Of a stretch of 64,000 nucleotides of DNA, positions 1-64,000 are shown piece after piece (the stretch's first letter is position 1; each line of letters begins with the position of its first letter). The notes beneath the pieces were generated by a model. That model saw only the letters and a program-made list of their open reading frames with translations, did not search any database and was not told the DNA's origin. The stretch spans positions 159 to 64,158 of the forward strand of contig JAJZGO010000002.1 of the NCBI GenBank assembly GCA_021798415.1, in the 5' to 3' direction. The position numbers and the translations under genes were made by a program. This stretch comes from Thermoplasmata archaeon. Lineage in GTDB: Archaea; Thermoplasmatota; Thermoplasmata; Lutacidiplasmatales; UBA184.

Positions 1-34
1 CGGCCGACGCCCGACCGCGTTTCCTGAACGCGGG

Positions 35-1522
35 ATGCGCACCGCGCGCCGCCGCCCGACGGCCACGGGAGACCATATGCCGACCAACGAGAGCTCACGC
101 TACGAGCGAACGCCGATCCCCGAAGAGTCGATCGCGGATAGGACTCGGACGTTCGGCGAGATCCTCGAGCCGTACTCCTCGGACGAGGCGGTGCTCGAGG
201 CACAACGTTGCCTGCAGTGCGCCATGCCGTTCTGCGTCCAGGCGTGCCCGATCACCCAGGACTGCCGGGGGTACATCTCGCTCATCGCCCAGAAGCGGTT
301 CGACGACGCCGCGCAGCTCACGCTCATCGACAACCCGCTCGCGACCGTGCTGTGCAAGACGTGCTACCACTACTGCGAGGAGGACTGCGTGATGGGCGGC
401 CGCGGCGTCCCGATCGCCATCCGTCACTTGAAACGCGCCGCGCTCGAGCTCGGGCGCTCGGACGCGCGGTACGTCCCGGGGCCGTCCAAGCACGAGCCGG
501 TCGCGGTCGTGGGAGGGGGACCGACCGGGCTGATGGCCGCGTGGGAGCTCGCGCTTCGGGGCTACTCGGTGACGGTCTTCGAATCGGAGCCGTTCCTCGG
601 CGGCCAGGTCGACACGATCCCCCAGTACCACCTCGACGGGACCGAGCTCGACCGTGACCTCGCCCGGTTCCGGGACCTCGACGTCCGGTTCGTGGTCGAC
701 CAGAAGGCGGGCGCCGGTTTCACCCCGGCGAGCCTCCTGGCCCAGGGGTACCTCGCGGTCCTCCTTGCGGTCGGCGCCTCCCGTCCCCGGACGCTCGGGA
801 TACCGGGCGAGGAGCTCCCGGGCGTCTTCCCCGCCCTGCCGTTCCTGCTCGCGGTGAACCGGGGAGCGGAGGGCTCGTTCGGCCGCAAGGGACGCAAGGT
901 CGTGGTGATCGGCGGAGGGGACGTGGCGTTCGACGCCGCCCGCTCGAGCCTGCGCCTGTCGGGGCCGGGCGACGTGACGCTGGTCTACCGAAAGGCGAGA
1001 ACCGACCTGCCCGCGGGCGAGGAGGAGGTGGGCGGGGCCGAGACCGAGGGGATCCGCTTTCTCTTCGAGCGCGCCCCGGTGCGCGTCCTCGGCTCGGGTC
1101 AGGTCTCGGGCCTCGTCGTACGGGCGACGCGCGCGGGACCGGCCGACGCTTCGGGCCGCCCGACGCTCGAGCTTGTCCCCGGTTCGGACGAGACGATCGC
1201 CTGCGACACCGTGATCGTCGCGGTCGGAGAGACGAGCGACCTCGCGGGCCTACCGGGCGAGCTCGACCTCAAGGTCTCGCCCCACGGGTTTCCCGAAGGC
1301 CGCGGGCCGGACGGACGGACCGACGTGGACGGGGTCTTCGCGACGGGGGGCGTCTCCGTGGTCTACGCAATGTCCGCCGGCTCGCGCGTCGCGGAGGCGA
1401 TCGACGCCTACCTCAGCGCGAAGAGCGGACGAGCTCCCACCCCCCGGCCCGACCCGTTCGGACGGGGAGCCCGAGCGCCTCTCCCGGACGGCTACGGCGG
1501 GCCGACCTGGCACTCCGGCTGA
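35..1522 (+). CDS. Glutamate synthase small-subunit-like (GltD/NfnB/SudA family) NAD(P)H-dependent FAD oxidoreductase with N-terminal Fe-S cysteines
   Basis: Cys cluster CLQCAMPFCVQACP...C near the N-terminus. Two Rossmann dinucleotide motifs, VAVVGGGPTGLMAA and VVVIGGGDVAFDAA. Overall GltD-like architecture. The start could be ATG 35 or ATG 77. Confidence 0.8.
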   Translation: MRTARRRPTATGDHMPTNESSRYERTPIPEESIADRTRTFGEILEPYSSDEAVLEAQRCLQCAMPFCVQACPITQDCRGYISLIAQKRFDDAAQLTLIDNPLATVLCKTCYHYCEEDCVMGGRGVPIAIRHLKRAALELGRSDARYVPGPSKHEPVAVVGGGPTGLMAAWELALRGYSVTVFESEPFLGGQVDTIPQYHLDGTELDRDLARFRDLDVRFVVDQKAGAGFTPASLLAQGYLAVLLAVGASRPRTLGIPGEELPGVFPALPFLLAVNRGAEGSFGRKGRKVVVIGGGDVAFDAARSSLRLSGPGDVTLVYRKARTDLPAGEEEVGGAETEGIRFLFERAPVRVLGSGQVSGLVVRATRAGPADASGRPTLELVPGSDETIACDTVIVAVGETSDLAGLPGELDLKVSPHGFPEGRGPDGRTDVDGVFATGGVSVVYAMSAGSRVAEAIDAYLSAKSGRAPTPRPDPFGRGARAPLPDGYGGPTWHSG

Positions 1523-1666
1523 ACGACGGGCCGGACCCATCGGGGAAGGGTCCGGGGTCCGGCCGGGGGCGGCGAACCGCTCCTGGCCCGCGCCGCGAGT
1601 GCCTTATCCCGGGTCCCCCTACGGGCCGCTCGAGGCCTCCGGGGTCGGGGACCGGGACACCGCACG

Positions 1667-2047
1667 ATGGCGGAGATCGACCCGGGACGAATCGCGTTGC
1701 GCTTCGTGAACGAGATCAATCGGCACGACCTCGAGGCGCTCGCGGGACTGATGTCGCCCGACTTTCGCCGGGTCGACACGTCCGGCAAGGAGACGCTCGG
1801 CCGGGACCGGGGGTGCGCGGCGTGGGCGAAGGAGTTCACCCGGACCCCCGACCTCCGTCTCGCGATCCACGACCACCTCTGCCAGGGCTCGGTCATCGCC
1901 CTCTTCGGGACCGCGAGCGGAACCCGACCGGGCGGTGTCGGTCTCCCGAGAGAGCACTGGGTCGTTCCGACGGCCTGGCGCGTCGTGGTGCGGGACGCCC
2001 ACGTCGCCGAGTGGCAGGTCTTCTCCCCGCCGGAGCCGGACCGCTGA
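1667..2047 (+). CDS. SnoaL-like / NTF2-fold small protein
   Basis: 126 aa; FVNEINRHDLEALAGLMSPDFRRVD and the rest fit the SnoaL/ketosteroid-isomerase-like pattern. Confidence 0.55.
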   Translation: MAEIDPGRIALRFVNEINRHDLEALAGLMSPDFRRVDTSGKETLGRDRGCAAWAKEFTRTPDLRLAIHDHLCQGSVIALFGTASGTRPGGVGLPREHWVVPTAWRVVVRDAHVAEWQVFSPPEPDR

Positions 2048-2136
2048 CCCCGGGGAGGCCCGCGCCGCCACGACGCGGCCCGGTCGAGGCGTGGGGGAGT
2101 GGAGTATAAGTCGGCCGTCCGGTTGGTCGGTCGAGC

Positions 2137-4092
2137 GTGGGAGGGACGTCGATGGTCGGGGGGAAGGGACCGGGCCCGGCCCGCGCGGCACCGTGGGTCC
2201 TCGCGGCGACGGTCGGCGTCCTCGTGCTCGCTTCGCTGTGGGCGGTTCCGTCCGGCCCGCACGGGGCCGGCCCTATCACCGACAGGGCGGCTCCGTCCGC
2301 CGGATCGGGCCATTCCGCCGTGCCGTCCGCACGTGCCCCGGCCCTGAGCTTTCCGTCGATCCCGCCGGGTGCGGTCGGGAGCCTCAACCTCACGGTGTAC
2401 AACCCCGGACCGAACGCGACGGGGACGTACGCTCAGCCGGTCGCGATCAACAGCTCCCGGTATGCTTCGCTGATCAACTCGAACTGGAGCAACGGACTCG
2501 CGGCCTACGCGTCGAACGGAACACCGGTCTACGCGTGGATCCAGTCCGGGGCATCGAACGCCTCGACCGGCACGCTCCTCTGGCTCCGACTCGGCTCGAT
2601 CGGCCCGCTGGCGAGGACGAACGTCTCCTTCTACTTCTGGCCCAAGACCGCGTTCAACCTCTCGGAAGGCGGCTACCTGGGGGAGAATCCCGGGCTGAGC
2701 CCGCAGTACGCCGAGTGGGACAATGGCTGGCGCGTGTTCGACACCTACGAGAACTTCTCGGGCACGACCCTCCCCGCGCGCTGGACCGCCCTCGGTAGCT
2801 GGGCGGGAGCCGTCCGCGACGGTCTCACCGTGTCGGCCGTCTACAGCATGGGCGCGATCGAGGCGCCGCTCGGCGCCTTCGCGTCGCGGGCGATGACGGT
2901 CGAGACGTACGCCCGGATGAACGGCACGGCGAGCCCGCTCTGCCTCTTCGTCGCCGGGGCCCCCGGATTCAGCGGCCAGTACCAGTTCTTCCCCTCGGCC
3001 TACGCCCTGGACGCCGGCGCGAACGGCACGTCGAACGCCGTCCTCCGTTCGAGCAACTCGACCGCCGCGCCCCGCTCGACGACCGGGCCCACTCCCGCGC
3101 CGGTCGACTTCGCCCAGGCCGCGCACGTCATCGGCCTCACTTGGAACGGGACGAACGCGACCGAGACCGGCAGCGTGAACGGGATCCCGTTCGTCGTCCA
3201 GACGAACGCTACGGGCTCGTCCATGGCCGAGTTCGGGGTCGGCGAGTACTGCGACCGGAACTGCTCGACCTGGAACGTCTCGTGGGTGCGCGCGCGCAGC
3301 GTCCCCGACCCGATGCCGCTCGTCTCGAACGGCGGGTTCTCCCCGATCGGCGTCGCCGTCGCCACGTCTCCGCTCGAGACCGACGTGGGGCATCCCGTGA
3401 CGTTCACGTGCCGGGCCGCCGGCGCCGGCGCACCGTTCAACTACACCTGGTCGTTCGGGGACAGCGCCCACGGAGGCGGGGCGGTCGTCCCGCACTCCTA
3501 CGCCATGCCGGGGACGTACACCTCGAGCTGTTCGGTGGTGGGAAGCTCCGGAGTCTCGGGCAACTCGACGGCGACGGTCGTCATCCGTCCGACCCCCGCG
3601 ATCCTGCTCTTCCAGGCGCTCCCGTCCGCGTTCACGCTCGGCGAGACCCTCAACCTGGTCACGAACATCTCGGGCGGCACGGGACCGTTCACCTACGCGT
3701 ACGTCGGCCTCCCGCCGGGATGCCCGGAACGCAACACCTCGACCTTCAGCTGCCTTCCCGGCGTCACGGGAACGTTCGCGATCGAGGTGATCGTCGAGGA
3801 CATCGCGCACGAGTCGACCGCGGCCTGGATCACGATCTCGGTCACCGCCCCGACGCCCCCCGCCAACGCTTCCTCGTTCTCGGCGGTCGAAGGCTACGCG
3901 ATCGCCGGTGCCGTCGCGGGCGCGGTCGTCCTCGCCGGGGTCATTCCCGTGATGCTCTGGAACCGGCACGTCGTACCGCCTCCGCCGCCCGCGCGTCCGC
4001 CCGCTACGGCGCGCGTTCGGACCGACGCCCTCGGGCCCCGCCGGCCGGAAGGGCCGGACGACCCGGACGGTCCGGACGACTTCGACCTTTGA
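2137..4092 (+). CDS. Cell-surface glycoprotein-like protein with signal peptide, lectin/ConA-like (possibly DUF2341-like) region, PKD domain and C-terminal TM anchor
   Basis: N-terminal hydrophobic segment AAPWVLAATVGVLVLASLWA and dozens of N-x-S/T sequons. PKD-like segment PVTFTCRAAGAGAPFNYTWSFGDSAHGGG...PGTYTSSC. C-terminal TM AIAGAVAGAVVLAGVIPVMLW followed by a Pro/Arg tail. TATA-like GAGTATAAGTCGG at about 2103, 30-45 bp upstream. Confidence 0.7.
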   Translation: MGGTSMVGGKGPGPARAAPWVLAATVGVLVLASLWAVPSGPHGAGPITDRAAPSAGSGHSAVPSARAPALSFPSIPPGAVGSLNLTVYNPGPNATGTYAQPVAINSSRYASLINSNWSNGLAAYASNGTPVYAWIQSGASNASTGTLLWLRLGSIGPLARTNVSFYFWPKTAFNLSEGGYLGENPGLSPQYAEWDNGWRVFDTYENFSGTTLPARWTALGSWAGAVRDGLTVSAVYSMGAIEAPLGAFASRAMTVETYARMNGTASPLCLFVAGAPGFSGQYQFFPSAYALDAGANGTSNAVLRSSNSTAAPRSTTGPTPAPVDFAQAAHVIGLTWNGTNATETGSVNGIPFVVQTNATGSSMAEFGVGEYCDRNCSTWNVSWVRARSVPDPMPLVSNGGFSPIGVAVATSPLETDVGHPVTFTCRAAGAGAPFNYTWSFGDSAHGGGAVVPHSYAMPGTYTSSCSVVGSSGVSGNSTATVVIRPTPAILLFQALPSAFTLGETLNLVTNISGGTGPFTYAYVGLPPGCPERNTSTFSCLPGVTGTFAIEVIVEDIAHESTAAWITISVTAPTPPANASSFSAVEGYAIAGAVAGAVVLAGVIPVMLWNRHVVPPPPPARPPATARVRTDALGPRRPEGPDDPDGPDDFDL

Positions 4093-4115
4093 CCGGGCCG
4101 GTTCGCGACCCGCCC

Positions 4116-5864
4116 TCAGACGGCCCCCGACCAGGCCCCGGGAAGCCGGCCGGTCGAGCGGATCTCGGCGAGCGACGCGTGGACGACGCCTTCCCGAGCC
4201 TCATGGGCGACCACCTCCTCGGCGGCGCCCACGGGCACCGACCGGGGGCCCTCCTCGGGAACCGGGTGCCCCGAAAAGCGCAGGATGACGAGCGGGGCGA
4301 AGATCATCGGCACGAGCCAGACCCCGTTGAAGACCGTGGCGAGCGGGTTGAACAGGACCATGCCCGCGAGCAGCGCTCCGTCGAGCGCGAGGGCGTAGCG
4401 CGAGATCGAGAGGACTTCGCCGAGGCCGAGCGCCGCCTCGCTCTTCGGCGTCACGGGCACCTGGCCGAGGCGCCGTCGCAATAGGGCGACCATGCTGATC
4501 GCCTCGTACGGCAGCGAGACCGCGCTCACCGCCGCGCTCAGCCAGCGGTGGCGCCAGTAGGTGCCCCACCCGATCCCGCATTGCCGGTAGACGAGCACGG
4601 TCGGGATCGTCGAGACGACTCCGACCACGAGCAGGAACCGGAAGAGCGGGATCGACCAGAACGTCGTGAGGGGATGGGCCGCGAATTGTCCGAGGAAGGC
4701 GAGCGCGGCGGCCGGGGTCGACGCGAACCCGTAGACGGTGAGGAGCATCCCGAGCGGCAGGATGAGGTTCGTGAAGTGTCCCAGCGGGGTCTGCCAGAGG
4801 TGGAACTTCCGCGAGCGGCTCAGGTTCGAGCGGCGCGAAAACTCGATGAACTCCATCGCGCCGCGGGTCCACTTGTTCTGGCGCTTGATGAACCCGCGGA
4901 CGTTCTCGGGCATCGCCTCGTAGGTGTGCAACGGGACAAAGCGGGAGTGCCACCCCCGGTCGGCGAGGGCGACGGCCGTCGCGAAGTCCTCGGAAACGTA
5001 CCCCTCGACGAAGCCTCCGATCGTGTCGACCGCCGCGCGTCGCACCAGGCAGTTGTGACCGTAGCAGAAGACCGTGTCGAGCGCGTTCGCGAGCCGGCTC
5101 TCCCACACGAACTGGCCGACCCGGGACATCGGGGCGAGCGTCTGGACGAACCGGGTGTCGAAGTTCCAGATGTTGACGAGTCCCTGGAAGATCCCGACCC
5201 GGGCCTGGGCGGGGTGTTCGGCGTACTTGAGCGCTTCTCGCACCCAGTCGGAGGGCAGGAAGGAGTCCGAGTCGAGCAGGACGAAGTACTCGTACGCGGC
5301 CCCGTGACGGGCGTACCAATCGTTGATCGCCCCGGCTTTGAAGCCGCGGCGCTCGGGGCGGCGGAGCACCGTGTACCCCCGTTCCCCCGCGATCCGATCG
5401 ACGACCTCCCGGGCCGCGGGCTCGCTCGAGTCGTCGAGCACGTAGACGTCCACGGGGTAGTCCTGGTGGATCGCGCGCAGGCACTCCGGCACGACGTCGT
5501 TCATCGTGGCGTAGAGGACCGCGACCTTCGGTCGGGTCGCGAGCTCCGCGAGCGCGGGGAGGTCCCCGTGGCGGCTCACGAGCGCGACGACCTGACGGGC
5601 GAGCCCGTACGCCGCCCCCACGAACAGCGCGGCGAGGACCCCGAAGAGCGCGATCGACGCGGGGTGGCTCCACCGGATGACGAAGAACGCCATGCTCCCG
5701 ACGAGGGTCGCGTAGATCCCCGCGAACAGCCCGTAGAAGAGACGGCGGACCCCGGGAAGGTTCGGAGGGGCGCCCTCGTAGCGGATCGGCACGGCGTTGC
5801 CGGGCCGGTCGGGCGGCAACCGGCCCGCGAGCGGACCCGAGAGCAATCGCCGCGTTCCTGGCAT
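4116..5864 (-). CDS. Membrane-embedded processive GT2 glycosyltransferase (cellulose synthase / OpgH-like)
   Basis: GT-A core with DDSSEP, DSDS and ED motifs plus a QNKWTRG (QxxRW-like) motif. Multiple TM helices at both ends. The promoter-like conserved 35-bp element sits 27 bp upstream on this strand. Confidence 0.8.
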   Translation of the reverse strand: MPGTRRLLSGPLAGRLPPDRPGNAVPIRYEGAPPNLPGVRRLFYGLFAGIYATLVGSMAFFVIRWSHPASIALFGVLAALFVGAAYGLARQVVALVSRHGDLPALAELATRPKVAVLYATMNDVVPECLRAIHQDYPVDVYVLDDSSEPAAREVVDRIAGERGYTVLRRPERRGFKAGAINDWYARHGAAYEYFVLLDSDSFLPSDWVREALKYAEHPAQARVGIFQGLVNIWNFDTRFVQTLAPMSRVGQFVWESRLANALDTVFCYGHNCLVRRAAVDTIGGFVEGYVSEDFATAVALADRGWHSRFVPLHTYEAMPENVRGFIKRQNKWTRGAMEFIEFSRRSNLSRSRKFHLWQTPLGHFTNLILPLGMLLTVYGFASTPAAALAFLGQFAAHPLTTFWSIPLFRFLLVVGVVSTIPTVLVYRQCGIGWGTYWRHRWLSAAVSAVSLPYEAISMVALLRRRLGQVPVTPKSEAALGLGEVLSISRYALALDGALLAGMVLFNPLATVFNGVWLVPMIFAPLVILRFSGHPVPEEGPRSVPVGAAEEVVAHEAREGVVHASLAEIRSTGRLPGAWSGAV

Positions 5865-5890
5865 CGGGCTCGCATGGGGCCGAGGACTCT

Positions 5891-5930
5891 ACCTCGGTTT
5901 TGGCGCAAGGCCCGTAACGATTGGTGCGGG
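5891..5930 (-). promoter_or_regulatory. Conserved ~35-bp cis-element copy B (reverse orientation, upstream of the GT2 gene)
   Basis: The reverse complement reads GCCCGCACCAATCGTTACGGGCCTTGCGCCAAAACCGAGG. It is about 33/37 identical to copy A at 6831-6870, with its A-rich end about 27 bp from the ATG at 5864. Confidence 0.6.
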
Positions 5931-5980
5931 CCCCGTATTCGAGGGAAAGTCACTTACCTTCTCGGACGCGTGGGGGCCGC

Positions 5981-6271
5981 ATGGACCTTCTTACGGTCTT
6001 CCTCGCGGTCGTCCTCGCCGGATTATCGGCCACCCTCTCCGGGATCGGCGTCGCGGCGGCGTCGCGCTACCGCGACCCGAGGCTCGCGCTCGTCTCGGCC
6101 GGGCTCGCGGTCCTCGCCGTCGTCGGCGGCCTCGACGTCTTGAACCAGGTGTCGCCGCGCTACGGCGAACCGTTCGAGGTCGCGCCGGTGCCGCTCGGGC
6201 TGACGGTGCTAGCGGTCGCGCTCCTCTACGTCGCGCTCGTCCGGGGCGCCGCACGGACCCCATCCCCGTAG
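5981..6271 (+). CDS. Small 3-TM membrane protein (cassette copy A), translationally coupled to the downstream regulator
   Basis: MDLLTVFLAVVLAGLSATLSGIGVAAASRYRDPRLALVSAGLAVLAVVGG...TVLAVALLYVALV has three hydrophobic helices. The stop at 6271 is 1 nt before the regulator ATG at 6273. It is paralogous to 13555..13833. Confidence 0.55.
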   Translation: MDLLTVFLAVVLAGLSATLSGIGVAAASRYRDPRLALVSAGLAVLAVVGGLDVLNQVSPRYGEPFEVAPVPLGLTVLAVALLYVALVRGAARTPSP

Positions 6272-6272
6272 C

Positions 6273-6797
6273 ATGGAGGGACTGGTCGCGCAGCCCACCC
6301 GCCGGAAGATCGTTGACGTCGTCACCGATCACCCGGGGTCGAGCGCGCGTGAAGTGCAGCGGCGGGCCTCGCTCGGCTGGGGCGAGACCGCGTACCACTT
6401 AGACCAGCTCACGCGGGCCGGGGCGCTGCGTCGCGAGCGCGGCGGCCGCCGCGACTACTACTTCCCTTCGACGATGACCTGGGAGGACCGACGGCTGTTC
6501 CAGGTCCTCCGCAGCGGGACCGAGCGACGGCTGTTGCTCGAGCTGAGCGCGCGGCCCGGCCGCACGCTCGCCGAGCTCAAGGAGGCGACGGGGCTCAGCC
6601 TCTCCACGACCTCCTTTCACCTGCGCCACCTGCTCGCGCAGAGTGCGGTCGAGGGGTTCCGGGACGGGCACCTCCGCCGCTACCGTCCGACGCGCCCGGA
6701 ACGGGTCGCCGCCCTCGTGACGCGGTACCGCGAGTCGTTCGAGGACCGGCTCGTCGACCGGTTCGTGGAGGCCTGGAGCGGCCTCCTCGGAGCGTGA
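6273..6797 (+). CDS. Tandem winged-HTH (ArsR-like) transcriptional regulator, cassette copy A
   Basis: Two repeats of an ArsR-type wHTH, REVQRRASLGWGETAYHLDQLTRAGALRRER and LAELKEATGLSLSTTSFHLRHLLAQSAVEG. It is a clear paralog of 13837..14364. Confidence 0.75.
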   Translation: MEGLVAQPTRRKIVDVVTDHPGSSAREVQRRASLGWGETAYHLDQLTRAGALRRERGGRRDYYFPSTMTWEDRRLFQVLRSGTERRLLLELSARPGRTLAELKEATGLSLSTTSFHLRHLLAQSAVEGFRDGHLRRYRPTRPERVAALVTRYRESFEDRLVDRFVEAWSGLLGA

Positions 6798-6830
6798 GTC
6801 GATGAAGGGACGCTCTGGGCTTCGCACCAA

Positions 6831-6870
6831 CGGTTACGGGTCTTGCGCCAAAAGGGAGGTATCTCGACGA
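6831..6870 (+). promoter_or_regulatory. Conserved ~35-bp cis-element copy A (upstream of the surface-protein gene)
   Basis: TTCGCACCAACGGTTACGGGTCTTGCGCCAAAAGGGAGGT. The A-rich end (CCAAAAG) is about 26 bp upstream of ATG 6889, the spacing of an archaeal TATA box on a leaderless mRNA. The upstream 20 bp are conserved in copies B and C. Confidence 0.6.
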
Positions 6871-6888
6871 CGTCCGTGGTCGAACGTG

Positions 6889-7878
6889 ATGCCGGGTACC
6901 GGGAAACCCCTTCTGACGGCGATAGCGCTCGCCGTCGCGCTCACGATTTCGCTCGTCGGGGCCGTCGGACCGGCCATCGGTCACGGCCTCCCCGCGGCTT
7001 CGAACCGCGCCGGAGCGGCCGCGTTCTCCCTGACGAACGGTCTCGTTCGAGCTGACTTTCCGACGGCGGCGCCGTCGTTCACGCTCACGTCGGTCGCGAA
7101 CGCATCGCTCGGGCTCTCGCAGTCCCTCGGCGGGCTCGCCGAGGTGAACGGCACCGGCTACATCGTCGCCTTCGCTCTCTTCGGCGGCCCCGGGGTCGCC
7201 TGGAGCGGGTCGACCGGGGGCTCGTCCGCGTCGACCTGGGTGCATCTCGCGGCGGCCGTGCCGGCCCGTCTCGCGAGCGGCGAGTGGGAGTCGGGGGACG
7301 ACGCGCAGGAAGGCGGGAACTCCTCCCTCGGCTCGGTGAACGTCTCCCTGACGTTCACCCTGAACAGCTCGTCGGGCCCCTCGCCCACGACCGTCGGGTA
7401 CCTGCTCAACGTCACGGGCTGGCCGTGGATTTCCACGCTGGATTCCCTCGGGGTCGAGGTCCTCACGAACACGAGCGGGCCGTCCGGGTACTGGCAGTCG
7501 AACGGGGCCAACTCGATCACCGAACGCTCGAGCACGACCGGCGGCACCGTCGCGACGTACGCCTGGGGGACGTCCGCGACCGCGACGTACGCGAGCGGCC
7601 AGGAGTCGGACAGTTCCGTAGGGGCGTACCACAACGTCTCGACGAACCGGCAGAGCTCGCTCGTCCGCCTCGACTTCGGCACCGTGACCGGGGGGTACCG
7701 CTCGCTCGGCTACGACCCTTGGCTCACCCTCGTGGTCGGCAGCCCCCTCTCCCGTCTCGTGCCCGCCTGGCTCTTGGGCCCGGACGCGCTCGTCACGATC
7801 GGCGCCGGTACGGCGCTCTCGATCGCCCTCGCGGCGGTCGCGCTCCGGCGGCGCCGGGCGCCCGAGAGCGAGCTCTGA
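6889..7878 (+). CDS. Secreted Ser/Thr/Gly-rich surface protein with C-terminal TM anchor (cassette copy A)
   Basis: Signal peptide MPGTGKPLLTAIALAVALTISLVGAVGPA. Many N-x-S/T sequons (NASL, NGTG, NSSL, NVSL, NSSS, NVTG, NTSG). C-terminal TM LVTIGAGTALSIALAAVAL followed by RRRR. The ORF track's earlier ATG at 6802 would include the conserved element, so the start is uncertain. Confidence 0.65.
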   Translation: MPGTGKPLLTAIALAVALTISLVGAVGPAIGHGLPAASNRAGAAAFSLTNGLVRADFPTAAPSFTLTSVANASLGLSQSLGGLAEVNGTGYIVAFALFGGPGVAWSGSTGGSSASTWVHLAAAVPARLASGEWESGDDAQEGGNSSLGSVNVSLTFTLNSSSGPSPTTVGYLLNVTGWPWISTLDSLGVEVLTNTSGPSGYWQSNGANSITERSSTTGGTVATYAWGTSATATYASGQESDSSVGAYHNVSTNRQSSLVRLDFGTVTGGYRSLGYDPWLTLVVGSPLSRLVPAWLLGPDALVTIGAGTALSIALAAVALRRRRAPESEL

Positions 7879-8261
7879 GCCCGAAAGTCACGCCTCGCAC
7901 GCCTCGCCTGCCTCCGTGGGGGCGAGCGTGCGCTTCTCGTTCGTCCCGGCACCGCGAGCCCTTGGGAGACCAGCATCGCGCCCAGGGCCAGACGCCCGAC
8001 AATGGGCCCGAGGTAGGCGAACCAGAAGTAGGATCCCGGCGGCGATCGCGGGCCGCCCACCCGGATCCGGAAGGCGCTTCCGGTCTCCACGCCCGCCCGT
8101 GACGAGGACGGCCCCGAGAACGTAGGGGCCGATCCCGATCAGCATGCGGTTCCTTTCGCATTTTCTGGCAAGATGCGTCCTCCGGGACGGAGGGGACGGC
8201 CGAGGAGGTCGGCATCCTCTGTCGCGACGCGGAGCCGGCGAGGCGAGGGGGACGTCTCCCG

Positions 8262-8711
8262 CTAGCGGGGGCGGTGTTCCCGCCCGCCCCGAACGACGAG
8301 GACCGGGCACGGAGCCTCGTTGACGAGCCCGGAGGAGACGCTTCCGAGGAGGAGGCGGGACCCGCGGGAGAGCCCCCGCGAGCCCACCACGACGAGGTCC
8401 TGGGGGTGCCGGTCCAACCACTCGAGGAGCGCGCGGAGCACGTCGCCCCACAGGAAGACGGTCTCGACCTTGGTGGCGCCCCGGGCGATGGCCTTCTCCC
8501 GTACCTCGTCGAGGATCGTCGCCATGGCGCGCCCGTCGTCGTCGAGCGGGACGAGCCCCTCGAGATACGGGTCGGCGGACGGCCGACGCGCCGGCCGCAC
8601 CACGACGAGGGTGAGCGAGGAGCGGAAGCGGGCCGCGAGCTCGCTCGCCACCTGGCAGGCGCGTCGGGCCTCGCGCGACCCGTCGAAGCCGACAAGGATC
8701 CGGTCGAGCAT
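8262..8711 (-). CDS. Universal stress protein (UspA family)
   Basis: ILVGFDGSREARRA...LVVVGSRGLSRGSRLLLGSVSSGLVNEAPCPVLVV is the canonical Usp fold motif. Confidence 0.85.
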   Translation of the reverse strand: MLDRILVGFDGSREARRACQVASELAARFRSSLTLVVVRPARRPSADPYLEGLVPLDDDGRAMATILDEVREKAIARGATKVETVFLWGDVLRALLEWLDRHPQDLVVVGSRGLSRGSRLLLGSVSSGLVNEAPCPVLVVRGGREHRPR

Positions 8712-8898
8712 CCGTTCTCAACTTCCCAAGTCGACGAACGCTCTTGAGCCGGCGGGCCGCACGTCCCGGACCGGACCGCGAGCGGAGCCCGGGCCCCCAC
8801 CTCGGCCCGGGGTCAGAAGGACCTCCCCCGGGTCCTCGCGGGCCCGGGGTCGGGAAGAAAGGGTTGGTGCCGTAGACCGTCGACCGAGCGAAGCCCCT

Positions 8899-11800
8899 CT
8901 ACGACGTCGGAGGCTTGTCCGGGCCTTCGCTCCAGGTGTTCGAACCCGAGCTCCCGCTCGCGGGCGAGCCGGGGCTGCTCGCGCCGGCCGGAGGCGTCCA
9001 AGCCTCGGGGGGCGACGACGGGGGCGTCGACTTGCCTCCTCCGCGGCGGAGGAAGAGCGCAATCAGCCCGACGACGAGCGCGATCACCGCGACCAGGAGC
9101 GCGAGCGCGAAGTAGTTGTTGAGGTCCGACTTCGTCGCGAGCGGCGCCGGGTTCGACGGCGAGTACATCCCCGAGATGCTGGTCGACTGGCCGGCCACGG
9201 TCACGCTGCCGTTCCCGCCCTTCACGTTGAAGCCGCCGACCGAGCCGAGCGCGTAGGTGAACGTTCCGTTCGGCTCGTAGAAGACGAGCGTCGTTCCCGA
9301 GGTCGACTGGGTCACGCCGTTGACGGTCGCGTTCCAGCTCGTCCCGCCCGGGAGGCCTCCCTCGCTGACGGTGACCGCGTAGGTCAACCGCGAGAAGGTC
9401 ACCCCGACCAGATAGGCGTTCGGTCCCGCAGCGACCGTCCCGGTCGACGGGGACGCCGCATAGCCGGGCACCGGTCCGACCGCGTAGGGGTAGCTGCCCA
9501 TCGGCACCGAGAAGGCGATCGACGCCGCCGAGGAGGTCTCGGCGATGCCGTCGAAGTTCACGGCCCAGCTCGTCCCGGCCACGAGGCCGGTCTCGTTGAA
9601 CGTGACCGTGAACATCTGGTACTCGTCCGGACCGATCGGGTAGTAGTCCCACACGCCGCTCGACACGTAGTACGGGGCGAGGACGCCGTACGAGGTGTAC
9701 GTGTGCCAGTCCGCCCAGTAGTTGCCCACGCCGTTGAGGTCGAACGAGTTGTAGACGTAGCTCCACGCCTGGACGTGCGTGGGGTCGTAGGTGCGGGTGG
9801 CGCCGTTGTCGCCCACGAAGTTGTTGTTGTAGACGAGGTTCCCTTCCCCGTAGGCGATGTAGACCCCGAAGCTCGAGTCGCCGACGAACGAGCTTCCCGT
9901 GACCAGGTTCGACTGGGCGTTCTCGTTCATCTCGACACCGACCACGTCGTGGAACGCTCCGATGTTCGAGAGCGTGGCGTACTCGGTTCCGTTCAGGAGG
10001 ACCCCGAACTCTCCACCGGTTGCGTTGACGTTCGAGAAAGTGACGCTTCCCGTGAGCGCCGTACCCGACCCGCCATCGTAGACGGCGGCGGGGTAGGTGG
10101 TCGCGGTGACGTTCGACACGGTCGTCAGGCTATCGAGGGTCGTCACGACCGCGGCCAGGGCGGGCGCGCCGAAAGTAGTGAACACGAACCCCGGCGCCCA
10201 GGGCCCGGAAAGGGTCGCGTTGCTCGCCGTGACCCCGTTCACGCTCGCGTCGGTGTCCTGGTTGAGCCCGACCGCGAGCGACTGGCCCGAGACCGTGGTC
10301 TGGTCGACGGTGACCCAGGACGAACCGAGCGCGAAGACCCCGACCGAGCCGTCCGAGGCCGTGGTCCCGCGCACGTTCACGTTGTGGGAGCCTTGGATGA
10401 TGGTGCCGACGTCTTGGCCCGAGACCGTGACCGTCGTCACGTTCACGTCCGTAGACGCCAGGATCACCGAGCCCACGCTCGCGGGTCCGGCGGCCGAGAT
10501 CCCCGAAAGGGAGACGAACGAGGAGCCCGAGACGAGCGCCGCCTGGCTTCCCGTGGTCGCGTTGACGCTCGAAACGTTGACCCATTCGGAACCGAGCACC
10601 GCCACGCCGGAACTCGAGTTCTCGGCGGTGAGGCCCGTGAGCGTCCCCGACATGAAGTTCTCGAACACGACGCCCGTGCTGCCGTTCGCCACGACGTTCG
10701 AGACCGAGGCGCTCGAGCCCCCGAGGAAGCCGACCGCGATGGGGCTCCCGTTCGTGGCGGTCACACCGTTAACCGAGCTCGTCGTAACGCCGTACCCGAC
10801 GACCCCCGCGGAGCTGCTCGCGTGGACGGTCGTGACGGTGAGGCCGATCCCTCCGGTCGCGTAGACAGCCTCCGAACCGGTCTCGGACGATACGCCGCTC
10901 AGGGTGGTGGCGTTGGCCCAGAAACCGTCGAACCCGACCGAACCGAAGGAGGCGCTCAGGGTGGTGAACGTCCCCGCCGAGCCGCCCTCGTCGAAGACGG
11001 CCGCGGAGCCGAACTCGGCGGTAAAGTTGGTCCCGACCGCATCGGCGGAGGCGATCACGCTGAACACCGCCGCGCCGAAGCCCGAGACCGAGTTCGTCAC
11101 GGTCGTGTGCGGCGAGGCGGCGGCCCAGACTCCGAACGAGTCGTCCTGGGACACGACGTTCGAGATGCTCGCCCCGGTGTCGTTCCAGAGAGAAATCGCT
11201 CCTCCCTGGACCACCCCGGCGGGGATCAGGACGCCGGCCAGGTTGAGGTTCGAGAAGGCATCGTTCGTCCCGTCGTAGACCACATACTGTTGACCGAGGT
11301 ACGGAATGTTCCCGGTGTACCCGAACGGCGACTGGAACCACTGGGTGATCCCGTGCCAGTTGGGCCCGACGTAGACGTTGTTGATGTCGACCGCCGCCGA
11401 GAACCCGCTCGCCTGCACAAGGCTGAAGGTCGGGAAGCCCCAGTCGTTCAATCGATTGAACGTGAGGTTCACACGCACCTCGAGATTCTTGAAGGTGTAC
11501 GGGGCGCTCGCGCTACCCCCGACCGCGGCGGCCAACGCGGACGCCTGAGCGGCCGACCCCATGTAGAGGGGTGCGTCCAAGACCGCGGGAGCGGCGACCA
11601 TCGTGACCGTGTCGGTGGTCGATGCCGAGAACGGCGTGCCGGCGAACTGATGGTAGCCATCGGCGAACACCGTGAAGTTGTAGCCGAAGAGCACCGGCGG
11701 CAGGTAGGTGCTGACGGTCCCCGATAGGTCCGTCGGCGCCCAGCTGAAATTGTACGTCTGGGCGAGAGCAGGACCGACGAAGACGAAGCCGTAGCTCGGC

Positions 11801-13146
11801 GTCACGTGCGCCGTGAAGTGGATGCTCCCGCTGCCGGTCTGGAGGGTGTTCCAGAGCCCGTAGAGCAGCGAGGGACCGGTCGTGACGTTCTCGGTCGCGC
11901 CGAACCACGTGCTGGCCACCCCGACCGCGGTCTCGCCGGTGTCGCCACCGTAGTCGAATGCGGCCGGGACCCCGGAGTAGGTCGGGCCGACCTGGCGCAT
12001 CAGGTTCAGGCTGCCGTTCACCGAGTTGATGACGGCGTTCGAGCCCGCGCCCGGGCCGGTGAAGACGAGCTCGGAGTCGTAGAACGCGCCGATCGGCGTC
12101 GCCGTGTTGCCGTTCACCAGGAAGTCCGCGGGCAGCGGGGGTGCGATGGAGTTGAAGACCACCGTGTCGTAGACGCCCGCGAAAACGTGGCCCGGTTCCG
12201 TGACCCGGTAGCCGAACGTCACCTGGCTGCGTCCGCTCGGGTTGTTCGAGACGTTGTTGTAGAGGGCGATCGTGACCGGGAACGCGAGGGGCATCGTGGG
12301 CCCGAGGTCGTAGTAGAACTGGCCCGAGACGAACGTCCCGTTGAAGGAGTACAGCGTCCCGGGGTTCAGCGAGGGGCCCGAGAAGTTCCAGACGTTGTCG
12401 ATGAACTGGAGCTGGTGGCCCGAGAAGTCGATGACGTTCTGGGTCCAGAATGCCGCCGTGGTCGAGCCGGGGATCGAGACGTTGGTCGTCACGGTGTTGA
12501 GCTGGACGCCCGACTGGTACGGGCTCGACGCTTGGTTGGCGGGGAGTCCGTTCCAGTAGTACCCACCGGTGTCTTCGTAGAGCTGACCGGCGGTCGCGTT
12601 GTAGCTGTTGAGCGTGAATTGGCCGTCAAAGGAGGGGGTCCAGTACTGGTAGGGGCCGCCCGAACCGATCCCGAGGTCCCCCACGCCCATCGGGGCCGGA
12701 GAGGCCGTGTAGAACGGGCTGATCAGCTGGCCAGGGTTCGAAGCGGGGTGGGCGAGGAGATTGTAGTTCGGAAGGTACGCCGCGTAGGACGGCACTCGGC
12801 CCGTGGAGATCGAGTTCAGGACGCTCGTGACGGTCGAGGTCGCCGCGAGACCCGCGGTCGACTGGGGAGATGCGCCGGGAGAACCGGGCGAATAGTGCCC
12901 CGGGGAAAAGGGCGTCGAGGTCGGCACGGTCGGGGACGAGCCTTTCGCGGCGGCGAAGTTCCCGCCCCATGGGGTCGAGCCTACGGCCGCCGAGTGAACG
13001 CCCGACCCGCTCGCGCTCGTCTGGGACGACCCCGCGATGGACTGGGCGCCGGCAAACGCCCCGGCGGGCAGCACCATCAACGCGGCGATTACGAAAACGA
13101 TCGGCAATGCCCAGACTGCTTTCCGTACGGACGGCAACGCGGCCAT
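8899..13146 (-). CDS. Giant (1415 aa) secreted right-handed beta-helix repeat surface protein with C-terminal TM anchor
   Basis: N-terminal signal peptide WALPIVFVIAALMVLPAGAFA. Long tracts of degenerate roughly 22-residue repeats rich in N/G/S/T/V (NVTTVTVSGQDVGTIIQGSHNVNVRGT...) typical of a parallel beta-helix or pectate-lyase fold. More than 40 N-x-S/T sequons. C-terminal TM ALALLVAVIALVVGLIALFL followed by RRGGGK and a Pro/Ser tail. Confidence 0.8.
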   Translation of the reverse strand: MAALPSVRKAVWALPIVFVIAALMVLPAGAFAGAQSIAGSSQTSASGSGVHSAAVGSTPWGGNFAAAKGSSPTVPTSTPFSPGHYSPGSPGASPQSTAGLAATSTVTSVLNSISTGRVPSYAAYLPNYNLLAHPASNPGQLISPFYTASPAPMGVGDLGIGSGGPYQYWTPSFDGQFTLNSYNATAGQLYEDTGGYYWNGLPANQASSPYQSGVQLNTVTTNVSIPGSTTAAFWTQNVIDFSGHQLQFIDNVWNFSGPSLNPGTLYSFNGTFVSGQFYYDLGPTMPLAFPVTIALYNNVSNNPSGRSQVTFGYRVTEPGHVFAGVYDTVVFNSIAPPLPADFLVNGNTATPIGAFYDSELVFTGPGAGSNAVINSVNGSLNLMRQVGPTYSGVPAAFDYGGDTGETAVGVASTWFGATENVTTGPSLLYGLWNTLQTGSGSIHFTAHVTPSYGFVFVGPALAQTYNFSWAPTDLSGTVSTYLPPVLFGYNFTVFADGYHQFAGTPFSASTTDTVTMVAAPAVLDAPLYMGSAAQASALAAAVGGSASAPYTFKNLEVRVNLTFNRLNDWGFPTFSLVQASGFSAAVDINNVYVGPNWHGITQWFQSPFGYTGNIPYLGQQYVVYDGTNDAFSNLNLAGVLIPAGVVQGGAISLWNDTGASISNVVSQDDSFGVWAAASPHTTVTNSVSGFGAAVFSVIASADAVGTNFTAEFGSAAVFDEGGSAGTFTTLSASFGSVGFDGFWANATTLSGVSSETGSEAVYATGGIGLTVTTVHASSSAGVVGYGVTTSSVNGVTATNGSPIAVGFLGGSSASVSNVVANGSTGVVFENFMSGTLTGLTAENSSSGVAVLGSEWVNVSSVNATTGSQAALVSGSSFVSLSGISAAGPASVGSVILASTDVNVTTVTVSGQDVGTIIQGSHNVNVRGTTASDGSVGVFALGSSWVTVDQTTVSGQSLAVGLNQDTDASVNGVTASNATLSGPWAPGFVFTTFGAPALAAVVTTLDSLTTVSNVTATTYPAAVYDGGSGTALTGSVTFSNVNATGGEFGVLLNGTEYATLSNIGAFHDVVGVEMNENAQSNLVTGSSFVGDSSFGVYIAYGEGNLVYNNNFVGDNGATRTYDPTHVQAWSYVYNSFDLNGVGNYWADWHTYTSYGVLAPYYVSSGVWDYYPIGPDEYQMFTVTFNETGLVAGTSWAVNFDGIAETSSAASIAFSVPMGSYPYAVGPVPGYAASPSTGTVAAGPNAYLVGVTFSRLTYAVTVSEGGLPGGTSWNATVNGVTQSTSGTTLVFYEPNGTFTYALGSVGGFNVKGGNGSVTVAGQSTSISGMYSPSNPAPLATKSDLNNYFALALLVAVIALVVGLIALFLRRGGGKSTPPSSPPEAWTPPAGASSPGSPASGSSGSNTWSEGPDKPPTS

Positions 13147-13554
13147 GTCGGTCTTTCGTGGCTCGTTCGACTATACAAACCTAGGTGCGGCTCAGGAAAC
13201 GCCGGCACGTGGCCGGCCCCCAGGGTGCCCGCGGGTCGGCCGCGCGCCGGGCCGAGATAAGGAATCGAGCCTCGCCGGCCTTAAGCCGGCCTGGGGAGCT
13301 TTCCGACCGGGACTCTGGGGTCGCTGGAGGACCCGCCCGCCTCCCAAGGCGGATGTCGAACGCCCAGGGTCCGGAGGGTACCGACCCCGACCGCCCGCTC
13401 CCGAACCCCGGACGTGGTTCTCGGAAACTACCGAACGCGGATGCGGGCCGAGGTCCGCCGAGTAGGGTCGGTCCCTCACGAGCGTTCCGGGTCGCCCGGC
13501 CGATGTGATCGGCCGCGAACCAACTCCTTAAGCCGCGGGGCCTTCTCGGGGCCC

Positions 13555-13833
13555 GTGAGCCTCCTCGAGCTCTTCGTCGTGGTCCTGGTGACCGGCGTGG
13601 CGCTCCTGAACGCGGGGGTGCCGCTCGCCGCGTGGGCCCGCTCCCGGGACGGCCGCTTCGTCCTCTTGGCGGGAGGGAACCTCGCTCTCGCCGCATTGGG
13701 GGGCCTTTGGCTATGGGGTCAGCTTCCGGGAAGCCCTCCGCCGTATACCGAAGTCCAGCTGCCCGCGTTGTCGATCGTATTGGTCGCGGTTCTCCTCGGC
13801 CTGGCGGCCACCCTCTGGCCCCGTCATGTCTGA
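13555..13833 (+). CDS. Small 3-TM membrane protein (cassette copy B), coupled to the downstream regulator
   Basis: GTG 13555 gives VSLLELFVVVLVTGVALLNAGVPLAAWARSRDGRFVLLAGG...IVLVAVLLGLAATLWPRHV, which aligns along its length with 5981..6271. CTTAAG lies 25 bp upstream. The stop at 13833 is 3 nt before the regulator ATG at 13837. The ORF track starts earlier at 13414 with a non-hydrophobic extension. Confidence 0.5.
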   Translation: MSLLELFVVVLVTGVALLNAGVPLAAWARSRDGRFVLLAGGNLALAALGGLWLWGQLPGSPPPYTEVQLPALSIVLVAVLLGLAATLWPRHV

Positions 13834-13836
13834 GCG

Positions 13837-14364
13837 ATGGAGGAAGACCCCCTCGCTCTCGAAACGCGGCGTCGGCTGTACGAGGCGGTGCGGATGGCCC
13901 CGGGCACCGGGGCCCGCGAGGTCCAGCGCCGTGTCGGTACCGGTTGGGGCGAAACGGTGTACCACCTCGATCGTCTGACGACGTCCGGGCTGCTCCATCG
14001 GGAACGCTCGGGATATCAGGACCATTACTTCGTCGCGACGGTCCCTCTCGCGGACCGAAGCCTTCTCAAGATCACCCGCTCCCGTTCGGCGCGCCGACTT
14101 CTGATCGCCCTCCTCGAAGCCCCGGGGTCGACCGTCCCGGACCTCGAGACGCGCACCGGACTGAGCGAGGGCCGTCTCTCCGTCCATCTCCGGCGACTGG
14201 CGGAGATAAGGGTGGTGCGGACGGGACGCGCCGGCCGGCTGCGCACCTTCGAGCTCACCGACCGTGAGCGAGTCCTCCGGACGCTCGTCGCCTTCCGCCG
14301 AGGGTTCGCCGACGAGTGGATCGAGCGTACCCTCGAGACGTGGTCGGAGCTCTTTCGTCCGTAG
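13837..14364 (+). CDS. Tandem winged-HTH (ArsR-like) transcriptional regulator, cassette copy B
   Basis: AREVQRRVGTGWGETVYHLDRLTTSGLLHRER and VPDLETRTGLSEGRLSVHLRRLAEIRVVR. It is about 40% identical to 6273..6797 along the full length. Confidence 0.75.
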   Translation: MEEDPLALETRRRLYEAVRMAPGTGAREVQRRVGTGWGETVYHLDRLTTSGLLHRERSGYQDHYFVATVPLADRSLLKITRSRSARRLLIALLEAPGSTVPDLETRTGLSEGRLSVHLRRLAEIRVVRTGRAGRLRTFELTDRERVLRTLVAFRRGFADEWIERTLETWSELFRP

Positions 14365-14372
14365 CGCCGTCG

Positions 14373-14415
14373 GGTTCGGACCAACGGCTTACGGTCTTGG
14401 ACCAAAAGCAGGGAC
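14373..14415 (+). promoter_or_regulatory. Conserved ~35-bp cis-element copy C (upstream of the second surface-protein gene)
   Basis: TTCGGACCAACGGCTTACGGTCTTGGACCAAAAGCAGGGAC aligns with copy A with only a few substitutions and indels. It lies about 26 bp upstream of the candidate GTG start at 14441. Confidence 0.55.
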
Positions 14416-14440
14416 AAGGGGAACGCCCTGCTCTCCTCCG

Positions 14441-15433
14441 GTGGCCGACCGACGAACGCCCCACGGAAGTCGCCGCCGAGGCCGGTGGGACTTCCGGGCG
14501 TTCTTCGGGGTCGCCGCGACCGCGCTTGTCCTCGCGGTCACGCTCGTGCCGTTCGGGTCGGGATCCTCGCTGGGGGCGGACTGGTCCTCGACCACGCTCG
14601 CCTGGAGCAACGGCGTGACCCAGTGCATCTTCGTCCCCGGTGCCCCGACGGTCGCCGTGTCGGCGATGAGCCTCGCCGGCTCGGGTCTCTCGACGACCCT
14701 CACGTCTCTCGACGAGGTCACCGCGTCCGGCAACCTCACCGCGGTGGCGGCCCTCTCTTCGGCGACATGGAACTCGACGAACCTCAGCGGCCCGGATCGG
14801 TTCGACATGGCCTACGCCGCGGACGTGCTGATCGTCTCCCCGGTCAATCCCGCGCGGGTCCTCGGCTCGGTCGGTCTGCGAGTGGACTACCTCCTTCCCG
14901 CCTACGCGGATTCCCCTGGCGTCAACCTCCGTAACGTCACTCAGGAGGTCACCATCACGGACTGGACGTGGCAGGGAGCCGGCGACCGGCTCGCCCTTGG
15001 TGTCTCCCTTTGGCCGACGTTCACCGCGCTGGAACGTCTCACCGCCCCTTCGCCAACGAGCTATTCGGTGACGAGCGTCGAGGTCCAAACTGGGGAACCG
15101 CGGGAGTCCGTGGACCTCGGTCGGTCGGCCAACATCAGCCTCCCCGCAAATGGGACCGCGCTGGTTCCCGTTACCCCCGAGGTCCAGATCGCGGGGCAGG
15201 GCACCTACGCCTCGGTCGGCGTGTGGGTCGGCGCCGTCGCCGGAGAGTTCCGGTCGCTCTCGTACGTGTCGGTCATCTCGCTTCCCGTGCCCAAGACCCT
15301 CGCGGGACTTCCGCTCTACGACTACGCGGCCGTGGGCGGAGCGGGATTGGTCGCCGTGGCCGCGCTCGCTCTGACGGCGCGCCGAGTGCGCCGGAGACCT
15401 TCCGACCTCACCTTCGTGGAGGAGCAACTGTGA
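14441..15433 (+). CDS. Secreted Ser/Thr-rich surface protein with C-terminal TM anchor (cassette copy B)
   Basis: A GTG 14441 start gives a basic n-region plus hydrophobic core FRAFFGVAATALVLAVTLVPFG. Sequons NLTA, NSTN, NLSG, NVTQ, NISL, NGTA. C-terminal TM AVGGAGLVAVAALALTA followed by RRVRRR. The ORF track start at 14264 overlaps the regulator and is less likely. Confidence 0.6.
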   Translation: MADRRTPHGSRRRGRWDFRAFFGVAATALVLAVTLVPFGSGSSLGADWSSTTLAWSNGVTQCIFVPGAPTVAVSAMSLAGSGLSTTLTSLDEVTASGNLTAVAALSSATWNSTNLSGPDRFDMAYAADVLIVSPVNPARVLGSVGLRVDYLLPAYADSPGVNLRNVTQEVTITDWTWQGAGDRLALGVSLWPTFTALERLTAPSPTSYSVTSVEVQTGEPRESVDLGRSANISLPANGTALVPVTPEVQIAGQGTYASVGVWVGAVAGEFRSLSYVSVISLPVPKTLAGLPLYDYAAVGGAGLVAVAALALTARRVRRRPSDLTFVEEQL

Positions 15434-15653
15434 ACGACGGGGGAACGGTGGAGAAGAAGCAGGCCGACGATCGTGCGATTGCCGTGGACGAGCGAGAGCG
15501 GAGATCCCATTCGGATTCACCTTCCGGGCCTCCTCCCGCCCAAGCTTCCCGCCCCCACGGGTCGATCATCCTTCGGAGGGTCTTCGACACCTTGCGCGGC
15601 GGCCGCCGACCGCGACGCGGCCCGGTGACGGACCCGGCCCCATGGGAGGTCCC

Positions 15654-16292
15654 ATGACCGTCTCGAACGGTCGGATCGTTCCCCGGTCGGCGGGACTCCT
15701 ACGGACCCTGCTGATCGTCGGGGTGGTCGTTGGGTTGCTCGCACTCCCGCTTGCCTTGGGCCTCGATCCCACGACGCCGAGAGGTCCCCAGGAGCTTGCG
15801 CCGGCGACCACGACTGCCATCAGCGTGCAGGTAACCTCGACGCTCAAATTCACGCCGGACGTGCTGGATGTCGTCCCGGGTGCCCTCGTTCAACTCGTCG
15901 TGATCCAGGAGGCGTCGATCCCCCACACTTTCGTCCTGTCGCCCGTCGCGAACTTCACGATCCCTGCGAACGACACGCCCGCCCAGCTCTTCGAGTTCTT
16001 CAATGCCCACCCACCCCTCGTGAACCTCAGCCTGCCGGGAACCCCGGGGGCCCGAGCGTACGCGAACTTCACGGCGCCGTCGGTCGGAACGTATGAGTTC
16101 GTCTGCGAGATCCCCGGGCATTTCCAGTCCGGGATGCACGGGATTCTGGTCTCGTCGGTCGCCGCTCCGTCGAACGGATCATCGACTCTCTTTACACCGA
16201 CCGTGCTCATCGTCCTCGGCGCCGTGGTGGTCGTGGTCGGAGTCGGTTCCGGCCTCGCTCTCTGGCGACGTTCGCGGCGCTCGCCCAAGTGA
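15654..16292 (+). CDS. Type-1 (blue) copper protein, halocyanin/plastocyanin-like cupredoxin, with N-terminal signal/TM and C-terminal TM anchor
   Basis: Copper site H...C-x2-H-x4-M: HTFVL...YEFVCEIPGHFQSGMHG. N-terminal hydrophobic LLRTLLIVGVVVGLLALPLALG. C-terminal TM LIVLGAVVVVVGVGSGLALW followed by RRSRR. Confidence 0.8.
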   Translation: MTVSNGRIVPRSAGLLRTLLIVGVVVGLLALPLALGLDPTTPRGPQELAPATTTAISVQVTSTLKFTPDVLDVVPGALVQLVVIQEASIPHTFVLSPVANFTIPANDTPAQLFEFFNAHPPLVNLSLPGTPGARAYANFTAPSVGTYEFVCEIPGHFQSGMHGILVSSVAAPSNGSSTLFTPTVLIVLGAVVVVVGVGSGLALWRRSRRSPK

Positions 16293-16344
16293 GGCCTGAT
16301 GGGCCAGGGGTCTTCGGGAAACGTGGCGGCACCGGAGGGATAGA

Positions 16345-18336
16345 TTGAGCGAAGGCCCAGGAGTCGTCGACGGGGGAGGCGCGGCCCGGCGGGCGGGCGA
16401 TGGGGGTACGGAGGCTCGCCTCGAGCTCGCGGGGGGAGTCGTAGCCTACAACGAAGAGGCCCACATCCAGCGGGCTCTGGAGTCGCTCCTGGCCCAAGAC
16501 CTTCCGGACGGGGTCCGCTGGGGGCAGATCTGGGTCGTCGCGAGCGGCTGCACGGACCGAACGGTCGAGATCGCCCGGGGAGTGGCCGCCCGCGACCCGA
16601 GGGTCATGGTCGTCGTCGAGCCGGAGCGGACCGGAAAGGCGCGGGCCCTTCGCGAGATCTTCCACCGCGCCCGGGGCCACGCGGTGGTGCTCCTGAACTC
16701 GGACGCCGAGGCGGCGCCGGGAGCCGTAGCCGAACTCCTTCGGCGCGCACGAGGGCACTCCCCTCCCTACGCCGTCATGGCCCGCCCCGTCGTGTCCCCC
16801 GACGCCCCGGGTCGCATGGCCCCGCTACTGCGATTGATGTGGGACCTCCATCACGAGTTCCATCTCCACCTCGCGTCGGAAGGCGGAGGAGCTCACCTCT
16901 CCGACGAGCTTCTCCTCGTCAGCCTCGACCCTCACCCGCCGCTTCCGGAGGGGATCGTCAACGACGGCTCGTACTTCGGGGTCTGGCTGGCGCAGCACGG
17001 AGGGCGACGACTCTACGCGCCCGGGGCCCGCGTGCAGATCGCGATCCCGACGCGACTCACGGACCACCTCCACCAGCGCCGGCGGATCCACGTCGGGAAC
17101 TCCCAGGTCACCGCGGCCCTCGGTCGACGGCCGAGCACCCTCGTGGGACACGCGCGGTCTACGCCGGGCGCGGTGGCGAGGGTGGTCCAGCGATCGGCGC
17201 GCCGTCAGACCCGGGGCTGGCGACGGTTCGTGGCGCTGACGGCCCTCGAGCTCGCGGCGGCTACCCTCTCCTTCTGGGACCGACTGCCCCCGCCGAAGGA
17301 CCACGTCCGCTGGCAGCGGATCCGACCCCCGGCTCCGCGAACCGCCCCTCGCTCGCTCTCGCGCGCTCGTCTCTCGCACAACGCGAGGGGACTGACCGCC
17401 CCGCCTCTCGAGCTGCGGGTAGCGACCTTGGTGGACGTGGCGGCGCGATTCGGGACGGGCATCGCGCTGCCGGACCTCATCTCCCTCCTCCCTCCCGACG
17501 GGCCCTTTACGCCGGGGGACACTCGGGGCTGGCTGGAAGGCCATCCCAGCCTCGCGCGAGTGGACGGTGACCTGGTCCTTGCCCCACGCGCGACCACGGT
17601 CGGGCAGGACGAGCGGCGGACCCGAGGAGAGGCGTCCCTTCGCCACGCGCTCGGGCTGTTCAACGGACCGCTTCGACCGACCCGCAATTGGGTTCGCTGC
17701 GTCTCCGTCACCGGCTCGGTCGCCTACGGCGAGCCGCAGCCGGAGGACGACCTGGACCTGTTCGTGGTCGTTCGAAAGGGGGCGCTTTGGTGGTTCCTGG
17801 GCTACACGTACCTGGCCCTGCGGATCGAGCGGTGGCGTCGGGGCCGCGGGTTCGGACCGGTCGCGTGCTTCAATTACACGATCGAGGACTCGACGGCCGC
17901 CGAGGCACTGACCGAACGCCGTGACTTCCTGACGGCCCGCGACGCGCTCTCGGCGAAGCCTATCCTGGGAGCGTCCTACTATCAGGGACTCCTCGCCCGC
18001 TGCCCGTGGATGGCCACCGAGATCCCGCGATTGTATGCGGTCCGCGCTCGACCTTCCGACGACCCCGATTCCCTCCCCGCGCCGATCGCGCTCCGGGTCG
18101 CGGACGCGGTCGTCTACCCTCTCCTCGCGACGTACCTTCAATTGGCCGGTCTCTGGAGGAACGCGCGGAATCGTTCCAACGAGACCGGGGCCTTCCGGAC
18201 GGTGACGCGATTGGGACGCATCGCCTTCGTTTCCCGTCGATTCGAGGCTCTCCGTTCCCAGTACGTGGAAGGGCGCGAGCCGTCGGAGGCATCGACGGGG
18301 GTAACGTATCCGTCGGCGCTCCCGTCCGCCCGATGA
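16345..18336 (+). CDS. GT2 glycosyltransferase fused to a C-terminal minimal (Pol-beta-type) nucleotidyltransferase domain
   Basis: N-terminal GT-A domain GGVVAYNEEAHIQRALESLLAQ...VLLNSDAE. C-terminal segment VTGSVAYGEPQPEDDLDLFVVV matches the G[SG]x9-13DxD nucleotidyltransferase signature. No in-frame stop separates the two domains. Confidence 0.7.
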   Translation: MSEGPGVVDGGGAARRAGDGGTEARLELAGGVVAYNEEAHIQRALESLLAQDLPDGVRWGQIWVVASGCTDRTVEIARGVAARDPRVMVVVEPERTGKARALREIFHRARGHAVVLLNSDAEAAPGAVAELLRRARGHSPPYAVMARPVVSPDAPGRMAPLLRLMWDLHHEFHLHLASEGGGAHLSDELLLVSLDPHPPLPEGIVNDGSYFGVWLAQHGGRRLYAPGARVQIAIPTRLTDHLHQRRRIHVGNSQVTAALGRRPSTLVGHARSTPGAVARVVQRSARRQTRGWRRFVALTALELAAATLSFWDRLPPPKDHVRWQRIRPPAPRTAPRSLSRARLSHNARGLTAPPLELRVATLVDVAARFGTGIALPDLISLLPPDGPFTPGDTRGWLEGHPSLARVDGDLVLAPRATTVGQDERRTRGEASLRHALGLFNGPLRPTRNWVRCVSVTGSVAYGEPQPEDDLDLFVVVRKGALWWFLGYTYLALRIERWRRGRGFGPVACFNYTIEDSTAAEALTERRDFLTARDALSAKPILGASYYQGLLARCPWMATEIPRLYAVRARPSDDPDSLPAPIALRVADAVVYPLLATYLQLAGLWRNARNRSNETGAFRTVTRLGRIAFVSRRFEALRSQYVEGREPSEASTGVTYPSALPSAR

Positions 18337-19283
18337 CGAACGGCGACGCGCACGAGTCCGTCAGCGACTACGCGCGGTTCGACTTCGCGGCGCAATGGCG
18401 GGGTCGGGAAAGGGTCACCGAGGTGGAGCGGGCGATCGTCTCGCGCCAGCTGGGCTCGGCGGACCGACGACGGATCCTCGAGCTGGGCACGGGCTTCGGG
18501 CGGCTCCTCAGCGCCCTCACCGAGCTCGGCGGAGAGGTCGTCGCCACCGACTTCGACGTCGAGAGCCTGAACGGTCTGCCCGCGAGAGCCGGGTCGAGTC
18601 GGCCCCTGCGCGTCGCGGCGAACATCTACCACCTGCCGTTCGTGGACGGGGCGTTCACGAGCGCGTCGATGGTCCGGGTCTACCACCACCTCTCGGATCC
18701 GGTGGCCGCCCTGGCCGAGGTCGGCCGCGTCCTCCGGGGCGGAGGCCGATTCCTCGTCTCGTACAACCCGAAGCCCACGCTCGGGACGCTCGTCAACGAC
18801 ATCCAACGCGCGATCCATCCGTCCCCCCGCACGCGATTCCGGTCGACCACGTTCGCCCGAGGGCCCGTCACGCTCGACCCCGAACCGTTCCCGGTGTACG
18901 TCGCGAGCCGCCGCGAGTTCGAGCGGACCGTACGGGCGGTCGGGTTCCGGCCGGTCAGCGAGGTCGTCTCGGGCCTGGAGGAGTACTACCTGATGCGACG
19001 CGTCCCCGCGGGCGTGTTCGTCCGGCTCGGGAGCGCCCTCGGCCGGGCGCCGGCCTTTCCCGCCCGGTTCGCCGTGCTGGAAAAGGACCAACGGCCCGGA
19101 GCGTCGCTCCCCGACCTCGAACGGATCCTCGCGTGTCCTCGATGCCGGACTCCGTTCTCCCCCGGGAGCGGCGATGGCCCACCGGTCTCTTGTGCGTGCG
19201 GGTATCGGGGAACGATCCGGGGAGCCGTCCTCGACCTCCGCTATGTCCCCGAGGGGGTCCGGCGGTGGGAGGCCCCGACGTGA
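18333..19283 (+). CDS. Class I SAM-dependent methyltransferase with C-terminal Trm112-like zinc ribbon
   Basis: ILELGTGFGRLL (motif I) ... VATDFD ... RVLRGGGRFLVS. C-terminal CPRCRTPFS...CACGY. The ATG at 18333 overlaps the upstream stop as ATGA. Confidence 0.7.
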   Translation: MTNGDAHESVSDYARFDFAAQWRGRERVTEVERAIVSRQLGSADRRRILELGTGFGRLLSALTELGGEVVATDFDVESLNGLPARAGSSRPLRVAANIYHLPFVDGAFTSASMVRVYHHLSDPVAALAEVGRVLRGGGRFLVSYNPKPTLGTLVNDIQRAIHPSPRTRFRSTTFARGPVTLDPEPFPVYVASRREFERTVRAVGFRPVSEVVSGLEEYYLMRRVPAGVFVRLGSALGRAPAFPARFAVLEKDQRPGASLPDLERILACPRCRTPFSPGSGDGPPVSCACGYRGTIRGAVLDLRYVPEGVRRWEAPT

Positions 19284-19689
19284 GCGGGACCCCGGAAGCC
19301 GGGCCCGGCGGCCGCCTCGGACGCGGGCCGTCGAGCCCCGAACGCACGAGCAGTTCCTGGGGAGGGAGCTCTACGGCCATCTCTCCTCTCTCCCCCACTT
19401 GGGGATCGAGGTCACACGTCCAGGGTAAGCCGGAAGTTTGCCCAACTTGTCACAAGACGGAAAACTTGGCGACGGCCACCAACTCCTCGGGCGGGTCGGA
19501 GCACTGAAGCGCCGAGTCGAGCGCCTCGGCGACGTGCCCTCGGCGGCTCTATGCCATGACGACAACCGCGTGCGAAGCCGGGGGAATGGCCGGGACGGCC
19601 CGGCATCGGGCTCGGGGCCTGCCGGAGCGTCCGGGAAGTCCGCCTCCCGGGACTCCAACGGAGGAGAGGGGAGGACCTTCGAAACTCAG

Positions 19690-20889
19690 TTACGCCCCTC
19701 CGTTCCCAGTCGAGGGGGCCCGGGGCGAGACTTCCCGAAAGAGCTGAACGTATTCCGCCGCCACGACCGACCAATCGAACCGGGCGGCACGCTCGCGCCC
19801 TGCGGCGCCGAAGCGCACCCGAAGCTCCGGGTCCGCGAGGACGGTCCGGATCCCCTCGGCGAGCGCCGCGGGATCCTCGGGAGGCACCAGTAGGCCGCTC
19901 CTTCCCTCCTCCACGGCCTCGGGGACGCCTCCGACCCGCGTGGCCACGACCGGTAGCCCGGCCGCCATTGCCTCGAGCACGACCACGGGAAAGGAATCGA
20001 ATCGTGAGGGGAGCACGAGGAGCTCCGCGGAGGCGTACTCCTCGACGAGGCGCTCGCGCGAGACGGCGCCCAGCGCCTCCATGCGGTCCGATACCCCGAG
20101 CGATCGGGCCAACGCCAGCGTGGAGTCGAGACCCCCCCAGTCCGCCCCGACCAATCGGAGGCGGGAACGGAACCCTCGAGGGACCTTGGCGAACGCCCGT
20201 ACGAGAGTCCCGAGGCCCTTCTGCTGGGCGCTGAGTCGGCCCACGAATAGTATCACCGGCTCCTCCGCAGGTTTCAAGCGCGCCGGCAACGCTGCGAACT
20301 CTCCGACATCGATCCCGGGCGGGATCACACGGATCCGCTCGCGAGGAGCCCCGAGGCCGGCGAGCCAATCCCGCTCGAGGCGGCTTAGGGCCACGATCCG
20401 GTCCGCACTTCGGACGGAGGTTCGAACCACGTATCGGGACCAGACCCTGGCGACCGGAGTTCCGGACCCGGGGTCCGAGTGCGTCGTGACGACGAGCGGA
20501 GTTCCTCGAAGTGCCTGGGTGAGCGCGCCGACCCACAGAGGAAAGTGACCGAACGCGTGGGCGTGCACGACATCAACGGGCGAGCGGAGCGCGTCGAGGA
20601 CCATCCCGGGCACGACGACACCGGAACCGTGAGGCATCGGGGCCGCGAGATACGCCCGATGTCTTCGAACCGCGACCGGGCCCGAGCCCGGAGAGAACTG
20701 ACCGCGGGTCATGGGCTGGTCGCGCGCAAGGTCCGAGGTGGAGACCTCTACGCGGGCCCCTGCGCTCGTGAGTTCCTTCGCAAGCCGCTCCACATACCGT
20801 TCCACGCCCCCGAGGGCCGGGGCGAACCGTTGGGTGAGCTCGAGGACGCGCAACCCGGCGAGCGGTCCCCGAGCCCCGTACCCGTTCAC
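19690..20889 (-). CDS. GT4 (group 1) glycosyltransferase
   Basis: GT4 N-domain LRVLELTQRFAPALGGVERYVERLAKEL and C-domain EPVILFVGRLSAQQKGLGTLVRAF...LVLPSRFDSFPVVVLEAMAAGLPVVATRVGGVPE. GTG start at 20889, 21 bp after the stop of the upstream membrane protein. The ORF track merges this gene into a 1137-aa read-through ORF. Confidence 0.8.
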   Translation of the reverse strand: MNGYGARGPLAGLRVLELTQRFAPALGGVERYVERLAKELTSAGARVEVSTSDLARDQPMTRGQFSPGSGPVAVRRHRAYLAAPMPHGSGVVVPGMVLDALRSPVDVVHAHAFGHFPLWVGALTQALRGTPLVVTTHSDPGSGTPVARVWSRYVVRTSVRSADRIVALSRLERDWLAGLGAPRERIRVIPPGIDVGEFAALPARLKPAEEPVILFVGRLSAQQKGLGTLVRAFAKVPRGFRSRLRLVGADWGGLDSTLALARSLGVSDRMEALGAVSRERLVEEYASAELLVLPSRFDSFPVVVLEAMAAGLPVVATRVGGVPEAVEEGRSGLLVPPEDPAALAEGIRTVLADPELRVRFGAAGRERAARFDWSVVAAEYVQLFREVSPRAPSTGNGGA

Positions 20890-20909
20890 GGCCCTGCCTT
20901 CGGGGGGGC

Positions 20910-22238
20910 TCAAGGTCGAGCCCGGGACCCCACGACGAAGATCCACGGGCGGGGATGGCCTTCGTCTCGGTAGATGGCAACGATCCACTGGACCAGCGTG
21001 ACGGTCACCATGACGGCAAGGGCCGCGAGCGCGAAAGTCCGGGCCGCTCCCCAACCGCCGCTCTGATCGATCGACGTGGTGAAGGTGAGAATCCCCGGGT
21101 CGGCCGGGGCAAGAAAGCGCATCCCAAGATCGTTGTTCACCAGCAGGTATAGCATGGAAAGGGCCACCGTGAACCACAGAAGTGCCCTCCGACCGGGGTG
21201 GAAGGTCGCGGCGTCCAGAGCAGCCGGAGCGAACAGGAAGAGCATGTACTGCTCGTAGAGACCCCACCGAAGCAAGAGAAAGGCGGTGACGATCAGCATC
21301 AGGGCTCGAAGCTCCGACCGGGCGTCGTTTTCGCTCACCCATCTCGCCGCGGCCCATCCGGCGACGATCACGCCGGGTATCCAGGCGTACTGGACCAGGG
21401 TGTAGAAGCCGGGCACGAGGGAGAGGACGGAGACCACGTAGGGTAGGCTGAGGAGGAAGGCGAGGTTCATGCCGAGCCCTCCGCCGTGAACTTGGGAGCC
21501 GGACACGGGTCCGAGGAATGCGATCGACCACCCTTCGGCGGCGAAGGCGAGTGCGGTGAGCGCGGCCGGCACTGCGAGCGCGGTCAGCATCGCGAGGCGA
21601 CGGAAGCGGCGCTCGCGCAGGAACTCGAGAGGCAGGAAGATGACGGTGACCCACTTCGCGAAAATCCCGATGCCGTAGAGAACGTTCCGCGACAACGACC
21701 CTCGGAACCACAGCGTGCCGAGGAGCACCAGAACTACGATCGAGTCGAACTGCCCCCAAATCGCCGTGATGATTACCGCATACGAGAAGAACGACCAGAA
21801 GACGAGGAGACCCAGAGCGGCCCGCTCGTCGAACGCCCATCGAAGGGCGAGCCGGTAGAGAATGTAGGCGGTCCCGACGTCCGCCAGGATCCCGGGTTGC
21901 TTCAGAAGGAAGTAGAGGACGAAGCGGTTCCCTCCACCGACGAAGTCCCACAGCCGGTAGAGCCCTCCGAGCGTCAGCGGCCACAACGGCAGGTACGACG
22001 CCGAGGAGATGCTCGCCGAAGTGTAGGAGAAGCTGACACCGGGGACCGCGGGCAAGAACCCGTTGTACGGGTTCGCCCCTCGGGAGACCTGGTAGCCGGT
22101 TCGGATCCAAACCTCGAAGTCGTAGGGGTGTCCCGTCCAGAACGAGAACAGCTCTCGCAGGAGCAGGCCCCCTAGGAGGAACGTCCCAGCCCTCGAGGAG
22201 AGAGCCCGAGCTAGTGCGGGAACGGGACCAGATGGCAT
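20910..22238 (-). CDS. Polytopic membrane protein, probable GT-C-fold glycosyltransferase (DUF2029 / ArnT / PMT-like)
   Basis: 442 aa with about 10-12 TM helices, rich in W/F/Y, and a periplasmic-loop pattern resembling GT-C mannosyltransferases. Directly upstream of GT4 on the same strand. Confidence 0.6.
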   Translation of the reverse strand: MPSGPVPALARALSSRAGTFLLGGLLLRELFSFWTGHPYDFEVWIRTGYQVSRGANPYNGFLPAVPGVSFSYTSASISSASYLPLWPLTLGGLYRLWDFVGGGNRFVLYFLLKQPGILADVGTAYILYRLALRWAFDERAALGLLVFWSFFSYAVIITAIWGQFDSIVVLVLLGTLWFRGSLSRNVLYGIGIFAKWVTVIFLPLEFLRERRFRRLAMLTALAVPAALTALAFAAEGWSIAFLGPVSGSQVHGGGLGMNLAFLLSLPYVVSVLSLVPGFYTLVQYAWIPGVIVAGWAAARWVSENDARSELRALMLIVTAFLLLRWGLYEQYMLFLFAPAALDAATFHPGRRALLWFTVALSMLYLLVNNDLGMRFLAPADPGILTFTTSIDQSGGWGAARTFALAALAVMVTVTLVQWIVAIYRDEGHPRPWIFVVGSRARP

Positions 22239-22340
22239 CGGCTGGGAGACGGAACCCGGGGGCGGCCAAATAGCCCTCGGTAACGCGGCGGAGCATCCCG
22301 CGTCTTCGTCCGCTCACGGCGAAGCGCGGGGCGACGACCT

Positions 22341-23513
22341 CTAGAGTCGAGTGTACAACAGCGACACCCACTCGGAGGCCGCCCAGGAGTACCGCCGGTC
22401 CGCCAGGAAGGCATCCCATCGACGGACTTTCTCCGAGCCGCTCTTCCCGAGGAGCCGGACGATGCGGTCGGAGTCGAACGGCGGGGCGAGGACCGATACG
22501 GAACCGGTCGAGCTCCGGCGGAATCCTTCCGAGAGGGCGCGGTCCCACTCCCGCGGGGTCCGCAGGTGCAGCGCGAGCGGATAGCGGATTCCGCCGGGAG
22601 GGACTTCGTGGCGGGTGCGATTGATGGCCGCGCGGGGGCGACCGAGGGCGAGGTCCCAGAAGAACGGGACCACGCCGGGCCGATTGAGCGAGGTGAACAG
22701 GAGCTTGCCGCCGGGGCGGAGGAGCCTCCGGAGGGCCGCCACTCCTACGTCCGGTTCGAGATTGAACGCTCCGAACGCCGAGAATGCCGCCGCGAAGTTT
22801 CCGTCCGGGATGTCTCGGAGGTCGGTTTCCAGGTCGGCGAGTCTCGCGGTTCGAGTCTCGAGCCGGTCCCCGTAGCCGCGTCGGTCGGCGGAAAGCCGCA
22901 AACGATCGAGCATGCCCTCCGAGAGATCGATCGCGGTGACCCGATGTCCGGCCGCGAGCAGAGGGAGCGTGTGGTAACCCGTGCCGGAGCCGATCTCGAG
23001 GATGGGATCGGAGCCCGAGAGCGAACTCGTGGCGATCGCGACAACCCGGTCCTTCAGGTAGCGATCGATTGGCTTCCGGGCCAGGGCCCCATCGTATCCC
23101 CAAGACACCGCATCAAACTCGCCGCGGATCCGGTCGGCCGTGGTCGAGGTTCTCGGTGCCACACCGGAGAAAACCTGGAGCGCCTCGCGCATCCTGTCGA
23201 AATGCTCCGTCCAGACGACCGCTCCGTACTTGGATTCAAACAGACTCCGGATCTGCTCGAGAGCTTCCGGACTACGGACGATCGCCACCAGCGAGGACAT
23301 CTCCCGTCCGTTCGGGAAACGGATCCGGCATCCTCCCTCGCGAACCGCCGCCGAAAACCACGCCGCGGGCGAATCGCTCGGTATCACGTAGACGGAGTCG
23401 GCGTCCTCCACGAACAGCAGAGGCACCGACGGGCCGGTCCCCGCCGTGAGGAGAAGATGGTCACGGGGGTCCGCTCGCGGGCGGTCCTCACCACCGGTGC
23501 CGGCCCGGTTCAC
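22341..23513 (-). CDS. Class I SAM methyltransferase, possibly with an N-terminal PNPOx-like (DUF385 / deazaflavin-dependent nitroreductase-like) domain
   Basis: MTase core EFDAVSWGYDG...ILEIGSGTGYHTLPLLAAGHRVTAIDLSEGML...LRPGGKLLFTS. The upstream in-frame segment DHLLLTAGTGPSVPLLFVEDADSVYVIPSDSPAAWFSAAV...SLFESKYG resembles DUF385. A GTG at 23513 forms a GTGA overlap with an upstream small ORF. If the N-domain is spurious the MTase starts at ATG 23192. Confidence 0.5.
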   Translation of the reverse strand: MNRAGTGGEDRPRADPRDHLLLTAGTGPSVPLLFVEDADSVYVIPSDSPAAWFSAAVREGGCRIRFPNGREMSSLVAIVRSPEALEQIRSLFESKYGAVVWTEHFDRMREALQVFSGVAPRTSTTADRIRGEFDAVSWGYDGALARKPIDRYLKDRVVAIATSSLSGSDPILEIGSGTGYHTLPLLAAGHRVTAIDLSEGMLDRLRLSADRRGYGDRLETRTARLADLETDLRDIPDGNFAAAFSAFGAFNLEPDVGVAALRRLLRPGGKLLFTSLNRPGVVPFFWDLALGRPRAAINRTRHEVPPGGIRYPLALHLRTPREWDRALSEGFRRSSTGSVSVLAPPFDSDRIVRLLGKSGSEKVRRWDAFLADRRYSWAASEWVSLLYTRL

Positions 23514-23659
23514 GGTCCGTGAGGGTAGAGCTCCGAGATGAGCGAAAGGACCTTCGGCGTGCTGTACCCGGCCCGCGCGACGACCCGGTCGCGGGTCCGG
23601 ATCTTCTTTAGCCCGATGAACCGCTTCGACGCGATGAAGAGATAGGAATAGGTCTTCAT
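23513..23659 (-). CDS. Small ORF (49 aa) in a locally AT-richer patch, GTGA-coupled to the downstream gene
   Basis: MKTYSYLFIASKRFIGLKKIRTRDRVVARAGYSTPKVLSLISELYPHGP. Its stop overlaps GTG 23513 of the next gene. Codon usage is atypical for this genome (tat, tcc, cta, aag). No recognisable family. Confidence 0.3.
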
Positions 23660-24115
23660 CGTGACCGCGAAAATCGCCCCCTGGGGCTCGAGCAGGACCT
23701 TGATCGTCCGTCGCTCGGAGATCCAACGGGGCGGCACGCTTTGTGGGACCGCTTCCCAAGAGATAAAGTTGAAGGGGAGGGCCGGGTCGCATCCCCGAGC
23801 CACGCAGGAGCGGCCCCCGGAGGGAGGACGCTCCGATCGGGTCCTCGAAGCCGTGTGCAGAGCGACGATGCGCGGGCCCGGCTTCGGTTGACCGGACCTT
23901 CGCGCATGGACCGTGAAAAGTACCTCGTCCGGCTATTCGTCGATGACGACTTCGAGCCCACTCCATCCAGTTCGCCGCGTGCTTCGTTCGGTCGACCCCA
24001 CCGACCCGCAGTCCAACGGACCCCCCCCTCGCTCGACGGCGGACGACGGAGCGCGGGCCGGAGCGCGACCATGCTCCCGACGAATATTTGACACACGGAC
24101 GCCGTAGGGAGAGCC

Positions 24116-24499
24116 ATGGCGCGACCGATCGCGGCCGGGGCGCTCACGATCCTCGGCGGGCTCTTCATCATGGCGGGCGGTGCGGTCCTCGCGTTCATCG
24201 GGGGCGTCCTCGCGGCCGTCCTGGGCGTCTTCAGCGGCCTCTTCCTCCTCGGGCTGGTGGTCGGGTTCCTCACGTTTCTCGTGGGGATCCTGATGCTCGC
24301 GCTCCCGTCGGCCCACACACTCCTCGGGATCGTGGTCATCCTGTTCGCCTTTGTGAGCATCCCGTTCGCGTTCGGTGGCCTGATCGTGGGGTTCTTCCTT
24401 GCGCTGACCGGCGGGATCCTGGCCGTCGCCTGGCATCCTCCGCAACCTTCCCCCGCGATCACGGTCGAGGGACGGGTGGTCTCCCCGCCGGCCCCGTAG
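24116..24499 (+). CDS. Small polytopic membrane protein (4 TM), unknown function
   Basis: 127 aa, almost entirely hydrophobic helices (LTILGGLFIMAGGAVLAFIGGVLAAVLGVFSGLFLLGLVVGFLTFLVGILML...). Confidence 0.5.
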   Translation: MARPIAAGALTILGGLFIMAGGAVLAFIGGVLAAVLGVFSGLFLLGLVVGFLTFLVGILMLALPSAHTLLGIVVILFAFVSIPFAFGGLIVGFFLALTGGILAVAWHPPQPSPAITVEGRVVSPPAP

Positions 24500-24622
24500 G
24501 CCGGTCGCGAGTTCCGCGCCCTGCCCGGCCTCTAGCCCCCGCCTCGGCGACCGACCCGGGTCGGGGGAGTTCGCTCGCGGGGTTCGGGTCGAGCGTCAAG
24601 GAAGCCTCATCTTCCGGCGAGA

Positions 24623-25105
24623 TTGTCTTTCGGGACCAGATACGGTGCGGGAGGTCCGGTGATCGTCGAGGGGAGCTTCCAAGTGCGTCGGGACCGTGAG
24701 AGCGTCTTCGCCTTCTTCACGGACGCTCGCGAGCTCATCGGTTGTCTCGATGACCCCCATACGGTCGAGGTTGCCGACCGGACGCACTTCTCCGGCACCG
24801 TGACCACGGGCGTCGCGTTCATCCGCGGCACGTTCCGCTTCTCGGGCGAGTACCGGGGCCTGGAGCGCCCCAGCCGCGTCGTCGCGGCCATCCACGGGGC
24901 GGGTCTCGGCAGCGGCCTCGACGCGACCCTCGCGACGGGCCTCGACGAGTCGAACGGGGTCACGACAGTGCGGTGGACCGCCGACCTTGCGTTCTCGGGT
25001 CCTCTCGCCACGGTCGGGGACCGCATCGTCCGCTCGACGGTCGACAAGAAGACGATGGGGCTCTTCGACCGGGCCCGCCAGCGGCTCGAGGCCAGTCCCC
25101 CGTAG
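24623..25105 (+). CDS. coxG: CoxG-like SRPBCC protein (CO dehydrogenase subunit G family)
   Basis: PVIVEGSFQVRRDRESVFAFFTDARELIGCL...GVAFIRGTFRFSGEY follows the CoxG pattern. It sits at the edge of the cox cluster. Confidence 0.7.
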   Translation: MSFGTRYGAGGPVIVEGSFQVRRDRESVFAFFTDARELIGCLDDPHTVEVADRTHFSGTVTTGVAFIRGTFRFSGEYRGLERPSRVVAAIHGAGLGSGLDATLATGLDESNGVTTVRWTADLAFSGPLATVGDRIVRSTVDKKTMGLFDRARQRLEASPP

Positions 25106-25185
25106 AGGGGGGTCGGCCGCGCATCGCAGCCGGTCACCGCAGGCTTCTTGCGGACGGCCGGTGTGTGGGCCGGCGCAGGCCCCCC

Positions 25186-25638
25186 ATGACGGTCGAGTTT
25201 GCCTTCAAGAAGAGCCCGGCCTACCGAGTCGCTTACATCACCTGGAAGGGACCGTGGAGCGACCGGCGGATCCAGCAGAAATTCGATACGCTCCTGGCGT
25301 GGACCCGCGACCGCCACCTCCGGACCGGCAAGTGGATCTTCCGCGAGCCGGCCGAGCGGACGTGGGAGGTGGCGATCGAGGTCCGAGGGACGGCCGTGCC
25401 GACCGCGCCGATTCGGCTCAAGACGATCCCGGCGACCTCGGTGGCCAGCGTCGTCTTTGATCCCGACGTGGTCTCCTCCGAGGTCGTGTACCACGCGCTC
25501 GTCGACTGGCTGCGCTGGCGACGCCGCGACGGCAAGGTCCGGTCGGTCGGCGGCTACCGTGAGGTCTACGACGGGGACCCCTGGCGCGACCCGAAGGTGT
25601 ACGCCCGGACGGATGTCCAGTTCGCGGTCCGTCGCTAG
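25186..25638 (+). CDS. GyrI-like small-molecule-binding domain protein
   Basis: MTVEFAFKKSPAYRVAYITWKGPW...IRLKTIPATSVASVVF...YREVYDGDPW is typical of the GyrI/AraC effector-binding fold. Start ATG 25186. Confidence 0.6.
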   Translation: MTVEFAFKKSPAYRVAYITWKGPWSDRRIQQKFDTLLAWTRDRHLRTGKWIFREPAERTWEVAIEVRGTAVPTAPIRLKTIPATSVASVVFDPDVVSSEVVYHALVDWLRWRRRDGKVRSVGGYREVYDGDPWRDPKVYARTDVQFAVRR

Positions 25639-25659
25639 GTCCGCGAGCCGCGGCGGGAC

Positions 25660-26526
25660 TCAGTCGGTGGGCCCCGCGCGGGAGTGCTCGTCGCGCCGGC
25701 CCGAGCCGCCGGCCGCGCCGTGACCGTACTTGGCCGCCACGACCTCGGCGAGGATCGACAGCGCGATCTCGCTCGGTGTTCGGGCCCCGATGTCGACCCC
25801 GACGGGCGCCCGGAGCGACGCAACGAACTCCTCGCCCACGCCGCGGGCGCGCAGCTGCTCCCGGTCCTTCTCCGCGCGATGGCGACTCGCGAGAAGCCCG
25901 ACGAACCGCAGCGGAGTCCCCGACAGAGCCGAGAGGACCGCCACGTCCCGCTCGCCCTTCGTGAGCACGACGACCGAGTCGCGGTCACCGAGCGCGAGGG
26001 CGACGGGGTCGGGAACGCCGGTGGTGAGGAGCCGGTCCGGGGCCGTCGACAACCGGGGCGCGGGGTCGACGACCACGACCTCGAATTCGAGGTCCCGGCC
26101 GAAGCGCACGAGAGACTCCTCGACGTCGTCCCGCCCGCCCTGACCGACGAGGACGAGTCGCTCCGAGGGCATCATCGGCTCGACGTGGACCTCGAGCGTT
26201 CCGCCGCAGTCGGTCTCGACGTAGATCTCGTCCGGTCCCGGGTCCGTCGTCATGCCCGCGAGGGAACCCTTCGCGTCCACGAGGTGGACCCGGACGAGGC
26301 GGCTCTCGCCGGTCCGCATCGCCTCCTCGGCGACCGCGACGATCGGGCCCTCGGGACATCCCCCGCCGAACGTCCCTCCGGCGATCGTCCCGTCGTGGGC
26401 GATCAGGAGCTTGAACCCGCGGCGGGCGAGCGTAGACCCTTCGGTCCGGACCACCGTCGCCATCGCGAACGGGCGCCGCCGGGCCGCGAGCTCGTGCACG
26501 CGCTCGGAGAACTCGTGGGAGCGCAC
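25660..26526 (-). CDS. xdhC: XdhC/CoxI-family molybdenum-cofactor insertion chaperone
   Basis: N-terminal XdhC domain FAMATVVRTEGSTLARRGFKLLIAHDGTIAGGTFGGGC and Rossmann-like LVLVGQGGRDDVEESLVRFGRDLEFEVVVVD. Confidence 0.8.
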   Translation of the reverse strand: MRSHEFSERVHELAARRRPFAMATVVRTEGSTLARRGFKLLIAHDGTIAGGTFGGGCPEGPIVAVAEEAMRTGESRLVRVHLVDAKGSLAGMTTDPGPDEIYVETDCGGTLEVHVEPMMPSERLVLVGQGGRDDVEESLVRFGRDLEFEVVVVDPAPRLSTAPDRLLTTGVPDPVALALGDRDSVVVLTKGERDVAVLSALSGTPLRFVGLLASRHRAEKDREQLRARGVGEEFVASLRAPVGVDIGARTPSEIALSILAEVVAAKYGHGAAGGSGRRDEHSRAGPTD

Positions 26527-26653
26527 GCCCGACCGACCCGACGAACGCGTATCTACTTGTCGTGGGGGTGCTCGGGGCGGCCCCTCACGGCGGCCGACCG
26601 AGAGTAGATATTCCGGTGCACGGTGCCTCGGGCCAAGAGAGGAGCTGCGGCCG

Positions 26654-27382
26654 ATGCCCCCCGCCCAACCGCGATGGTCCGTCGCCGAGGAGCGCGGCGT
26701 CTACCGCATCGCCCTCGGCGCGTGGCTCGGGCTCTTCGCCGGGGCGATCACGATCGTCCTTCCCTCGACCGCGATCTTCCTGAGCGTCTACGCCCCGGGG
26801 AGCCTCTTCTCGCTCGGAACGGCTCTCTTCCAGATCGTCGGCCTGCTCGTCCTCGGGGGGGCCGTCCTGTACCTGCTCTCCCTCTTCCTCTACCGCCGAG
26901 GCTTTGCCGCCTTGCGTCGGGTCGAGGGGGAGTTCGCGCTCGCGACGGTCCTCTGCCTCGTCGGCTCCGTCGGGTTCCTCCTCCTTCTCGTAACCGCGAC
27001 GGTCCTGGCGGGCTCGTCAGCCGCGGTCGCGGGCTGCATCCATGGTCAGCCCACCCGGTCGCTCTCCTGCCTCGAGACGAACCAGCCGCTCGGGGCGTAT
27101 ACCGCCGTCCTCGGGTTCGTCTTCGGGTGGGTCGGCGGGATCGGGATCGTCGTGGGGCTCGCGTTCGCGGGGAACCGCTTTGACGAGCCGGCCCTGCGGC
27201 TCGGCGCGTTCTTCTACCTCGGTCTTCTCGTTCTCCTGATCGCCCCGACGCTCGCCCTGATGGCGCCGTTCGACGGCGTCCAGTTCCTCCTTCTGATCGT
27301 GCCGATCCTCGCGGTCGCCGCCCCGGCGCTCGTCCTCGCGGGGACGATCCCGAAGTTGGGGAGGGTCGCGAGCGCCGCATGA
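26654..27382 (+). CDS. Polytopic membrane protein, unknown function
   Basis: ATG 26654; six or more hydrophobic helices. Its stop overlaps the msrA ATG as ATGA. Confidence 0.5.
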   Translation: MPPAQPRWSVAEERGVYRIALGAWLGLFAGAITIVLPSTAIFLSVYAPGSLFSLGTALFQIVGLLVLGGAVLYLLSLFLYRRGFAALRRVEGEFALATVLCLVGSVGFLLLLVTATVLAGSSAAVAGCIHGQPTRSLSCLETNQPLGAYTAVLGFVFGWVGGIGIVVGLAFAGNRFDEPALRLGAFFYLGLLVLLIAPTLALMAPFDGVQFLLLIVPILAVAAPALVLAGTIPKLGRVASAA

Positions 27383-27942
27383 CGACCGCGGCGGCTCCCG
27401 CACCCGAACGGTCGACGATCACGCTCGCCGGAGGCTGCTTCTGGTGCACGGAGGCGGTCTTCTCCGAACTGAAGGGCGTGCACGAGGTCGTGCCCGGCTA
27501 CACAGGCGGCACCGTGCCCCACCCGACGTACGAGGAGGTCTGCACGGGCCGCACCGGCCACGCCGAGGCGGTCGAGGTCACGTTCGACCCGCGCGAGATC
27601 CGGCTCCACGACCTGCTCGGGATCTTCTTCACGACCCACGACCCGACGACCCCGAACCGGCAGGGGAACGATGTCGGCTCACAATACCGGTCGGCGGTCT
27701 TCTACCGCGACACCGCCCAGAAGGAGGCGACGGAGGCGGTGGTGCGCGAGCTGGTCGGCCAGGGCCTGTGGCGGAGGAAGGTCGTCACCGAGATCGTCCC
27801 GTTCACGGTGTTCTTCCCGGCCGAAGCGTACCATCGCGACTACTTCCGACGCAACCCGGAGAAGGGGTACTGCCAGCTCATCATCGCCCCGAAGGTCGCG
27901 AAGCTCCGCGCACAGTACACGGACCGTCTGCGCGCCCGTTGA
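27379..27942 (+). CDS. msrA: Peptide methionine sulfoxide reductase A
   Basis: ITLAGGCFWCTEAVFSELKGV...GHAEAVEVTFDP...FFTTHDPTTPNRQGNDVGSQYRSAVFY is the canonical MsrA active site and fold. Confidence 0.9.
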   Translation: MTTAAAPAPERSTITLAGGCFWCTEAVFSELKGVHEVVPGYTGGTVPHPTYEEVCTGRTGHAEAVEVTFDPREIRLHDLLGIFFTTHDPTTPNRQGNDVGSQYRSAVFYRDTAQKEATEAVVRELVGQGLWRRKVVTEIVPFTVFFPAEAYHRDYFRRNPEKGYCQLIIAPKVAKLRAQYTDRLRAR

Positions 27943-27962
27943 CGGGGCCGGCCCGACCGCCG

Positions 27963-28538
27963 CTAGAGCGCGAGGAAGACGAAGTACGCGGCGAACGCGA
28001 GCATGATCACGCCCGAGGCGAGCGCGACCCATCGTCCGGCGCTCGGCGCCTTCCGGGTCCCCCGGTGGACCACCCAGGGGAACGCGACGATCCAGGTCGC
28101 GATCGCGCCAAATAGCCCGAGGAAGAGCGGCGCACCGCCGAGGTAGGCGAACGCGAGGCCCGACGTGAGCCACCAGAGGATCTGGAACGGGTTCGACAGC
28201 CCCATCGCGAGCGCCGCCGTGTACGTTCGGACCGGAGGCACCTCGCGCGTCGGCTCCTCGGCCCGCCGCGCGAGGAGGCGAACGCCGAAAGCGGCCGTCA
28301 CGACCGCGCCGATGACGTAGATCGCCCGCACGAACTCTCGGAGGCCAAAAGCGCTCCCGACGGCGTAGACGACCGCCCCGAGGACCGCGTCGGCGCTCAT
28401 CGCGCCGAGACCCGTGACCGCCCCTCGACGCCACGCGCGCACCGACTCGGACGCGATGAGGGCGTTCATCGGTCCCGGCGGTCCGGCCAAGGAGAGCCCG
28501 AGGACGAACCCGAACGCCACTTCGTAGGGTCCGCTCAC
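27963..28538 (-). CDS. LysE/RhtB-family amino-acid exporter
   Basis: GTG 28538 gives VSGPYEVAFGFVLGLSLAGPPGPMNALIASE..., a LysE-type N-terminus, with six TM segments. Confidence 0.7.
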   Translation of the reverse strand: MSGPYEVAFGFVLGLSLAGPPGPMNALIASESVRAWRRGAVTGLGAMSADAVLGAVVYAVGSAFGLREFVRAIYVIGAVVTAAFGVRLLARRAEEPTREVPPVRTYTAALAMGLSNPFQILWWLTSGLAFAYLGGAPLFLGLFGAIATWIVAFPWVVHRGTRKAPSAGRWVALASGVIMLAFAAYFVFLAL

Positions 28539-28554
28539 CGTCGCCGCACCGGGG

Positions 28555-29709
28555 TCACGAGAACGCGGCCGGGACGACCCGGACGCGCGCGGGGCCGTGC
28601 GACCGGGGAAAGTCCGCGGGGCCCACGAGGAGGTCGACGTGGGGGAGCGCGGCCTTGAGCGCGGCCGTCTCGGGACGGAACCCCGGGTCGGCGGCATACG
28701 GGCTCAGCCAGACGAGACGCCGCGCGCGCGCCTTGAGCCGCTCGAGCTCGCGGGCGAGGTCAAGCGAGGCGTCGAGGTCCCAGCCGTCGCTGAGGACGAG
28801 GACGGTCGTGGTCGCCCGCACGGTCGCCCCCCAGTGCCGTCGGAACTCCCCCAGGCACCGCGCGATCCGCGTGCCGCCCCCTGCGGCGGCGAGTCGGTCG
28901 GCGAGGCCCGGGATCGAGCGCTCGTACGAGAGACCCCGGAACATGGACGTGACCTCCTCGATCTCGTTGCCGAAGGCGTAGACGCGGGTCCGGAGCACCG
29001 AGCGGGCGAGCGAATGGACGAGCGCGCAGAGGGTTCCCGTGTGCTCGCGCATCGACCCGCTGACGTCCCAGAGCACGACCAGGTCGGCGCGGCGGGGCGC
29101 GCGGGACCTCCGACCGAGCCGAACCCACTCTCCGGCCGTGCGGGCCGCCGAGCGGGCTGTCCGCCTTAGGTCGATCGCGCCGTCCGGCGACGACTGCCAA
29201 CGTCGTCCGGGGAGCGTCGCGACCGACCGACGGAACCGTCGGGCCCCGGCGCGCGCGCGTCTCAGCTCGGGCGCCGGCACCGGGGCGAGCGCGTGCCCCG
29301 TGCCGGGGGCGTCGGGACTGTACCGGCCCTCGACGCGCGTCCGCCCCTCGGACTCGCTCGGCGAGGTTCCCGGGGGAACGCCACCGATCCGGCGACGCGG
29401 AACTCGGTCGCGCGGCCTCGGGCCCGCGTCCGATGGCGGCGGCACCGGCGGGGGGCCGTGCGCCGTCCAGTAGGCGTCGAACACCCGGTCGATCCGCTCG
29501 AGGTCGCCGGGCGACTTCGCGAGGGTCGCCCGGCACCCCTCAAGGACCGAGGCACGGTCGAGGATCGGCAGGGTGCGGAGCGCCCGGCCGAGGTCGACGC
29601 CGGCAGCGACCCCGACCGCAACCCCCTCGGCGCGCAGGCGGTCGAGGAACCCCTGGAGCCGGCCGAAGAAGCGGGAGCCCACCACGGACCCGCCGGGGGG
29701 CTCGTTCAT
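28555..29709 (-). CDS. coxE: VWA-domain CoxE-family protein
   Basis: ATG 29709. C-terminal VWA domain DLVVLWDVSGSMREHTGT...TTVLVLSDGWD. The ATGA overlap with coxD is typical of coxD-coxE operons. Confidence 0.8.
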   Translation of the reverse strand: MNEPPGGSVVGSRFFGRLQGFLDRLRAEGVAVGVAAGVDLGRALRTLPILDRASVLEGCRATLAKSPGDLERIDRVFDAYWTAHGPPPVPPPSDAGPRPRDRVPRRRIGGVPPGTSPSESEGRTRVEGRYSPDAPGTGHALAPVPAPELRRARAGARRFRRSVATLPGRRWQSSPDGAIDLRRTARSAARTAGEWVRLGRRSRAPRRADLVVLWDVSGSMREHTGTLCALVHSLARSVLRTRVYAFGNEIEEVTSMFRGLSYERSIPGLADRLAAAGGGTRIARCLGEFRRHWGATVRATTTVLVLSDGWDLDASLDLARELERLKARARRLVWLSPYAADPGFRPETAALKAALPHVDLLVGPADFPRSHGPARVRVVPAAFS

Positions 29710-30611
29710 GGGAGCGCGAGGAGCTCGGCGACCCGCCCGGCCCGGTAGCCTTCGAGGTCCCGCGCGTCCTTGAGCAAGAGGCCGAGGGTCTCGGCCACGG
29801 TCGGCGCGCGCAGCGATCGTTCGCCCAGGGCCAGAAGGGCCGCCGCCCAGTCGAGGGTCTCGGCGACGCCCGGCCGCTTGGCGAGGCCGTCCTCCGCTCG
29901 CAGACGCTGGACGAAACGGGTGATCTCGCCGGCGAGCGCCGCCGGGAGTTCGGGGAGACGTTGGCGGAGGATCTCGACCTCCTTCTCGGGGGTCGGGTAG
30001 CCGATGTAGGCGTACAGGCACCGACGCTTGATCGCATCGCCGAGCTCGCGCGTCCGGTTCGAGGTGAGGATCACGAGCGGGACGCGTTTCGCCCGGATCG
30101 TGCCGAGCTCGGGGACCGTCACCTGGAACTCCGAGAGGACCTCGAGAAGGAGGCCCTCGAACTCCTCGTCGGCGCGGTCGAGCTCGTCGATGAGGAGGAC
30201 GGGGCGGGCGGGGCCGGCGCCGTCGAGCGCGCGGAGGAGCGGGCGGCGGAGCAGGAACCGCTCGCTGTAGATCTCCGTCTCGACCTCGGCGGTCGTGCGG
30301 TCCCGTTCGTGGAGCCGGATCGCGAGCAGCTGGCGCGGGTAGTCCCACTCGTAGAGCGAGGCGGACGCGTCGAGGCCCTCGTAGCACTGGAGACGGATCA
30401 GCTCCGCGCCGGAGGCCGCCGCGAGGGCCTTCGCGATCTCGGTCTTGCCGCACCCCGGCTCTCCTTCGATCAGCAGCGGCTTTTCGAGCCGGACCGCGAG
30501 GTAAACCGCGGTCGCGAGACCGCGGTCGATCACGTACCGTTCGCGCGAGAGGGCTTCGAGAACCGCGTCGACCGAACGCGCGAAGTCGGGCCGATCGGTC
30601 GGTACCGTCAT
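29706..30611 (-). CDS. coxD: MoxR-type AAA+ ATPase CoxD
   Basis: Walker A LLIEGEPGCGKTEIAKALA and Walker B PVLLIDELDRADEEFEG, MoxR family. 4-nt overlaps with moaA upstream and coxE downstream. Confidence 0.85.
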   Translation of the reverse strand: MTVPTDRPDFARSVDAVLEALSRERYVIDRGLATAVYLAVRLEKPLLIEGEPGCGKTEIAKALAAASGAELIRLQCYEGLDASASLYEWDYPRQLLAIRLHERDRTTAEVETEIYSERFLLRRPLLRALDGAGPARPVLLIDELDRADEEFEGLLLEVLSEFQVTVPELGTIRAKRVPLVILTSNRTRELGDAIKRRCLYAYIGYPTPEKEVEILRQRLPELPAALAGEITRFVQRLRAEDGLAKRPGVAETLDWAAALLALGERSLRAPTVAETLGLLLKDARDLEGYRAGRVAELLALP

Positions 30612-31582
30612 GCCGAGATCCGCGTCGTCGCGCCCGGGGTCGGCTCCGGCGCCGGGGTGCGCGGCGGGAAGTCGGTCACGTACCCACCGTAGTACGGGAC
30701 GCGCGTCGCGACGACCTGACGGAACGCCGAGCGCAGGCCATCGTCGTCGAGCCCCCGCGTCGCGACGAGGTCGTCGTTGCGGTTCAGGCAACCTTTGAGC
30801 TCGCCCCGGTGGGTCACGCGGATCCGGTGGCAATGGGAGCAGAACTCGGGGTTGAAGACCGGGTCGACGACCTCGACTTCCGCTTCCCGGAAGACGTAGA
30901 TGCGCCGATGGTGCATCTCCCGGACGAGGACCCGGGTCGCGTGCTCCTCGAGCCAGCGCTTCACCGACTGGATGTCGACCATCCACTCGGGATGGGTGAC
31001 GAGCTCGGGCATGAACTGGATCAACTGGAGCTTGAGCCCGTCGGTCTCGCCGACGTATTCGACCATCCGGGGGATGTTCGCGAGGGTCGGGCGAAAGACG
31101 ACCATGTTGAGCTTCACCGGCTTCAGGCCGACCCGCAGCGACTCCCGGATCCCGCGGAGGACCGGCGCGAGCGAGCCCTTGCGGATCGAGCGGAACTGCT
31201 CGGGGTCGATCGAGTCGACCGAGACGTTCACGCGCTTGAGACCCGCATCCCGTAGCCCCTCGGCCCGTCCCTCGAGCATCGAGCCGTTGGTCGTGAGCGA
31301 CACGTCGGGGATCTCGCGCACGGTCCGGCCGACGATCTCCTCGAGGTCGAGACGAACGAGCGGTTCGCCACCGGTGAACTTCACCGACCGAATGCCGAAC
31401 TCGCGCGCGACGCGGACCAGCCGCTCGATCTCGAGGGCGGTCATCTCCTCGCCGTGGGGCGTTCGGGGGCGGTCGACGGGGCCGAGACCCTCGTCGTGGC
31501 AGTAGACGCAACCGAAGTTGCAGCGCTTGGTGACGCTGATGCGGATGTCGGTGACCTCGCGGCCGTACGCGTCCGACAGCAT
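30608..31582 (-). CDS. moaA: GTP 3',8-cyclase MoaA (molybdenum cofactor biosynthesis), archaeal type
   Basis: Radical-SAM CNFGCVYCH and the C-terminal second cluster CSHCHRIRVTHRGELKGC. TATA-like CGCTTAAAGGG about 27 bp upstream of the ATG. Confidence 0.9.
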   Translation of the reverse strand: MLSDAYGREVTDIRISVTKRCNFGCVYCHDEGLGPVDRPRTPHGEEMTALEIERLVRVAREFGIRSVKFTGGEPLVRLDLEEIVGRTVREIPDVSLTTNGSMLEGRAEGLRDAGLKRVNVSVDSIDPEQFRSIRKGSLAPVLRGIRESLRVGLKPVKLNMVVFRPTLANIPRMVEYVGETDGLKLQLIQFMPELVTHPEWMVDIQSVKRWLEEHATRVLVREMHHRRIYVFREAEVEVVDPVFNPEFCSHCHRIRVTHRGELKGCLNRNDDLVATRGLDDDGLRSAFRQVVATRVPYYGGYVTDFPPRTPAPEPTPGATTRISA

Positions 31583-31732
31583 CCTCCCGACCTATCAGCG
31601 GCCCCCTTTAAGCGGTTTTACCGGCCCATATCGGGCCCCGGGGGGCCCGGGACCCTCCCCCCGTGAGTCGGTTTCGCAAGGACTATAGCGCACGAGCCGT
31701 TGGGACTCCGGGGCGAAGCCCCGGGTGGTCGG

Positions 31733-32608
31733 ATGATCCCGCCGCAGTTCGAGTACTATGCCCCGAGTTCCGTGGACGAGGCCGTGGCCCTCCTTCGCCG
31801 GTTCGACGGCGAGGCGAAGGTGCTCGCCGGAGGGCATAGCCTGATCCCGCTCATGAAGCTCCGATTGGCGGAGCCGAAGGCGCTCGTCGACATCAACCGG
31901 ATCCCGAACCTGGCGTACCTCCGGGAGGAGGACGGCTACCTCCGGATCGGTGCGACCACGCGGACCGGGGATCTGCTCGACTCGGCGCTCCTGAGGAAGT
32001 CGTACCCGATCCTTACGGACGCAGCCCAGGAGATCGCGGACCCGCTCGTCCGCAACCTCGGCACCGTCGGTGGGAACGTCTGCCACGGAGACCCCGGCAA
32101 CGACCTCCCGGCCTGCATCCTCGCGCTCGGCGCGGTGCTCGCCGTGACGGGGCCGACCGGCCCGCGCGAGATCCCGGCCGCCGAGTTCTACCGCGACACC
32201 TTCGTCACGGCGCTCGAACCGACCGAGATCCTCACCGAGGTCCGGATCCCGAAGGCGCGGTCCCACCAAGGCAACGCCTACCAGAAGATCGAAAAGCGGG
32301 TCGGCGATTTCGCGATCGCCGGTGCGGCGGCGAACCTGGTCGTCGACGGCGCGGGCCGTATCGAGACCGCCGGTCTCGCCCTCACCGGCGTCGGCCCCAC
32401 GGTCGTCCCGGCGACGGCGGCCGCGGCCGCGCTCGTCGGGGAGGTCCTGAGCGAGACCCACCTCGCGAACGCGGCGCGGCTCGCGGAGGCGGCGACGGAT
32501 CCCTCCGGGGACCTCCGCGGGCCGGTTGCGTACAAGCGCGCGATGGCCGGCGTCCTCGTGCGTCGGGCGCTCGAACGGGCGCTCGCCCGCGCGAAGGGAG
32601 GCAGCTAG
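31733..32608 (+). CDS. coxM: CO dehydrogenase medium subunit (FAD-binding), CoxM
   Basis: FAD-binding PCMH-type domain AKVLAGGHSLIPLMKLRLAEP...GATTRTGDL...GTVGGNVCHGDPGNDL. Confidence 0.85.
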   Translation: MIPPQFEYYAPSSVDEAVALLRRFDGEAKVLAGGHSLIPLMKLRLAEPKALVDINRIPNLAYLREEDGYLRIGATTRTGDLLDSALLRKSYPILTDAAQEIADPLVRNLGTVGGNVCHGDPGNDLPACILALGAVLAVTGPTGPREIPAAEFYRDTFVTALEPTEILTEVRIPKARSHQGNAYQKIEKRVGDFAIAGAAANLVVDGAGRIETAGLALTGVGPTVVPATAAAAALVGEVLSETHLANAARLAEAATDPSGDLRGPVAYKRAMAGVLVRRALERALARAKGGS

Positions 32609-33163
32609 ATGGCGACGAGCGCTCGACCCGTCGCCCCGGCGGCTTCCCTTACCTCGGCCGGCGGCCCGACCTCTCGGATCCAGGTCACCGTCAACGGTCG
32701 GTCGGTCGTCGCCGAGGTCGAGCCGCGGACCCTCCTGGTCCACTTCCTGCGCGAGGTCCTCGGGCTCACCGGGACCCACATCGGCTGCGACACCTCCCAC
32801 TGCGGGGCGTGCACCGTCCACCTCGACGGCAAGCCGGTGAAGTCGTGCACCGTCCTGGCGGTCCAGGTGAGCGGACGCGAGGTCCGTACCGTCGAGGGCC
32901 TCGAGGTCGACGGGAAGCTTTCTCCGGTCCAGGAGGCGTTTGTCGAGGCGCACGGGCTCCAGTGCGGGTTCTGCACGCCCGGCATGATGATGACCGCGAC
33001 CGCGCTCCTCGCGCGAAACCCGAACCCGACGGACGCCGAGACCCGGGACGCGATCCGGGGCAATCTCTGCCGGTGCACGGGCTACGTGAACATCGTGAAG
33101 GCGATCCAGCTCGCGGGCAAGAAGATGCAATCCGCGAGCTCGGCGCCGGGAGGCAAGCCGTGA
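32609..33163 (+). CDS. coxS: CO dehydrogenase small subunit ([2Fe-2S]), CoxS
   Basis: [11 protein letters not shown] (plant-type [2Fe-2S]) and [10 protein letters not shown]...CRCTGY (second cluster). Confidence 0.9.
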
Positions 33164-35517
33164 GCGCGCAGGTTCCCAGCGTGAAGGGCGGGATCGGCCA
33201 GTCGATCCTCCGCAAGGAGGACGGGCGGTTCGTTCGGGGCAAGGGGAGCTACATTGACGACTTCAAGCTCCCCGGGATGCTCTACCTCGATATCGCCCGC
33301 AGCCCGTACGCGCACGCCAAGATCACGGCGATCCGCACCGACAAGGCGCTCAAGGTCCCCGGCGTCCTCGCGGTGATCACGGGCAAGGACCTCGAGGCCG
33401 CCGGCCTCGCGTGGATGCCGACCCTCATGTCCGATAAGCAGATGGTGCTGCCCACGGACACCGTCATGTACCAAGCCCAAGAGGTCGTCGGGGTCGTCGC
33501 CGACAGCCGCTACGCCGCCGCCGACGGGGCCGCCGCGGTCGAGGTCGACTACGAGCCGCTCCCGGTCGTGACGGACCCGTTCAAGGCGATCGCGCCGGGC
33601 GCGCCGGTGATCCGGACCGACCGCAAGGAAGCGTCGAACCACATCTGGCATTGGGAGACCGGCGACCGGGCGGGTACCGACCGGGCGTTCGCCGCCGCGC
33701 CCGTGAGCGTGGCCCAGGACCTGTACATCCCGCGGATCCACGTCTCGTCGATGGAGACGTGCGGGTGCATCGCACAGATGGACCCCGTCTCGGGCCGGTT
33801 CACCATCTGGATGACGACTCAGGCGCCGCACGCGATCCGCACGGTCTTCGCGCTCGTGACGGGTCTCCCCGAGCAGAACATCCGCGTCATCTCCCCCGAC
33901 ATCGGGGGCGGGTTCGGCGGGAAGGTGCCGGTCTATCCGGGCTACGTCCTCGCGTCGGTCGCATCGATCAAGACCGGCCGACCGGTGAAATGGATCGAGG
34001 ACCGGTCGGAGAACCTCCAGGCCGACTCGTTCGCCCGGGACTACCACATCCACGCGGAGGTGGCGGCCGAGCGCGACGGAACGGTGACGGCGCTGCGCGT
34101 CAAGACGCTCGCCGACCACGGCTACACGGACGCGGCGGCGAACCCGTCGAAGTTCCCCGCGGGCCTCTTTCACATCATCACGGGCTCCTATCCGTTCGCG
34201 CAGGCGTTCGTCGAGGTCGACGCCGCGTACACGAACAAGCCGCCGGGCGGGATCGCCTACCGTTGCTCGTTCCGCGTCACCGAGGCGGTCTACACGATCG
34301 AACGGATGATGGACATCCTCGCGCACCGCCTGCGGGTCGACCCGGCCGAGCTGAGGCTGAAGAACTTCATCCCGCCCGAGGCGTTCCCCTACCGCTCCGC
34401 TCTCGGCTGGACCTACGACAGCGGAAACTACGGTGCCGCGCTCGCGAAAGCGATGGAGATCATCGACTACGCGGGCCTCCGGCGCGAGCAGGCGGAGAAG
34501 CGCCGCAAGGGCGAGCTGATGGGGATCGGCATCTCGAGCTTCACCGAGATCGTCGGCGCGGGGCCGAGCGCCACGTTCGACATCCTCGGCATCAAGATGT
34601 TCGACTCGGCCGAGGTCCGCATCCACCCGACCGGGAAGGTGCTCGCCCGCTTCGGGACGAAGTCTCAGGGCCAGGGCCACGAGACGACGTACGCGCAGAT
34701 TCTCGCCGAGGAGCTCGGGATCCCGGCCGACGACATCCGGGTCGAGGAAGGCGACACCGACACCGCCCCGTACGGGCTCGGCACCTACGCGAGCCGCAGC
34801 ACCCCCACCGCGGGGGCGGCCGCCGCCATCGCGGCGCGGAAGATCCGGGAGAAGGGCCGTCGGATCGCGGCGCACCTCCTCGAGGTCAGCCCCGACGACG
34901 TCGAGTGGAAGGACTTCGCGTTCCGCGTCAAGGGCGTCCCGACGAAGTCGAAGACGATGCAGGAGGTCGCCTTCGCCGCGTACACGAACCACCCCCCCGG
35001 CGTCGAAGCGGGGCTCGAGGCCGTCGACTACTACGACCCGCCGAACATGACCTATCCGTTCGGGAGCTACATCTGTGTGGTCGACATCGACAAGGAGACG
35101 GGCCAGGTGAAGGTCCGCCGGTTCGTCGCGGTCGACGACTGCGGTACGATCATCAACCCCATGATCGTCGACGGGCAGATCCACGGGGGCCTCACGATGG
35201 GGTTCGCTCCGGCGCTGCTCGAGGAGATCCAGTACGACGAGAACGGGAACATCCACGGCGGCTCGTTCATGGACTATCTCGTGCCGACCGCGGTCGAGAC
35301 GCCGAACTGGGAGACCGCGAAGACCGTGACACCGAGCCCCCACCACCCGCTCGGCGCGAAGGGCGTCGGGGAGTCGGCGACGGTCGGCGCCCCGCCGGCG
35401 ATCGTCAACGCGGTCGTCGACGCGCTCCAGCCGTACGGTGTCGAGCACATCGACATCCCGATCCATCCGTGGAAGGTCTGGCAGATCCTCCACGCGAAGG
35501 GTGCCCCGACGCCGTAG
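33160..35517 (+). CDS. coxL: Form-I aerobic CO dehydrogenase large subunit (Mo-MCD binding), CoxL
   Basis: A GTG at 33160 overlaps the coxS stop (GTGA). The molybdopterin-binding aldehyde-oxidase fold is present. The active-site loop [13 protein letters not shown] carries the AYXCSFR signature specific for form I, the true CO dehydrogenase. Confidence 0.9.
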
Positions 35518-35554
35518 CGACTTCCCCCGTGGCCCGGTGCGGACGGACCGCCGG

Positions 35555-36514
35555 CTAGAGACGGGGCACGCGCGGGCCGGGCGCCTCGGCGAGCGGGACG
35601 CTCACGCTCGAGGGGACGCCCCGGCGGGAGAGCCCCACCTCGACGTCCGAGCCCACGGGGAACTTCGCGAGCGCTTCGAGGAGGTCACGGACGGAACGGA
35701 CCTCGAACGGCCCGACGCGGACGAGCACGTCTCCCCGCTTCAGCCCGGCGCGGTGCGCGGGGGATCGGGGGACGACCTCGTCGACCCAGACCCCCGACCC
35801 GGCGGGGAGAGCGGTCGCCCGGGCGAGGGCCGGCCCGAGCTCGGCGACGACGACCCCGACCCAAGAACGGACGACCCGCCCGCTCCGCCGCAGCTCGTCG
35901 GCGATCCGACGAACGGCATCGATCGGGATCGCGAACCCGACGCCCTGGGCGAACGGCATCATCGCGGTGTTGAGACCGATCACGGTGCCGCCGAGGTCGA
36001 CGAGCGGGCCGCCGCTGTTCCCGGGATTGATGGCGGCGTCCGTCTGGATCAGGCCCTCGAAGATGAAATCGGATCCCGGCAGGGGACGGCCGAGCGCGCT
36101 CACCACGCCCGTCGATACCGTCGGGCCGCCCGGGAGCCCGAGCGCGTGCCCGACCGCGAGCACGACCTGGCCGACCCGAAGCGCGGACGACCTGCCGAGC
36201 GGCGCCGCCGGGGCGTCCACCGCGTCGACCTTGACGAGGGCGACGTCGGTGACCGCGTCCCCTCCGAGGACCTCGGCGGCGAGGTCCCTGCCGTCCGCGA
36301 GCCGGACCCGTACCTCGGTCGCCCCGTCAACGACGTGCTGGTTGGTGACGACGAACCCGGTCCGATCGAGGACCACGCCGGTCGCGTTCGCCGACGGGCC
36401 GAATGGGTTCGCCCGGGGACGTCGGTCGGGGCGGACGCTCTCCACGCCCGCGACGCACGGGCCGATCGTCTCGACCGCGGAGACGATCCGCTCCTCGAGG
36501 TCGCCGTGGAGCAT
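35555..36514 (-). CDS. htrA: HtrA/DegP-family trypsin-like serine protease with PDZ domain
   Basis: Catalytic-triad context TNQHVV (His), DVALVKV (Asp), GNSGGPLV (Ser), plus a C-terminal PDZ domain GVWVDEVVPRSPAHRAGLKRGDVLVRVG. Confidence 0.85.
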   Translation of the reverse strand: MLHGDLEERIVSAVETIGPCVAGVESVRPDRRPRANPFGPSANATGVVLDRTGFVVTNQHVVDGATEVRVRLADGRDLAAEVLGGDAVTDVALVKVDAVDAPAAPLGRSSALRVGQVVLAVGHALGLPGGPTVSTGVVSALGRPLPGSDFIFEGLIQTDAAINPGNSGGPLVDLGGTVIGLNTAMMPFAQGVGFAIPIDAVRRIADELRRSGRVVRSWVGVVVAELGPALARATALPAGSGVWVDEVVPRSPAHRAGLKRGDVLVRVGPFEVRSVRDLLEALAKFPVGSDVEVGLSRRGVPSSVSVPLAEAPGPRVPRL

Positions 36515-36612
36515 CCGCGCCGCCTACGTCGACCGGGGCCGGGGCAGCATCGGCTCCGGCCCCACCGGCGGATGCGGCAAGGGGCCGAGCGGGGAACCGA
36601 CCGACATCGCGC

Positions 36613-36867
36613 TCACTCCGAAAGGAGGTGCTCGAGCTTCGCGAACAGCTCGCCCTCTTCCTTCTCCTTCTTCCGCCCGCCGTCCCAGCGGGCGTTGACG
36701 ATCTGGACCAGCAGGTCGGCGACCTGGTCCATCCACGGCCCCTCCTGGGCGTCGAACCGCTTCTTGATCTTGTCGCGAAGCAGCTCGTGGTAGGCCCGGT
36801 AGGCCGACCAGACCCACGGACCGTAGTTCGCTCGTCCCGCCATTCCCTCTTCGCATCCTTCCGACAT
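36613..36867 (-). CDS. Small helical hypothetical protein
   Basis: MSEGCEEGMAGRANYGPWVWSAYRAYHELLRDKIKKRFDAQEGPWMDQVADLL...KKEKEEGELFAKLEHLLSE. No recognisable family; the start could be ATG 36867 or 36843. Confidence 0.35.
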   Translation of the reverse strand: MSEGCEEGMAGRANYGPWVWSAYRAYHELLRDKIKKRFDAQEGPWMDQVADLLVQIVNARWDGGRKKEKEEGELFAKLEHLLSE

Positions 36868-37002
36868 CGTGCCTTCCTCGGGACGGTTTCCGTCCCGAAC
36901 GAGGCAGCGCGCGGCCGAGGATATTGAGCGGGTCGGGCCCGTCTCGGTCACACGTCCCTCGGCCGGCGGGAGCGGACGCGTCACGGCCGGCGGACCCAAC
37001 CA

Positions 37003-37018
37003 GTAACGCTCCCGTTAC
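37003..37018. promoter_or_regulatory. Perfect inverted repeat GTAACGctccCGTTAC in a divergent promoter region
   Basis: 6-bp arms with a 4-bp spacer, about 40 bp upstream of the wHTH regulator ATG 37056 and about 140 bp from the divergent small gene. The GTTAC/GTAAC core also occurs in the conserved 35-bp element. Confidence 0.4.
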
Positions 37019-37055
37019 CGCGGGCCTAAATCCCCGGTCGTGCCTTTTCCCACCG

Positions 37056-37676
37056 ATGGGCCTCCGAGCGGACGAGCGCACCCTCGCGTCGAGCGGACGG
37101 CTCGACGACCGGGTGCTCGACGCCCTCCAGGGCCTGCCGGGCCGCATGGCGTTCAGCGGGCTACGGCGCGTGCTGGGCGCTCACCCGGAGTCGCTCGCGA
37201 GGTCGCTGCGCCGCCTCGAGCGGGAGGGGCTGGTCGAGCGTGTGGACGGGGGTTACCGGGCCCTTGAGGGGGTCGAACGCTCGGTCGACGAGATGACCTC
37301 GGACCTTCGACCCGTCGCCCAGGTCGACCTCCCGGTCGGAACCTCGGCCGAAATGCTGCTCGGACGCCTGGCCGGGCGATGGTTCGGCGCCCTGCGCTGG
37401 GTCGGCGTGGTCGAGCGGCCGGACGGCCGGCTGCTCTCCTGGGCCCGGCGGGACGGATCGGGCCACGTGCTCCTCGGCATCGACCGCGGCACGCTGCGCG
37501 TCTATCGGCCGAGCGGTGCGCCCGACGAAGAACCGGCCGAGACCGAGGACGCGGCGTACGAGTTGCTCGTTCACGCCGTGGAGGCGCTACGCCCGACCCC
37601 CGGCGCTCCGGGGCCGATCACCTTCCTTCGGCGGCAAGGGTCTCCGGCCCCCCTGTTCGGCTGGGCCGAGAACTGA
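37056..37676 (+). CDS. Winged-HTH transcriptional regulator with C-terminal sensory/dimerisation domain
   Basis: N-terminal wHTH DDRVLDALQGLPGRMAFSGLRRVLGAHPESLARSLRRLEREGLVERV. ATG 37056. Confidence 0.55.
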   Translation: MGLRADERTLASSGRLDDRVLDALQGLPGRMAFSGLRRVLGAHPESLARSLRRLEREGLVERVDGGYRALEGVERSVDEMTSDLRPVAQVDLPVGTSAEMLLGRLAGRWFGALRWVGVVERPDGRLLSWARRDGSGHVLLGIDRGTLRVYRPSGAPDEEPAETEDAAYELLVHAVEALRPTPGAPGPITFLRRQGSPAPLFGWAEN

Positions 37677-37706
37677 CCCGCGCTCCGTCGTCTCGTCCCC
37701 GAGCTC

Positions 37707-39353
37707 CTAGCGGGCGAGGAACTCCTCGGGATGCTCGGTGAATCGTCGCAGGCAGCTCTCCGCGCAAAAGTAGTACGTCGTGCCGGAGCGCTCCAACCTG
37801 AGCGATGTCGTCGCCGGGTCGACCTCCATGTGGCAGACCGGATCGACCGCGGTCGTCGAGCCCCCGAGACCCGGCTCCGACGTGGCGGGCGGTGGGACGG
37901 TCCCTCGACGACGTTCGACGATCTCGGCGAGGATGCTGAGCGCGATCTCCTCGGGGGTCCGGGCGCCGATATCGAGACCCGCGGGGGCGCGGACCCGGGC
38001 GAGAGCGTCGGAGGGGACGCCGTGGGTGCGCAGCTCCTCGAGCAGGATCCCGGCGCGGCGCCGACTCGCCACGAGCGCCACGTAGGGCGCCGGCGACCGG
38101 ACGAGTGCCTCGAGGGCGAGGCCGTCGTACTCGGCCATCGTCGCCACGACGGCGTAGCTCGTGGGGTCGGCCTTCGCGGCGAGGTCGGCGACGTCGGCGA
38201 CGACCTCGTCGGCGTCGGGGAAGCGGGCGGGATCGAGCCCGGGGCCGGCCACGACCACGCGGTACCCCAAGAGCCGCCCGAGCGCCGAGAGGCCTTCGGC
38301 GACCGCGGACTCCCCGACGACGATCAGCTGGGGCGACGCACCGTGCGGCTCAAGGTAGATGTCCATGGCTCCTCCGCTCTGGCACTGCAAGATCCGGTCG
38401 ACGACGCCGGACGACGGCGGGGGCGCCGGCTCGGCCCCCGGCCGGAGGCGCAGAAGGCGCGGCTGGCCGTCCGCGAGAGCGGCTCGCGACTCGGCCACGA
38501 GCGCGTGCCGCGAGCAGCTTCCCCCGATCCACCCATCGATCGTCCCGTTCTCCCGCACGACCGCCTTGAACCCGGGCTTTCCCGAGGTCGGCGCCGTCAC
38601 GCGGGTCACGATCGCGAGGCAGAACGGTTCCCGGCGCCGCTCGAGCTCCGCGACGAGGCCGAGCACGTCGTCGCGCCCGCGGGTCCGTCGTCGGGCCTTC
38701 GTCATCCCCGACCCAAGGGGTCGGTTCGAGTCGAGCGCGGCCGCGACCTCCGCGAGGTCCGCTCCCCGGGAGAGGGCGGCCTCGACCCGGGCGAGGTCGT
38801 CGGGAGTGTCGAGGTCGACCACGACCCCGGGGTCGTCGACCGGAACCTCCACGGTCTCCTCGGGATGCCGCTGATGGAGGGCCCGGCACCCTCGGTCGCC
38901 CGAGATCCGGTCGACCTCGGTCTCGAGCGTCCGGTCGATCAGCACCGGATTGCCCCGGACCCCGCGGTACGTGGGAAGGACGATGCGGGCCCCGGTGCGC
39001 GCCCGCGCGGCGCGCAGCGCGGCGTACGTCGACGAACGGACGAACGGGGCGTCGCCGAGGACGACGAAGAACGCCCGGGACGACGGGTCGAGCGCGGCGA
39101 CGCCCGCGCGCAGCGAACTGCTCATCCCGTCGCGGAACCTCGGGTTCACGACGACCCGGGCTTCGCCGAGCGGTACCGCGCTCCGGACCCGGTCGGCTTC
39201 GAACCCCAGCACCACGACCGTCTCCCCGACGTCGCTGGCCCGCACCGCGTCCAGGACGTGGGCCAGGAGCGGTCGACCGTCGAGCTCGACCAAGGGTTTC
39301 GGCGCGCCCATCCGCGTCGAGGCACCTGCCGCAAGAACCACGGCGGAGATCAT
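37707..39353 (-). CDS. Tri-domain fusion: MocA-like molybdenum-cofactor cytidylyltransferase, XdhC/CoxI domain and a C-terminal YHS/TRASH metal-binding domain
   Basis: N-terminal MISAVVLAAGASTRMGAPKPLV (MobA/MocA nucleotidyltransferase). Middle REPFCLAIVTRVTAPTSGKPGFKAVV...LIVVGESAVAEGLSALGRLLGYRVVVAGP (XdhC N-terminal plus Rossmann). C-terminal VCHMEVDP...YYFCAESC (YHS). Confidence 0.8.
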   Translation of the reverse strand: MISAVVLAAGASTRMGAPKPLVELDGRPLLAHVLDAVRASDVGETVVVLGFEADRVRSAVPLGEARVVVNPRFRDGMSSSLRAGVAALDPSSRAFFVVLGDAPFVRSSTYAALRAARARTGARIVLPTYRGVRGNPVLIDRTLETEVDRISGDRGCRALHQRHPEETVEVPVDDPGVVVDLDTPDDLARVEAALSRGADLAEVAAALDSNRPLGSGMTKARRRTRGRDDVLGLVAELERRREPFCLAIVTRVTAPTSGKPGFKAVVRENGTIDGWIGGSCSRHALVAESRAALADGQPRLLRLRPGAEPAPPPSSGVVDRILQCQSGGAMDIYLEPHGASPQLIVVGESAVAEGLSALGRLLGYRVVVAGPGLDPARFPDADEVVADVADLAAKADPTSYAVVATMAEYDGLALEALVRSPAPYVALVASRRRAGILLEELRTHGVPSDALARVRAPAGLDIGARTPEEIALSILAEIVERRRGTVPPPATSEPGLGGSTTAVDPVCHMEVDPATTSLRLERSGTTYYFCAESCLRRFTEHPEEFLAR

Positions 39354-39506
39354 CGGAGTCGGACGCCCGCGTGGCCCCGCGAACCAGCGCCTCCGGGCCG
39401 CGTAGGGGGTTGCCCGCTCTTAATCCCTCGTCGGTGGGATCGGTCGGAGTCCGACGCGGTCCCCGGGGCGAGCTAAAGGCGGGCGGGGAGTGACCTCGGG
39501 CGCTCG

Positions 39507-40331
39507 ATGTCCGCTCTTGAGACGTCCGACCGGGTGGTCGGAGCCCTTCCGTCGACCCCGCGGGCCCCGGCGCTCGAGGTCCGACACGTATCGAAGTCCT
39601 ACGGCCCCGTGCGCGCGCTCGTGGACGTGAGCTTCGACGTGCCCGCGGGCCAGATCGTCGGGCTCCTCGGCCCCAACGGGGCCGGGAAGTCGACCACCAT
39701 GAAAGCGGTCCTCGGACTGATCAGGCCGGACGCGGGCGAGATCCGCCTCTTCGGACGGGAGGTCCGGGAGGACCCGGTCGAGGCGAAGCGCGACATCGGC
39801 TACGTGCCGGAGTCACCGGCCCTGTACGAGTTCCTGACCGGCGCGGAGTACCTTGACTTCGTCGCCGACATGTACGGTCTTTCTCTCGCGGTCCGCCAGG
39901 AACGCCTCCCTCAGTTCCTCGTCGGGCTCGAGCTCGCCGGCCACGAGGACAGCCTCATCAGCGGCTACTCCCAAGGTATGAAGCAGAAGATCGCGCTCAT
40001 CGCCGCGCTCGCCCATCACCCCCGCCTGCTGGTGCTCGACGAGCCGCTGAACGGCCTCGACCCCCGCTCCGCCCGCGTCACGAAGGACGTGCTGGCGAAC
40101 CTCGCGGCCTCCGAGGGGGTCGGTGTCCTGTTCAGCACCCACGTGCTCGAGATCGCCGAGGCGATCTGCGACCGCGTCGTGATCCTCCACCGCGGCGCGG
40201 TGCTCGCGAGCGGCACCGTCGGGACGCTGCGCGAACGCGCGGGCCTCCCGGGCTCGGGACTGGAGGACGTCTTCCTCGCGCTCACCGGCACCGACGACCT
40301 CACGGACGTGGTGAAGGGGCTCGTCCGGTAG
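39507..40331 (+). CDS. ABC transporter ATP-binding protein
   Basis: Walker A GPNGAGKST, signature LSGYSQGMKQKIALIAAL, Walker B LLVLDEPLNGLD. Confidence 0.85.
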   Translation: MSALETSDRVVGALPSTPRAPALEVRHVSKSYGPVRALVDVSFDVPAGQIVGLLGPNGAGKSTTMKAVLGLIRPDAGEIRLFGREVREDPVEAKRDIGYVPESPALYEFLTGAEYLDFVADMYGLSLAVRQERLPQFLVGLELAGHEDSLISGYSQGMKQKIALIAALAHHPRLLVLDEPLNGLDPRSARVTKDVLANLAASEGVGVLFSTHVLEIAEAICDRVVILHRGAVLASGTVGTLRERAGLPGSGLEDVFLALTGTDDLTDVVKGLVR

Positions 40332-40337
40332 GCTCGC

Positions 40338-41936
40338 ATGGATCTGCACCGGGTCCGTCGGCTTTCCGAGGTCCTCGTCGTCTCGCAACTGCGCAGCGGC
40401 CGCAGCACCTCCGATCCCAAGAGCTTCCTCGGGCGGCCGGTCCTCCTGGCGGTCGTGGACGTGGCGGCGTTCCTCGTCGCCTTCTCGCTCGCCGAGTTCG
40501 TCCTCGCCTCCGCGAGGCTGCCCGCCGCGACGCTCGCCGCGGTCGCGAACCAGATCGTCCCGTACTTTCCGCTGCTCTCCGCCTCCGTGGTGCTGGTCGC
40601 CGGCGTGATGTTCGAACTGACCGCGACCGCGAAGTTCTCGGGAAGCGACGCGGCGAACTGGCTTCCTCTCACCGCCGCCGAGTACGTCGCCGCCTCGGCG
40701 AGCGCGATCGCCTACACCTACTCGTTCGGGGTCGCGGTCATTCTCGGGGGGCTCCTGTCGATCGCTCTCGCGGCGGGAACGATGTCCACGTTCGCGCTGA
40801 CGGCGGCCCTGAGCGTCCTCGCGCTCTTCGAAGGGGCCCTCCTGGTCGAGATGGTTCGGTCGGTCAGTCAGCGAGCCGGGTCGGTCCGACTCGGCCGCGG
40901 GGGCCGCCTGACGCTCGTCCTGCGGGCCCTCGTGCTGGCCGTCGTCATCCTCGCGATCCAACTCCTCGTGAACCCGGTCTTCCTCTTCGCGAGCCTCCAC
41001 GCGCTCTCGTCCGTCGCCTACGCGAGCGCGCTCGTCCCGTTCCTGTGGTCGACCGAGGCGCTCCTCCTCTGGACCCAGGGCGCGGTGCTCGTGGCGCTCG
41101 CCTACGCGCTCGGGCAGGTCCTTTTCGTCGCGGCCCTCCTCTACGCCGCCGCTCGACTCCGGGTCCGTTTCTGGGTGCCGTCCGCGGTCGAGGTCCGCTT
41201 CGAGCCTCGCCGGTCTCCCTCGGGCCACCGGGGCCTCGCCGCCCTCGGCCTGGCGCCCAACGAGGCCGCGCTGGTCGCCAAGGACCTCCGCGGGCTCACG
41301 CGCCGACGCGAGATGCTTCCCATGCTGGTGCTCCCGATCGTCCTGGTCGTCCTCGTGTTCGTCGAAGGACCGTTCCTAGGGGCGGAGGGCTCGGTCGTCT
41401 GGGTCGGCTGGGCCGCCGGGTTCTTCGCGCTCCTCGTCTCGGCGACCTCGGTCGGGCAGGAACGACGGTCCCTCCAATTCCTCTACGCGCTACCGATCGC
41501 CCCGCGGAACGTCGCCCGCGCGAAGGTCGTCGCGGTCCTTCTGCCGGCCCTCCTCGTCGCGGCCGGGGTTTCCGTGCTGGTCGGTCTCGTCGTTCACCTT
41601 GCGCCGGTCGCGGTCGGCGGGACGGTCCTCCTGGCCGGGGGTGCCACCGTCGCGCTCGCGCTCTGGGGGCTCGTGTTCGCCGCACGGTTCTCGGACTTCC
41701 AGGACCGGCCGCGACCCCAGTACCTGCGACCCGCCGCCATGCTCGCGGCGATGGGGTCCGGCATGGTGGTTCTTTTTGCGATCGTCGTTCCCGGCGCCCT
41801 CGTCATCGCCCAGCCGAGCGTCGACCCCGCGATCCGCATCGGCCTCGCGCTCGCGACCGTGGTCGTCTCGAGCGCCACGGCCGCCCACTGGGTGAGGACC
41901 GGGTTCGACCGACTGTTCCGCGAGCTCCCCGTCTGA
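40338..41936 (+). CDS. Large polytopic membrane protein, probable ABC-2-type permease partner
   Basis: 532 aa with at least 12 predicted TM helices. It starts 7 bp after the ABC ATPase stop. Confidence 0.55.
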   Translation: MDLHRVRRLSEVLVVSQLRSGRSTSDPKSFLGRPVLLAVVDVAAFLVAFSLAEFVLASARLPAATLAAVANQIVPYFPLLSASVVLVAGVMFELTATAKFSGSDAANWLPLTAAEYVAASASAIAYTYSFGVAVILGGLLSIALAAGTMSTFALTAALSVLALFEGALLVEMVRSVSQRAGSVRLGRGGRLTLVLRALVLAVVILAIQLLVNPVFLFASLHALSSVAYASALVPFLWSTEALLLWTQGAVLVALAYALGQVLFVAALLYAAARLRVRFWVPSAVEVRFEPRRSPSGHRGLAALGLAPNEAALVAKDLRGLTRRREMLPMLVLPIVLVVLVFVEGPFLGAEGSVVWVGWAAGFFALLVSATSVGQERRSLQFLYALPIAPRNVARAKVVAVLLPALLVAAGVSVLVGLVVHLAPVAVGGTVLLAGGATVALALWGLVFAARFSDFQDRPRPQYLRPAAMLAAMGSGMVVLFAIVVPGALVIAQPSVDPAIRIGLALATVVVSSATAAHWVRTGFDRLFRELPV

Positions 41937-41948
41937 CCGGACCGAAGG

Positions 41949-42428
41949 CTACAGGGGCGCGCCGCAGAACGGGCATCGGCGGTCCGACTCCTGACCGAGG
42001 TTGCCGCAGTAGCGGCAGCGTACCTTGACGACCGGGCGCTCGCCGATACCGGGGCCCGATGCGTCGGGGCCCGGCCGCACGGGCACCGCGCGCCGCGCGT
42101 CCGCGATCGATCCGGCCCACTCCCCGGGCTCGAGGAGGTCGAACGCCGGCCGCCCGCGCGCGAGGTCGAGGACGAGGCGGGGCCCTCGGATCCGGCCCGG
42201 GCGGATCGACAGGTGCCGGAGCTCCTCGAGCGGGACGTCGAGCACGATCTCGGTCTCGCGATCCGAGACGAGGTCCCGGACGAACCCGCGGGAGATGCGG
42301 GACTCGAACACGAGCCGGCGGTTCGTGAGGTAGAGAACGCCCGGGCGGCGCCCCGGGAAGGCGGGGCCTCCGCCGTCGAGGACCGCGTACGCGCTGCGCA
42401 CGAGATGCTCGCCCGAGTGGAGCAGCAT
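41949..42428 (-). CDS. GRAM/PH-like domain protein with C-terminal zinc ribbon
   Basis: LYLTNRRLVFESR is a bacterial PH/GRAM-like core. The C-terminal CRYCGN...CPFCGAP is a Cys4 ribbon. Confidence 0.4.
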   Translation of the reverse strand: MLLHSGEHLVRSAYAVLDGGGPAFPGRRPGVLYLTNRRLVFESRISRGFVRDLVSDRETEIVLDVPLEELRHLSIRPGRIRGPRLVLDLARGRPAFDLLEPGEWAGSIADARRAVPVRPGPDASGPGIGERPVVKVRCRYCGNLGQESDRRCPFCGAPL

Positions 42429-42454
42429 GCGGGGGCCCCGAGCGCGCCCCGGGG

Positions 42455-43261
42455 CTAATACTCTCGCCGCCGGGGACCCGACGACCGGGGCCGCGCGTGC
42501 GCGTCGCGAAGCGCGGCCCGCAGCTTCGGCGACGATCGCTCGGTCGCGACGGTGATCGCCACCGGCGCGAGGTCACGAACGTGCGCGAAGAGGAAGCGCT
42601 CCGTCCGAGGTCCGTCGACCTTCCCGCACTCCCGGAGCCACGTCCCCACGGCCCGCTGGACCCACCGCTCGGGATCTCGGGCGAGGCGGTCGAGAAGGAC
42701 GAACGGCCGGTCGAGCTCGCCGGAGCGGACGAGCCCGTTCATCGCGTAGGCCGCGGCCCTCCGTCGCCAGAGGTTCGGCGACCCGGTCCAGCCGAGGATC
42801 TCCCGGAAGCGACGGGGGTCGGCCGCGAGCCCCCGCGATATCGGTCCCGAGGCGAGGCTATCGGAGAGGGCCCAGCCGCTCGCGGTGTCGACGAACCGGT
42901 CGGCGAGCCTCCACGTCGCGTGATCGGCGCGGCCGATACCGGCCCGCACGAGGATCTCGATCGCGACGGCCCGTTCCTCGAACCAACGGCCGGCCCAGAG
43001 CGCCCGGAGGACGTCCCGCAACGTCCCGCGGTTCGGCGGCTCCGCGCGGCGCCAGAACTCCCGGGCGATCCGGCGAATCTCGGGGGCCCGGACGCCCCGG
43101 ACGGGGAGCGGAGAGCCAAGGTACGCGCGCAGCGCCGGGTGGGCGGGTCGCCTCGGCGCCTTGGCGAGCGTCCGGGCGAGCTCCGCGGCGAGGCGGGGCG
43201 CGGCAGCGGCTCCCGGCGACGGGGCCGACCGGCCCCGTCGTTCACCAGCCCGAGGGGGCAT
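42455..43261 (-). CDS. DNA alkylation repair enzyme (AlkD-like HEAT-repeat DNA glycosylase family)
   Basis: Alignable with AlkD: WAGRWFEERAVAIEIL, VDTASGWALSDSLA, SPNLWRRRAAAYAM, DPERWVQRAVGTWLRE. Confidence 0.75.
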   Translation of the reverse strand: MPPRAGERRGRSAPSPGAAAAPRLAAELARTLAKAPRRPAHPALRAYLGSPLPVRGVRAPEIRRIAREFWRRAEPPNRGTLRDVLRALWAGRWFEERAVAIEILVRAGIGRADHATWRLADRFVDTASGWALSDSLASGPISRGLAADPRRFREILGWTGSPNLWRRRAAAYAMNGLVRSGELDRPFVLLDRLARDPERWVQRAVGTWLRECGKVDGPRTERFLFAHVRDLAPVAITVATERSSPKLRAALRDAHARPRSSGPRRREY

Positions 43262-44978
43262 CGCGGTTCTGTTCGTCCAGCCAGCGCTTGAGCGGGGCGA
43301 AGTATTCGAGGAGACCTCGCGCGCTCATCGTCCGTTCGCCCGCGATCGCCTCGAGGGCGGACGGCCATTCCTCGCTCTGCCCCATCTCGAGCATCGTTCG
43401 CAATCGTCGTCCGGCGGCGAGCGAGCCGTAGATCGAGGTCCGGTGGAGCGGGCCGGTCGCCCCCATCTCCCGCGCGAGCGCCCGGTGGAACTGGAACTGG
43501 AGGATGTGCGCGAGGAAGTAGCGCATGTACGGGACGTTCGCGGGCACGTGGTACTTGGCGCCCGGGTCGAACTCGCCCTCGGTCCGCTCGCCCGGCGGCG
43601 CGACCCCCTGGTAGCGCCGTCGGATCTCCCACCAGGCCCGGTTGTACTGCTCGGGCGGGACCGCGCCCGAGAAGACGTCCCACCGCCACGCGTCGACGCT
43701 CAGGCCGAAGGGAAGGAACGCGACCTTTTCGAGCGCGCGGTGGAGAAGGAGCCCGATGTCGTCGTCCGGCGGAGAGGTCTCGTCCACGAGCCCGATCCGC
43801 GCGAGGTACTCGGGAGTGACCGAGAGCGAGATCGTGTCGCCGACCGCCTCGTGGAAGCCGTCGTGGGCGCTGTCCCGGAAGAGGAACGGCTGGCGCGCGT
43901 AGGCCCGCTGGTAGTAGTTGTGCCCGAGCTCGTGGTGGATCGTGCGGAAGTCCTCGCCGGTCGCCTCGATGCACATCTTGATGCGCAGGTCGTCCGCGAA
44001 GTCGACGTCCCACGCGCTCGCGTGGCAGACGACCTCGCGGTCGCGCGGCCGCACGAGCATCGACCGCTCCCAGAACGAGGCCGGCAGCGGGTCGAAACCG
44101 AGCGACACGAAGAACCGCTCGGCGTAGCGGACCATCTCCACGGGGGTCGTCTTCCGCTCGAGGAGGATCTTCGTGAGGTCGATCGCCGGCCGCGTCTCCC
44201 TCGGCGCGAGAAGGGGATAGATCCCCTCCCACGACTGCGCCCACATGTTGCCGAGAAGGTGGGCGGGGATCGGTCCACTTTCGGGCACCCGGTCCGGTCC
44301 GAATGTGTCGCGCAACCGCCGCCGGACGTAGGAGTGGAGGGCCACGTAGAGCGGGCGGACCTCCTCCCAGAGGCGGTCGACCTCCCGGGAGAACGCGGCC
44401 GGCTCCATGTCGTACTTCGACCGCCACATCGCTCCCGTGTCCTCGAACCCGAGCTCCCGCGCGCCTCGGTTCGCGAGGTCGACGTACCGCACGAACTCCG
44501 GGCGCATCGCGCGACCGACCCGGTGCCAGCCGGTCCACGCGTCCTCGAGCACGTCGGGGTCGCGGCTCTCGAGAAGGATGTGCGAAAGGCCCTGGAGGTC
44601 GGCCGAATCGGTCGCGCCCTTGGGCACGTGCCGACCCTTCGCGTACTTCCCCTGCATCGTCGCGACGAGCCGGGTGAGCTCCTCCGAGTCGGCCGCGTCG
44701 GAGGGGGCGACCAGCGTCAGCATCAGGCGCAGCAGCTTGACCTTCCGAGCGTCGGGAGACGAGGCGTCGGCGGGCGGGAGCCGGGTCGTCTCCTTGGCGA
44801 GGTCGACGGTGGTCGCGATGAGCCGCGCGTACGCGCGCGCGGACAAGGCCTCGCTGTCGGGGGTGATGTAGGTCGAATAGATCCACTCGGCCCGCTGGGC
44901 GTCGATCGACATCTCCAGCAACCGGCTCTCGGCGCGTTCGAGGAGTCGCTCGATCTCGGAGCCGGTCGACAGCGCCAT
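43242..44978 (-). CDS. M2-family zinc peptidyl-dipeptidase (angiotensin-converting-enzyme-like)
   Basis: HHELGHNYYQ (HEXXH) with downstream HEAVGD; length and the rest are colinear with ACE/M2. Confidence 0.85.
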   Translation of the reverse strand: MALSTGSEIERLLERAESRLLEMSIDAQRAEWIYSTYITPDSEALSARAYARLIATTVDLAKETTRLPPADASSPDARKVKLLRLMLTLVAPSDAADSEELTRLVATMQGKYAKGRHVPKGATDSADLQGLSHILLESRDPDVLEDAWTGWHRVGRAMRPEFVRYVDLANRGARELGFEDTGAMWRSKYDMEPAAFSREVDRLWEEVRPLYVALHSYVRRRLRDTFGPDRVPESGPIPAHLLGNMWAQSWEGIYPLLAPRETRPAIDLTKILLERKTTPVEMVRYAERFFVSLGFDPLPASFWERSMLVRPRDREVVCHASAWDVDFADDLRIKMCIEATGEDFRTIHHELGHNYYQRAYARQPFLFRDSAHDGFHEAVGDTISLSVTPEYLARIGLVDETSPPDDDIGLLLHRALEKVAFLPFGLSVDAWRWDVFSGAVPPEQYNRAWWEIRRRYQGVAPPGERTEGEFDPGAKYHVPANVPYMRYFLAHILQFQFHRALAREMGATGPLHRTSIYGSLAAGRRLRTMLEMGQSEEWPSALEAIAGERTMSARGLLEYFAPLKRWLDEQNRDAPSGW

Positions 44979-45516
44979 CGACCCCGGCAGACCGACCTGC
45001 CCTTTTTACTCGACGGGATGAACCGGCGGGGCCGACCGCGACCGCGCGTCCGCCGTACGTCGGCTCTCGATCCCTGACGTGGGAGCCCCCCGGAACCCCT
45101 CTGCTTCGTGTCCAACTTCGGGCTTTATGTATGACGTGCGTCTGACACGCGCCCGAGGACCGTGTCGGACAGACAGGAAGGGCTGGGAATCCTCGCGGCG
45201 CTGCCCCTGGGGGCGATGGGGTTCGGCGAAGAGTACTGCCCTCTCGCGGCACTTCCGTGCCGAGACGCCCTGACCCCCGAACGTTCCGCCACCGGTACCG
45301 AGGGGTCGTGGCGATAGAGGGTCGGAAGCCGCCGGTCGTCCCCGCAGGGCCCGCCCCTCCACCGGTCATCCTCGGCCAGGGAAGCCCTCGAGGTTACGGG
45401 ATGCGACCGAAGCTCTCGCTCGAAGCGGCCGCCGCGTTCGCGACGTACGTCGACTCCGCGCGCGCCCGGGCGGCGATCGAGGGCCGAACGCTCGTCTATA
45501 CGGTCCGCTGGAACGG

Positions 45517-46029
45517 CTAAGCCCCGTCCGGACCGGGCGGTTCGTCGTCCGTCGCCACCTCGACCGGGGACTCCGGCCGGTATCGCTTCGTGTCCGCGCT
45601 GGCCTCTTCGAGCGCCCGTTTCGAGAGCTCGTCGGCCCGTTCGTTCCGCTCGCGCGGGACCCACTCGAACTCGACCGAAGTGAACGATCTCGTGAGCTGG
45701 CGCAGGCGGTCGTGGTACGCCCGCAGGTGCTCCGCTCGGACCCGGTACGAGCCGTCCATCTGGCGCACGACAAGCTGGCTGTCGCCGTACGCGCGCACCG
45801 CCCCGCGGTAGCCGTGCTCCGCGAGCCACTCGAGCGCTCGGATCGCGGCGACGTACTCGGCCACGTTGTTGGTCGAGTGCGGGGAGAACGGCCGTACCGC
45901 GAGCCCGCACTCCTCGTGATGGAACCCCCCTCCCTCGACCGTGTACCCCCAGGTCGCGACGCCGCCGCCCTTCGGCGGGTCGCACGCTCCGTCAAAGTGG
46001 AGCTCGACCGTCCGCGGGTCGAACGGGAC
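45517..46029 (-). CDS. rnhA: RNase H (type 1) domain protein; start codon unresolved
   Basis: VELHFDGACDPPKGGGVATWGYTVEGGGFHHEECGLAVRPFSPHSTNNVAEYVAAIRALEW...YGDSQLVV carries the DEDD residues. No ATG, GTG or TTG was found in-frame upstream of the VELHFDGA block after the preceding gene's stop. The ORF track lists only the C-terminal 115 aa. Confidence 0.55.
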   Translation of the reverse strand, partial: VPFDPRTVELHFDGACDPPKGGGVATWGYTVEGGGFHHEECGLAVRPFSPHSTNNVAEYVAAIRALEWLAEHGYRGAVRAYGDSQLVVRQMDGSYRVRAEHLRAYHDRLRQLTRSFTSVEFEWVPRERNERADELSKRALEEASADTKRYRPESPVEVATDDEPPGPDGA

Positions 46030-46066
46030 GACGCCGCGCGGGACCTGAGGGTCGTCGGGGATGGGG

Positions 46067-46621
46067 TCACCCCCGGCGGGGCCGAGCGTAGGGGACCGGA
46101 CCGGCCTCGGTGGGTCGGGTGAGTCTCGGACAGTTGCAGAACGCCTCGATCCGGTGGCACCCCGGGCAGTCCGTTCGGTCGTCCACCGTCCCGAGGGTGC
46201 GGGCGCAGCTTCGACACTCGCGCGGGCGCGCGCACCGCGGGCAGAGCGCGAGGTCGAACGCGATCATCGTTCGGCAGTGGCGGCACGAGACCGGCTCGCG
46301 AAGACTGTAGCCCAGCGCCCGGGCCGCTTCGACCGGCTTCGGGGCCGGGGGCCGGCGCACTTGGACCTCGGGGTTTCCGAACGTCCCGCCGACGGTCGTT
46401 CGCTCCGGGTTCGGCTGGACGCCCCCGATCAGCACGACCAGCAGGCTGACCGGCACCAGGAGGATGCCGGCCTCCTGTTCGAGGTTGAACGTTTCGTGCC
46501 CAAAGAGGACGATCGGCGAGGAGATCAGGGCGAAGCCCACGAGGATGAGCCCCACGCCCACGAGCGCGATCGACCGGTTCATCGACGAAGTCCGGCGGCC
46601 CGGCCGCCGATCCGGGTGCAA
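46067..46621 (-). CDS. Membrane protein with C-terminal Cys-rich zinc-ribbon region
   Basis: N-terminal TMs SIALVGVGLILVGFALISSPIVLF and LLVPVSLLVVLIGGV. C-terminal CRHC...CPRC...CRSC...CPGC...CNC. Confidence 0.45.
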   Translation of the reverse strand: MHPDRRPGRRTSSMNRSIALVGVGLILVGFALISSPIVLFGHETFNLEQEAGILLVPVSLLVVLIGGVQPNPERTTVGGTFGNPEVQVRRPPAPKPVEAARALGYSLREPVSCRHCRTMIAFDLALCPRCARPRECRSCARTLGTVDDRTDCPGCHRIEAFCNCPRLTRPTEAGPVPYARPRRG

Positions 46622-46698
46622 ATAGCCTCCCGCTCCCTCATAAAGGGTGGGTCGAGCGGCCCCGCGCCGCTTTTAGTCCGTCGCACGGTCGCATCCCC

Positions 46699-47169
46699 AT
46701 GGCGAACCCCACCGTCACCCTGAGGACGACCGTCGGCGACATCCGCCTCGAGCTGTTTCGCGACCGCGCCCCGAAGACCGTGGAGAACTTCCTGACCCTC
46801 GTCCGCAAGGGCTTCTACACGGGCCTCACGTTCCACCGCGTGATCCCGGGGTTCATGATCCAGGGCGGATGTCCCAAAGGCGACGGGACCGGCGGGCCGG
46901 GGTACGAGATCCCGGACGAGTTCCACCCCTCCCTGCGGCATGACGGTCCCGGCGTGATCTCGATGGCGAACGCCGGCCCGAACACGGGCGGCAGCCAGTT
47001 CTTCATCACGCTCGCCGCGACGAGCTGGCTCGACAACCACCACGCCGTCTTCGGCAAGGTCCGCGGCGGTCAGGACGTGGCGGAGAAGATCGCCGCGGTC
47101 CCGCGCGACGGGAACGACCGGCCCCGCACTCCGGTGCGGGTCGTCGAGGTCAAGGTCGCGGGCGCGTAA
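46699..47169 (+). CDS. ppiB: Cyclophilin-type peptidyl-prolyl cis-trans isomerase
   Basis: FHRVIPGFMIQGGCP...GPNTGGSQFFITL...HAVFGKV is the canonical cyclophilin. Confidence 0.9.
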   Translation: MANPTVTLRTTVGDIRLELFRDRAPKTVENFLTLVRKGFYTGLTFHRVIPGFMIQGGCPKGDGTGGPGYEIPDEFHPSLRHDGPGVISMANAGPNTGGSQFFITLAATSWLDNHHAVFGKVRGGQDVAEKIAAVPRDGNDRPRTPVRVVEVKVAGA

Positions 47170-47185
47170 TCGCCGTCGGTCGCCC

Positions 47186-47677
47186 TTACGCCGGGTAGTC
47201 GTAGGGGAGCCGCTCGCCCGGCGAGCGGGCGTCCTCGACCGTCGTGACGATCCCCGAGACGAGCGCGAGCGCGGGCACGAGGAGGACGAGGTCGAGGAAG
47301 GTCGCGTAGCCGACCGAGATCGCGAGCGAGTGGCTCGGGGCGGCCAGGCGGTACGGCGAGGCGAGCCGGAGGACGAGAAGGTAGGCGATCGTCACGGCGG
47401 ACGTTGCGACCGAGAGGGGGCCGTACGCCCGTGTGGGACGGGCGATGGCGCGCACGGTCGACAGCACCGCGATCGCGACCCCGGCGGCGACCACGGTGGG
47501 GATCGGGACCGGCAGCGAGATCCCGAGGGAGTCGAGGTACGCGAGGGACGCGGCGGGCACTCCGACCAGCGCGATGAGCAACAGGACCAGACGGGCGGCT
47601 CCGGCGAGGATGCGGTAGCCGAGCGACGGGATCCGGTGGTACGACGGGAGGAACCCCGCGGGAACGGCGACGCTCAT
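47186..47677 (-). CDS. Small polytopic membrane protein
   Basis: ATG 47677 (the ORF-track N-terminus is non-hydrophobic read-through). Four hydrophobic helices. ATGA overlap with the upstream gene. Confidence 0.45.
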   Translation of the reverse strand: MSVAVPAGFLPSYHRIPSLGYRILAGAARLVLLLIALVGVPAASLAYLDSLGISLPVPIPTVVAAGVAIAVLSTVRAIARPTRAYGPLSVATSAVTIAYLLVLRLASPYRLAAPSHSLAISVGYATFLDLVLLVPALALVSGIVTTVEDARSPGERLPYDYPA

Positions 47678-48498
47678 GGGATCGCCTGCGGAGGAAGGAC
47701 GATCGTGCCCGCCGGCCCCGAGAACGTCACTACCGCGGTCCCCCCCGACACGGAGCACCCGCTCGACAAGAGGACGGGCTGAGTGGAGTAGTAGTACGCC
47801 CCGGGCACGACGTCCAGGGGGAACGAGGCCGACCCGCACGTCGCACCTCCCGCATCGCGCACGACGAGCGAGAGGGTCCCGACTTCCGCGAACGAGGCGT
47901 GGTTCGTGAAGCTGACGGTGACCGGCACGCTCACCGACCCGTTGACCAGGGTCGGCGTGCCGACCCCCACCCGCAGGTTCGAGAACGGGGCGCCCCACGA
48001 GCGGTTCTCCTCCGCATGCACCGAGATCGGGAACAGGTAGGCGTACGTCGCGTTCCCCCAGACCCCGACGACCAGGTACTGGTCGCTCACCAGGAGCGAC
48101 TCGGCGGGGCCGCCCGACGTGATCGGCAGGTAGAGCGCGACCGGCACCGTCGTCACTCCTCCCGGGACGAGGTCGACCGAAGCGGTCGTTACGGTCCCGA
48201 GATAGGCTCCCGAACCGTTGGAGATCCGCAGGCTCATGGAGAAGCCTCCGACCGGGTAGAATCCGGGGTTCGACACGCTGACCGCCCCGGTGACCGCCAT
48301 GGTGCCGTTCGCCGCGAGCCCGGCGGAGAACCCTCCCGTCTGAGGGCTCTGGCGCACGAGCTCGGATGCGGAGTACGCTACGGTCCCCAAAAAGACCAAA
48401 AGGAGGACGAGCACAACGGCCGACAGCCGGGCGAATGCGCGGGCCGTGCGGTACAGACGCGGCGGGCGCCGAGGCGGGAGGGCAGCGAACGACACCAT
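47674..48498 (-). CDS. N-terminally anchored secreted protein with N-glycosylation sequons
   Basis: Signal anchor LSAVVLVLLLVFLGTVAYSA. Sequons NGTM, NGSG, NATY, NRSW, NGSV. Forms a two-gene operon with 47186..47677. Confidence 0.45.
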   Translation of the reverse strand: MVSFAALPPRRPPRLYRTARAFARLSAVVLVLLLVFLGTVAYSASELVRQSPQTGGFSAGLAANGTMAVTGAVSVSNPGFYPVGGFSMSLRISNGSGAYLGTVTTASVDLVPGGVTTVPVALYLPITSGGPAESLLVSDQYLVVGVWGNATYAYLFPISVHAEENRSWGAPFSNLRVGVGTPTLVNGSVSVPVTVSFTNHASFAEVGTLSLVVRDAGGATCGSASFPLDVVPGAYYYSTQPVLLSSGCSVSGGTAVVTFSGPAGTIVLPPQAIP

Positions 48499-48639
48499 GA
48501 GAGTGCCGTCTCTAGGAACGCGCGGGCGCACCTTGAAAAGCTGTCGGTCCGGGCGATTCTCGCAAAGGACGGCGACGACCGGAGGCGCGCCGAGACGACG
48601 CCCCGTCCGTGTCCATCGATGCCCTCGGACCGGCCCCTA

Positions 48640-49045
48640 GTTCCTAGGGAAGTGGGGGACCGCCCGGAAGTTGCCCTCGGAACCCTCGAAGCGGCCGATC
48701 CGCCAGCCCCACGGTTGCGCCTTAGGGGTCCCAGAAAGGGAACGTCCTCGTTCGTGAGCTCCGAGCATTCCCGGCCCGTGTCGTCCACGAAGTAGGCAAC
48801 GTAGGCTCGGCGGGTCGTCCCCTCCCCCCGTCGAAGCCGGGAGGGTCACCACCCGAAGTGGCCCGCCACTGGAGGGTTTTGTCGTTCGGTTCGAATCCCT
48901 TGGCGCCGCGGAAGACCCGGTCGAGGTAATCCACCCTTAGGGAACGGAGGGTTTCCGAAGCTGGGTCGGCGCAGCCCGCTCGGCCGCCCGACGCGTTCCT
49001 CCCCGCCCTTTCATCTCCCGAACGCCATTTGCGCTCCCGAGATCA
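48640..49045 (-). pseudogene. Frameshifted VOC/glyoxalase-family pseudogene (paralog of 56625..57026)
   Basis: The segments FEGSEGNFRAVPHFPRN*, YLDRVFRGAKGFEPNDKTLQWRAT and VAYFVDDTG lie in three different frames. In order they align with EDPEGNLWEISHFPKE*, AYEELRKKGVRFLQPPDTRPNGQRFAFF and LAVFLDDAD of the intact VOC gene. Confidence 0.45.
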
Positions 49046-49053
49046 GCCGGACC

Positions 49054-49932
49054 CTAGAAAGTTCCCGCGTCCCGGGCCGAGTAGCATGACGGGTAGAGCG
49101 GTAGGAAACCCAATTCCTCACGGGCCCGACGCGTGTCCAGCAGACCCTCCCAGGGATCCCAGGGCAGGTCGAATCTATCGGGGGTCGGCTCCGGAGCTTG
49201 GGCAAGTCTCGTCAACTCAAGGAGTGTGATGGGAGCGTCGTCAGCGATGTTGTAGACACCCCCGGCACGGGGCTCCCGATAGAGTGCCCGAATCACGGCT
49301 TGGCCTACATCGGCATGGTGAACGGAGTGCATTCGCCGCGCCGGATTCCATCGGGCCACGTGAGGTATCATCTCCCAAACGTGCCGGTCGCCCTCACCGT
49401 ACACGAACCCGAGGCGGAGGACGTAGACTCCCACGCCCTGGTCACGACCCAAGTCCGTCAACTTCGCCTCGGCCTCCACTTTCGAGGCGGGATAAGGATG
49501 GGAGGGAGGCTCCGGACCCGGGGAATCGCCTTCTCGGGCCGGACGCTTCAGTCCGGGCGGATAGACGTTGCTGGTACTGGCGAAGATGATCTTCTCGACT
49601 CCCGCCTGTTGGGCAGCTGCCGCCAAACGCTCGGTACCCACCACGTTCACCTCACGTGCCTGCTCGGGCGTAGCGCCCCGGAAGAACGCGGCGAGATGAA
49701 CCACGGTTTTCACCCCGTTCAAGGCCGGGCCCAGGGACTCCGCCCGGAGCAAGTCCCCCTCCGCGATTTCCGTTCCCAGGGCTCGAAGTTCCTGGACCCT
49801 GGGTCCGGGTCGGATGAGGGCCCGGACAGGAAGACCGTGGTTCAGGAGTCGAGGAACCAGGTGCGAGCCGACTTTACCGGTGGCTCCCGTGACGAGAATC
49901 GGGTCCGACCGATCCAATGCACGGCTAATCAT
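49054..49932 (-). CDS. NAD-dependent epimerase/dehydratase (SDR superfamily)
   Basis: ILVTGATGKVGSHLVPRLL (GxxGxxG) and the YxxxK motif YPASK. Confidence 0.85.
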   Translation of the reverse strand: MISRALDRSDPILVTGATGKVGSHLVPRLLNHGLPVRALIRPGPRVQELRALGTEIAEGDLLRAESLGPALNGVKTVVHLAAFFRGATPEQAREVNVVGTERLAAAAQQAGVEKIIFASTSNVYPPGLKRPAREGDSPGPEPPSHPYPASKVEAEAKLTDLGRDQGVGVYVLRLGFVYGEGDRHVWEMIPHVARWNPARRMHSVHHADVGQAVIRALYREPRAGGVYNIADDAPITLLELTRLAQAPEPTPDRFDLPWDPWEGLLDTRRAREELGFLPLYPSCYSARDAGTF

Positions 49933-49976
49933 TAGCCAGCTAATGTTAGGGATGGATTTAAGGATTCGTGCGGTAG

Positions 49977-50444
49977 GTGGTGAGCGGGACTCTCGTGGCG
50001 CCTCCGGATTTCTGGGACGATTTCGTCCGCGTGGCGAAGCTGTCCCGGTCCGCCGTGGACGAGATCATGAAACAATACGGAGGTCGTGGCGGGCAGAACC
50101 GCGTCCTCTGGGCCCTGTACGCGGAAGATGGGCTCACGCCCGTCGAGATCGCGCGGAAGCTAGGGGTCGCGGCTCCTACCGTCGTGAAGATGTCGTCCCA
50201 CATGGTAGCCTCGGGGCTCATCACGAGACGAAGGGACTCGGTCGACCGACGCCGCGTACACCTCTATTTGACCGATCGAGGTCGCGCGGTCAAGCGACCC
50301 ATCGAGGATGCGACACGACAGTTCAGGCGCGCGACCAGCGCCGGATTGACGGCCGAGGAACGTAAGGTCATGTCGACCGCCCTCGCGAAGATCGTCCGAA
50401 ACCTGGAACGATCCACCCGAACGGCCCCATCGGACGAACCTTGA
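49977..50444 (+). CDS. MarR-family transcriptional regulator
   Basis: LTPVEIARKLGVAAPTVVKMSSHMVASGLITRRRDSVDRRRVHLYLTDRG is the MarR wHTH. Confidence 0.85.
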   Translation: MVSGTLVAPPDFWDDFVRVAKLSRSAVDEIMKQYGGRGGQNRVLWALYAEDGLTPVEIARKLGVAAPTVVKMSSHMVASGLITRRRDSVDRRRVHLYLTDRGRAVKRPIEDATRQFRRATSAGLTAEERKVMSTALAKIVRNLERSTRTAPSDEP

Positions 50445-50528
50445 ATGACGTCGCAGGACCATCGTTCTGTCGCGCGACGGCCGGCTCGCAGCCCCATGGC
50501 CGATGCGGGTGAGGCTCCGTCGATTCCC

Positions 50529-50601
50529 GAAGCCACTGGAGGGACTTGAACCCCCGACCTGCTGATTACGAATCAGCCGCTCTGCCGGCTGAGCTACAGT
50601 G
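50529..50601 (-). tRNA. tRNA-Thr (anticodon CGT)
   Basis: Hand-folded 73-nt cloverleaf: acceptor GCCACTG/CAGTGGC, D arm GCTC-AGCCGGCA-GAGC, anticodon arm GCTGA-TTCGTAA-TCAGC, variable loop AGGTC, T arm GGGGG-TTCAAGT-CCCTC, discriminator T. No encoded CCA. Confidence 0.8.
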
Positions 50602-50642
50602 GCAACCGTCAGGGTCCTTGCCCGAGTTTTCATAAGCTTGGC

Positions 50643-50830
50643 TCACGCCCCGGCCGTCAGAGCCTCGGCCGTCGCGGATTCGAATCTGCCGACCGTGGCG
50701 TACCCCTGGGCCCCGTCCCAGCCGACGTAGCGTGCGGCCCTGTCGACCGATTCGTGCCCGGAGAGGTGCTTGAGGTCGACCCGGCTCGCACCGGCGTAGT
50801 AGGCGCTCCGACCTAAACTTCGTCTCAGGT
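50643..50830 (-). pseudogene. C-terminal remnant (~60 aa) of a tyrosine recombinase/integrase, 42 bp upstream of tRNA-Thr
   Basis: DLRRSLGRSAYYAGASRVDLKHLSGHESVDRAARYVGW matches the integrase box II (R...LGH-x-s...R-Y catalytic Tyr). The N-terminal catalytic and DNA-binding domains are absent. The rest of the listed ORF (50643..51176) is non-homologous read-through. Confidence 0.5.
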
Positions 50831-50866
50831 CGGTGCCGACCGGGAGGGAGGCACTGACTACGCATC

Positions 50867-51622
50867 CTACCCCTTCCCGACTTTGACCCCGACGAGCAGC
50901 CCGCGACCGGGCATCAACCCGCGGGACAGGAAGTGCGGTCGGAGCCCGGCGGACCGCATACACTGAAGGAGCTCGTAGCGTGTGAGCAGCAATCCGACAT
51001 CGGTCGCACGGTAGTAACGGACCCCTTGACCGGGCCTCCCGATGAGGAAGTGCCACTGGATCGTCGAACGATTCCCCCGCCGGATCGAGTACGCCATTCG
51101 GACCGCAGTCAAGTCGGGCGACTCGGTCTTCCGAAGATGGACTGTGCCAGGGTGAAACGCCGAGGGGTCGAACCATGGTTCCACGATCGCGACTCCGCCA
51201 GGGTCCAGGTGGCGCGCGAAATTGGCGAAGGTTCTTCGCACGTCTTCCTTCGTGCCGAGGTGACCGATCGCGCTGAAGAGACAGCTCACGACGTCAAATC
51301 GACGCCCGAGGCGAAAAGAACGCATATCGCCGCGGACCAGCCGAACTCCGGGCAAACGGCTCCGCGCTGGCCGGAGCATCTCCCGGCTCCCGTCCACGCC
51401 AACGACGGCGTGTCTCCGCCGCAGGAACTCGAGGTGCCGCCCGGTACCGCACGCGACATCGAGCCAAGTCGTCTTTCCCTTGCGTCCAAAGCGGCGAGCG
51501 ATGGCCTCGAGACGGCGGGATTCGCCCTGGTAGTCCTTCCAATCGTTGAGGGCGTCGTAGTACTTGGCCAGTTCGTGGAACTGGGACAGCGACACCGAGG
51601 TCCCGCTACCCCCTCTCCCCAT
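50867..51622 (-). CDS. Class I SAM-dependent methyltransferase
   Basis: FHELAKYYDALND...WLDVACGTGRHLEFL...VVGVDGSREML...LDPGGVAIVE. Start ATG 51622 (or slightly upstream). Confidence 0.7.
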   Translation of the reverse strand: MGRGGSGTSVSLSQFHELAKYYDALNDWKDYQGESRRLEAIARRFGRKGKTTWLDVACGTGRHLEFLRRRHAVVGVDGSREMLRPARSRLPGVRLVRGDMRSFRLGRRFDVVSCLFSAIGHLGTKEDVRRTFANFARHLDPGGVAIVEPWFDPSAFHPGTVHLRKTESPDLTAVRMAYSIRRGNRSTIQWHFLIGRPGQGVRYYRATDVGLLLTRYELLQCMRSAGLRPHFLSRGLMPGRGLLVGVKVGKG

Positions 51623-51978
51623 GCTCGCTTCGACGAGCGCATGGTATTTGATAGGCTCCACCTTCCCCGCCCCCTCGAGCCTCTGAAACCGTCGCGAGCG
51701 TTCGGGGGTCGAACGCGAGGAGCGCACGGAAGGGGCCGCGGACAGCCCCGGCCAGGGACATAGTGGCGCACCCACGCACTCCGGACGGACGGGGACTTCG
51801 TTCCCGCCCGTAGGGCCCGCGTGGCGACCGGCATCAACCGTAGGGGCGGGAAAAAGGGGCTCGGTTTCCTCAACCCACCAGCGGGACCGGACGATTGCTC
51901 CCGGCCCGCTTTGTGACTCCAGGCACCGGGTTCCGTTTCCGGACGCGTTCTAGCGAACGGCCCCCCGGGAGGCCCAGT

Positions 51979-52371
51979 TCAACCGACACCGATCTGTTTG
52001 CGAAGAGAGTCGGTCTCAAAGTAGACGTGGGCGGTTCGGATCTTCCCCTGCCGGAGCTCGTACGCGACACAGAGCGGCACGCGTACCGACTTCCCGCTGG
52101 CCTTGAGGTCGCCGAAATCGCCCACATGGCGCCCCACGAAGTCCGCCTCCAGGATCGCTCTGTCTCCCTCGATCACGAGGTTCTTCGCCTCCGCCGTCGC
52201 CTGAAACGCGCGGTGGTAGAAGAACTCGAGCAGCCCCTCGATCTCAACTCGTCCCCGGGCCCGCTGGCCCGTGCCCATTACCGTGAACTCGGCATCGGGC
52301 GCGACCGCCCCGGGGTCGTGACCGTTCAAGTATCTCTCCATAACCTCCTTGGTCTCCTGCGATCCCATTTC
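51979..52371 (-). CDS. SnoaL-like / NTF2-fold protein
   Basis: ATG 52371 gives MGSQETKEVMERYLNGHD...FYHRAF...FVGRHVGDF (ester-cyclase-like). The ORF track's N-terminal 62 aa look like read-through. Confidence 0.6.
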   Translation of the reverse strand, partial: EMGSQETKEVMERYLNGHDPGAVAPDAEFTVMGTGQRARGRVEIEGLLEFFYHRAFQATAEAKNLVIEGDRAILEADFVGRHVGDFGDLKASGKSVRVPLCVAYELRQGKIRTAHVYFETDSLRKQIGVG

Positions 52372-52490
52372 CCTGCTCCCAGCGCCTCGGGCGCCGGAGC
52401 TCCGCACGGAGCCCCGGAAGAAGAACCGCGTGCTCGTGATACACGGCAAATCGGACACGGCTCCCCCACGGGCCCATTCGCGGTGGACCC

Positions 52491-53483
52491 TCACCGCCGC
52501 CGGTCGTTCGAAGAGGTACCGTCGCCGCTGATCGCTTCGAGGCGCGCGTCGAACCATGCCCCGTACGAGCGGGCTCTCAGGGGGTAATCCGGTGAGACCC
52601 TACGAACGTGGGGGATCGCGAGCACCCGGGCGATGGCCTGCTGGACGGCCGCCGCGGACTCTACCGGAATGCGGACCACCACGAGGTTCCCGAGCTGTTC
52701 GTGCCGACCCCCGTAGACGGCGGGGTCGGTGTCGAGGGGTAGGAGGTCAGGATGCAGCAGCTCGACCGAATGTTCCACTTCCGACCGAGCGCTGGCCGAA
52801 TCGCACGTGATGTGCAACACGATGCTCGGGGACCGCGACCAATCTATGTTGGGGATATACAAGATGGCCCGACCCTCGACCAAGGCGTCCCAGTGCCGGC
52901 GCACTCGTCGTTCGGGCTGGCCGATGGTCGTCGCGAGCTTCCGGACCGAGTGGCTGGGGGAGCGTCGGGCTGCGAGGATGATCCGCCAATCCAAGCGGTC
53001 CGCTCCGATCGTGGATGTCGGCGGACGCATCACGAACGGTCCCCGCACCTCGCGATCCGGTGATAATCGACGGAGGCTCTCGATACGGCGGTCCCGGCGG
53101 GGCCTCGGGTGCTCATCGACGCACAGGATCGAGACCGAGGTCCCGGGGTGGGGCGACCGTTCGTCTCCGTAGCCCGTGTACGCGCGAAGGGCTCCCTCCA
53201 ATGCGCCCACCCTCCCCAGCACCTCGTCGGCGTCCTGCGTCTCCGTGAGCAGCAGTTCAAATCGGGCCACGCCCACACCGAACAATCTCGGATTGGGCCA
53301 GACGTCGACCCCATGCCAGAAGCCTTCTTCGCGCCAACGGCGAAGGCGAAGCCGGGCCGCGTTGCGACCGAGGCCGACGGACCGGGCGATCTCCTGGACG
53401 GTGACGCGGGGATCGATCCCCCACACCGACCACCTTCGATCGGGGTACATCGCCCGGAGCATCGAGAGGTCGAGGTTGTCCAC
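52491..53483 (-). CDS. Tandem Lrp/AsnC-like HTH regulator (two HTH-plus-regulatory-domain repeats)
   Basis: GTG 53483 gives VDNLDLSMLRAMYPDRRWSVWGIDPRVTVQEIARSVGLGRNAARLRLRRWREEG. The second repeat is LDWRIILAARRSPSHSVRKLATTIGQPERRVRRHWDALVEG. Confidence 0.55.
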   Translation of the reverse strand: MDNLDLSMLRAMYPDRRWSVWGIDPRVTVQEIARSVGLGRNAARLRLRRWREEGFWHGVDVWPNPRLFGVGVARFELLLTETQDADEVLGRVGALEGALRAYTGYGDERSPHPGTSVSILCVDEHPRPRRDRRIESLRRLSPDREVRGPFVMRPPTSTIGADRLDWRIILAARRSPSHSVRKLATTIGQPERRVRRHWDALVEGRAILYIPNIDWSRSPSIVLHITCDSASARSEVEHSVELLHPDLLPLDTDPAVYGGRHEQLGNLVVVRIPVESAAAVQQAIARVLAIPHVRRVSPDYPLRARSYGAWFDARLEAISGDGTSSNDRRR

Positions 53484-53738
53484 GAAAGGGGGGAAGGGCG
53501 CTTCGGCAAAAGGACCACGCGATACCGTCCGGGGCCTTCCGAGAAGCCTGGGATTCTCCTTTCGACGAGGCGCCCGGTGGGCGGTCGGGGCCGCGCGCGC
53601 CACCTTGACCGGACGGCTCCGACGTCCCCTCTCCGAGGACTTTCGACGCACATCCACCGTTCACTCTTTGACGGTACACGGACCCGGGGGTCGCGTCGTA
53701 AGTGCTACTAAGGTTCCGAGCAATGGGTACGAAGGTCG

Positions 53739-54989
53739 ATGACCTCGGCTCCGATTCGAATCTCCCTTCAAGCGGCTCGGCGGCTCGCCGTCACCAAGCA
53801 GCACCTCGCCGGCAAGCGTCCCGGGCGGGCCACGGCCGAGCGGATTGTGGAGACCGTTCGCGACTTGCCGTACGTCCAGTGGGATCCGGTCAGCGTCGTG
53901 GCCCCCTCCCACATCCTCTCGCTATGGGCGCGAGTCGGGTCGTTCCGGCTTGCCGAACTGGACCGGCTGTTATGGACCGAGAGGCGCCTCCTCCAGCACT
54001 GGATCCCCTTCGCCAGCGTCGTAGCGACCGAAGACTACCCCGTCTACTCCTCCCTCATGCGGAGGTATCCCGAGTCCCTCTCCGACTCTTGGGGAGCCCA
54101 ACGCGTCCGCGCCCGAGCGTTCCTCGCAAAGCACGCGGAACTTCGACGGAGGGTTCTCGCGGACCTGCAAGGCGGTCCGATGCAGTTGACCCAGTTCAGC
54201 GACCACGCACGGACCAAGAGGGTCGCCGGGGACTGGGAGCCTTCGAGCGCGGTCTCCGAGATGCTCTGGCACCTCCTCATGTCGGGCGAGGTGATGGTAG
54301 TCGGGCACGCTGGTAACCAGAATCTGTGGGGGCTGCCCGACGCCTTCCTCCCGTCATGGGTCAACCGCGAGGTGCTCTCCGAGGAGGAGGCCGATTTGGA
54401 GGCGGCCCAGCGGGCCCTGAGAGGGCTTGGAGTGTCGACGGCGAAGGAGATCCACTACTACTTCATCCGGGGCTGCTACCGGGATATTCGATCGACCCTG
54501 GAGACTCTCGTGGCCGACTCCCGAGTCCACCGCGTGGGGATCGAGGGGCTGGCCGACCGTGACGAGCGCTTTGTCCACGCGGACGACGTGGCCCTGCTCG
54601 ATGACCTGACCCGAGGCAAGTTCTCGCCGCGGATCGCGGTCCTTCCCCCCTTCGACAACATGATCTACAACCAGGCTCGGGGCAGACGGTTGTTCACCTT
54701 CGACTACGTCCGCGAGCAGTTTCTCCCGAAGGCAAGGCGGCGGTTCGGAATGTGGGTGCTTCCCATCCTACGGGGAGAGCGGTTGATCGGGCGCATGGAC
54801 GCCCGCTTGGACAAGCCGGCGCGACGGTTACGGGTCAACGCGCTGTTCGCGGAGCCGGGCGCACCGACGGCCCCGGCCGTCGCCACCGCGATTCGAGAGG
54901 AGCTGGATCGCCTCGCCGCGTTCCTTGGAGCGGACTCGGTGGCATTTGCATCAAAAGTGCCGTCGATCTGGAAGAGGGGCCTCGTCTAG
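53739..54989 (+). CDS. YcaQ/AlkZ-family winged-helix DNA glycosylase-like protein (DUF1006)
   Basis: Colinear with E. coli YcaQ: RISLQAARRLAVTKQHL, VQWDPVSVVAPSHILSLWARVGSF, FGMWVLPILRGERLIGRMDARLDK. Confidence 0.75.
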   Translation: MTSAPIRISLQAARRLAVTKQHLAGKRPGRATAERIVETVRDLPYVQWDPVSVVAPSHILSLWARVGSFRLAELDRLLWTERRLLQHWIPFASVVATEDYPVYSSLMRRYPESLSDSWGAQRVRARAFLAKHAELRRRVLADLQGGPMQLTQFSDHARTKRVAGDWEPSSAVSEMLWHLLMSGEVMVVGHAGNQNLWGLPDAFLPSWVNREVLSEEEADLEAAQRALRGLGVSTAKEIHYYFIRGCYRDIRSTLETLVADSRVHRVGIEGLADRDERFVHADDVALLDDLTRGKFSPRIAVLPPFDNMIYNQARGRRLFTFDYVREQFLPKARRRFGMWVLPILRGERLIGRMDARLDKPARRLRVNALFAEPGAPTAPAVATAIREELDRLAAFLGADSVAFASKVPSIWKRGLV

Positions 54990-55330
54990 ATGCTCCCAAC
55001 TCGGAGTCGCGGGTAGGTTGTCACTACGTCCGATCTCCCGCGAGCCGGCGAGCACGCCGGGGGCATCCCCCGTCGCCCACCGGCCCGGTTCGTTCGGTGT
55101 TTCCCGCCGCAGCGGCCACTAGGGCCACTCATCCAGCGGATAGGCTAGCTAGGTAGGGGGCACATCGGGATGCCCGCACCGGTCGCCCAGGTGTTGTCAC
55201 GACGGCGTTCTCGTAGCTCCTCACGCACGATAGGAACAGGTTACTCGGACCGAGCGTGGAACCATCCCCCGCGAAGGAAGTCGGCGGGTCCGACGCACCG
55301 CGTGCATGGCGGCCTTCTGACTGAGATGGG

Positions 55331-55756
55331 TCAAGCGGAATCTACTCGCAAGCCCTTTCCTCGGCCCCGGCGCCGTGGAGCCGAGCTCGACCGGCCGCTA
55401 CCGTCGGGGTAGACCGCCAGAAAGACAGTCGCGCGACGAGATCTCCTCGGCCACCGATAGGCTCTGCACTTCGCCCGGGCCGGCAGAACGAGCACATCAC
55501 CAACCCCGAGTACTTGCGACCGTTGGCGCTTCTCGAGGAACTCGACGCGGAGCCGGCCCTGAACCACGACCAAAAGATCGACTCGGGGTGATTCGAACCA
55601 GTTAGGGTCGAGCGCCTCCCGCTGCTTTCGGACCCAAACGACCTCGAACCCTGAGCCGTGATAGACGGTACCTACTTCCCCCGTCGGCCCCGTTCGAAGC
55701 CCGCTCCCGTCCTTTTTCAGCGTGCGAATCACGCGAGGACGAACCTTCCCGCCCAT
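55331..55756 (-). CDS. Cupin-fold protein
   Basis: DLLVVVQGRLRVEF...VLGVGDVLVLPA fits the two-motif cupin barrel. Start ATG 55756. Confidence 0.45.
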   Translation of the reverse strand: MGGKVRPRVIRTLKKDGSGLRTGPTGEVGTVYHGSGFEVVWVRKQREALDPNWFESPRVDLLVVVQGRLRVEFLEKRQRSQVLGVGDVLVLPARAKCRAYRWPRRSRRATVFLAVYPDGSGRSSSAPRRRGRGKGLRVDSA

Positions 55757-56022
55757 ATCCGGTGTAGCTGCGGACGCCACGGGACCCGCCTCTCAGTGAA
55801 AGGGTTTGTGGAAAGCCGGACGGGGTCCTGAGGTCATGCAGTGTTGGGAGCACAGGGCGATGTGCGCCCACGTTCGAGTCAAGCGATAGGTAGCCACCAC
55901 TACGGTGGATCTGCTGACGGAGAACGGGCCCAGGGGGTGCGAGCGATACGCCGAGATCGTCCCGGCGGAGGTATATCGGCGAAGGACCGCCTCGCGGTTG
56001 GGATCGATCGAGGACGCCCGAA

Positions 56023-56586
56023 TCACTCGGCCAGCGTGCTGCTGAACCAGGCGCGAGTCGGCGCGTCGATATCCATCTGCCAGAAGAGCGCGTTCATTTC
56101 GCCCCGGTGCTGGAGCTCTTCCTCCACCACGTGCCAGAGGATCGTACGAAGGTTCGCCCTCATCTCGAAGGGCGTTCCGTTCCCCTGAACTCCCCGGATC
56201 ACGAAGCTCCGATTGAGTCGGGCTGGGGTCAACGACCTCGCGAGGGCCCGACTGGCCCGGGCGACGTGACCGACCACCCTTCGGATCTCCTTCGGGGACA
56301 GGGCTCCCTTCACCTCGGGATGCGATTCCTGACGATCCCCGGGAACGCTTTCCAGCCACCAGATGTTGTTGTCGAGGATGTGGAGGAAGATGTCTTGGAT
56401 CGAAGGGAAGGATGCGCCCCGGTCCCGGACGCGTTCCTCTCTCGGAAGCCCGAGCAGTTTCTCCAGGTAGTCCCTACGGGTCTCCACGAGCCATTGAATC
56501 CACGCCCCGGCCAAGTCGGCTTCGCTGACGCTCCGCCGCGAAGGCGCTCCTTTCGGGCTCGGCGCCCTAGCTCTTCGACCCGTCAT
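56023..56586 (-). CDS. DinB/DinB_2-family (DUF664-like) metal-dependent four-helix-bundle protein
   Basis: ATG 56586. DIFLHILDNNIWWLESV, VGHVARASRALARSL and ILWHVVEEELQHRGEM are the three His-containing helices. Confidence 0.65.
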   Translation of the reverse strand: MTGRRARAPSPKGAPSRRSVSEADLAGAWIQWLVETRRDYLEKLLGLPREERVRDRGASFPSIQDIFLHILDNNIWWLESVPGDRQESHPEVKGALSPKEIRRVVGHVARASRALARSLTPARLNRSFVIRGVQGNGTPFEMRANLRTILWHVVEEELQHRGEMNALFWQMDIDAPTRAWFSSTLAE

Positions 56587-56624
56587 CGAACCGTCCTTCT
56601 CGCCGACCGGTGTTGCAGGTCTTG

Positions 56625-57026
56625 CTACTCCTTCGGAAAGTGAGAGATCTCCCAGAGGTTCCCTTCCGGGTCCTCGAAGAACGCGAAGCGCTGTCCGTTC
56701 GGGCGGGTGTCTGGCGGCTGAAGGAACCGAACCCCCTTCTTGCGGAGCTCCTCGTAGGCACGGTCCGCATCGTCCAAGAAGACCGCGAGGTAGTTCCGTT
56801 GAAGGAGGCTCTCCCCGGGTCGCACGCGCTCTTTGGGAATCTCCCGAGCAAGGCCCTCGGCGGAGACGAGCGCGAGTCCCGGCCCGGCTTTGTCGCCGAA
56901 CTTCAAGTACGCGAAACCGTCCGAGAGTTCCTCCAGCTTCAAACCTAGCTTGTCGCGATAGAACTCTGCGCACCCCTTCACGTCGCGGGCGGTCAGGGCG
57001 TACGCGTTCACGTGGTCCATCGCCAT
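56625..57026 (-). CDS. VOC-family (glyoxalase/bleomycin-resistance/dioxygenase) protein, intact copy
   Basis: MAMDHVNAYALTARDVKGCAEFYRDKLGLKL...FEDPEGNLWEISHF is a classic betaalphabetabetabeta-module pair. Confidence 0.75.
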   Translation of the reverse strand: MAMDHVNAYALTARDVKGCAEFYRDKLGLKLEELSDGFAYLKFGDKAGPGLALVSAEGLAREIPKERVRPGESLLQRNYLAVFLDDADRAYEELRKKGVRFLQPPDTRPNGQRFAFFEDPEGNLWEISHFPKE

Positions 57027-57421
57027 CGGCTCAACCTCGTCGGCGGCTGTCGAGGCATTCGAGCTCAACTATAAGACGGGCGAGTGGGCCGAATCCTCCC
57101 GTCATCGCACCGAACCGATCCACGGCACGGGAGGAGCCCGGAGCACGTGACCGCGAGGTCACCTCTCTGCCGGTACGGAGGCCCACACGAGGAATCGGCC
57201 GTAACGACCTGCCGGGGGGGAGCGCATCGTACCCGCGGGCGGGTCCGGTTCTCTCCCGTGAAAGCGGACCGTGGTGGCACGCTCGAAGTGCTGCTATCGA
57301 ACTTGGGCTCCGAGGACGGACCACGGTTTCTATCCAATTTCGAGGCGCCGCGTGGGAATCCGTCCGGCGTTGCATGATACTTCTGAGCGGGGGATTCACG
57401 CTCCGTGAAATCGGGGCATTC

Positions 57422-57999
57422 CTATCTCGCTGTCTCGTAGTGGAGGAACAGCTCGCCGCCCTTGAAGTGCTTGGCTTCGACGAGCCGCAGCGTCTGCTGG
57501 CCCTCCATCTCGCCAAAGAACTGGCGGCCCTTCCCCAAGATGACCGGACAGATCGCGAACAGGTACTCGTCGATGAGGCCCCGGCGCATAAGCTCCCTTC
57601 CCAGGTCGGGCGCGACCACGACCACATTCTTGCCGTCTTCCTCTCTCAGACGAGCGACGGAGGCGCCCACGTCGCCGGCCAGGACCCTTGAATTCTTCCA
57701 CGTGGCGGGCACCCGCGAGTCCGAGAGGACCGCCTTCTGAGCCTTCTCCGCAAACTCCGACATCTGCCGGTACCACGGATGCTCGCCCGGCGTTCGTTTG
57801 GAGGTGGGCCAGAACTCCGCCCACTCCTCGTACGTTCGGCGGTCGAACAGGAGGGTATCGACGGACCCCCACCTCTTGACCCACATCTCGGTGGAAATCG
57901 GGTCTTCCACCGAGGCGGGCGGGTCTCCCGATCCTGGGTAGACCGGAAACTCGTTGAACCCATCGAGAGTCATGTACATGCTCAGTATGATCCTTCGGT
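57422..57999 (-). CDS. RibD C-terminal domain / dihydrofolate-reductase-family protein
   Basis: MPNHRRIILSMYMTLDGF...LVEAKHFKGGELFLHYE is the DHFR-like reductase fold. Start ATG 57999 or 58011. Confidence 0.75.
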
Positions 58000-58017
58000 G
58001 GTTCGGCATGGCCAACC

Positions 58018-58497
58018 TCATCCATCCGAAGCCGATCGAAGGTCGTGTCGGTGCTCGAGGACGGACTTGAGGTTCATCGCGAAGTAGGTCCAACCCCACT
58101 CGGCACTGCCGTAGAGTTCCGTCCATTTCTCCATACGAGGGAATCCGGTGTGCTCGACGTTGAGGACGGTCCCCCCGTCTTTCGCCGTGACGGAAAGCGA
58201 GAGCACCGTGCCGTGCAACTCCACGCCCGGCCACGTCCACGCGAGGGCGACCCTCTGACCCTCTCGGAAAGCGACGATGCTCCCCGTGTGGGTTGGTCCG
58301 TCGTTCCACGCCAGCAAGTACTTGCCCCCCTTCTTGGGAGAAAACGCCGCCCGATCGCAGAGCCACCGGGTCAGCCACTTGGCATCGGTGAGGGCTCGAA
58401 ACACCGAGTCGGGCGCCGCTCGAATGAAATAATGATGGCTCACCGATCTCTTCGTCTTGGCCGCCACGGGAAGATCCTCCGGCCAACGCATTATCAC
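58018..58497 (-). CDS. SRPBCC (AHSA1 / polyketide-cyclase-like) domain protein
   Basis: SVSHHYFIRAAPDSVFRALTDAKWLTRWL...GTVLSLSVTAKDGGTVLNVEHTGF. Confidence 0.7.
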   Translation of the reverse strand: MIMRWPEDLPVAAKTKRSVSHHYFIRAAPDSVFRALTDAKWLTRWLCDRAAFSPKKGGKYLLAWNDGPTHTGSIVAFREGQRVALAWTWPGVELHGTVLSLSVTAKDGGTVLNVEHTGFPRMEKWTELYGSAEWGWTYFAMNLKSVLEHRHDLRSASDG

Positions 58498-58538
58498 GGT
58501 GCGATTTAATCGGGTAGGGGAATGAAAGTGGGGCGGCG

Positions 58539-59012
58539 ATGACGACGAAGAGATCCCGCTATCAGCCCCCCCCGATGAAAGTCGAGTTCCTTTCGTGCCC
58601 GGTTCAGGCCAGCCTCAAGGTCCTTGGTCGTGAGTGGGCCTTCTTGGTGCTCACTTCGATTGCACTTTTTCGAGCCAACCGTTTCAACGCGATGATCCGG
58701 GCCATGCCGGGGCTCTCGAAGCGGCTCCTCACCATGCGGCTATCAGAACTCGAGCACGCCGGATTCATCGTGCGCGCAGAGAGTCGGCAGGGGTACGTCC
58801 GATGGGAGTTGACGACCAAGGGGGCGGATGTGGTGCCGATCCTCGTGACGATGGTGCGGTTCGGTTCGAGGTGGTATGCGGACGAGGTGTTCGCTGACCG
58901 AACTGCCCGCCCTTTGAGCGACATCTTTGACGAAGGGTACATCCGTAAGACTCTGGGAATCCCCCCGAGTCGAGGGCCAGCCATTCCCGAAGGGGCTATC
59001 CCGGAAGCATGA
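58539..59012 (+). CDS. HxlR-family transcriptional regulator
   Basis: CPVQASLKVLGREWAFLVL...LSKRLLTMRLSELEHAGFIVR is the HxlR-type wHTH. Divergent from the SRPBCC gene. Confidence 0.8.
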   Translation: MTTKRSRYQPPPMKVEFLSCPVQASLKVLGREWAFLVLTSIALFRANRFNAMIRAMPGLSKRLLTMRLSELEHAGFIVRAESRQGYVRWELTTKGADVVPILVTMVRFGSRWYADEVFADRTARPLSDIFDEGYIRKTLGIPPSRGPAIPEGAIPEA

Positions 59013-59083
59013 CCCGCGCTCACGACGCACGGCCACGGTTCACTTTCTGACGGTAGAAGGACCTGGGGGTCGCGTCGTACGTG

Positions 59084-59420
59084 CTACGTCGGACCCGGTT
59101 CGTACGTGATCTCGAATACCTTACCATCGGGCATCCGAAAGTGCTGCCATGCGTACCCACCGGGTCTGTCCCTATGGACCGGACCGAGAAGCTCGATCCC
59201 AGCGGCTTCTAGCTCTTCCCGGGCCCGGTCGATGTCGTCCACTCGGAAGCCGCACACGACCTCGTTGCGAGCAAACTGTTCCGGCGCGAGGGACATTTCG
59301 GACCGAAGATCTCAAACTTGTCCCCGTTCGGAAGCCGGTACACGACAAAGTCCGGGACTCGCGGACGGCCGAGTGTCCGAGAGTCTGTTCGGCGAGGTGC
59401 TTCATAGATTCGAACGCCTT
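59084..59420 (-). pseudogene. Second frameshifted VOC/glyoxalase-family pseudogene
   Basis: RVPDFVVYRLPNGDKFEIFGP (one frame) is followed by MSLAPEQFARNEVVCGFRVDDIDRAREELEAAGIELLGPVHRD...PDGKVFEITYEP (another frame). Both are VOC-like but no single frame spans them. Confidence 0.45.
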
Positions 59421-59517
59421 CGGCTCATCAACGTACCGGGGAACCCCCCCCGCACCGACGTGCCGGAGCCACGTGGCCCCGAGCCTCGGTCGCCGGCTCG
59501 TCGGGCCGCTCGGATCG

Positions 59518-60777
59518 TCAGACTTCGGGCTCGGTGCGCCCCCGGGGTCCCATCGTGTACGCCTCCTCGCCGTGCTGGCTGAGGTCGAGCCCGGCCTCTT
59601 CCTCCTCGGGGCGGACCCGGATCGGTGTGATGAGGTTGATCGCGCGCAGGAGGAGATACGAGCCGACGAACGAGAACGCGCCCACTACGGCGACCGCGAA
59701 GAGCTCCACGAGGAACAGGTGCGGGTTACCGTAGAAGAGGCCGTTCGCGCCGGACGCGTTGATCGCGACCGTAGCGGCGAGCCCGGTCGCGAGGACGCCC
59801 CACATCCCACCGACCCCGTGGCAAGCGAAGACGTCGAGCGAATCGTCGAGGCGGCTGCGGGCGCGCAGGTTGGTGACGAAATTCGCAAGGATCGCCCCGC
59901 TTGCACCGATCAGGATCGCCACCATCGGGGTCACGAACCCGGCGGCCGGGGTGATCGCGACCAGCCCCACCACGGCCCCGATCGACATCCCAACGGCCGA
60001 CGGCTTTCCCTTGAAGGTCCAGTCGACGATCATCCAGGTCACGGCCGCGGCCGCCGCGGCGAGGTTCGTGTCCACGAGCGCGGAGACGGCGAGCTCGTTC
60101 GCGGCCAGCGCGCTGCCTCCGTTGAACCCGAACCATCCGAACCACAGCAACGCCGCTCCGAGCATGACGTAGGGAACGTTGTTCGGCCGGGCGCTCTTCG
60201 CCCGGTCCGTCTCCTCCCTCCGGCCGATGACGAGGGCCGCGGTGATCGCCGAGACTCCAGCCGTGGTGTGGACGACGAGCCCGCCGGCGAAGTCGAGAAC
60301 CCCGAGGTCCCTCAGCCAGCCTCCGTCGCCCCACACCCAGTGGGCGACCGGCGCGTAGATGAGCGTCGTCCAGAGGACGACGTAGATGAGCAGGGCCTTG
60401 AAGCGAATCCGCTCCGCGAATGCGCCGATGATCAGCGCCGGAGTGATCGCCGCGAACTTGAGCTGGAAGGCGAAGTAGAGCAGCGCGGGGATCGTGGAGG
60501 CGTAGAAGGGGTTCGGGGCGGCACCCACCCCGTTCAGTCCGACGTTGGAGAGGTTGCCGATCACTCCGTCGACATTGGGACCGAAGGAGAGGCTGTACGC
60601 CCAGAGTGCCCAGACCAGGCTCACGACGGCGAAGATGATCATCGTCTGGACGATCGTGGACACGAGGTTCTTGCGACGGACGAGGCCGCCGTAGAAGAAC
60701 CCGAGCGCCGGCGTCATGAGCATCACGAGCCCAGTCGCCGTCAGGACCCAAGCCACGTCGCCGGAGTCGATGGTCAT
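59518..60777 (-). CDS. amt: Ammonium transporter (Amt/MEP family)
   Basis: 11 TM helices and DFAGGLVVHTTAGVSAITAALVIGRR, the conserved Amt twin-His region. Confidence 0.9.
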   Translation of the reverse strand: MTIDSGDVAWVLTATGLVMLMTPALGFFYGGLVRRKNLVSTIVQTMIIFAVVSLVWALWAYSLSFGPNVDGVIGNLSNVGLNGVGAAPNPFYASTIPALLYFAFQLKFAAITPALIIGAFAERIRFKALLIYVVLWTTLIYAPVAHWVWGDGGWLRDLGVLDFAGGLVVHTTAGVSAITAALVIGRREETDRAKSARPNNVPYVMLGAALLWFGWFGFNGGSALAANELAVSALVDTNLAAAAAAVTWMIVDWTFKGKPSAVGMSIGAVVGLVAITPAAGFVTPMVAILIGASGAILANFVTNLRARSRLDDSLDVFACHGVGGMWGVLATGLAATVAINASGANGLFYGNPHLFLVELFAVAVVGAFSFVGSYLLLRAINLITPIRVRPEEEEAGLDLSQHGEEAYTMGPRGRTEPEV

Positions 60778-61040
60778 CTCCGCCCGATGTCTCGGCGGCC
60801 ACCGGCGGCCCGGCCCTTAATCTCTGCGGCGCAGGGGTCGCAGGGAGGCGGGCCATATGCTCGAGGGGCCCTCGGGACCCGCCGAGGTCGGCCGTGTCGC
60901 CCGAGACGCGCCGGCCCGCACCGACGGCGCGTCGGGATGGGGCGAACCGGCCCAGGCCGCCCGCGTCGCGGGTCGCCGGAACCGGTTCACGCGGCTCGCC
61001 CACGAGCGGTCGAGCTTGACCTACGTCGCGGGAGGGCGGG

Positions 61041-62198
61041 TCACCGAACGGCGTCCAGAGCCTCGGTGACGTCCCGGACGAGGTCTTCGGTGTCCTCGAT
61101 GCCCAAGGAGAGCCGTACGAGCCCCGCGTCGATCCCCCGGCGGGCGAGCTCGTCGGCCGGCAGGTGTCGATGCGACGTGAGCCCCGGTACGCTCGCGAGG
61201 CTCTCGACCCCGCCCAGGCTCGCCGCGACATGGACGAACCGCAGCCGGGAGAGGAACCGCTCGGCCGTCGCCGCCCCGCCGCGCAGCGAGAGGGAGACCA
61301 TCCCGCTGCGGCCGCGCATCTGGCGGGCGGCGATCGACTCCTCCTCCGCGCTCGCCCAGCCGGGGTAGTGAACTCGGCGGACCGCGGGGTGGTCGCGCAC
61401 GGACTCCGCCACCCTTCGGCCGTTCTCGTTCTGCCGCGCGACCCTCAGCGCGAGAGTCTTGAGCCCCCGCCCGAGCAGGTACGCGGCGAACGGGTCGACG
61501 GACGCCCCGAAGTACCCTTTCGCGTCGACCCGTTCGACGAGGCGTTCGGCGCCGACGACGACCCCGGCGAGGAGGTCGGAGTGCCCGCCCAGGTACTTGG
61601 TGGCGCTGTGGACGACGAGGTCGGCGCCGAGCGCGATCGGGTTCTGGTTGATGGGCGTCGCGAACGTGTTGTCGACGAGCAGGACGGCCCCGACCCGGTC
61701 GGCGGTTTCCGACCACCGGGCGAGGTCGTGGACTTCGAGGAGCGGGTTCGTCGGGCTCTCCACCACCACGAGCCGGGTCGCGTCCGAGACGACCTTCTCG
61801 GGCTCGCGGGCCTCCGACGCGCCGACCTCGCGGACCCGGACCCCGTAACGCGGCAACAGGTCCGTGAGGAGGTCCGTCGTGCCGCCGTAGAGGCCCTCGA
61901 GAGCGACGACCTCGTCGCCGCTCTTGAGGAGCGAGAGGACGCACGCGGTGATGGCGCCCATGCCGGAGCCGAAGAGTCGGGCGGCTTCGCCGCCCTCGAG
62001 CTGGCGGACGATCTCGGCGGGGAGCTCGAGCGTCGGGTTCTCGATGCGGGTGTAGAGGTAGGCCCGTCCTTTCTCCGACGCTTCGGAGCGGTCGGCGGGC
62101 CAGTGGAACGTCGACGTCTGGTAGATCGGCGGCACCACCGCGCCCGCGTTGTAGTCGGGACGGCGCGCGCCGTGGACGAGGCGGGTCGTCGGCCCCAC
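61041..62198 (-). CDS. Cys/Met-metabolism PLP-dependent enzyme (cystathionine gamma-synthase / O-acetylhomoserine sulfhydrylase / methionine gamma-lyase family)
   Basis: GTG 62198 gives VGPTTRLVHGARRPDYNAGAVVPPIYQTSTF. PLP lysine context VVHSATKYLGGHSDLLAGVVV. The ORF-track upstream extension to 62954 is out-of-frame overlap with nadM. Confidence 0.85.
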   Translation of the reverse strand: MGPTTRLVHGARRPDYNAGAVVPPIYQTSTFHWPADRSEASEKGRAYLYTRIENPTLELPAEIVRQLEGGEAARLFGSGMGAITACVLSLLKSGDEVVALEGLYGGTTDLLTDLLPRYGVRVREVGASEAREPEKVVSDATRLVVVESPTNPLLEVHDLARWSETADRVGAVLLVDNTFATPINQNPIALGADLVVHSATKYLGGHSDLLAGVVVGAERLVERVDAKGYFGASVDPFAAYLLGRGLKTLALRVARQNENGRRVAESVRDHPAVRRVHYPGWASAEEESIAARQMRGRSGMVSLSLRGGAATAERFLSRLRFVHVAASLGGVESLASVPGLTSHRHLPADELARRGIDAGLVRLSLGIEDTEDLVRDVTEALDAVR

Positions 62199-62266
62199 CC
62201 AGGACGGCAGCGGTTCGAACCGTGCGCGTCGCGGGCGGTGGGGCGTCGCGGGTTCGCCGCCGTCGG

Positions 62267-62806
62267 TCAAAGGAACCGTCCCGCGGCGGAGCGGCCCTGG
62301 CCCTGCCGCAGGATCCTGAGGCGGGCGGGGGCTTCGAGGCTCGCCAGGTACCGGGCCACCGCCGGCGGGACGAGCTCCTTCCAGCCGCGGCCGCCCGCGA
62401 GCCGCCGGCGCAGGTTCTCGCCCTCGAAGCGGCGTCGGTCGAGGAGGGGGAGGCCCTCGACATCGTACCCCGCCTTCTCGAACAGGAGGCGCGTGAGCGG
62501 GTTGTTGGTGTAGACCCGGTCGAAGTGCGGGAGGAGCCCTTCGAGGTAGCGGACCCAGAGGGCGTGGCGGCCGATGTCCGGCACCGGTACGATCTCGACG
62601 CCGTCGAGCTTCGCCTCCGCGAGCGCGCGGGAGATCATCTCGTACCGCTCGCCGGCCGTGAACGGGTTCTTCCAGGTGTACGACTCCTCGGCGCTCCCGA
62701 TCCCCACGAGCAGGCGGTCGTCGGGCCGACGGGCGAGGATCGCCCGGACCAGACCGAGGTGGCCCCCGTGGAACGGCTGGAACCGGCCGACGAGGAGCCC
62801 GCGCAC
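62267..62806 (-). CDS. nadM: Archaeal-type nicotinamide-nucleotide adenylyltransferase
   Basis: GRFQPFHGGHL (HxGH), IGIGSAEESYTWKNPFTAGER and YTNNPLTRLLFEKAGY are colinear with Methanocaldococcus NMNAT. Confidence 0.85.
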   Translation of the reverse strand: MRGLLVGRFQPFHGGHLGLVRAILARRPDDRLLVGIGSAEESYTWKNPFTAGERYEMISRALAEAKLDGVEIVPVPDIGRHALWVRYLEGLLPHFDRVYTNNPLTRLLFEKAGYDVEGLPLLDRRRFEGENLRRRLAGGRGWKELVPPAVARYLASLEAPARLRILRQGQGRSAAGRFL

Positions 62807-62818
62807 GGAGAGCCGATA

Positions 62819-63052
62819 TCACTCCGGGGTCAAATCTTCCACGTCGTCCAGGAACTCGTCGATGTGCGGGCAGCGGGCGGTCAGGTAGTGACGGCAGTGC
62901 TCGCAGCGTCGGTCGTTCCAGGCGGGCCGCAGAAGCTGGTTGAACTCGAAGCACTCCCGGTCGACGAACCGGTCCTCGTCGCCCTCCACGGGAAGGGTGG
63001 CGGAACGCGTCGCGAGGGGGGGGTGGACCGGGATCCGGAACGAGCCTCTCAC
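62819..63052 (-). CDS. Small Cys/His-rich hypothetical protein
   Basis: 77 aa; C-x15-C-x2-C-x7-C-P-H (ECFEF...CEHCRHYLTARCPH). Possibly zinc-binding. The overlap with the nadM start region makes it uncertain. Confidence 0.3.
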   Translation of the reverse strand: MRGSFRIPVHPPLATRSATLPVEGDEDRFVDRECFEFNQLLRPAWNDRRCEHCRHYLTARCPHIDEFLDDVEDLTPE

Positions 63053-64000
63053 GAGCCGGTCGGTCGCCCCGTGGAGGGTGGTGCTGGGGTCGCGGAGGCC
63101 GGGATCTCCTCGGGGGTGCGGCTCGTGGCCCGGACCATCGCGGAGAGGCGTTCGAGAAGCGACTCCTTCTGGCTCCCCTGGCCGACGAGCGCGTACTTGA
63201 GGACGTCCCGCAGCGTGCGCACCGGGATCACTTCGACCATGCCGCGATACTTCGCCTCGAGCACGAGGTCATCGAGGTTGTCCTCGGGGACGAGCACGCG
63301 CTTGATGCCCGAGTCGGCCGCCGCTTCGACCTTCGCGGTGACCCCGCCGACGGGCAGGACCTGGCCGCGGACGGACAGCGAGCCGGTCATCGCGACCGAC
63401 TGGTCGACGGGGACCCCTTCGAGCGCGCTGATGACCGCGGTCGCGATCGATACCGAGGCACTGTCGCCCTCGACCCCGTCCGACGTGCCGACGAACTGGA
63501 TGTGGATGTCGTAGCGCGAGATGTCCTCTCCCGTGTACTTCTTGATGAGCGCGCTCACGTTCTGGACCGCCTCGCGAGCGATCTCGCCGAGCTTGCCCGT
63601 GGCGACCACCACCCCGCCGTTGCGGGTCTGCGCCGGCGTCACCTCGGCCACGATCGGAAGGACGATCCCGGAGAACTCGGCCATGCCGGTCTGGGCGTTG
63701 ATCGCGGCGAGCCCGTTGACGACGCCGACCGCCGCCCCCTCGACCGAGAACATCCGGTACTCCTTGCGGCGCTCGATGTACCGGTCGGCGATCTGCTGCT
63801 CGAGCGAGCGGCTCGCTCGCTTCGCCCGCACGACCTGCTCGGCTTGGACGATCGAGACCCCCTCGGACAGCGCGATGTCCCCCGCGACGCGCACGAGACC
63901 GCCGAGCTCGCGCAGGCGCAGCGTGAGCTGCCCCGAGCGGCCCGACCGACGCTGGGCCTCGCGGATCACCTCCGTGATCGCGCCGAGGTCGAAGTGGGGG
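63049..64000 (-). CDS. lonB: Archaeal Lon protease (LonB), C-terminal proteolytic domain; gene continues beyond the window end
   Basis: GDSASVSIATAVISALEGVPVDQSVAMTGSLSVRGQVLPVGGVTAKVEAAADSGIKRVLVPEDN is the S16 Ser-Lys dyad domain. There is no stop before 64000, so the N-terminal AAA+ part lies off-window. Confidence 0.8.
   Translation of the reverse strand, partial: PHFDLGAITEVIREAQRRSGRSGQLTLRLRELGGLVRVAGDIALSEGVSIVQAEQVVRAKRASRSLEQQIADRYIERRKEYRMFSVEGAAVGVVNGLAAINAQTGMAEFSGIVLPIVAEVTPAQTRNGGVVVATGKLGEIAREAVQNVSALIKKYTGEDISRYDIHIQFVGTSDGVEGDSASVSIATAVISALEGVPVDQSVAMTGSLSVRGQVLPVGGVTAKVEAAADSGIKRVLVPEDNLDDLVLEAKYRGMVEVIPVRTLRDVLKYALVGQGSQKESLLERLSAMVRATSRTPEEIPASATPAPPSTGRPTGS

Follow-up and report, generated by a model that had tools for sequence, protein, structure and literature searches.

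A widespread two-repeat control element and its probable tandem winged-helix regulator in uncultured Thermoplasmata archaea

Introduction

Several archaeal regulators work from upstream activator sites (UAS) beside BRE/TATA, including Ptr2 in Methanocaldococcus, GvpE at the UAS of the haloarchaeal gvp genes, and EarA and ArnR at archaellum promoters. Like the element described here, these are short conserved sites directly upstream of BRE/TATA in a fixed phase, and two sites per promoter are possible; the haloarchaeal gvp genes also share with it a compact divergent promoter with one common upstream region. The present system differs in its candidate regulator, a PF24266 protein with tandem ArsR-type winged-helix (wHTH) domains in a single chain, in its strict 21-bp direct repeats, and in its hosts, uncultured high-GC Thermoplasmata.

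SdpR/SdpI and the ArsR/SmtB proteins resemble the regulators studied here in their ArsR-type wHTH fold, and in SdpR/SdpI the membrane-protein gene shares an operon with the regulator, as in the cassettes described below. Classical ArsR/SmtB proteins, however, are single-wHTH homodimers on inverted repeats that overlap the promoter, whereas here two wHTH domains are fused, the repeat is direct and lies upstream of the BRE, and there are no conserved metal-ligand residues. Two winged-helix domains in one polypeptide are also found in the iteron-binding Rep initiators (RepE, RepA, pi), which place one monomer per unit, as is proposed here, on direct repeats of ~20–22 bp, phased by two helical turns. 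At the replication origins on which those initiators act, several iterons accompany an AT-rich unwinding region, whereas here two units stand at a chromosomal promoter with the start codon 41–46 nt downstream.

In the LytTR systems HdrRM and BrsRM, one transcript encodes both the regulator and a small membrane protein, two direct repeats of 9 bp separated by a 12-bp spacer (a 21-bp period) stand immediately before the promoter, and autoregulation is combined with control of nearby secreted or surface functions (PMC6193735). The ~21-bp-period direct repeats just upstream of a promoter and the co-encoded small membrane protein recur here as a design analogy only; the LytTR systems have a LytTR domain instead of wHTH, a bacterial sigma-70 promoter, the order regulator then membrane protein, and no sequence relationship to the present genes. 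The regulators described here matched wHTH families alone, with no LytTR domain among the matches.

We know of no described function for PF24266 tandem-wHTH proteins, and gene regulation in uncultured, high-GC Thermoplasmata is, to our knowledge, hardly explored. HVO_0163 is reportedly mentioned in an acetylome study; no description of the motif or of the regulator was found in the literature.

Results

A control element of ~50 bp occurs in three genuine copies in the window, i.e. the whole 64-kb stretch of Thermoplasmata archaeon DNA that was analysed, and is widespread in uncultured Thermoplasmata archaea. The full element spans 6814-6864 on the + strand (copy 1), 5887-5937 on the - strand (copy 2) and 14368-14418 on the + strand (copy 3). 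All three copies named in the preliminary description are present, yet the 39-mer quoted for copy 1 sits at 6821-6859, ~10 nt left of the 6831-6870 given there. The size of ~35 bp also has to be revised upwards: the element consists of two 21-bp direct repeats, and the operator begins ~8 bp further upstream.

For specificity, a PWM was built from 50 instances in other genomes, excluding the window and its near-twin L022. Scanning both strands of the window, copies 1, 2 and 3 scored 53.0, 50.3 and 27.8 bits, compared with 4.5 bits for the best non-site position and 16.0 bits for the best of 30 shuffles scored with the same matrix, which bears out the earlier claim that the copies are not a product of chance. 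Exact TTGCRCCAA is found in the window only at 5900-5908 (-) and 6843-6851 (+), with 0.09 occurrences expected. The site scans covered the 64-kb window and neighbourhoods of ~16–20 kb. A 13-mer at 54824-54836, earlier offered as a possible fourth site, is present but matches the poorly conserved spacer only; with both GCRCCAA boxes missing and a low PWM score outside the top positions, it is best read as a coincidence.

Each site contains two direct repeats of 21 bp, and each repeat combines a TTCGGG-type box A with a TTGCRCCAA box B one helical turn away. In ~750 kb searched with spacings of 19–23 nt allowed, the box-to-box spacing was 21 nt in 54 of 54 instances. These instances give the consensus CGGG.cTtGCACCAAccg.TtCGGGgCTTGCgCCAAAA.CGagGtatccCC, with an information content of 1–2.6 bits in the boxes and near zero in the flanks, and conservation reaches about -73 as two phased 21-bp repeats. 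As boxes A and B appear ~10 bp apart within head-to-tail repeats of 21 bp, the four boxes would lie on one helix face over ~40 bp.

The repeats of copy 1 form site D1 (6814..6853, +), with box-B G's at 6824 and 6845 and CCAAAA at 6848-6853. Those of copy 2 form site U (5898..5937, -), with box-B G's at 5927 and 5906 and CCAAAA at 5898-5903; site U points to a GT2 glycosyltransferase gene and makes an inverted repeat with D1. Site D2 (14368..14407, +), in copy 3, has GGACCAA in both repeats and box-B G's at 14378 and 14399, and its 27.8 bits were obtained with the paralog-1 matrix. The family as a whole has one to three units per site: a distant subfamily carries a single CTTGCRCCAAT box at equal distance from a TTCTAA TATA-like element, and one locus has three 21-bp repeats. 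A replication origin with iterons was considered and rejected, given two units per site (1–3 in the family), no AT-rich tract, and a position locked to start codons.

Copies 1 and 3 lie just past the stop codon of a regulator gene, where read-through transcription is conceivable, and the element might in that case be a structured RNA, whether a small RNA or a UTR (3' for the regulator transcript, 5' for the target). Against this, copy 2 occupies a divergent intergenic region, and the conservation follows direct repeats, not pairing. Rfam at the gathering threshold gave no match at the element, the only match in the window being tRNA-Thr (50531-50603). Folding of the three copies gave z-scores of +1.9, -1.6 and -0.6, with a structure that differs per copy and none unusually stable. 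An RNA function is, on this evidence, highly improbable.

The G of the second GCRCCAA box served as reference point for distances to the start codon. In the window, the start codons lie at +42 (ATG 5864, -), +44 (ATG 6889) and +42 (GTG 14441), with an in-frame GTG at +41 for the 6889 gene. Among the 69 sites to which an ORF was assigned, 47 have the start codon at +41 to +46, always on the strand to which the site points, and independent gene calls agree with those starts. The fixed distance to the start codon noted earlier therefore extends well beyond the window, and with the constant spacing (54/54) and start position (47/69) the element has the fixed place and orientation relative to the gene that characterize an operator or UAS.

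Columns +12 to +21 are conserved in the 54 instances, with a TATA-like box at +14 to +19. While the preliminary description had the A-rich CCAAAAG in the place of the TATA box, the CCAAAA run, which lies roughly 41 to 36 nt before the start codon, is in the BRE position, and the TATA-like sequence is GTATCC, centred near -27. The proximal box B would run into this A-rich, BRE-like tract; the BRE label is tentative, since 3 nt separate the A-run from the TATA-like box. Judged by column conservation and geometry, the putative TATA-like box of the GT2 promoter is GTAGAG (5887..5892, -; +14 to +19 from the second box and ~27 nt before ATG 5864), and that of the 329-aa gene is GTATCT (6859..6864, +; centred ~27 nt before ATG 6889). 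A TATA-like box ~27 nt before the start codon suggests that the mRNA would be leaderless or nearly so, and the geometry fits leaderless promoters. The TATA-like element is itself weak and GC-rich.

The operon of the small membrane (TM) protein and the regulator has a promoter of its own, unrelated to the element, with AAAG-N5-TAC ~27 nt before the ATG. Its putative BRE/TATA (GGGAAAG-T-CACTTACC; 5943..5958, +) adjoins the distal repeat of site U, which would make a compact divergent promoter. In 21 sequences with a U site, the candidate start of the TM gene (in-frame and nearest to the site) is mostly 37–48 nt past the site's distal end, and an AAAG..N5..TTAC/ATAC motif lies ~27 nt before it. 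Upstream of 181 ORFs with a well-defined start, a modest A/T enrichment was seen at -36 to -26. Promoter profiles are noisy overall in these genomes, and this weak A/T rise supports the geometry without settling it.

The A-run and TATA-like box at the 3' end have core-promoter geometry, and the element might in principle be an extended basal promoter element for the general machinery, e.g. a specialised TFB paralog, with the regulator adjacent through synteny only. TFB and TBP bind BRE and TATA elements; conservation to about -73, however, goes well beyond BRE/TATA, other promoters of the same loci, e.g. that of the TM–regulator operon, are without repeats, and the box sequence switches with the adjacent regulator paralog inside one genome, as described below. 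We consider such a basal element improbable.

The first regulator cassette comprises a gene for a small membrane protein (5981..6271, +; 96 aa by translation and as called in the source contigs), whose stop lies 1 nt before the regulator start, and the gene for tandem winged-helix regulator paralog 1 (6273..6797, +; 174 aa). The second comprises a small membrane protein of 92 aa by the source-contig call (13555..13833, +) and regulator paralog 2 (13837..14364, +; 175 aa), which is 44% identical to paralog 1. The small gene directly precedes the regulator in both cassettes; a U-type site upstream of cassette 2 was not found with the PWM in the window.

PF24266 (HTH_HVO_0163_N) matches paralogs 1 and 2 with 67.1 and 51.5 bits against a Pfam gathering cut-off of 31, and paralog 1 also matches HTH_20. 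The ArsR/SmtB model NF033788, with a cut-off of 55, gives 59.5 bits for paralog 1 and 51.7 bits, just below, for paralog 2, and PDB profile matches to ArsR/SmtB proteins go down to 7e-9. The AF2 model of paralog 1 (pLDDT 92) has two ArsR-type wHTH domains in one chain plus C-terminal helices; a fold search with the regulator returned generic tandem-WH and ArsR matches and no close two-domain homolog. In a conserved-residue comparison, no Cys was found among the invariant or near-invariant regulator residues. A metalloregulator of the ArsR/SmtB type was rejected in view of the two wHTH domains in one chain, the direct-repeat operator and the lack of a conserved Cys. The paralog 2 ortholog group contains 241 proteins at E <= 1e-20, and the 120 listed are all 175–176 aa long.

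Copies 1 and 2 stand in opposite orientation directly at the two ends of the first two-gene unit and share 87% identity over 39 nt; a repeat search ranked their arms (5890-5928/6823-6861, 39 nt, 87% complementary) first among the inverted repeats of the window. Such an arrangement would suit a small mobile cassette that carries the membrane-protein and regulator genes between terminal inverted repeats. However, there is no transposase within the cassette and no direct duplication of the bases flanking both copies, the flanking genes and start distances are kept among lineages whose regulators are ~50–75% identical, and the downstream copy is found alone in many loci. The two paralogous cassettes of this genome are moreover 44% identical, and therefore not recent copies. 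We give a mobile origin almost no credence. MITE or transposon TIRs were likewise rejected, as there is no target-site duplication and no transposase, three copies only are found in 64 kb, and synteny is conserved.

At least one site is present in 43 of 50 genomic loci that were found via the tandem winged-helix regulator protein, and seven of the 50 are without the double site. The site typically lies 20–100 nt past the regulator stop and/or divergently upstream of the regulator operon, and dozens of Thermoplasmata genomes keep the element in the equivalent place. In the opposite direction, a DNA-only metagenome scan gave seven credible matches among the matches listed, six of them with a regulator gene adjacent. 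The matches listed in that scan were mostly chance ones from unrelated low-GC organisms.

The box sequence follows the regulator paralog. Paralog-1 regulators (recognition helices WGETAYH and SLSTTSFHLR) adjoin GCRCCAA/TTCGGG sites, and paralog-2 regulators (WGETVYH and SAGRLSVHLRR) adjoin G[GA]ACCAA/ATTCCG sites. This pairing holds in 10 of 10 cases with none crossed, paralog 2 being represented by the window, L022 and six independent metagenomic lineages; six independent paralog-2 loci all keep the G[GA]ACCAA variant. Shared ancestry partly confounds both the co-occurrence and the covariation by clade, and the strongest argument is that both paralog/variant pairs are present together in one genome, that of the window. 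The element thus co-occurs with a specific transcription factor, as an operator or UAS does (43/50 loci; 6/7 among the matches listed; 10/10 pairings). Conserved placement, reciprocal co-occurrence and a variant that tracks the paralog all favour the earlier prediction of an operator for the adjacent tandem-wHTH paralogs, and the neighbouring regulator most probably docks at the element, which lies just upstream of the promoters of surface and polysaccharide-synthesis genes.

The gene that site U points to encodes a processive GT2 glycosyltransferase of 582 aa (4116..5864, -; start at +42), with Pfam matches to Glyco_trans_2_3 (2e-21) and Cellulose_synt and sub-threshold NCBIfam matches to the MdoH, PgaC and CelA models. 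Target 1, behind D1, is a 329-aa type-I membrane glycoprotein (6889..7878, +) with a signal/TM segment, a beta-sandwich ectodomain bearing many N-x-S/T sequons, a C-terminal TM helix and a basic tail. It has no Pfam or NCBIfam match; its AF2 model (pLDDT 72) gave weak supersandwich matches (TM about 0.3–0.4) in a fold search. Target 2, behind D2, is a 330-aa type-I membrane glycoprotein (14441..15433, +), a distant paralog of target 1 that begins with the GTG at +42, the same start as in the source contigs. The gene map needs correcting in two places: the gene after copy 1 is the one for the 329-aa protein, and a thermopsin/NosD protein of 1415 aa is encoded at 8899-13146 (-).

Across genomes, the main target is the ~330-aa membrane-anchored glycoprotein, the target 1 family contributing 36 of the 73 ORFs that were paired with PWM sites as targets, with the GT2 synthase, PKD or PQQ-propeller proteins as further targets by clade. 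GT2 orthologs stand behind U sites in 7 sequences. The proposed regulon of GT2 and surface glycoproteins is supported, but its GT2 link via the divergent site is limited to the window's clade, with PKD or PQQ-propeller proteins in that position in other clades. In paralog-2 cassettes, a GT2 gene usually follows.

Discussion

We put a probability of about 0.78 on each copy being a composite of operator and core promoter and the cognate site of the adjacent tandem-wHTH regulator, with activation favoured. We infer that the regulator would bind the element that lies beside its own gene, most likely with one chain per repeat and one wHTH per box, i.e. two chains in tandem, and would activate by recruiting or stabilising TFB/TBP. 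Activation is favoured because the site always adjoins BRE/TATA and never covers BRE/TATA or the start codon. As site U borders directly on the promoter from which the regulator operon would be transcribed, feedback would be allowed. The small membrane protein, co-translated with the regulator, may be its signal-dependent partner, and the 96-aa protein is possibly a partner or an inhibitor.

The choice of activation is drawn solely from the geometry, and it departs from the classical role of the ArsR/SmtB and SdpR relatives, which is repression. The regulator may instead be a repressor or autorepressor that blocks TFB at the BRE-proximal box and is released through sequestration by the membrane protein, as happens with SdpR/SdpI in Bacillus subtilis. 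This would agree with the ArsR/SmtB type of the regulator, with a small membrane protein encoded in its operon, with a proximal box that merges into the A-rich BRE-like tract, and with a site U that adjoins the regulator operon's own promoter. The similarity to the SdpR model NF033789 is nevertheless weak, at 28.8 bits against a cut-off of 100. Archaeal repressors more usually overlap the TATA box or start codon, whereas here the boxes stop at the A-run in the 54 instances, leaving both free, and the phase-locked two-repeat layout upstream of the BRE is like that of archaeal and bacterial activator sites. We regard repression as the less likely mode.

Beyond activation of the neighbouring promoter, one may speculate, as a less likely reading, that the cassette of membrane protein, regulator and glycoprotein with its iteron-like 2 x 21-bp operator is an unrecognised, Thermoplasmata-wide envelope-sensing switch. 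The regulator would be kept inactive by the membrane protein until a surface signal sets it free. The freed regulator would then switch on its own operon, along with a polysaccharide synthase and an accessory glycoprotein of BcsB-like type, and each cell would have two such paralogous switches side by side, insulated from each other (GCRCCAA and G[GA]ACCAA).

A local transcription factor with its site is an ordinary object, and the present one is a new but unsurprising example whose mechanism is not new. It provides a precise, testable candidate operator for the PF24266 family, and a small predicted regulon that joins envelope glycoproteins to processive glycosyltransferases. The two regulator/operator variants are a natural, insulated pair, useful for studying how wHTH specificity diverges. 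The element also suggests what core promoters probably look like in these organisms: transcripts would be leaderless, and the TATA-like box near -27 would be weak and GC-rich. Finally, automatic annotation puts copy 1 within a coding sequence, and the element therefore yields corrected starts for several genes.

Two direct repeats of 21 bp at a fixed distance from start codons

The preliminary description listed three copies of a promoter-like element of ~35 bp, and all three are present on reading the sequence: copy 1 on the + strand, copy 2 on the - strand at ~5890-5930 and copy 3 on the + strand at 14376-14413. Copy 1 had been placed at 6831-6870, but the quoted 39-mer occupies 6821-6859, 10 nt further left. 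In a repeat search, the arms 5890-5928 / 6823-6861 (39 nt, 87% complementary) rank first among all inverted repeats in the window. A mobile cassette bounded by terminal inverted repeats was rejected, as there is no target-site duplication and no transposase, and both synteny and start distances are conserved. A structured RNA was likewise rejected, with no match in Rfam, fold z-scores of +1.9, -1.6 and -0.6, and structures inconsistent between the copies.

Using a loose regular expression, we obtained 56 matches in ~750 kb, of which 54 were retained as instances and then aligned. The two GCRCCAA boxes start 21 nt apart in 54/54 instances, with 19-23 nt permitted by the search. The consensus, CGGG.cTtGCACCAAccg.TtCGGGgCTTGCgCCAAAA.CGagGtatccCC, reveals two direct repeats of 21 bp, in each of which a TTCGGG-type box A and a TTGCRCCAA box B lie ~10 bp apart. 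Conservation is itself periodic (box columns 1-2.6 bits, flanking columns ~0 bits) and reaches further upstream than first described.

To assess specificity, a PWM was built from 50 instances, leaving out the window and its near-twin L022. With this matrix from other genomes, the window copies score 53.0, 50.3 and 27.8 bits, against 4.5 bits for the next-best window position and 16 bits for the best of 30 shuffles. The exact TTGCRCCAA occurs in the window only at the two strong sites. The 13-mer at 54824-54836, an exact match to the copy 1 spacer inside a coding region, had been described as either a further binding site or a coincidence; it matches only the variable spacer, with no GCRCCAA boxes nearby, and we judge it to be a coincidence. 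The PWM, the exact-box counts and this spacer-only match together argue for a rare, promoter-bound element rather than a dispersed repeat at random positions, the window scan giving three sites only, all of them at promoters.

On the 3' side of the second box B, an invariant AAAA is followed by a TATA-like G-T-A-T-C-C at +14 to +19. Among 73 PWM sites overall, 69 have an assigned ORF, and the start codon falls at +41 to +46 in 47 of these and at +48 to +67 in the others; the window offsets are +42, +44 and +42. The TATA-like box lies ~27 nt before the start codon, which is the classical archaeal TATA-to-start spacing and would imply leaderless or near-leaderless mRNAs for the target genes. The A-run coincides with the place expected upstream of TATA for the A-rich BRE, a putative assignment based on reviewed archaeal promoter elements (PMC7289017). 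Because GTATCC fits the ~27-nt distance and the A-run falls at the BRE place, the initial reading of CCAAAAG as the TATA box probably placed it one element too far 5'. The promoter of the operon encoding the small membrane protein (TM) and the regulator lacks the repeats, yet carries AAAG-N5-(T/A)TAC ~27 nt before the ATG in most of 21 sequences. In a profile of 181 ORFs whose start is well defined, A/T rises modestly at -36 to -26.

Two paralogous cassettes in the window

The gene map is based on GC3 profiles and Pfam. The GT2 synthase gene (4116-5864, -) is followed on the + strand by genes for a 96-aa membrane protein (5981-6271), the tandem-wHTH regulator paralog 1 (6273-6797) and a 329-aa secreted/anchored protein (6889-7878). 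After a Usp gene (8262-8711, -) and a gene for a 1415-aa thermopsin/NosD protein (8899-13146, -), the + strand encodes a second small membrane protein (13555-13833), regulator paralog 2 with 44% identity to paralog 1 (13837-14364) and an anchored protein of 330 aa, a distant relative of the 329-aa protein (14441-15433). A further GT2 gene lies at 16345-18336. The gene map and the motif copies thus define two paralogous cassettes, each of membrane protein, regulator, motif and anchored glycoprotein, while the remaining copy (copy 2) faces the opposite way, toward the GT2 gene. The giant thermopsin gene with NosD repeats sits between both cassettes; its upstream region (13147-13400) does not contain the motif. 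Similar giant thermopsin genes also adjoin the cassette in L181, the sequence of a relative.

Automatic calls on the source contigs seem to misplace three starts (6802-6888, 13837-13893 and 5847-5864). Called from ATG 6802, the 329-aa target becomes 358 aa long and would enclose copy 1 in its CDS; regulator 2 is called late (156 aa versus 175 aa in almost every ortholog listed), as is the GT2, by six codons (576 aa versus 582 aa). From the conserved spacing between motif and start, 6889, 13837 and 5864 are favored as starts.

The site accompanies the regulator and varies with it

A regulator of identical sequence is present in Thermoplasmata MAG contigs. At E <= 1e-5 it has 180 homologs, and among the 120 listed every source name given is Thermoplasmata archaeon or an unnamed metagenome. 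In most of the 50 regulator loci from a one-genome-per-species scan, the motif is visible in the DNA directly 3' of the regulator gene. One or more sites scoring above 22 bits occur in 43/50 loci; 34 loci have a site on the same strand within ~120 nt past the regulator stop, and ~19 have one on the opposite strand, immediately 5' of the small membrane-protein gene. At these divergent sites, the nearest candidate membrane-protein start lies 37-48 nt from the distal end in most sequences. Such a gap suggests a compact divergent promoter, in which one site could also control the operon of the regulator itself. A DNA-only scan of metagenome contigs gave, among the matches listed, mostly chance hits from unrelated organisms; seven were high-scoring and high-GC, and a regulator gene adjoins six of them, the seventh lying near a contig end.

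Copy 3 carries GGACCAA in both repeats. The ortholog group of paralog 2 comprises 241 proteins, and the 120 listed are 67-79% identical, one near-identical copy excepted. As its recognition helix reads WGETVYH, this group was absent from the first genome scan, and six independent loci were added to the comparison. All six have the same cassette and two repeats 21 nt apart that both contain TTGGACCAA or TTGAACCAA, with ATTCCG instead of TTCGGG as box A and start codons at +41 to +45. In all sequence compared, G[GA]ACCAA double sites adjoin paralog-2 regulators in 10/10 cases and paralog 1 in none; the proximal box is GCRCC in all paralog-1 downstream sites. Both regulator/variant pairs coexist in the window. 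This match between variant and paralog is the strongest argument for the adjacent protein as the putative reader of the site. Together with the 43/50 loci and six of seven DNA-only matches, it upholds the original proposal of a candidate operator for the adjacent tandem-wHTH regulator. A purely basal promoter element was rejected, since conservation extends to ~-73 and varies with the regulator paralog.

Within paralog 1, box variants (TTCTGG, CGCACC and others) track recognition-helix variants by clade, a pattern confounded by shared ancestry. In a distant subfamily the double site is absent, and one CTTGCRCCAAT box stands at the same distance from TTCTAA. In five relatives (L042, L044, L045, L046 and L049) this single box (CTTGCRCCAATCGAyTnTTCTAAC) precedes the membrane-protein gene by a long leader and the regulator by ~350-400 nt. 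Another relative, L039, has three tandem 21-bp repeats at 7515-7586. Hybrid sites, with a distal GAACCAA and a proximal GCRCC, occur in L015 (~12432, -), L016 (~15744, -), L018 (~15875, -), L040 (~8545, +) and L048 (~8590, +); in the first three the regulator is 7 kb away and the site precedes a gene for an ~820-aa PKD-related protein. The hybrids may reflect co-regulation by both paralogs.

Predicted regulator structure and proposed binding model

The confidently predicted regulator structure (pLDDT 92) has wHTH domains at 8-65 and 70-139, then C-terminal helices. Both recognition helices contain an ArsR-like x-H-L motif. By sequence the regulator matches ArsR/SmtB proteins best; a fold search yields generic tandem winged-helix proteins and single ArsR domains. 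There is no Cys among the conserved residues, which makes metal sensing unlikely. As two chains hold four wHTH domains and the site four boxes ~10.5 bp apart, the simplest model would place one chain on each 21-bp repeat, two chains head to tail. Rep monomers sit on iterons, and one chain per direct repeat would resemble that arrangement. Replication iterons themselves were rejected: there are only two units and no AT-rich tract, and the position is tied to start codons.

Targets point to the cell envelope

The 73 site-assigned ORFs, to which some sites contribute a few alternative or short ORFs, were clustered by BLAST and given Pfam assignments. The largest class (36 ORFs) is a family of ~325-395-aa anchored glycoproteins containing both window proteins, followed by GT2 synthases, PKD-type proteins and PQQ-propeller proteins (7 each), small secreted proteins and P-loop proteins (3 each), and one pair plus eight singletons. 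From these classes, the predicted regulon is about the cell envelope. The 329-aa protein is predicted to have a beta-supersandwich ectodomain and a C-terminal TM helix, with weak likeness to carbohydrate-handling domains in a fold search. Paralog-2 cassettes are usually followed by GT2 and methyltransferase genes (six loci). The suggested coupling of a polysaccharide synthase to surface proteins is supported, but judging from the loci compared, the GT2 link via the divergent site is specific to the window's clade.

The ~330-aa targets (6889-7878 and 14441-15433; ~10600-14000 in the relatives L180-L185) combine a predicted beta-supersandwich ectodomain and numerous N-glycosylation sequons with one C-terminal TM helix, and adjoin processive GT2 genes. 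Speculatively, such an arrangement recalls BcsB, the cellulose synthase partner.

Mode of action

Across the 54 aligned instances, conservation of the boxes ends with the A-run and does not extend to the TATA-like box or the start codon, to both of which the site keeps a fixed phase. By analogy with archaeal activator sites, these features favor activation of transcription by the regulator, at a probability of roughly 55-60%. The main alternative, a repressor or autorepressor freed by its membrane partner in the manner of SdpR/SdpI, appears considerably less probable. The design parallels LytTR regulatory systems, which combine a regulator, a small membrane inhibitor, positive feedback and direct repeats of 21-bp period immediately 5' of the promoter (PMC6193735), although the regulator here is a wHTH protein whose DNA-binding domain is unrelated to LytTR. 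Our literature search found no description of the motif or the regulator, whose family is known only by a Pfam domain name. The pair, a local transcription factor and its probable operator, belongs to a familiar type and is not surprising in principle; it has an unusually clean architecture and is useful for annotation and experiments.

A second conserved element of ~65 nt occurs at 53644-53708 and 59023-59087 (+), with 86% identity and flanks that cannot be aligned. It has no Rfam match and weak fold z-scores, the best being -2.3 for the minus strand of the copy at 53644-53708; its ends are complementary (CGACGC...GCGTCG).

Follow-up and report, generated by a model that had tools for sequence, protein, structure and literature searches.

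What is controlled, and by what means, by a regulator gene that lies between the gene of a small membrane protein and that of an anchored surface protein, in two copies on one stretch of archaeal DNA? Membrane-linked transcription regulators of archaea are poorly understood, and defined operators are known for very few archaeal regulons. We addressed the question in a window of 64,000 nucleotides (the whole stretch of DNA that was analysed, from a Thermoplasmata archaeon), in which the genes concerned are the following.

4116..5864, minus strand: processive glycan-synthase-like membrane glycosyltransferase (GT2), 582 aa, oriented away from memA; regulator A is predicted to target it
5981..6271, plus strand: memA, 96 aa, membrane protein of three helices, N-out/C-in by prediction, TM1 being followed by a conserved RxRDxR loop
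6273..6797, plus strand: regA, 174 aa, PF24266 N-domain, ArsR-type second domain and conserved C-terminal helix
6889..7878, plus strand: secA, 329 aa, type-I protein with signal peptide, beta-supersandwich ectodomain, C-terminal TM helix and RRRR-PESEL tail
13555..13833, plus strand: memB, GTG start, 92 aa, three-helix membrane protein, B-type paralog
13837..14364, plus strand: regB, 175 aa, tandem winged-helix regulator, B-type paralog, PF24266 at 51.5 bits (cut-off 31)
14441..15433, plus strand: secB, GTG start, 330 aa, C-anchored surface protein, B-type paralog of secA

The original prediction described a three-gene cassette and its duplication. All six ORFs are present, with third-position GC values of 0.81-0.92 throughout, and the 64-kb window holds exactly two copies. 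The ORF coordinates leave 1 nt between mem and reg in copy A and 3 nt in copy B; the GTG start of secB at 14441 we infer from ortholog alignment and the distance to the operator. The regulators had been put at about 40% identity and share 44% (BLAST, E 2e-43). The membrane proteins give a weak BLAST match (E 0.018), and in a 28-member family alignment they do align helix by helix, at 34% identity, as had been proposed. For secA and secB, BLAST finds a single common segment of 48 aa (E 4e-4); the sec HMM matches secB at 5.8e-99, B-type sec orthologs of other genomes match an HMM derived mainly from A-type proteins at 1e-25 to 1e-42, and secB has an ortholog in locus L065. The two copies flank the 1415-aa surface protein, as predicted, here a thermopsin/NosD protein (8899-13146, minus strand), with a Usp gene also in between, and cassette B is followed by a cupredoxin gene. 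The GT2 protein matches Pfam Glyco_trans_2_3 and Glycos_transf_2, as well as the NCBIfam MdoH, PgaC and CelA models, the latter all under their cut-offs.

The reading depends on the small membrane ORFs being genuine, and their conservation in relatives bears this out. Orthologs of memA are 48-67% identical, and comparison with the near-identical MAG loci L018 and L065 gives synonymous to non-synonymous codon changes of 11:5 for memA and 16:10 for memB, with third codon positions predominating; judged by these substitutions, the small membrane ORFs evolve as coding sequence. We collected 80 related loci, every one from Thermoplasmata MAGs. In essentially all of them an ORF of 92-100 aa with three TM helices ends between -14 and +13 nt from the regulator start, while the flanking genes vary. 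On haloarchaeal plasmids, a PF24266 regulator follows a DUF7471 membrane protein in 7/7 loci, with a 4-nt overlap or 1-3 nt apart. A regulator without the membrane ORF was found in 0 of the 80 Thermoplasmata and 7 haloarchaeal loci, so that, as far as gene neighbourhoods can tell, the coupling is obligate. Fusions of mem and reg were absent among the top 150 family representatives and 120 mem homologs.

The module had at first been described as unrecognised, which stands only in part. The core pair is already catalogued in Pfam, though uncharacterised, since the regulator belongs to PF24266 and its haloarchaeal partner to DUF7471 (PF24283); what holds is that both families are without a described function, and our literature search returned nothing describing DUF7471, PF24266 or the cassette. 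Clustered at 50% identity, the regulator family forms some 3,300 groups (E<=1e-10) in Thermoplasmata and Halobacteria. The Thermoplasmata membrane ORF may be a remote relative of DUF7471, with which it shares its position ahead of a PF24266 regulator: memA scores 14 bits against the profile (gathering score 27), 6 of the 28 membrane-family members match it with a best E-value of 0.002, and hhalign of memA with haloarchaeal DUF7471 gives a probability of 88% (E 3e-6, 62 columns), which for a TM protein is not decisive. The HH..EH motif conserved in haloarchaeal DUF7471 proteins is absent from the Thermoplasmata family alignment.

The regulator itself is predicted to carry two DNA-binding domains. 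RegA scores 67.1 bits against PF24266 (HTH_HVO_0163_N, ArsR-like; gathering score 31), residues 82-127 match HTH_20, HTH_24 and HTH_5, and the AF2 model has two wHTH domains. With SmtB, CzrA, BigR and ArsR as closest structural neighbours, and 59.5 bits against an NCBIfam ArsR/SmtB metalloregulator subfamily (cut-off 55), it could itself sense a metal ion or an oxidant, as conventional ArsR/SmtB regulators do, with the membrane protein as a co-regulated accessory such as a metal-handling or efflux helper. The frequent plastocyanin, multicopper oxidase and metal-transporter genes next to haloarchaeal pairs, the HH..EH motif of their DUF7471 proteins and the cupredoxin gene after cassette B would fit such a role, as would the 'ArsR-type' protein HVO_0163, whose level rises under hypochlorite stress (PMC10294847). 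The alignment of 14 regulators, however, contains no conserved Cys, its only invariant His residues, His42 and His116, belong to the recognition helices, and the Thermoplasmata membrane proteins are without the His motif. Moreover, the genes linked to the operator described below encode surface and glycan proteins rather than metal resistance, and nhmmer finds no operator at the cupredoxin gene. We regard a metal or redox sensor as very unlikely.

The pairing of a membrane partner with a transcription factor, as first suggested, is still the best reading of the cassette, by analogy with SdpR and SdpI of Bacillus subtilis and in view of regulator homologs tied to the membrane. In two such homologs, P0216 and P0270, a TM anchor is fused straight onto the tandem wHTH. 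The C-terminal helix of the regulator (DRLVDRF..W..LL) is conserved in both Halobacteria and Thermoplasmata, although its pLDDT in the monomer model is below 50; this combination fits a partner-binding element. As for the precedent, SdpI is believed to capture SdpR, an ArsR-type repressor, by way of a three-TMS module (PMC2910880). RegA matches the SdpR model NF033789 at E 8e-7 and 28.8 bits, far under the cut-off of 100, and of the 41 Pfam families that the 28 membrane proteins match at E <= 1, the 25 commonest do not include SdpI. We consider it somewhat probable that the cassette specifies an autoregulated envelope regulon, whose regulator would be modulated by its membrane partner in an SdpR/SdpI-like manner.

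Which genes such a regulator could act on is indicated by a repeat motif in the promoter regions, with the following predicted sites.

5890..5937, minus strand: predicted operator site 1, oriented towards GT2 and just upstream of the memA promoter, a tandem direct repeat (GCACCAA ... TTGCGCCAAAA); nhmmer E 1.4e-11 and pattern search
5946..5958, plus strand: AAAGTCACTTACC, a TATA-like candidate for the memA-regA operon, about 23 nt ahead of the ATG; inferred
6813..6862, plus strand: predicted operator site 2, tandem direct repeat between regA and secA, with its end 35 nt ahead of the secA ATG; nhmmer E 7.6e-13
13517..13532, plus strand: single operator unit with TATA-like box in the memB-regB promoter, GAACCAAC-TCC-TTAAG; candidate autoregulation site
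14369..14414, plus strand: predicted operator site 3, B-type tandem repeat GGACCAA ... TTGGACCAAAA, with its end 32 nt ahead of the secB GTG; nhmmer E 1.5e-9

The tandem motif consists of two direct-repeat units 21 bp apart that end in CCAAAA. It occurs three times in the 64-kb window, where 0 are expected by chance, each time 33-36 nt before a start codon. Site 1 lies 33 nt upstream of the GT2 ATG, and orthologous GT2 genes stand behind a matching motif in L018, L006, L009, L013 and L023; site 2 is conserved at the equivalent place in orthologous loci. In the promoters of the pairs themselves, A-type orthologs have an AACCAA-ATAC element comparable to the TATA-like one of memA at an equal distance, and B-type orthologs keep TTTGAACCAAT-N3-TTAAAC with 35 nt from CCAA to GTG, matching the register of the sec promoters. 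The position of the TATA-like element, about 23 nt before the memA ATG, suggests a leaderless transcript. Across the related loci, nhmmer places the motif directly past the regulator stop codon in nearly all cases and before divergent genes in many; the genes downstream all relate to the envelope, namely the sec family (at least 50), GT2, PQQ-like propeller proteins, PKD proteins and a small membrane protein. The 1415-aa thermopsin gene, considered as a cassette target, was set aside: nhmmer finds no operator upstream of it, and its control by the cassette is not indicated. Scanned with Rfam at E<=1, positions 5500-16500 gave no hit, and a known RNA in the intergenic motifs was likewise discarded as an explanation.

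The half-sites differ between the regulator subfamilies. The half-site GC[AG]CCAA accompanies 30/30 regulators with Ala at position 40 in the first recognition helix, and G[GA]ACCAA accompanies 25/26 B1 regulators, the B-type consensus (GGACCAA) being drawn from 27 loci. Both half-sites switch together between subfamilies, although this covariation goes back to a few phylogenetic events, in essence a single clade switch; the loci are accordingly less independent as evidence than their numbers suggest. A metagenome scan for the 18-base operator core returned mostly chance matches in low-GC DNA. Among the matches listed, the extended motif was present in 7 Thermoplasmata-like sequences, with a regulator within about 1 kb in 5; of the other two, one abuts the contig end and one lies on a 1.8-kb contig that may be too short for the regulator. 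Distal regulon members were not seen among the metagenome matches listed. Most likely, then, the regulator acts on nearby cell-surface genes through the promoter repeat.

The coherence of these predicted targets also bears on a selfish or addiction module, in which a holin-like or membrane-depolarising toxin would be paired with an autorepressing HTH antitoxin and the surface genes would be incidental. The membrane protein is holin-like in size and topology, and the pair occurs in several copies per genome, many of them on haloarchaeal megaplasmids and in variable surroundings. A holin identity was nevertheless rejected, as the Phage_holin_2 match is found for memB only and is weak (E 3e-4, 21.4 bits against a cut-off of 32), and PHROG and PADLOC searches gave no match for the membrane proteins and only generic wHTH matches otherwise, so that a phage or defence origin was dropped as well. 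Against the addiction module, furthermore, the predicted operator extends beyond the pair's own promoter to functionally coherent envelope genes, mobile-element signatures are absent from the gene order and surroundings in the window, and the subfamily structure is old, with co-diverged operators. We give this explanation hardly any credence.

The place of the sec protein in the circuit requires separate consideration. Its model superposes on the galactose-mutarotase-like beta-supersandwich with moderate confidence (mean pLDDT 72), at 5-12% sequence identity to the supersandwich structures; it has no sequence-family match, and secA and secB match no NCBIfam CTERM model (archaeosortase-type, PGF-CTERM and relatives). 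Beyond the basic anchor, a cytoplasmic tail of 10-17 aa is conserved (A-type RRRRxPPExxL, B-type RRxRRxPSxLxYVEE), and one sub-clade carries a cytoplasmic CxxC...CxxC zinc ribbon past the TM helix. These tails, and the adjacency of sec to the pair in 77/87 sources (about 88%), could point to a three-component transmembrane signalling complex comparable to the RsgI-type carbohydrate-sensing anti-sigma systems: the sec ectodomain would sense a glycan or envelope ligand and signal via its TM helix and tail to the three-helix protein, which would free or capture the regulator, all three components being obligate. However, none of the haloarchaeal pairs inspected has sec, nor do about 10% of the Thermoplasmata loci, and in some clades it is encoded upstream of the pair or on the other strand; where sec is lacking, other genes stand behind the operator instead, GT2 in L023 being an example. 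In addition, sec has its own operator-bearing promoter and thus behaves as a circuit output. We consider the signalling complex unlikely; for the same promoter arrangement, sec is most clearly a regulated target, and its absence from haloarchaeal and some Thermoplasmata loci marks it as dispensable for the mem-reg pair.

Within the preferred reading, a regulon modulated by a membrane partner, each cassette would be a transcription unit of its own that serves cell-envelope genes and regulates itself. The regulator, with two ArsR-like wHTH domains per chain, would read a unit of about 15 nt, CGG-N3-4-TG(C/G)RCCAA. Two such units, in tandem at the 21-bp spacing and with the proximal one abutting an A-rich promoter element, precede the sec gene in both copies and the divergent glycan synthase gene in copy A; a single unit in the mem-reg promoter, in the same register, makes autoregulation a candidate feature. 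Repression and autorepression seem likelier than activation because the sites overlap the BRE/TATA position, although at 70% GC the assignment of TATA and BRE is guesswork, and the sign of regulation is guesswork too. With A reading GC[AG]CCAA and B reading GGACCAA, the paralogs may be insulated, and the two circuits would not cross-talk. The three-helix membrane protein would be the obligate, co-translated partner that most likely holds the regulator at the membrane or releases it on an envelope or extracellular cue, as conceived for SdpI and SdpR. The sec protein, a carbohydrate-binding-like supersandwich on a membrane anchor, would be the output and may feed back on the circuit.

A broader proposal can be put forward tentatively, and we hold it possible but rather doubtful: the pair may represent a widespread archaeal principle of signal transduction, a membrane-sequestration switch with the part that ECF sigma/anti-sigma pairs or SdpR/SdpI have in bacteria, with paralogs insulated by co-evolved direct-repeat operators, which in Thermoplasmata would govern the synthesis of surface glycan and of anchored glycan-binding proteins. 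The analysis yields an obligate regulator/membrane-protein pair conserved over two archaeal classes, a predicted operator that is precisely defined and whose half-sites are specific to the subfamily, and a coherent set of predicted targets comprising the glycan synthase, the supersandwich surface protein and surface proteins with PKD and propeller domains. Homologs exist in genetically tractable haloarchaea. If membrane sequestration is true, two Pfam families without a function would gain a role, and there would be a hint at how the cell surface is controlled in uncultivated Thermoplasmata.

Among known systems, the ArsR/SmtB metalloregulators share the ArsR-type winged-helix fold and the profile match of regA, but here a single chain contains two wHTH domains, no Cys or His that could be a metal ligand is conserved outside the recognition helices, and the predicted operator is a direct repeat instead of the usual 12-2-12 inverted repeat. 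The sec model shares its fold with the GH65 N-domain, the GLMP luminal domain, YidC P1 and aldose 1-epimerase. Closest in organisation are the PF24266 and DUF7471 pairs of Halobacteria, with the same two-domain regulator of 172-180 aa and its conserved C-terminal helix, immediately preceded by a small polytopic membrane ORF; they differ in that the Thermoplasmata membrane proteins fall under the DUF7471 threshold and do not have HH..EH, that haloarchaeal loci have copper/redox neighbours and no sec homolog, and that the Thermoplasmata operator was not found in the haloarchaeal loci. In the SdpR/SdpI system, too, one autoregulated operon encodes a wHTH repressor of the ArsR type together with a polytopic membrane protein of small size, with a three-TMS module as the proposed repressor-binding unit (PMC2910880), and regA retains a weak, sub-threshold similarity to the SdpR family. 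Neither cassette protein is a member of these families, however, and the gene order here is reversed, a fused tandem wHTH takes the place of a homodimer, and the outputs are surface and glycan genes as opposed to toxin immunity.

All six ORFs of the two three-gene cassettes, each comprising a small membrane protein (mem), a tandem winged-helix (wHTH) regulator (reg) and a C-anchored surface protein (sec), were found where the original prediction had placed them:

5981-6271, plus strand: memA, ORF present
6273-6797, plus strand: regA, ORF present
6889-7878, plus strand: secA, ORF present
13555-13833, plus strand: memB, ORF present, GTG start
13837-14364, plus strand: regB, ORF present
14441-15433, plus strand: secB, ORF present, putative GTG start

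The GC content of the window is ~70%, and third-position GC is 0.81-0.92 in each of the six ORFs. The gap from mem stop to reg start is 1 nt in copy A and 3 nt in copy B; mem and reg are probably translationally coupled. The 64-kb window holds exactly two copies. Their regulators, estimated beforehand at about 40% identity, share 44% (E 2e-43), while memA and memB, like secA and secB, show weak BLAST similarity and fall into the same families after orthologs are added. The copies do flank the 1415-aa surface protein, which is of the thermopsin/NosD type and lies between them together with a Usp gene, both on the minus strand.

The regulator homologs detected numbered 180, nearly all 170-180 aa long; every named one originates from a Thermoplasmata MAG. 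In three loci retrieved by looking up exact protein sequences, the regulator is adjoined by an ORF of 96-99 aa and followed by one of 334-339 aa that has no Pfam match, and the genes around the cassette are unrelated from locus to locus. A one-genome-per-species scan yielded 80 loci, every one from Thermoplasmata, with two or three paralogous cassettes in several genomes. In essentially all loci, a 92-100 aa three-TM ORF ends -14 to +13 nt from the regulator start. The co-occurrence search across archaeal genomes recovered the mem-reg pair repeatedly, with a sec homolog adjoining it in 77 of 87 sources; this homolog mostly follows the pair in the same orientation, is convergent with it in some cases and precedes it in one. 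In MAG YP4.bin89, whose locus is nearly identical to that of the window, the regulator is 98% identical to regA and copy B lies on the same contig; relative to this MAG, substitutions in memA and memB fall mainly at third positions, with synonymous to non-synonymous changes of 11:5 and 16:10, respectively. In many datasets, independent gene callers likewise predict this small ORF, with a length of 92 or 96 aa. Because this ORF is conserved, paired with the regulator and independently called, the two objections anticipated in the original prediction, an unconserved membrane ORF and a stand-alone regulator, fall away, and the mem-reg pair is obligate.

The regulators score above the gathering threshold of PF24266 (HVO_0163 N-terminal HTH, Pfam), C-terminal to which lies a second, ArsR-type HTH; the structural model (pLDDT 87) comprises two winged-helix domains and, after them, C-terminal helices. 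A 14-sequence alignment contains no conserved Cys, and the invariant His residues sit within the recognition helices. Few segments are as well conserved as the last helix, DRLVDRF..W..LL, which haloarchaeal homologs share:

6696-6794, plus strand: conserved C-terminal helix region, regA residues 142-174, also in the haloarchaeal loci L086-L092

As this helix is conserved yet has pLDDT <50 in the monomer model, we read it as a candidate partner-binding element. The family comprises 3,290 clusters at E<=1e-10. In two representatives, P0216 and P0270, a signal peptide or N-terminal ectodomain plus TM helix is fused directly onto the tandem wHTH, so by their predicted architecture they are membrane-anchored one-component versions of the regulator; another homolog, P0140, has three wHTH repeats. 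No mem-reg fusion was found among the best 150 family representatives or 120 mem homologs.

One ~45-nt sequence precedes three genes of the window: secA, secB and the GT2 gene, which diverges from memA and has its copy on the opposite strand. The distance from the terminal CCAAAA of each copy to the start codon is 33-36 nt. In an nhmmer profile search, almost every Thermoplasmata locus had the motif directly behind the stop codon of the regulator gene, and many had it upstream of the gene diverging from mem as well, whichever gene that was. The unit CGG-N3-4-TG(C/G)RCCAA is repeated directly in tandem, the two CCAA cores being spaced by 21 bp, or two helical turns; an Rfam scan of window 5500-16500 (E<=1) gave no known RNA at the motif. 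Half-sites GC[AG]CCAA occur in 30/30 loci whose regulator has Ala40 in the first recognition helix, and G[GA]ACCAA accompanies 25 of 26 B1-type regulators, in which the second recognition helix differs; both half-sites switch together between subfamilies. In the window, the half-sites are GCACCAA/GCGCCAA in cassette A and GGACCAA at both positions in cassette B. Only one unit occurs in the mem-reg promoters, beside a TTAAAC-like box and in the same 35-nt register, which suggests that the pair may be autoregulated through this predicted operator unit. A metagenome scan for the 18-base operator core gave mostly chance matches among those listed; at least 7 listed matches had the extended motif and were Thermoplasmata-like. 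A regulator lay within ~1 kb of five of these 7; of the other two, one adjoined the end of its contig and one was on a 1.8-kb contig that could be too small to reach the regulator gene. Short palindromes of differing sequence (CCGAGG..CCTCGG, CAGGG..CCCTG, CCCATC..GATGGG) directly follow the operator in 5' regions and could be 5'-UTR hairpins or chance:

about 5874-5891, minus strand: post-operator palindrome
about 14409-14430, plus strand: post-operator palindrome
about 6579-6605 of L003, a related locus: post-operator palindrome

Behind the motif lie sec-family, GT2 glycan-synthase-like, PQQ/BamB-like propeller and PKD-domain genes and one small membrane protein gene, all encoding envelope proteins. 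No sequence family matches sec, whose model (core pLDDT ~85) places an all-beta domain between signal peptide and C-terminal TM helix. That sec is an obligate sensor of the system appears unlikely: its cytoplasmic tail is conserved, with a zinc ribbon added in one clade, but sec is dispensable for the mem-reg pair and behaves as a target. The ribbon (CxxC-17/18-CxxC), seen in homologs directly 3' of the regulator at L025, L027 (also L026, L031), L030, L032 and L039, follows the TM helix on the cytoplasmic side, which would imply an intracellular role of such tails.

The giant thermopsin-domain surface protein (8899-13146, minus strand) is convergent to sec, as is its counterpart at L004 (7587-11282, minus strand), a locus of another genome with unrelated context; no operator lies upstream of the thermopsin-domain gene. 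Cassette B is followed by a membrane-anchored cupredoxin gene (15642-16292, plus strand; weak GVDTG-CTERM sorting-domain match, E 0.067) and, just downstream, a 663-aa ORF (16345-18336, plus strand) judged glycosyltransferase (GT2)-like from its N-terminal sequence. If this is correct, the whole 4-18 kb stretch would be an envelope-biogenesis neighbourhood.

Haloarchaeal plasmids encode full-length regulator homologs (30-40% identity), and in 7/7 inspected loci a 91-117 aa hypothetical protein of family DUF7471 (E ~1e-30) overlaps the regulator start. The Thermoplasmata membrane proteins score below threshold against DUF7471, and profile-profile comparison gives a probability of 88% (E 3e-6). 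Hypochlorite stress raises the HVO_0163 protein level (PMC10294847). H. volcanii has an analogous pair of a TM protein and a regulator, one of them with DUF7521, and a quorum-sensing mutant shows strong induction of this pair. Genes for plastocyanin, multicopper oxidase and metal transporters adjoin haloarchaeal mem-reg pairs (L088, L091). A copper or redox link of the pairs is possible; classical metal sensing by the regulator, to which its ArsR fold and the haloarchaeal gene context would point, is improbable, given regulators without ligand residues and targets of the envelope kind. The haloarchaeal homologs offer a clear experimental route into the system.

The tandem wHTH protein would bind the tandem repeats, plausibly as one chain per unit that places its two domains in neighbouring major grooves, and would act as a repressor, since the BRE/TATA region is covered by the proximal unit. 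Sequestration by the membrane protein may control regulator availability; a membrane link is supported by the TM fusions of P0216 and P0270 and by the precedent of SdpR/SdpI, in which a three-TMS module is thought to keep an ArsR-type repressor at the membrane (PMC2910880). A toxin/holin module is highly improbable, PHROGs and PADLOC having given no profile support.

With the regulator in PF24266 and its haloarchaeal partner in DUF7471, the core pair is two uncharacterised, already catalogued Pfam families, and to this extent the module, which the original prediction did not recognise as a described archaeal system, is already on record. No functional study of PF24266, DUF7471 or the cassette was found in the literature, and the three-gene Thermoplasmata cassette, its operator, the paralog-specific half-sites and the predicted envelope regulon appear undescribed. 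Although both sequence tests fail, the regulator falling short of the SdpR model and SdpI being absent from the 25 most frequent of the 41 Pfam families matched (E<=1) by 28 membrane proteins, the mem-reg pair may be likened to SdpR/SdpI in its mode of working.

Follow-up and report, generated by a model that had tools for sequence, protein, structure and literature searches.

An ancient, widely conserved cassette of uncultured Thermoplasmata archaea that links a mini-membrane protein, a tandem winged-helix protein and a surface protein to a candidate two-box operator

ArsR/SmtB metalloregulators are small autoregulated repressors, and their operators overlap promoters. We know of very few defined transcription factor/operator pairs for the Thermoplasmata or for other uncultured archaea. 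In the haloarchaea, pairs are found on plasmids in which the gene for a small transmembrane (TM) protein of the DUF7471 family (PF24283) comes first and that for an HVO_0163-type regulator of ~170 aa comes next; three were examined here, in Halobaculum halophilum (HUG10_RS18930/18935), Haloarcula marismortui (pHMA288, E6P14_RS02680/02675) and Halorussus vallis (NGM07_RS20915/20910). A gene for a small multi-TM protein is also coupled to a winged-helix (wHTH) regulator gene in the HVO_B0192/HVO_B0193 pair of Haloferax volcanii, which gives one mRNA of ~1.08 kb on a Northern blot (PMC8406309) and is strongly responsive in regulatory mutants (PMC8406309; bioRxiv 10.1101/2025.11.10.687552). The cassette described here, of which literature searches returned no functional study, shares the gene order of the DUF7471 pairs. 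In HVO_B0192/HVO_B0193, by contrast, the regulator comes first, has 123 aa and carries only one HTH, and its TM partner is a DUF7521 protein; this pair was considered as the haloarchaeal equivalent of the cassette and set aside as analogous only, given its different architecture.

The window is the whole stretch of 64 kb that was analysed. It contains a cassette, copy B, composed of genes for a small membrane protein (mem), a double winged-helix protein (wHTH) and a candidate surface glycoprotein (surf), all in the same orientation, which is a diverged paralog of copy A (5981-7878; Table 1). The three ORFs were found where a preliminary description had placed them, except for the start of surf-B. 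The true start is GTG 14441, and public gene calls give an identical 330-aa product (P0241). A start at 14264 was rejected as a high-GC over-extension that overlaps the wHTH gene; at 70% GC such an extension of the ORF would otherwise obscure the real start.

Table 1. Positions of the cassette genes, their neighbours and the associated elements in the window.
Feature	Position	Strand	Description
GT2 glycosyltransferase	4116..5864	-	582 aa, synthase-like membrane domain; element upstream; candidate member of the A regulon
Second A-type element (inverted)	5890..5928	-	Precedes the divergent GT2 gene; 33 nt from the end of the element to the ATG (5864)
mem-A	5981..6271	+	96 aa, 3 TM helices; paralog of mem-B
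wHTH-A	6273..6797	+	174 aa; paralog of wHTH-B
A-type two-box element	6821..6861	+	CGCACCAA-N13-TTGCGCCAAAAG, then GGAGGTATC; before surf-A
surf-A	6889..7878	+	329 aa; paralog of surf-B
mem-B/wHTH-B operon promoter (inferred)	13517..13532	+	GAACCAA (13517-13523) abutting TATA-like CTTAAG (13527-13532)
mem-B	13555..13833	+	92 aa, three predicted TM helices
wHTH-B	13837..14364	+	175 aa, soluble; two winged-helix domains and a C-terminal helical tail
B-type two-box element	14374..14412	+	TTCGGACCAA-N12-TTGGACCAAAAG; between wHTH-B stop and surf-B start
surf-B	14441..15433	+	330 aa, candidate single-pass membrane glycoprotein
Cupredoxin	15642..16292	+	216 aa, membrane-anchored, type 1

Copy B is genuine, and among uncultured Thermoplasmata archaea this ancient cassette is widely conserved. 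Pairwise comparison of the two copies gave identities of 44.6% for wHTH, ~33% for mem and ~26% for surf, so that an earlier figure of about 40% protein identity holds for the regulator but is too high for the other two proteins. Each copy has its own orthologs in dozens of Thermoplasmata metagenome-assembled genomes (MAGs), and the A-type and B-type proteins form separate orthologous groups with identities of 55-98% within a group and ~44% between groups. The duplication is therefore old and both copies have been retained. The mem-wHTH-surf trio is kept in ~80 loci from these MAGs, some genomes possess three paralogs, and a clade of high-GC uncultured Thermoplasmata harbours at least two ancient paralogous cassettes, copy B being one of them. 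Selection was assessed as dN/dS against L005, a 97%-identical relative. The values were 0.08 for the wHTH genes, 0.21 for mem-B and 0.18 for mem-A, indicative of purifying selection, while surf-B (0.66) and the downstream cupredoxin gene (0.59) appear fairly relaxed. Together, the separate orthologous groups and the low ratios for wHTH and mem bear out the suggestion of an old duplication maintained by selection. Had copy B been a recent, strain-specific duplicate or decaying junk, the sole observation in keeping with this would be the loss of a small gene downstream of surf-B, to which we return below. This alternative has already been refuted and retains practically no credibility: mem-B and wHTH-B are under purifying selection, most genomes have copies A and B on separate contigs, and at least 41 B-type loci, at 54-97% identity, have kept length, spacing and neighbours (GT2_663 and a methyltransferase).

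The TM helices of mem-B are predicted at about residues 1-28, 35-54 and 63-92, and the protein matches no Pfam family above cut-off. It is conserved in ~40 B loci, with the start at the same position. A doubt as to whether GTG 13555 is usable was removed by the orthologs, since all those aligned have a GTG or ATG at the homologous position and the N-termini read M-G-L-x-E-L-F. Scattered matches to phage holins and to DUF7521 and DUF7471 all fell below cut-offs, and these assignments were rejected. The TGA stop of mem-B (13831-13833) is followed by 3 nt and then by the ATG (13837) of wHTH-B, and this gap is exactly 3 nt in 38 of 39 B-type orthologs. The same coupling had been described for both copies; it is as reported in copy B, but in copy A a TAG stop is separated from the ATG by 1 nt. 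The CTTAAG noted earlier upstream of GTG 13555 is indeed present, with 22 nt between the two, and most B orthologs have an equivalent TTAAA or TTAAG. Indeed, in most of them the block TTTG(G/A)ACCAAT-N3-TTAAAC is found at an equal distance from the GTG or ATG start, and we infer a promoter at this position and a leaderless transcript of the mem-B/wHTH-B operon. The situation is different for CTTCTCGG, which had been put forward as a conserved regulatory block shared by the two copies. It occurs in both, at unequal offsets (18 nt before the ATG in copy A and 5 nt before the GTG in copy B), and it was rejected because it already reads CTTCCCGA in L005 and is absent from the other orthologs; it is probably a chance match.

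The regulator falls clearly into a known family. Its first domain is of the HVO_0163_N type and its second is ArsR/MarR-like. On the Pfam model PF24266 (HTH_HVO_0163_N, cut-off 31 bits) the score is 51.5 bits for wHTH-B, over residues 9-76, and 67.1 bits for wHTH-A, and a precomputed PF24266 domain is also recorded on wHTH orthologs. Residues 83-128 of wHTH-B match HTH_24 (31.1 bits, cut-off 21.9), MarR_2 (31.4, cut-off 27) and HTH_5 (23.8, cut-off 22). By these profile matches both proteins belong with the HVO_0163-type tandem wHTH proteins. An AF2 model of wHTH-B (pLDDT 88.8) predicts wH1 at residues 9-66 and wH2 at 83-140, with C-terminal helices at 143-172 modelled at low confidence, and orthologs of wHTH-B, which are 54-97% identical, are nearly all 175 aa long. 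A Foldseek search of the PDB with the regulator returned no tandem match (TMq <= 0.43). There are matches in the PDB to the ArsR/SmtB structures SmtB, CzrA and CadC, and on the metalloregulator model NF033788 (HTH_metalloreg, cut-off 55 bits) wHTH-A attains 59.5 bits. These matches raise the question of whether the protein is a metal-responsive repressor of the ArsR/SmtB type, perhaps for copper, that switches copper proteins while mem serves as a metal sensor or transporter. Several features of the proteins speak against such a role. Cys and Met are not conserved in the regulator, nor is any metal-ligand Cys or His outside the recognition helices, and it is in these two helices that the invariant His43 and His117 are found. 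The score of wHTH-B, 51.7 bits, is below the cut-off, and in mem no His, Cys or Met is conserved. The regulator is a fused tandem, not the homodimer of single domains, with metal ligands, that defines ArsR/SmtB proteins. The remaining evidence on this alternative comes from the genes downstream and is considered with them.

Between wHTH and surf lies an element of ~35 bp. It had been described as part of the surface-protein gene, but it is located in the surf promoter, between the wHTH stop and the surf start. Its anatomy is that of two direct (G/C)NCCAA boxes 21 bp apart, or two helical turns, followed by an A-tract. Both boxes come close to the maximum in information content and the flanks carry little; between the boxes there is a conserved TTCCG/CGGG patch, and the conserved patches recur at a spacing of ~10.5 bp. 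The B-type element ends 33 nt before GTG 14441, and the distance from A-tract to the next start codon is typically 31-36 nt, whatever the gene or strand. In the 64 kb window there are three zero-mismatch copies, all adjoining a cassette (among them 14379-14407 and 6825-6853), and none before the other ~50 genes; the chance expectation for the window is ~1.35 matches even when two mismatches are allowed. In relatives, the search was confined to +/-10 kb around the cassettes. There the element follows the wHTH gene in 35 of 41 B loci, 6 of 6 deep-B loci and 16 of 19 A loci, and is not detectable in 6 B loci and 13 of 19 of the loci classed as "other". The inverted A-type element before the divergent GT2 gene has its equivalent in L005, L050, L051 and L062. 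Genes preceded by the element comprise surf, GT2, PKD proteins, a 160-aa TM protein and a P-loop protein. Since the element stands before both surf genes of the window, the regulatory DNA was duplicated along with the genes, as had been proposed.

The sequence of the boxes differs between lineages, being G(G/A)ACCAA in B-type loci and GC(G/A)CCAA in A-type and other loci. The predicted wH2 recognition helix varies in parallel, reading GRLSVHLRR in B and STTSFHLRH in A, while the wH1 helix, WGETxYHL, is invariant. The correspondence of box type and paralog type is not one-to-one: GCACCAA is common to deep-B and "other" loci, and among A loci both GCGCC and GCACC occur. Linkage and this parallel change in sequence are the basis on which we would assign the element to the wHTH protein, and the most likely role of the 35-bp element is that of an operator and promoter belonging to the regulator itself. 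It might instead be a general promoter module, or one specific for a TFB paralog, in which an upstream element and BRE/TATA are read by basal factors while the wHTH protein acts elsewhere. In keeping with this, the proximal box and A-tract occupy the BRE/TATA position ~33 nt before start codons, where TFB could read them, several unrelated genes are preceded by the element, and some lineages have a box sequence in common. However, each of the three copies in the window adjoins a cassette. A single basal factor would not require the boxes of A and B to differ within one genome, and neither a second box exactly 21 bp upstream nor the TTCCG/CGGG patch is a BRE/TATA feature. We judge this explanation to be unlikely.

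The position of the element between two co-oriented genes and its conservation at the nucleotide level might also point to an RNA, either a terminator or attenuator of mem-wHTH or a structured 5' leader of surf. RNAalifold, applied to 22 sequences, found a consensus of only -1.07 kcal/mol with four pairs and no compensatory pairs, and an Rfam search of positions 5500-16500 gave no match at E<=1. Further, the element precedes divergent genes in either orientation, its distance to the start codon being constant, and a patch spacing of ~10.5 bp is as expected for one face of duplex DNA. An RNA function was accordingly rejected and has very little probability.

The surf-B protein starts with an N-terminal signal or TM segment, continues as an all-beta ectodomain and ends in a C-terminal TM helix followed by a conserved tail, RRVRRRPSDLTFVEEQL. 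The tails are short and strictly conserved; those in the B lineage conform to RRxRRRPSDLxYVEE and those in the A lineage to RRRRxPPExxL, and distant paralogs bear a zinc-ribbon-like extension. A-type surf orthologs are 34-93% identical. An exhaustive profile search collected 238 clusters for the family, compared with only 8 proteins in a word-indexed search with surf-B.

The protein encoded downstream of surf-B had been called halocyanin-like. Its start moves from the 15654 given earlier to 15642. It matches Pfam Copper-bind (PF00127) with 23.2 bits against a cut-off of 21.2, it has the predicted ligands C155-x4-H160-x4-M165 (CEIPGHFQSGM, 155-165) with an upstream His in IPHTF, and hydrophobic segments are present at both termini. 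By sequence it is a cupredoxin of the type-1 copper class, but the halocyanin label does not stand: no NCBIfam halocyanin model matched, only generic cupredoxin models, and the NCBIfam models for CopI, rusticyanin, sulfocyanin and plastocyanin were far below their cut-offs. Surf-B and the cupredoxin are probably co-transcribed. In 7 relatives 4-nt overlaps chain together surf, a 72-aa Cys/His ORF with the motif C-G-H...H-x3-C and the cupredoxin gene. L031 has a relocated cupredoxin gene, 31 nt upstream of which stands a B-type element of its own. In the window, a 75-aa ORF (15430-15657) shares 4 nt with the end of surf-B, in the manner of the conserved 72-aa gene of relatives; it lacks the CGH motif and its dN/dS against L005 is 2.3, and it was rejected as that gene. 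An HMM of the small protein found no match in the window. The 75-aa ORF being non-coding, the 72-aa gene has been lost here.

The link of the cupredoxin to the module, as reported previously, is thus real in the chained loci but facultative, for the gene adjoins only ~12 of 41 B-type loci. A GT2 glycosyltransferase is a more constant downstream neighbour of B loci. For these reasons the "envelope redox" role suggested before is only one facet of the cassette. The GT2 encoded beside copy A matches Pfam Glyco_trans_2_3 and, weakly, MdoH and cellulose-synthase-like models. In relatives, the element-preceded PKD proteins of ~820 aa contain a putative CuA-like motif, C-x3-C-G-x2-H, to which searches of Pfam and of PDB sequences lent no support. 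These neighbourhoods bear on the metal-responsive repressor introduced above. The cupredoxin chained to surf-B in relatives, its separate element in L031 and the Cys/His protein encoded between surf and cupredoxin would all suit a copper switch. Against it must be set the minority of B loci that have a cupredoxin at all, and the A-type cassettes, whose candidate targets are GT2 and surf instead. Taken with the properties of the regulator, this makes control by a metal improbable in our estimation.

We rather favour, as the best explanation and one we hold somewhat more likely than not, a self-contained regulator cassette with its own operator and promoter that controls a small envelope regulon. 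In this model a bicistronic operon, probably leaderless, encodes the 3-TM mini-protein and, 3 nt away, the soluble tandem wHTH protein. The surf gene would have its own promoter embedded in the ~35 bp element, where an A-rich patch resembling TATA/BRE adjoins the proximal box ~33 nt ahead of the start codon, and a single box occupies the equivalent position at the mem-B promoter. The tandem wHTH protein would bind these boxes, autoregulate its own operon and control surf together with the genes that are chained to it or bear the element. In the B lineage the additional targets may be the 72-aa Cys/His protein and the membrane-anchored cupredoxin, and in the A lineage the divergent GT2 and, in relatives, PKD-repeat surface proteins. 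Finally, the co-translated mem protein may modulate or tether the regulator upon an envelope signal. Almost none of mem is exposed to the cytoplasm (one loop of ~7 residues and a 4-residue tail), so that a direct contact with the regulator is not obvious.

A more elaborate proposal, which we regard as rather doubtful, is that the cassette forms a three-component transmembrane signalling device, an archaeal counterpart of the surface-signalling anti-sigma systems. The surf ectodomain, which may be a galactose-mutarotase-like beta-supersandwich of the carbohydrate-binding type, would sense the envelope or its glycans, the cytoplasmic tail of surf and the 3-TM protein would hold or release the regulator, and the regulator would act on the two-box operator to tune surf, the glycosyltransferase and the cupredoxin. 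If this were true, the paralogous cassettes would act as insulated channels, each with an operator code to itself.

Copy B is therefore an uncharacterised regulatory unit that is readily testable, and not a new kind of system. It is compact, with a sharply defined element, a fixed promoter geometry and natural paralog "specificity swaps" in one genome, and for these reasons the self-contained cassette model is open to a direct test by EMSA or DAP-seq. The cassette also provides a first regulatory context for three unannotated families, mem, surf and the 72-aa Cys/His protein.

Comparison with known systems places the parts of the cassette at different distances from what has been described. 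The wH2 domain is recognisably of the ArsR/SmtB type (SmtB, CzrA, CadC, HlyU), but those proteins are homodimers of single domains, whereas here two winged-helix domains are fused in one chain and a membrane partner is obligatorily linked. The 216-aa cupredoxin shares with the archaeal membrane-anchored cupredoxins (halocyanin, sulfocyanin and plastocyanin-like) the PF00127 match, the C-x4-H-x4-M loop and the anchors; it is generic at the level of the fold and matches no halocyanin model. The regulators of the haloarchaeal DUF7471 pairs have the same two-domain architecture as wHTH and 30-40% identity to it over 94-97% of the length, and their genes are coupled to those of the TM proteins by a 4-nt overlap in two of the three loci examined and by a 3-nt gap in the third. 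None of these three loci has a surf-family gene or a two-box element. The mem proteins of the Thermoplasmata fall short of the cut-off for DUF7471 (27 bits); 6 of 28 gave weak matches, the best with E 0.0058, mem-B gave none, and the hhalign probability was 6.5%. At most, mem and DUF7471 would be distant homologs or analogs, as is suggested by their agreement in position, size, TM helix count and gene coupling. The pairing of a membrane protein with a regulator is nonetheless ancient and is found in the haloarchaea as well, and since these include genetically tractable organisms, its function, and with it the part that an obligatorily co-translated 3-TM mini-protein plays for its soluble DNA-binding partner, could be resolved experimentally.

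Copy B comprises three co-oriented genes in a window of about 70% G+C, encoding a small three-helix transmembrane (TM) protein (mem), a tandem winged-helix regulator (wHTH) and a candidate surface glycoprotein (surf). The preliminary description had made copy B depend on the use of GTG 13555 as a start codon. In an alignment of 67 mem proteins the first codon is homologous in all (GTG in most orthologs, ATG in several), and the shared N-terminus reads M-(G/D)-L-x-E-L-F, which supports this start. wHTH-B begins 3 nt beyond the mem stop, a spacer kept in 38 of 39 B-type orthologs; in copy A it is 1 nt. The mechanical ORF of surf-B opens at 14264, its first 177 nt overlapping wHTH-B, but translating from GTG 14441 reproduces exactly the 330-aa product of public gene calls (P0241), and orthologs start at the equivalent place.

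Features of the two cassettes, the rest of the window and related loci (dN/dS pairwise, window versus the relative L005)
Feature	Source	Coordinates	Strand	dN/dS	Remarks
mem-A	window	5981-6271		0.18	
wHTH-A	window	6273-6797		0.09	
surf-A	window	6889-7878		0.23	
mem-B	window	13555-13833		0.21	92 aa, three predicted TM helices
wHTH-B	window	13837-14364		0.08	175 aa
surf-B	window	14441-15433		0.66	mechanical ORF 14264-15433
ORF in place of 72-aa gene	window	15430-15657		2.3	Cys/His motif absent
Cupredoxin	window	15642-16292		0.59	hydrophobic segment at each end
Two-box element	window	5898-5926	-		zero mismatch; inverted arm
Two-box element	window	6825-6853	+		zero mismatch
Two-box element	window	14379-14407	+		zero mismatch
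GT2 gene	window	4116-5864	-		4116-5928 with its element
Thermopsin/NosD-type gene	window	8899-13146	-		1415 aa
tRNA gene	window	50531-50603	-		
65-nt direct repeat	window	53644-53708, 59023-59087			both intergenic
72-aa ORF	L001	11588-11806			conserved example
72-aa ORF	L004	11580-11801			conserved example
DUF7471 TM gene + tandem wHTH gene	L084	3672-4507			haloarchaeal plasmid
DUF7471 TM gene + tandem wHTH gene	L085	3683-4495			haloarchaeal plasmid
DUF7471 TM gene + tandem wHTH gene	L086	3642-4504			haloarchaeal plasmid

Copies A and B are 44.6% identical in their regulators, about 33% in mem and about 26% in surf, and cross-matches of surf-A to loci of the B type (E = 1e-14 in L031, to take one) confirm that the two surf proteins are homologous. 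As queries, wHTH-A and wHTH-B retrieve separate sets of close homologs of nearly uniform length (173-174 aa for A, 175 aa for B); among the best 120 matches listed, identities range over 51-95% for A and 67-99% for B, and all named organisms are Thermoplasmata. A genome scan returned 79 loci, and tblastn with all window proteins as queries showed the mem-wHTH-surf trio in nearly all of these; they divide into 41 B-type, 6 deep-B, 19 A-type and 19 more distant loci. Their sources are uncultured Thermoplasmata MAGs throughout, including UBA184 and one Lutacidiplasmatales MAG, and to judge by isolate names these come largely from soil and peat surveys. One relative, Thermoplasmata archaeon YP4.bin89 (L005), is 97% identical over the cassette. 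The copies lie less than 10 kb apart only in the window, L005 and L053 and elsewhere occupy different contigs, while some MAGs (YP1.bin27, Bin_56, clean1690) possess three paralogs. Downstream synteny with the window holds for B-type cassettes, with a 663-aa glycosyltransferase (GT2) in about two dozen loci and a methyltransferase in several. With this conservation across loci, the low dN/dS of wHTH and mem, and the homologous start, copy B is neither peculiar to one strain nor left with a start codon that cannot be used, and the proposal that it is an old, maintained paralog is borne out; that it is recent junk is scarcely credible.

Several other features of this DNA were recorded. Synonymous divergence of surf-B from its L005 counterpart (10605-11597) is only 0.05, far below the 0.17-0.28 of its neighbours, and its dN/dS is high; this could stem from a recent recombination or gene-conversion event, or from pressure on the surface protein to diversify. 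Between the cassettes lies a gene for a membrane-anchored protein that combines a thermopsin peptidase domain with NosD-type beta-helix repeats, and one or two genes of this type also occur upstream of the B-type cassettes in L001-L003. The 65-nt direct repeat (86% identical) lies in one copy upstream of an AlkZ-like glycosylase gene and in the other between an HxlR-type regulator gene and an unannotated 739-aa ORF; it has no Rfam match, and its predicted fold is weak (best z = -2.3, minus strand of one copy). The single tRNA gene is the only feature of the window to exceed an Rfam gathering score.

The 35-bp element had been placed inside the surf gene; it lies instead in the stretch after the wHTH stop, ahead of the surf start. 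In that stretch, at nearly every locus, we find two direct boxes with ACCAA cores 21 nt apart and A4-5 after the second. The consensus is TTTGGACCAAyCGATTcCG-N2-cTTGGACCAAAAA-N2-GGGT for the B-type and CGCACCAACG-N2-T-N-CGGGgcTTGCGCCAAAA-N-cGA-N-GTATCC for the A-type, with information content near maximal at both boxes and low in the flanks. Since the element precedes both surf genes, the claim that regulatory DNA was duplicated along with the genes holds; the block CTTCTCGG, described as a conserved part of it, was wrong or over-read. At the mem-B promoter a single box, TTTG(G/A)ACCAAT, stands directly against a TATA-like TTAAA/CTTAAG; from this box to the start codon there are about 34 nt, a geometry that nearly matches that of the surf promoter.

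Across all loci, the A-tract is usually 31-36 nt from the start of the next long ORF, regardless of the gene: surf in 46 cases, a GT2 of 575-583 aa in five genomes, PKD-repeat proteins of about 810-830 aa in six, a P-loop protein of about 410-424 aa in three, a TM protein of about 160 aa in two and, in L031, a cupredoxin relocated by 5 kb with its own B-type element. One may ask whether the two boxes are simply a general promoter motif; with this indifference to the downstream gene on one side and exactly three zero-mismatch copies in the window on the other, we regard that as unlikely. The 582-aa GT2 gene, divergent from copy A, is preceded by a separate A-type element that stops 33 nt short of the GT2 start codon (ATG), an arrangement also present in L005, L050, L051 and L062. 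The apparent inverted repeat flanking mem-A and wHTH-A is therefore a pair of outward-facing promoters rather than a mobile-element boundary. The PKD-repeat surface proteins (L049, L052, L056, L057, L059, L061) are encoded by minus-strand genes with the element upstream; HHQHIWCTIECGPGHGG in their N-terminal domain has a C-x3-C-G-x2-H spacing reminiscent of CuA sites, and Pfam and PDB sequence searches did not confirm a CuA or cupredoxin domain.

A conserved element of this kind might act as RNA. No Rfam match was found, and 22 B-type sequences yielded hardly any consensus structure and not one compensatory change, making this very improbable. The four conserved patches (box 1, TTCCG/CGGG, box 2 and GGGT/GGTATC) recur with a period of about 10-11 bp, as one face of duplex DNA would present them.

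The predicted structure of wHTH-B is of high confidence (pLDDT 88.8, pTM 0.79), with one winged helix at residues 9-66 (wH1), a linker helix, a second at 83-140 (wH2) and two less confident C-terminal helices at 143-172. wH1 matches PF24266 (HVO_0163 N-domain), and for wH2 there are matches to ArsR/MarR-type models and to crystal structures of ArsR/SmtB proteins; no solved structure matched the whole tandem. The predicted wH1 recognition helix, WGETxYHL, is the same in all paralogs. That of wH2 varies by lineage (GRLSVHLRR in B, STTSFHLRH in A), as do the boxes (G(G/A)ACCAA in B, GC(G/A)CCAA in A and others), and the two changes run in parallel lineage-wise, though not strictly one-to-one. The mem proteins match no Pfam family above cut-off, with weak, scattered matches to DUF7471, DUF5985, a phage holin family and DUF7521.

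The surf proteins likewise have no Pfam match. Their family is small, with only 238 clusters (at 50% identity) among 1.84 billion representatives; the members listed are about 300-420 aa long and align almost end to end, except for a number of shorter entries that appear truncated. The cytoplasmic tail after the C-terminal TM helix is short and strikingly conserved (RRxRRRPSDLxYVEE in B, RRRRxPPExxL in A). In distant members of about 380 aa (L048, L068, L073, L074) a Cys-rich extension, e.g. CPKCGRAMSV...ILQCEV, replaces the short acidic tail, which suggests that this end of the protein is functionally important.

Downstream of surf, about 20 B-type loci carry a conserved 72-aa ORF that has the signature C-G-H...H-x3-C, matches no Pfam family and overlaps the surf stop by 4 nt, and in seven loci the cupredoxin start overlaps the stop of this ORF by 4 nt. 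Through these overlaps surf, the small protein and the cupredoxin form a single operon, coupled in translation, downstream of the element. The 72-aa gene has been lost from the window and from L005; the 208-nt spacer between surf-B and the cupredoxin gene in the window contains no element, so that the two are likely co-transcribed. The cupredoxin exceeds the Pfam Copper-bind cut-off and has a C-x4-H-x4-M ligand loop; its earlier label of halocyanin was wrong or over-read. Given the ArsR-type matches of wH2, a metal-responsive system centred on copper proteins deserves mention; the cupredoxin follows surf-B in about 12 of the 41 B-type loci, and we consider such a system rather improbable.

As a whole, these results are probably best explained if copy B is a self-contained regulatory cassette. 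The tandem-wHTH regulator, made together with its 3-TM mini-protein, would act on a two-box operator overlapping the BRE/TATA region at its own promoter, at that of the adjacent surface-protein operon and at those of a few other envelope genes; between paralogs the operator sequence has diverged. It would be an autoregulated archaeal wHTH cassette whose protein families, though catalogued, are uncharacterised, and whose cis-element is unusually clean and experimentally tractable.

Full-length homologs of the regulator were found by tblastn on 40 haloarchaeal replicons (30-40% identity, plasmids searched). At the three loci examined, a 95-117-aa protein matching DUF7471 (two above cut-off, one below) precedes the regulator gene, in the same order as in the Thermoplasmata cassette, with a 4-nt overlap in two loci and a 3-nt gap in the third; neither a surf gene nor a two-box element was seen there. 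The TM proteins of L084 and L086 have an HH(F/L)xEH loop motif, which the Thermoplasmata mem proteins lack. No functional studies of HVO_0163-type proteins or of DUF7471 emerged from our literature searches. Among such TM-protein/regulator pairs, expression data are available only for HVO_B0192/B0193 of Haloferax, whose genes are co-transcribed and under strong regulation (PMC8406309; bioRxiv 10.1101/2025.11.10.687552). Its architecture differs from that of mem/wHTH: the regulator has a single HTH and precedes the TM protein, which belongs to DUF7521.
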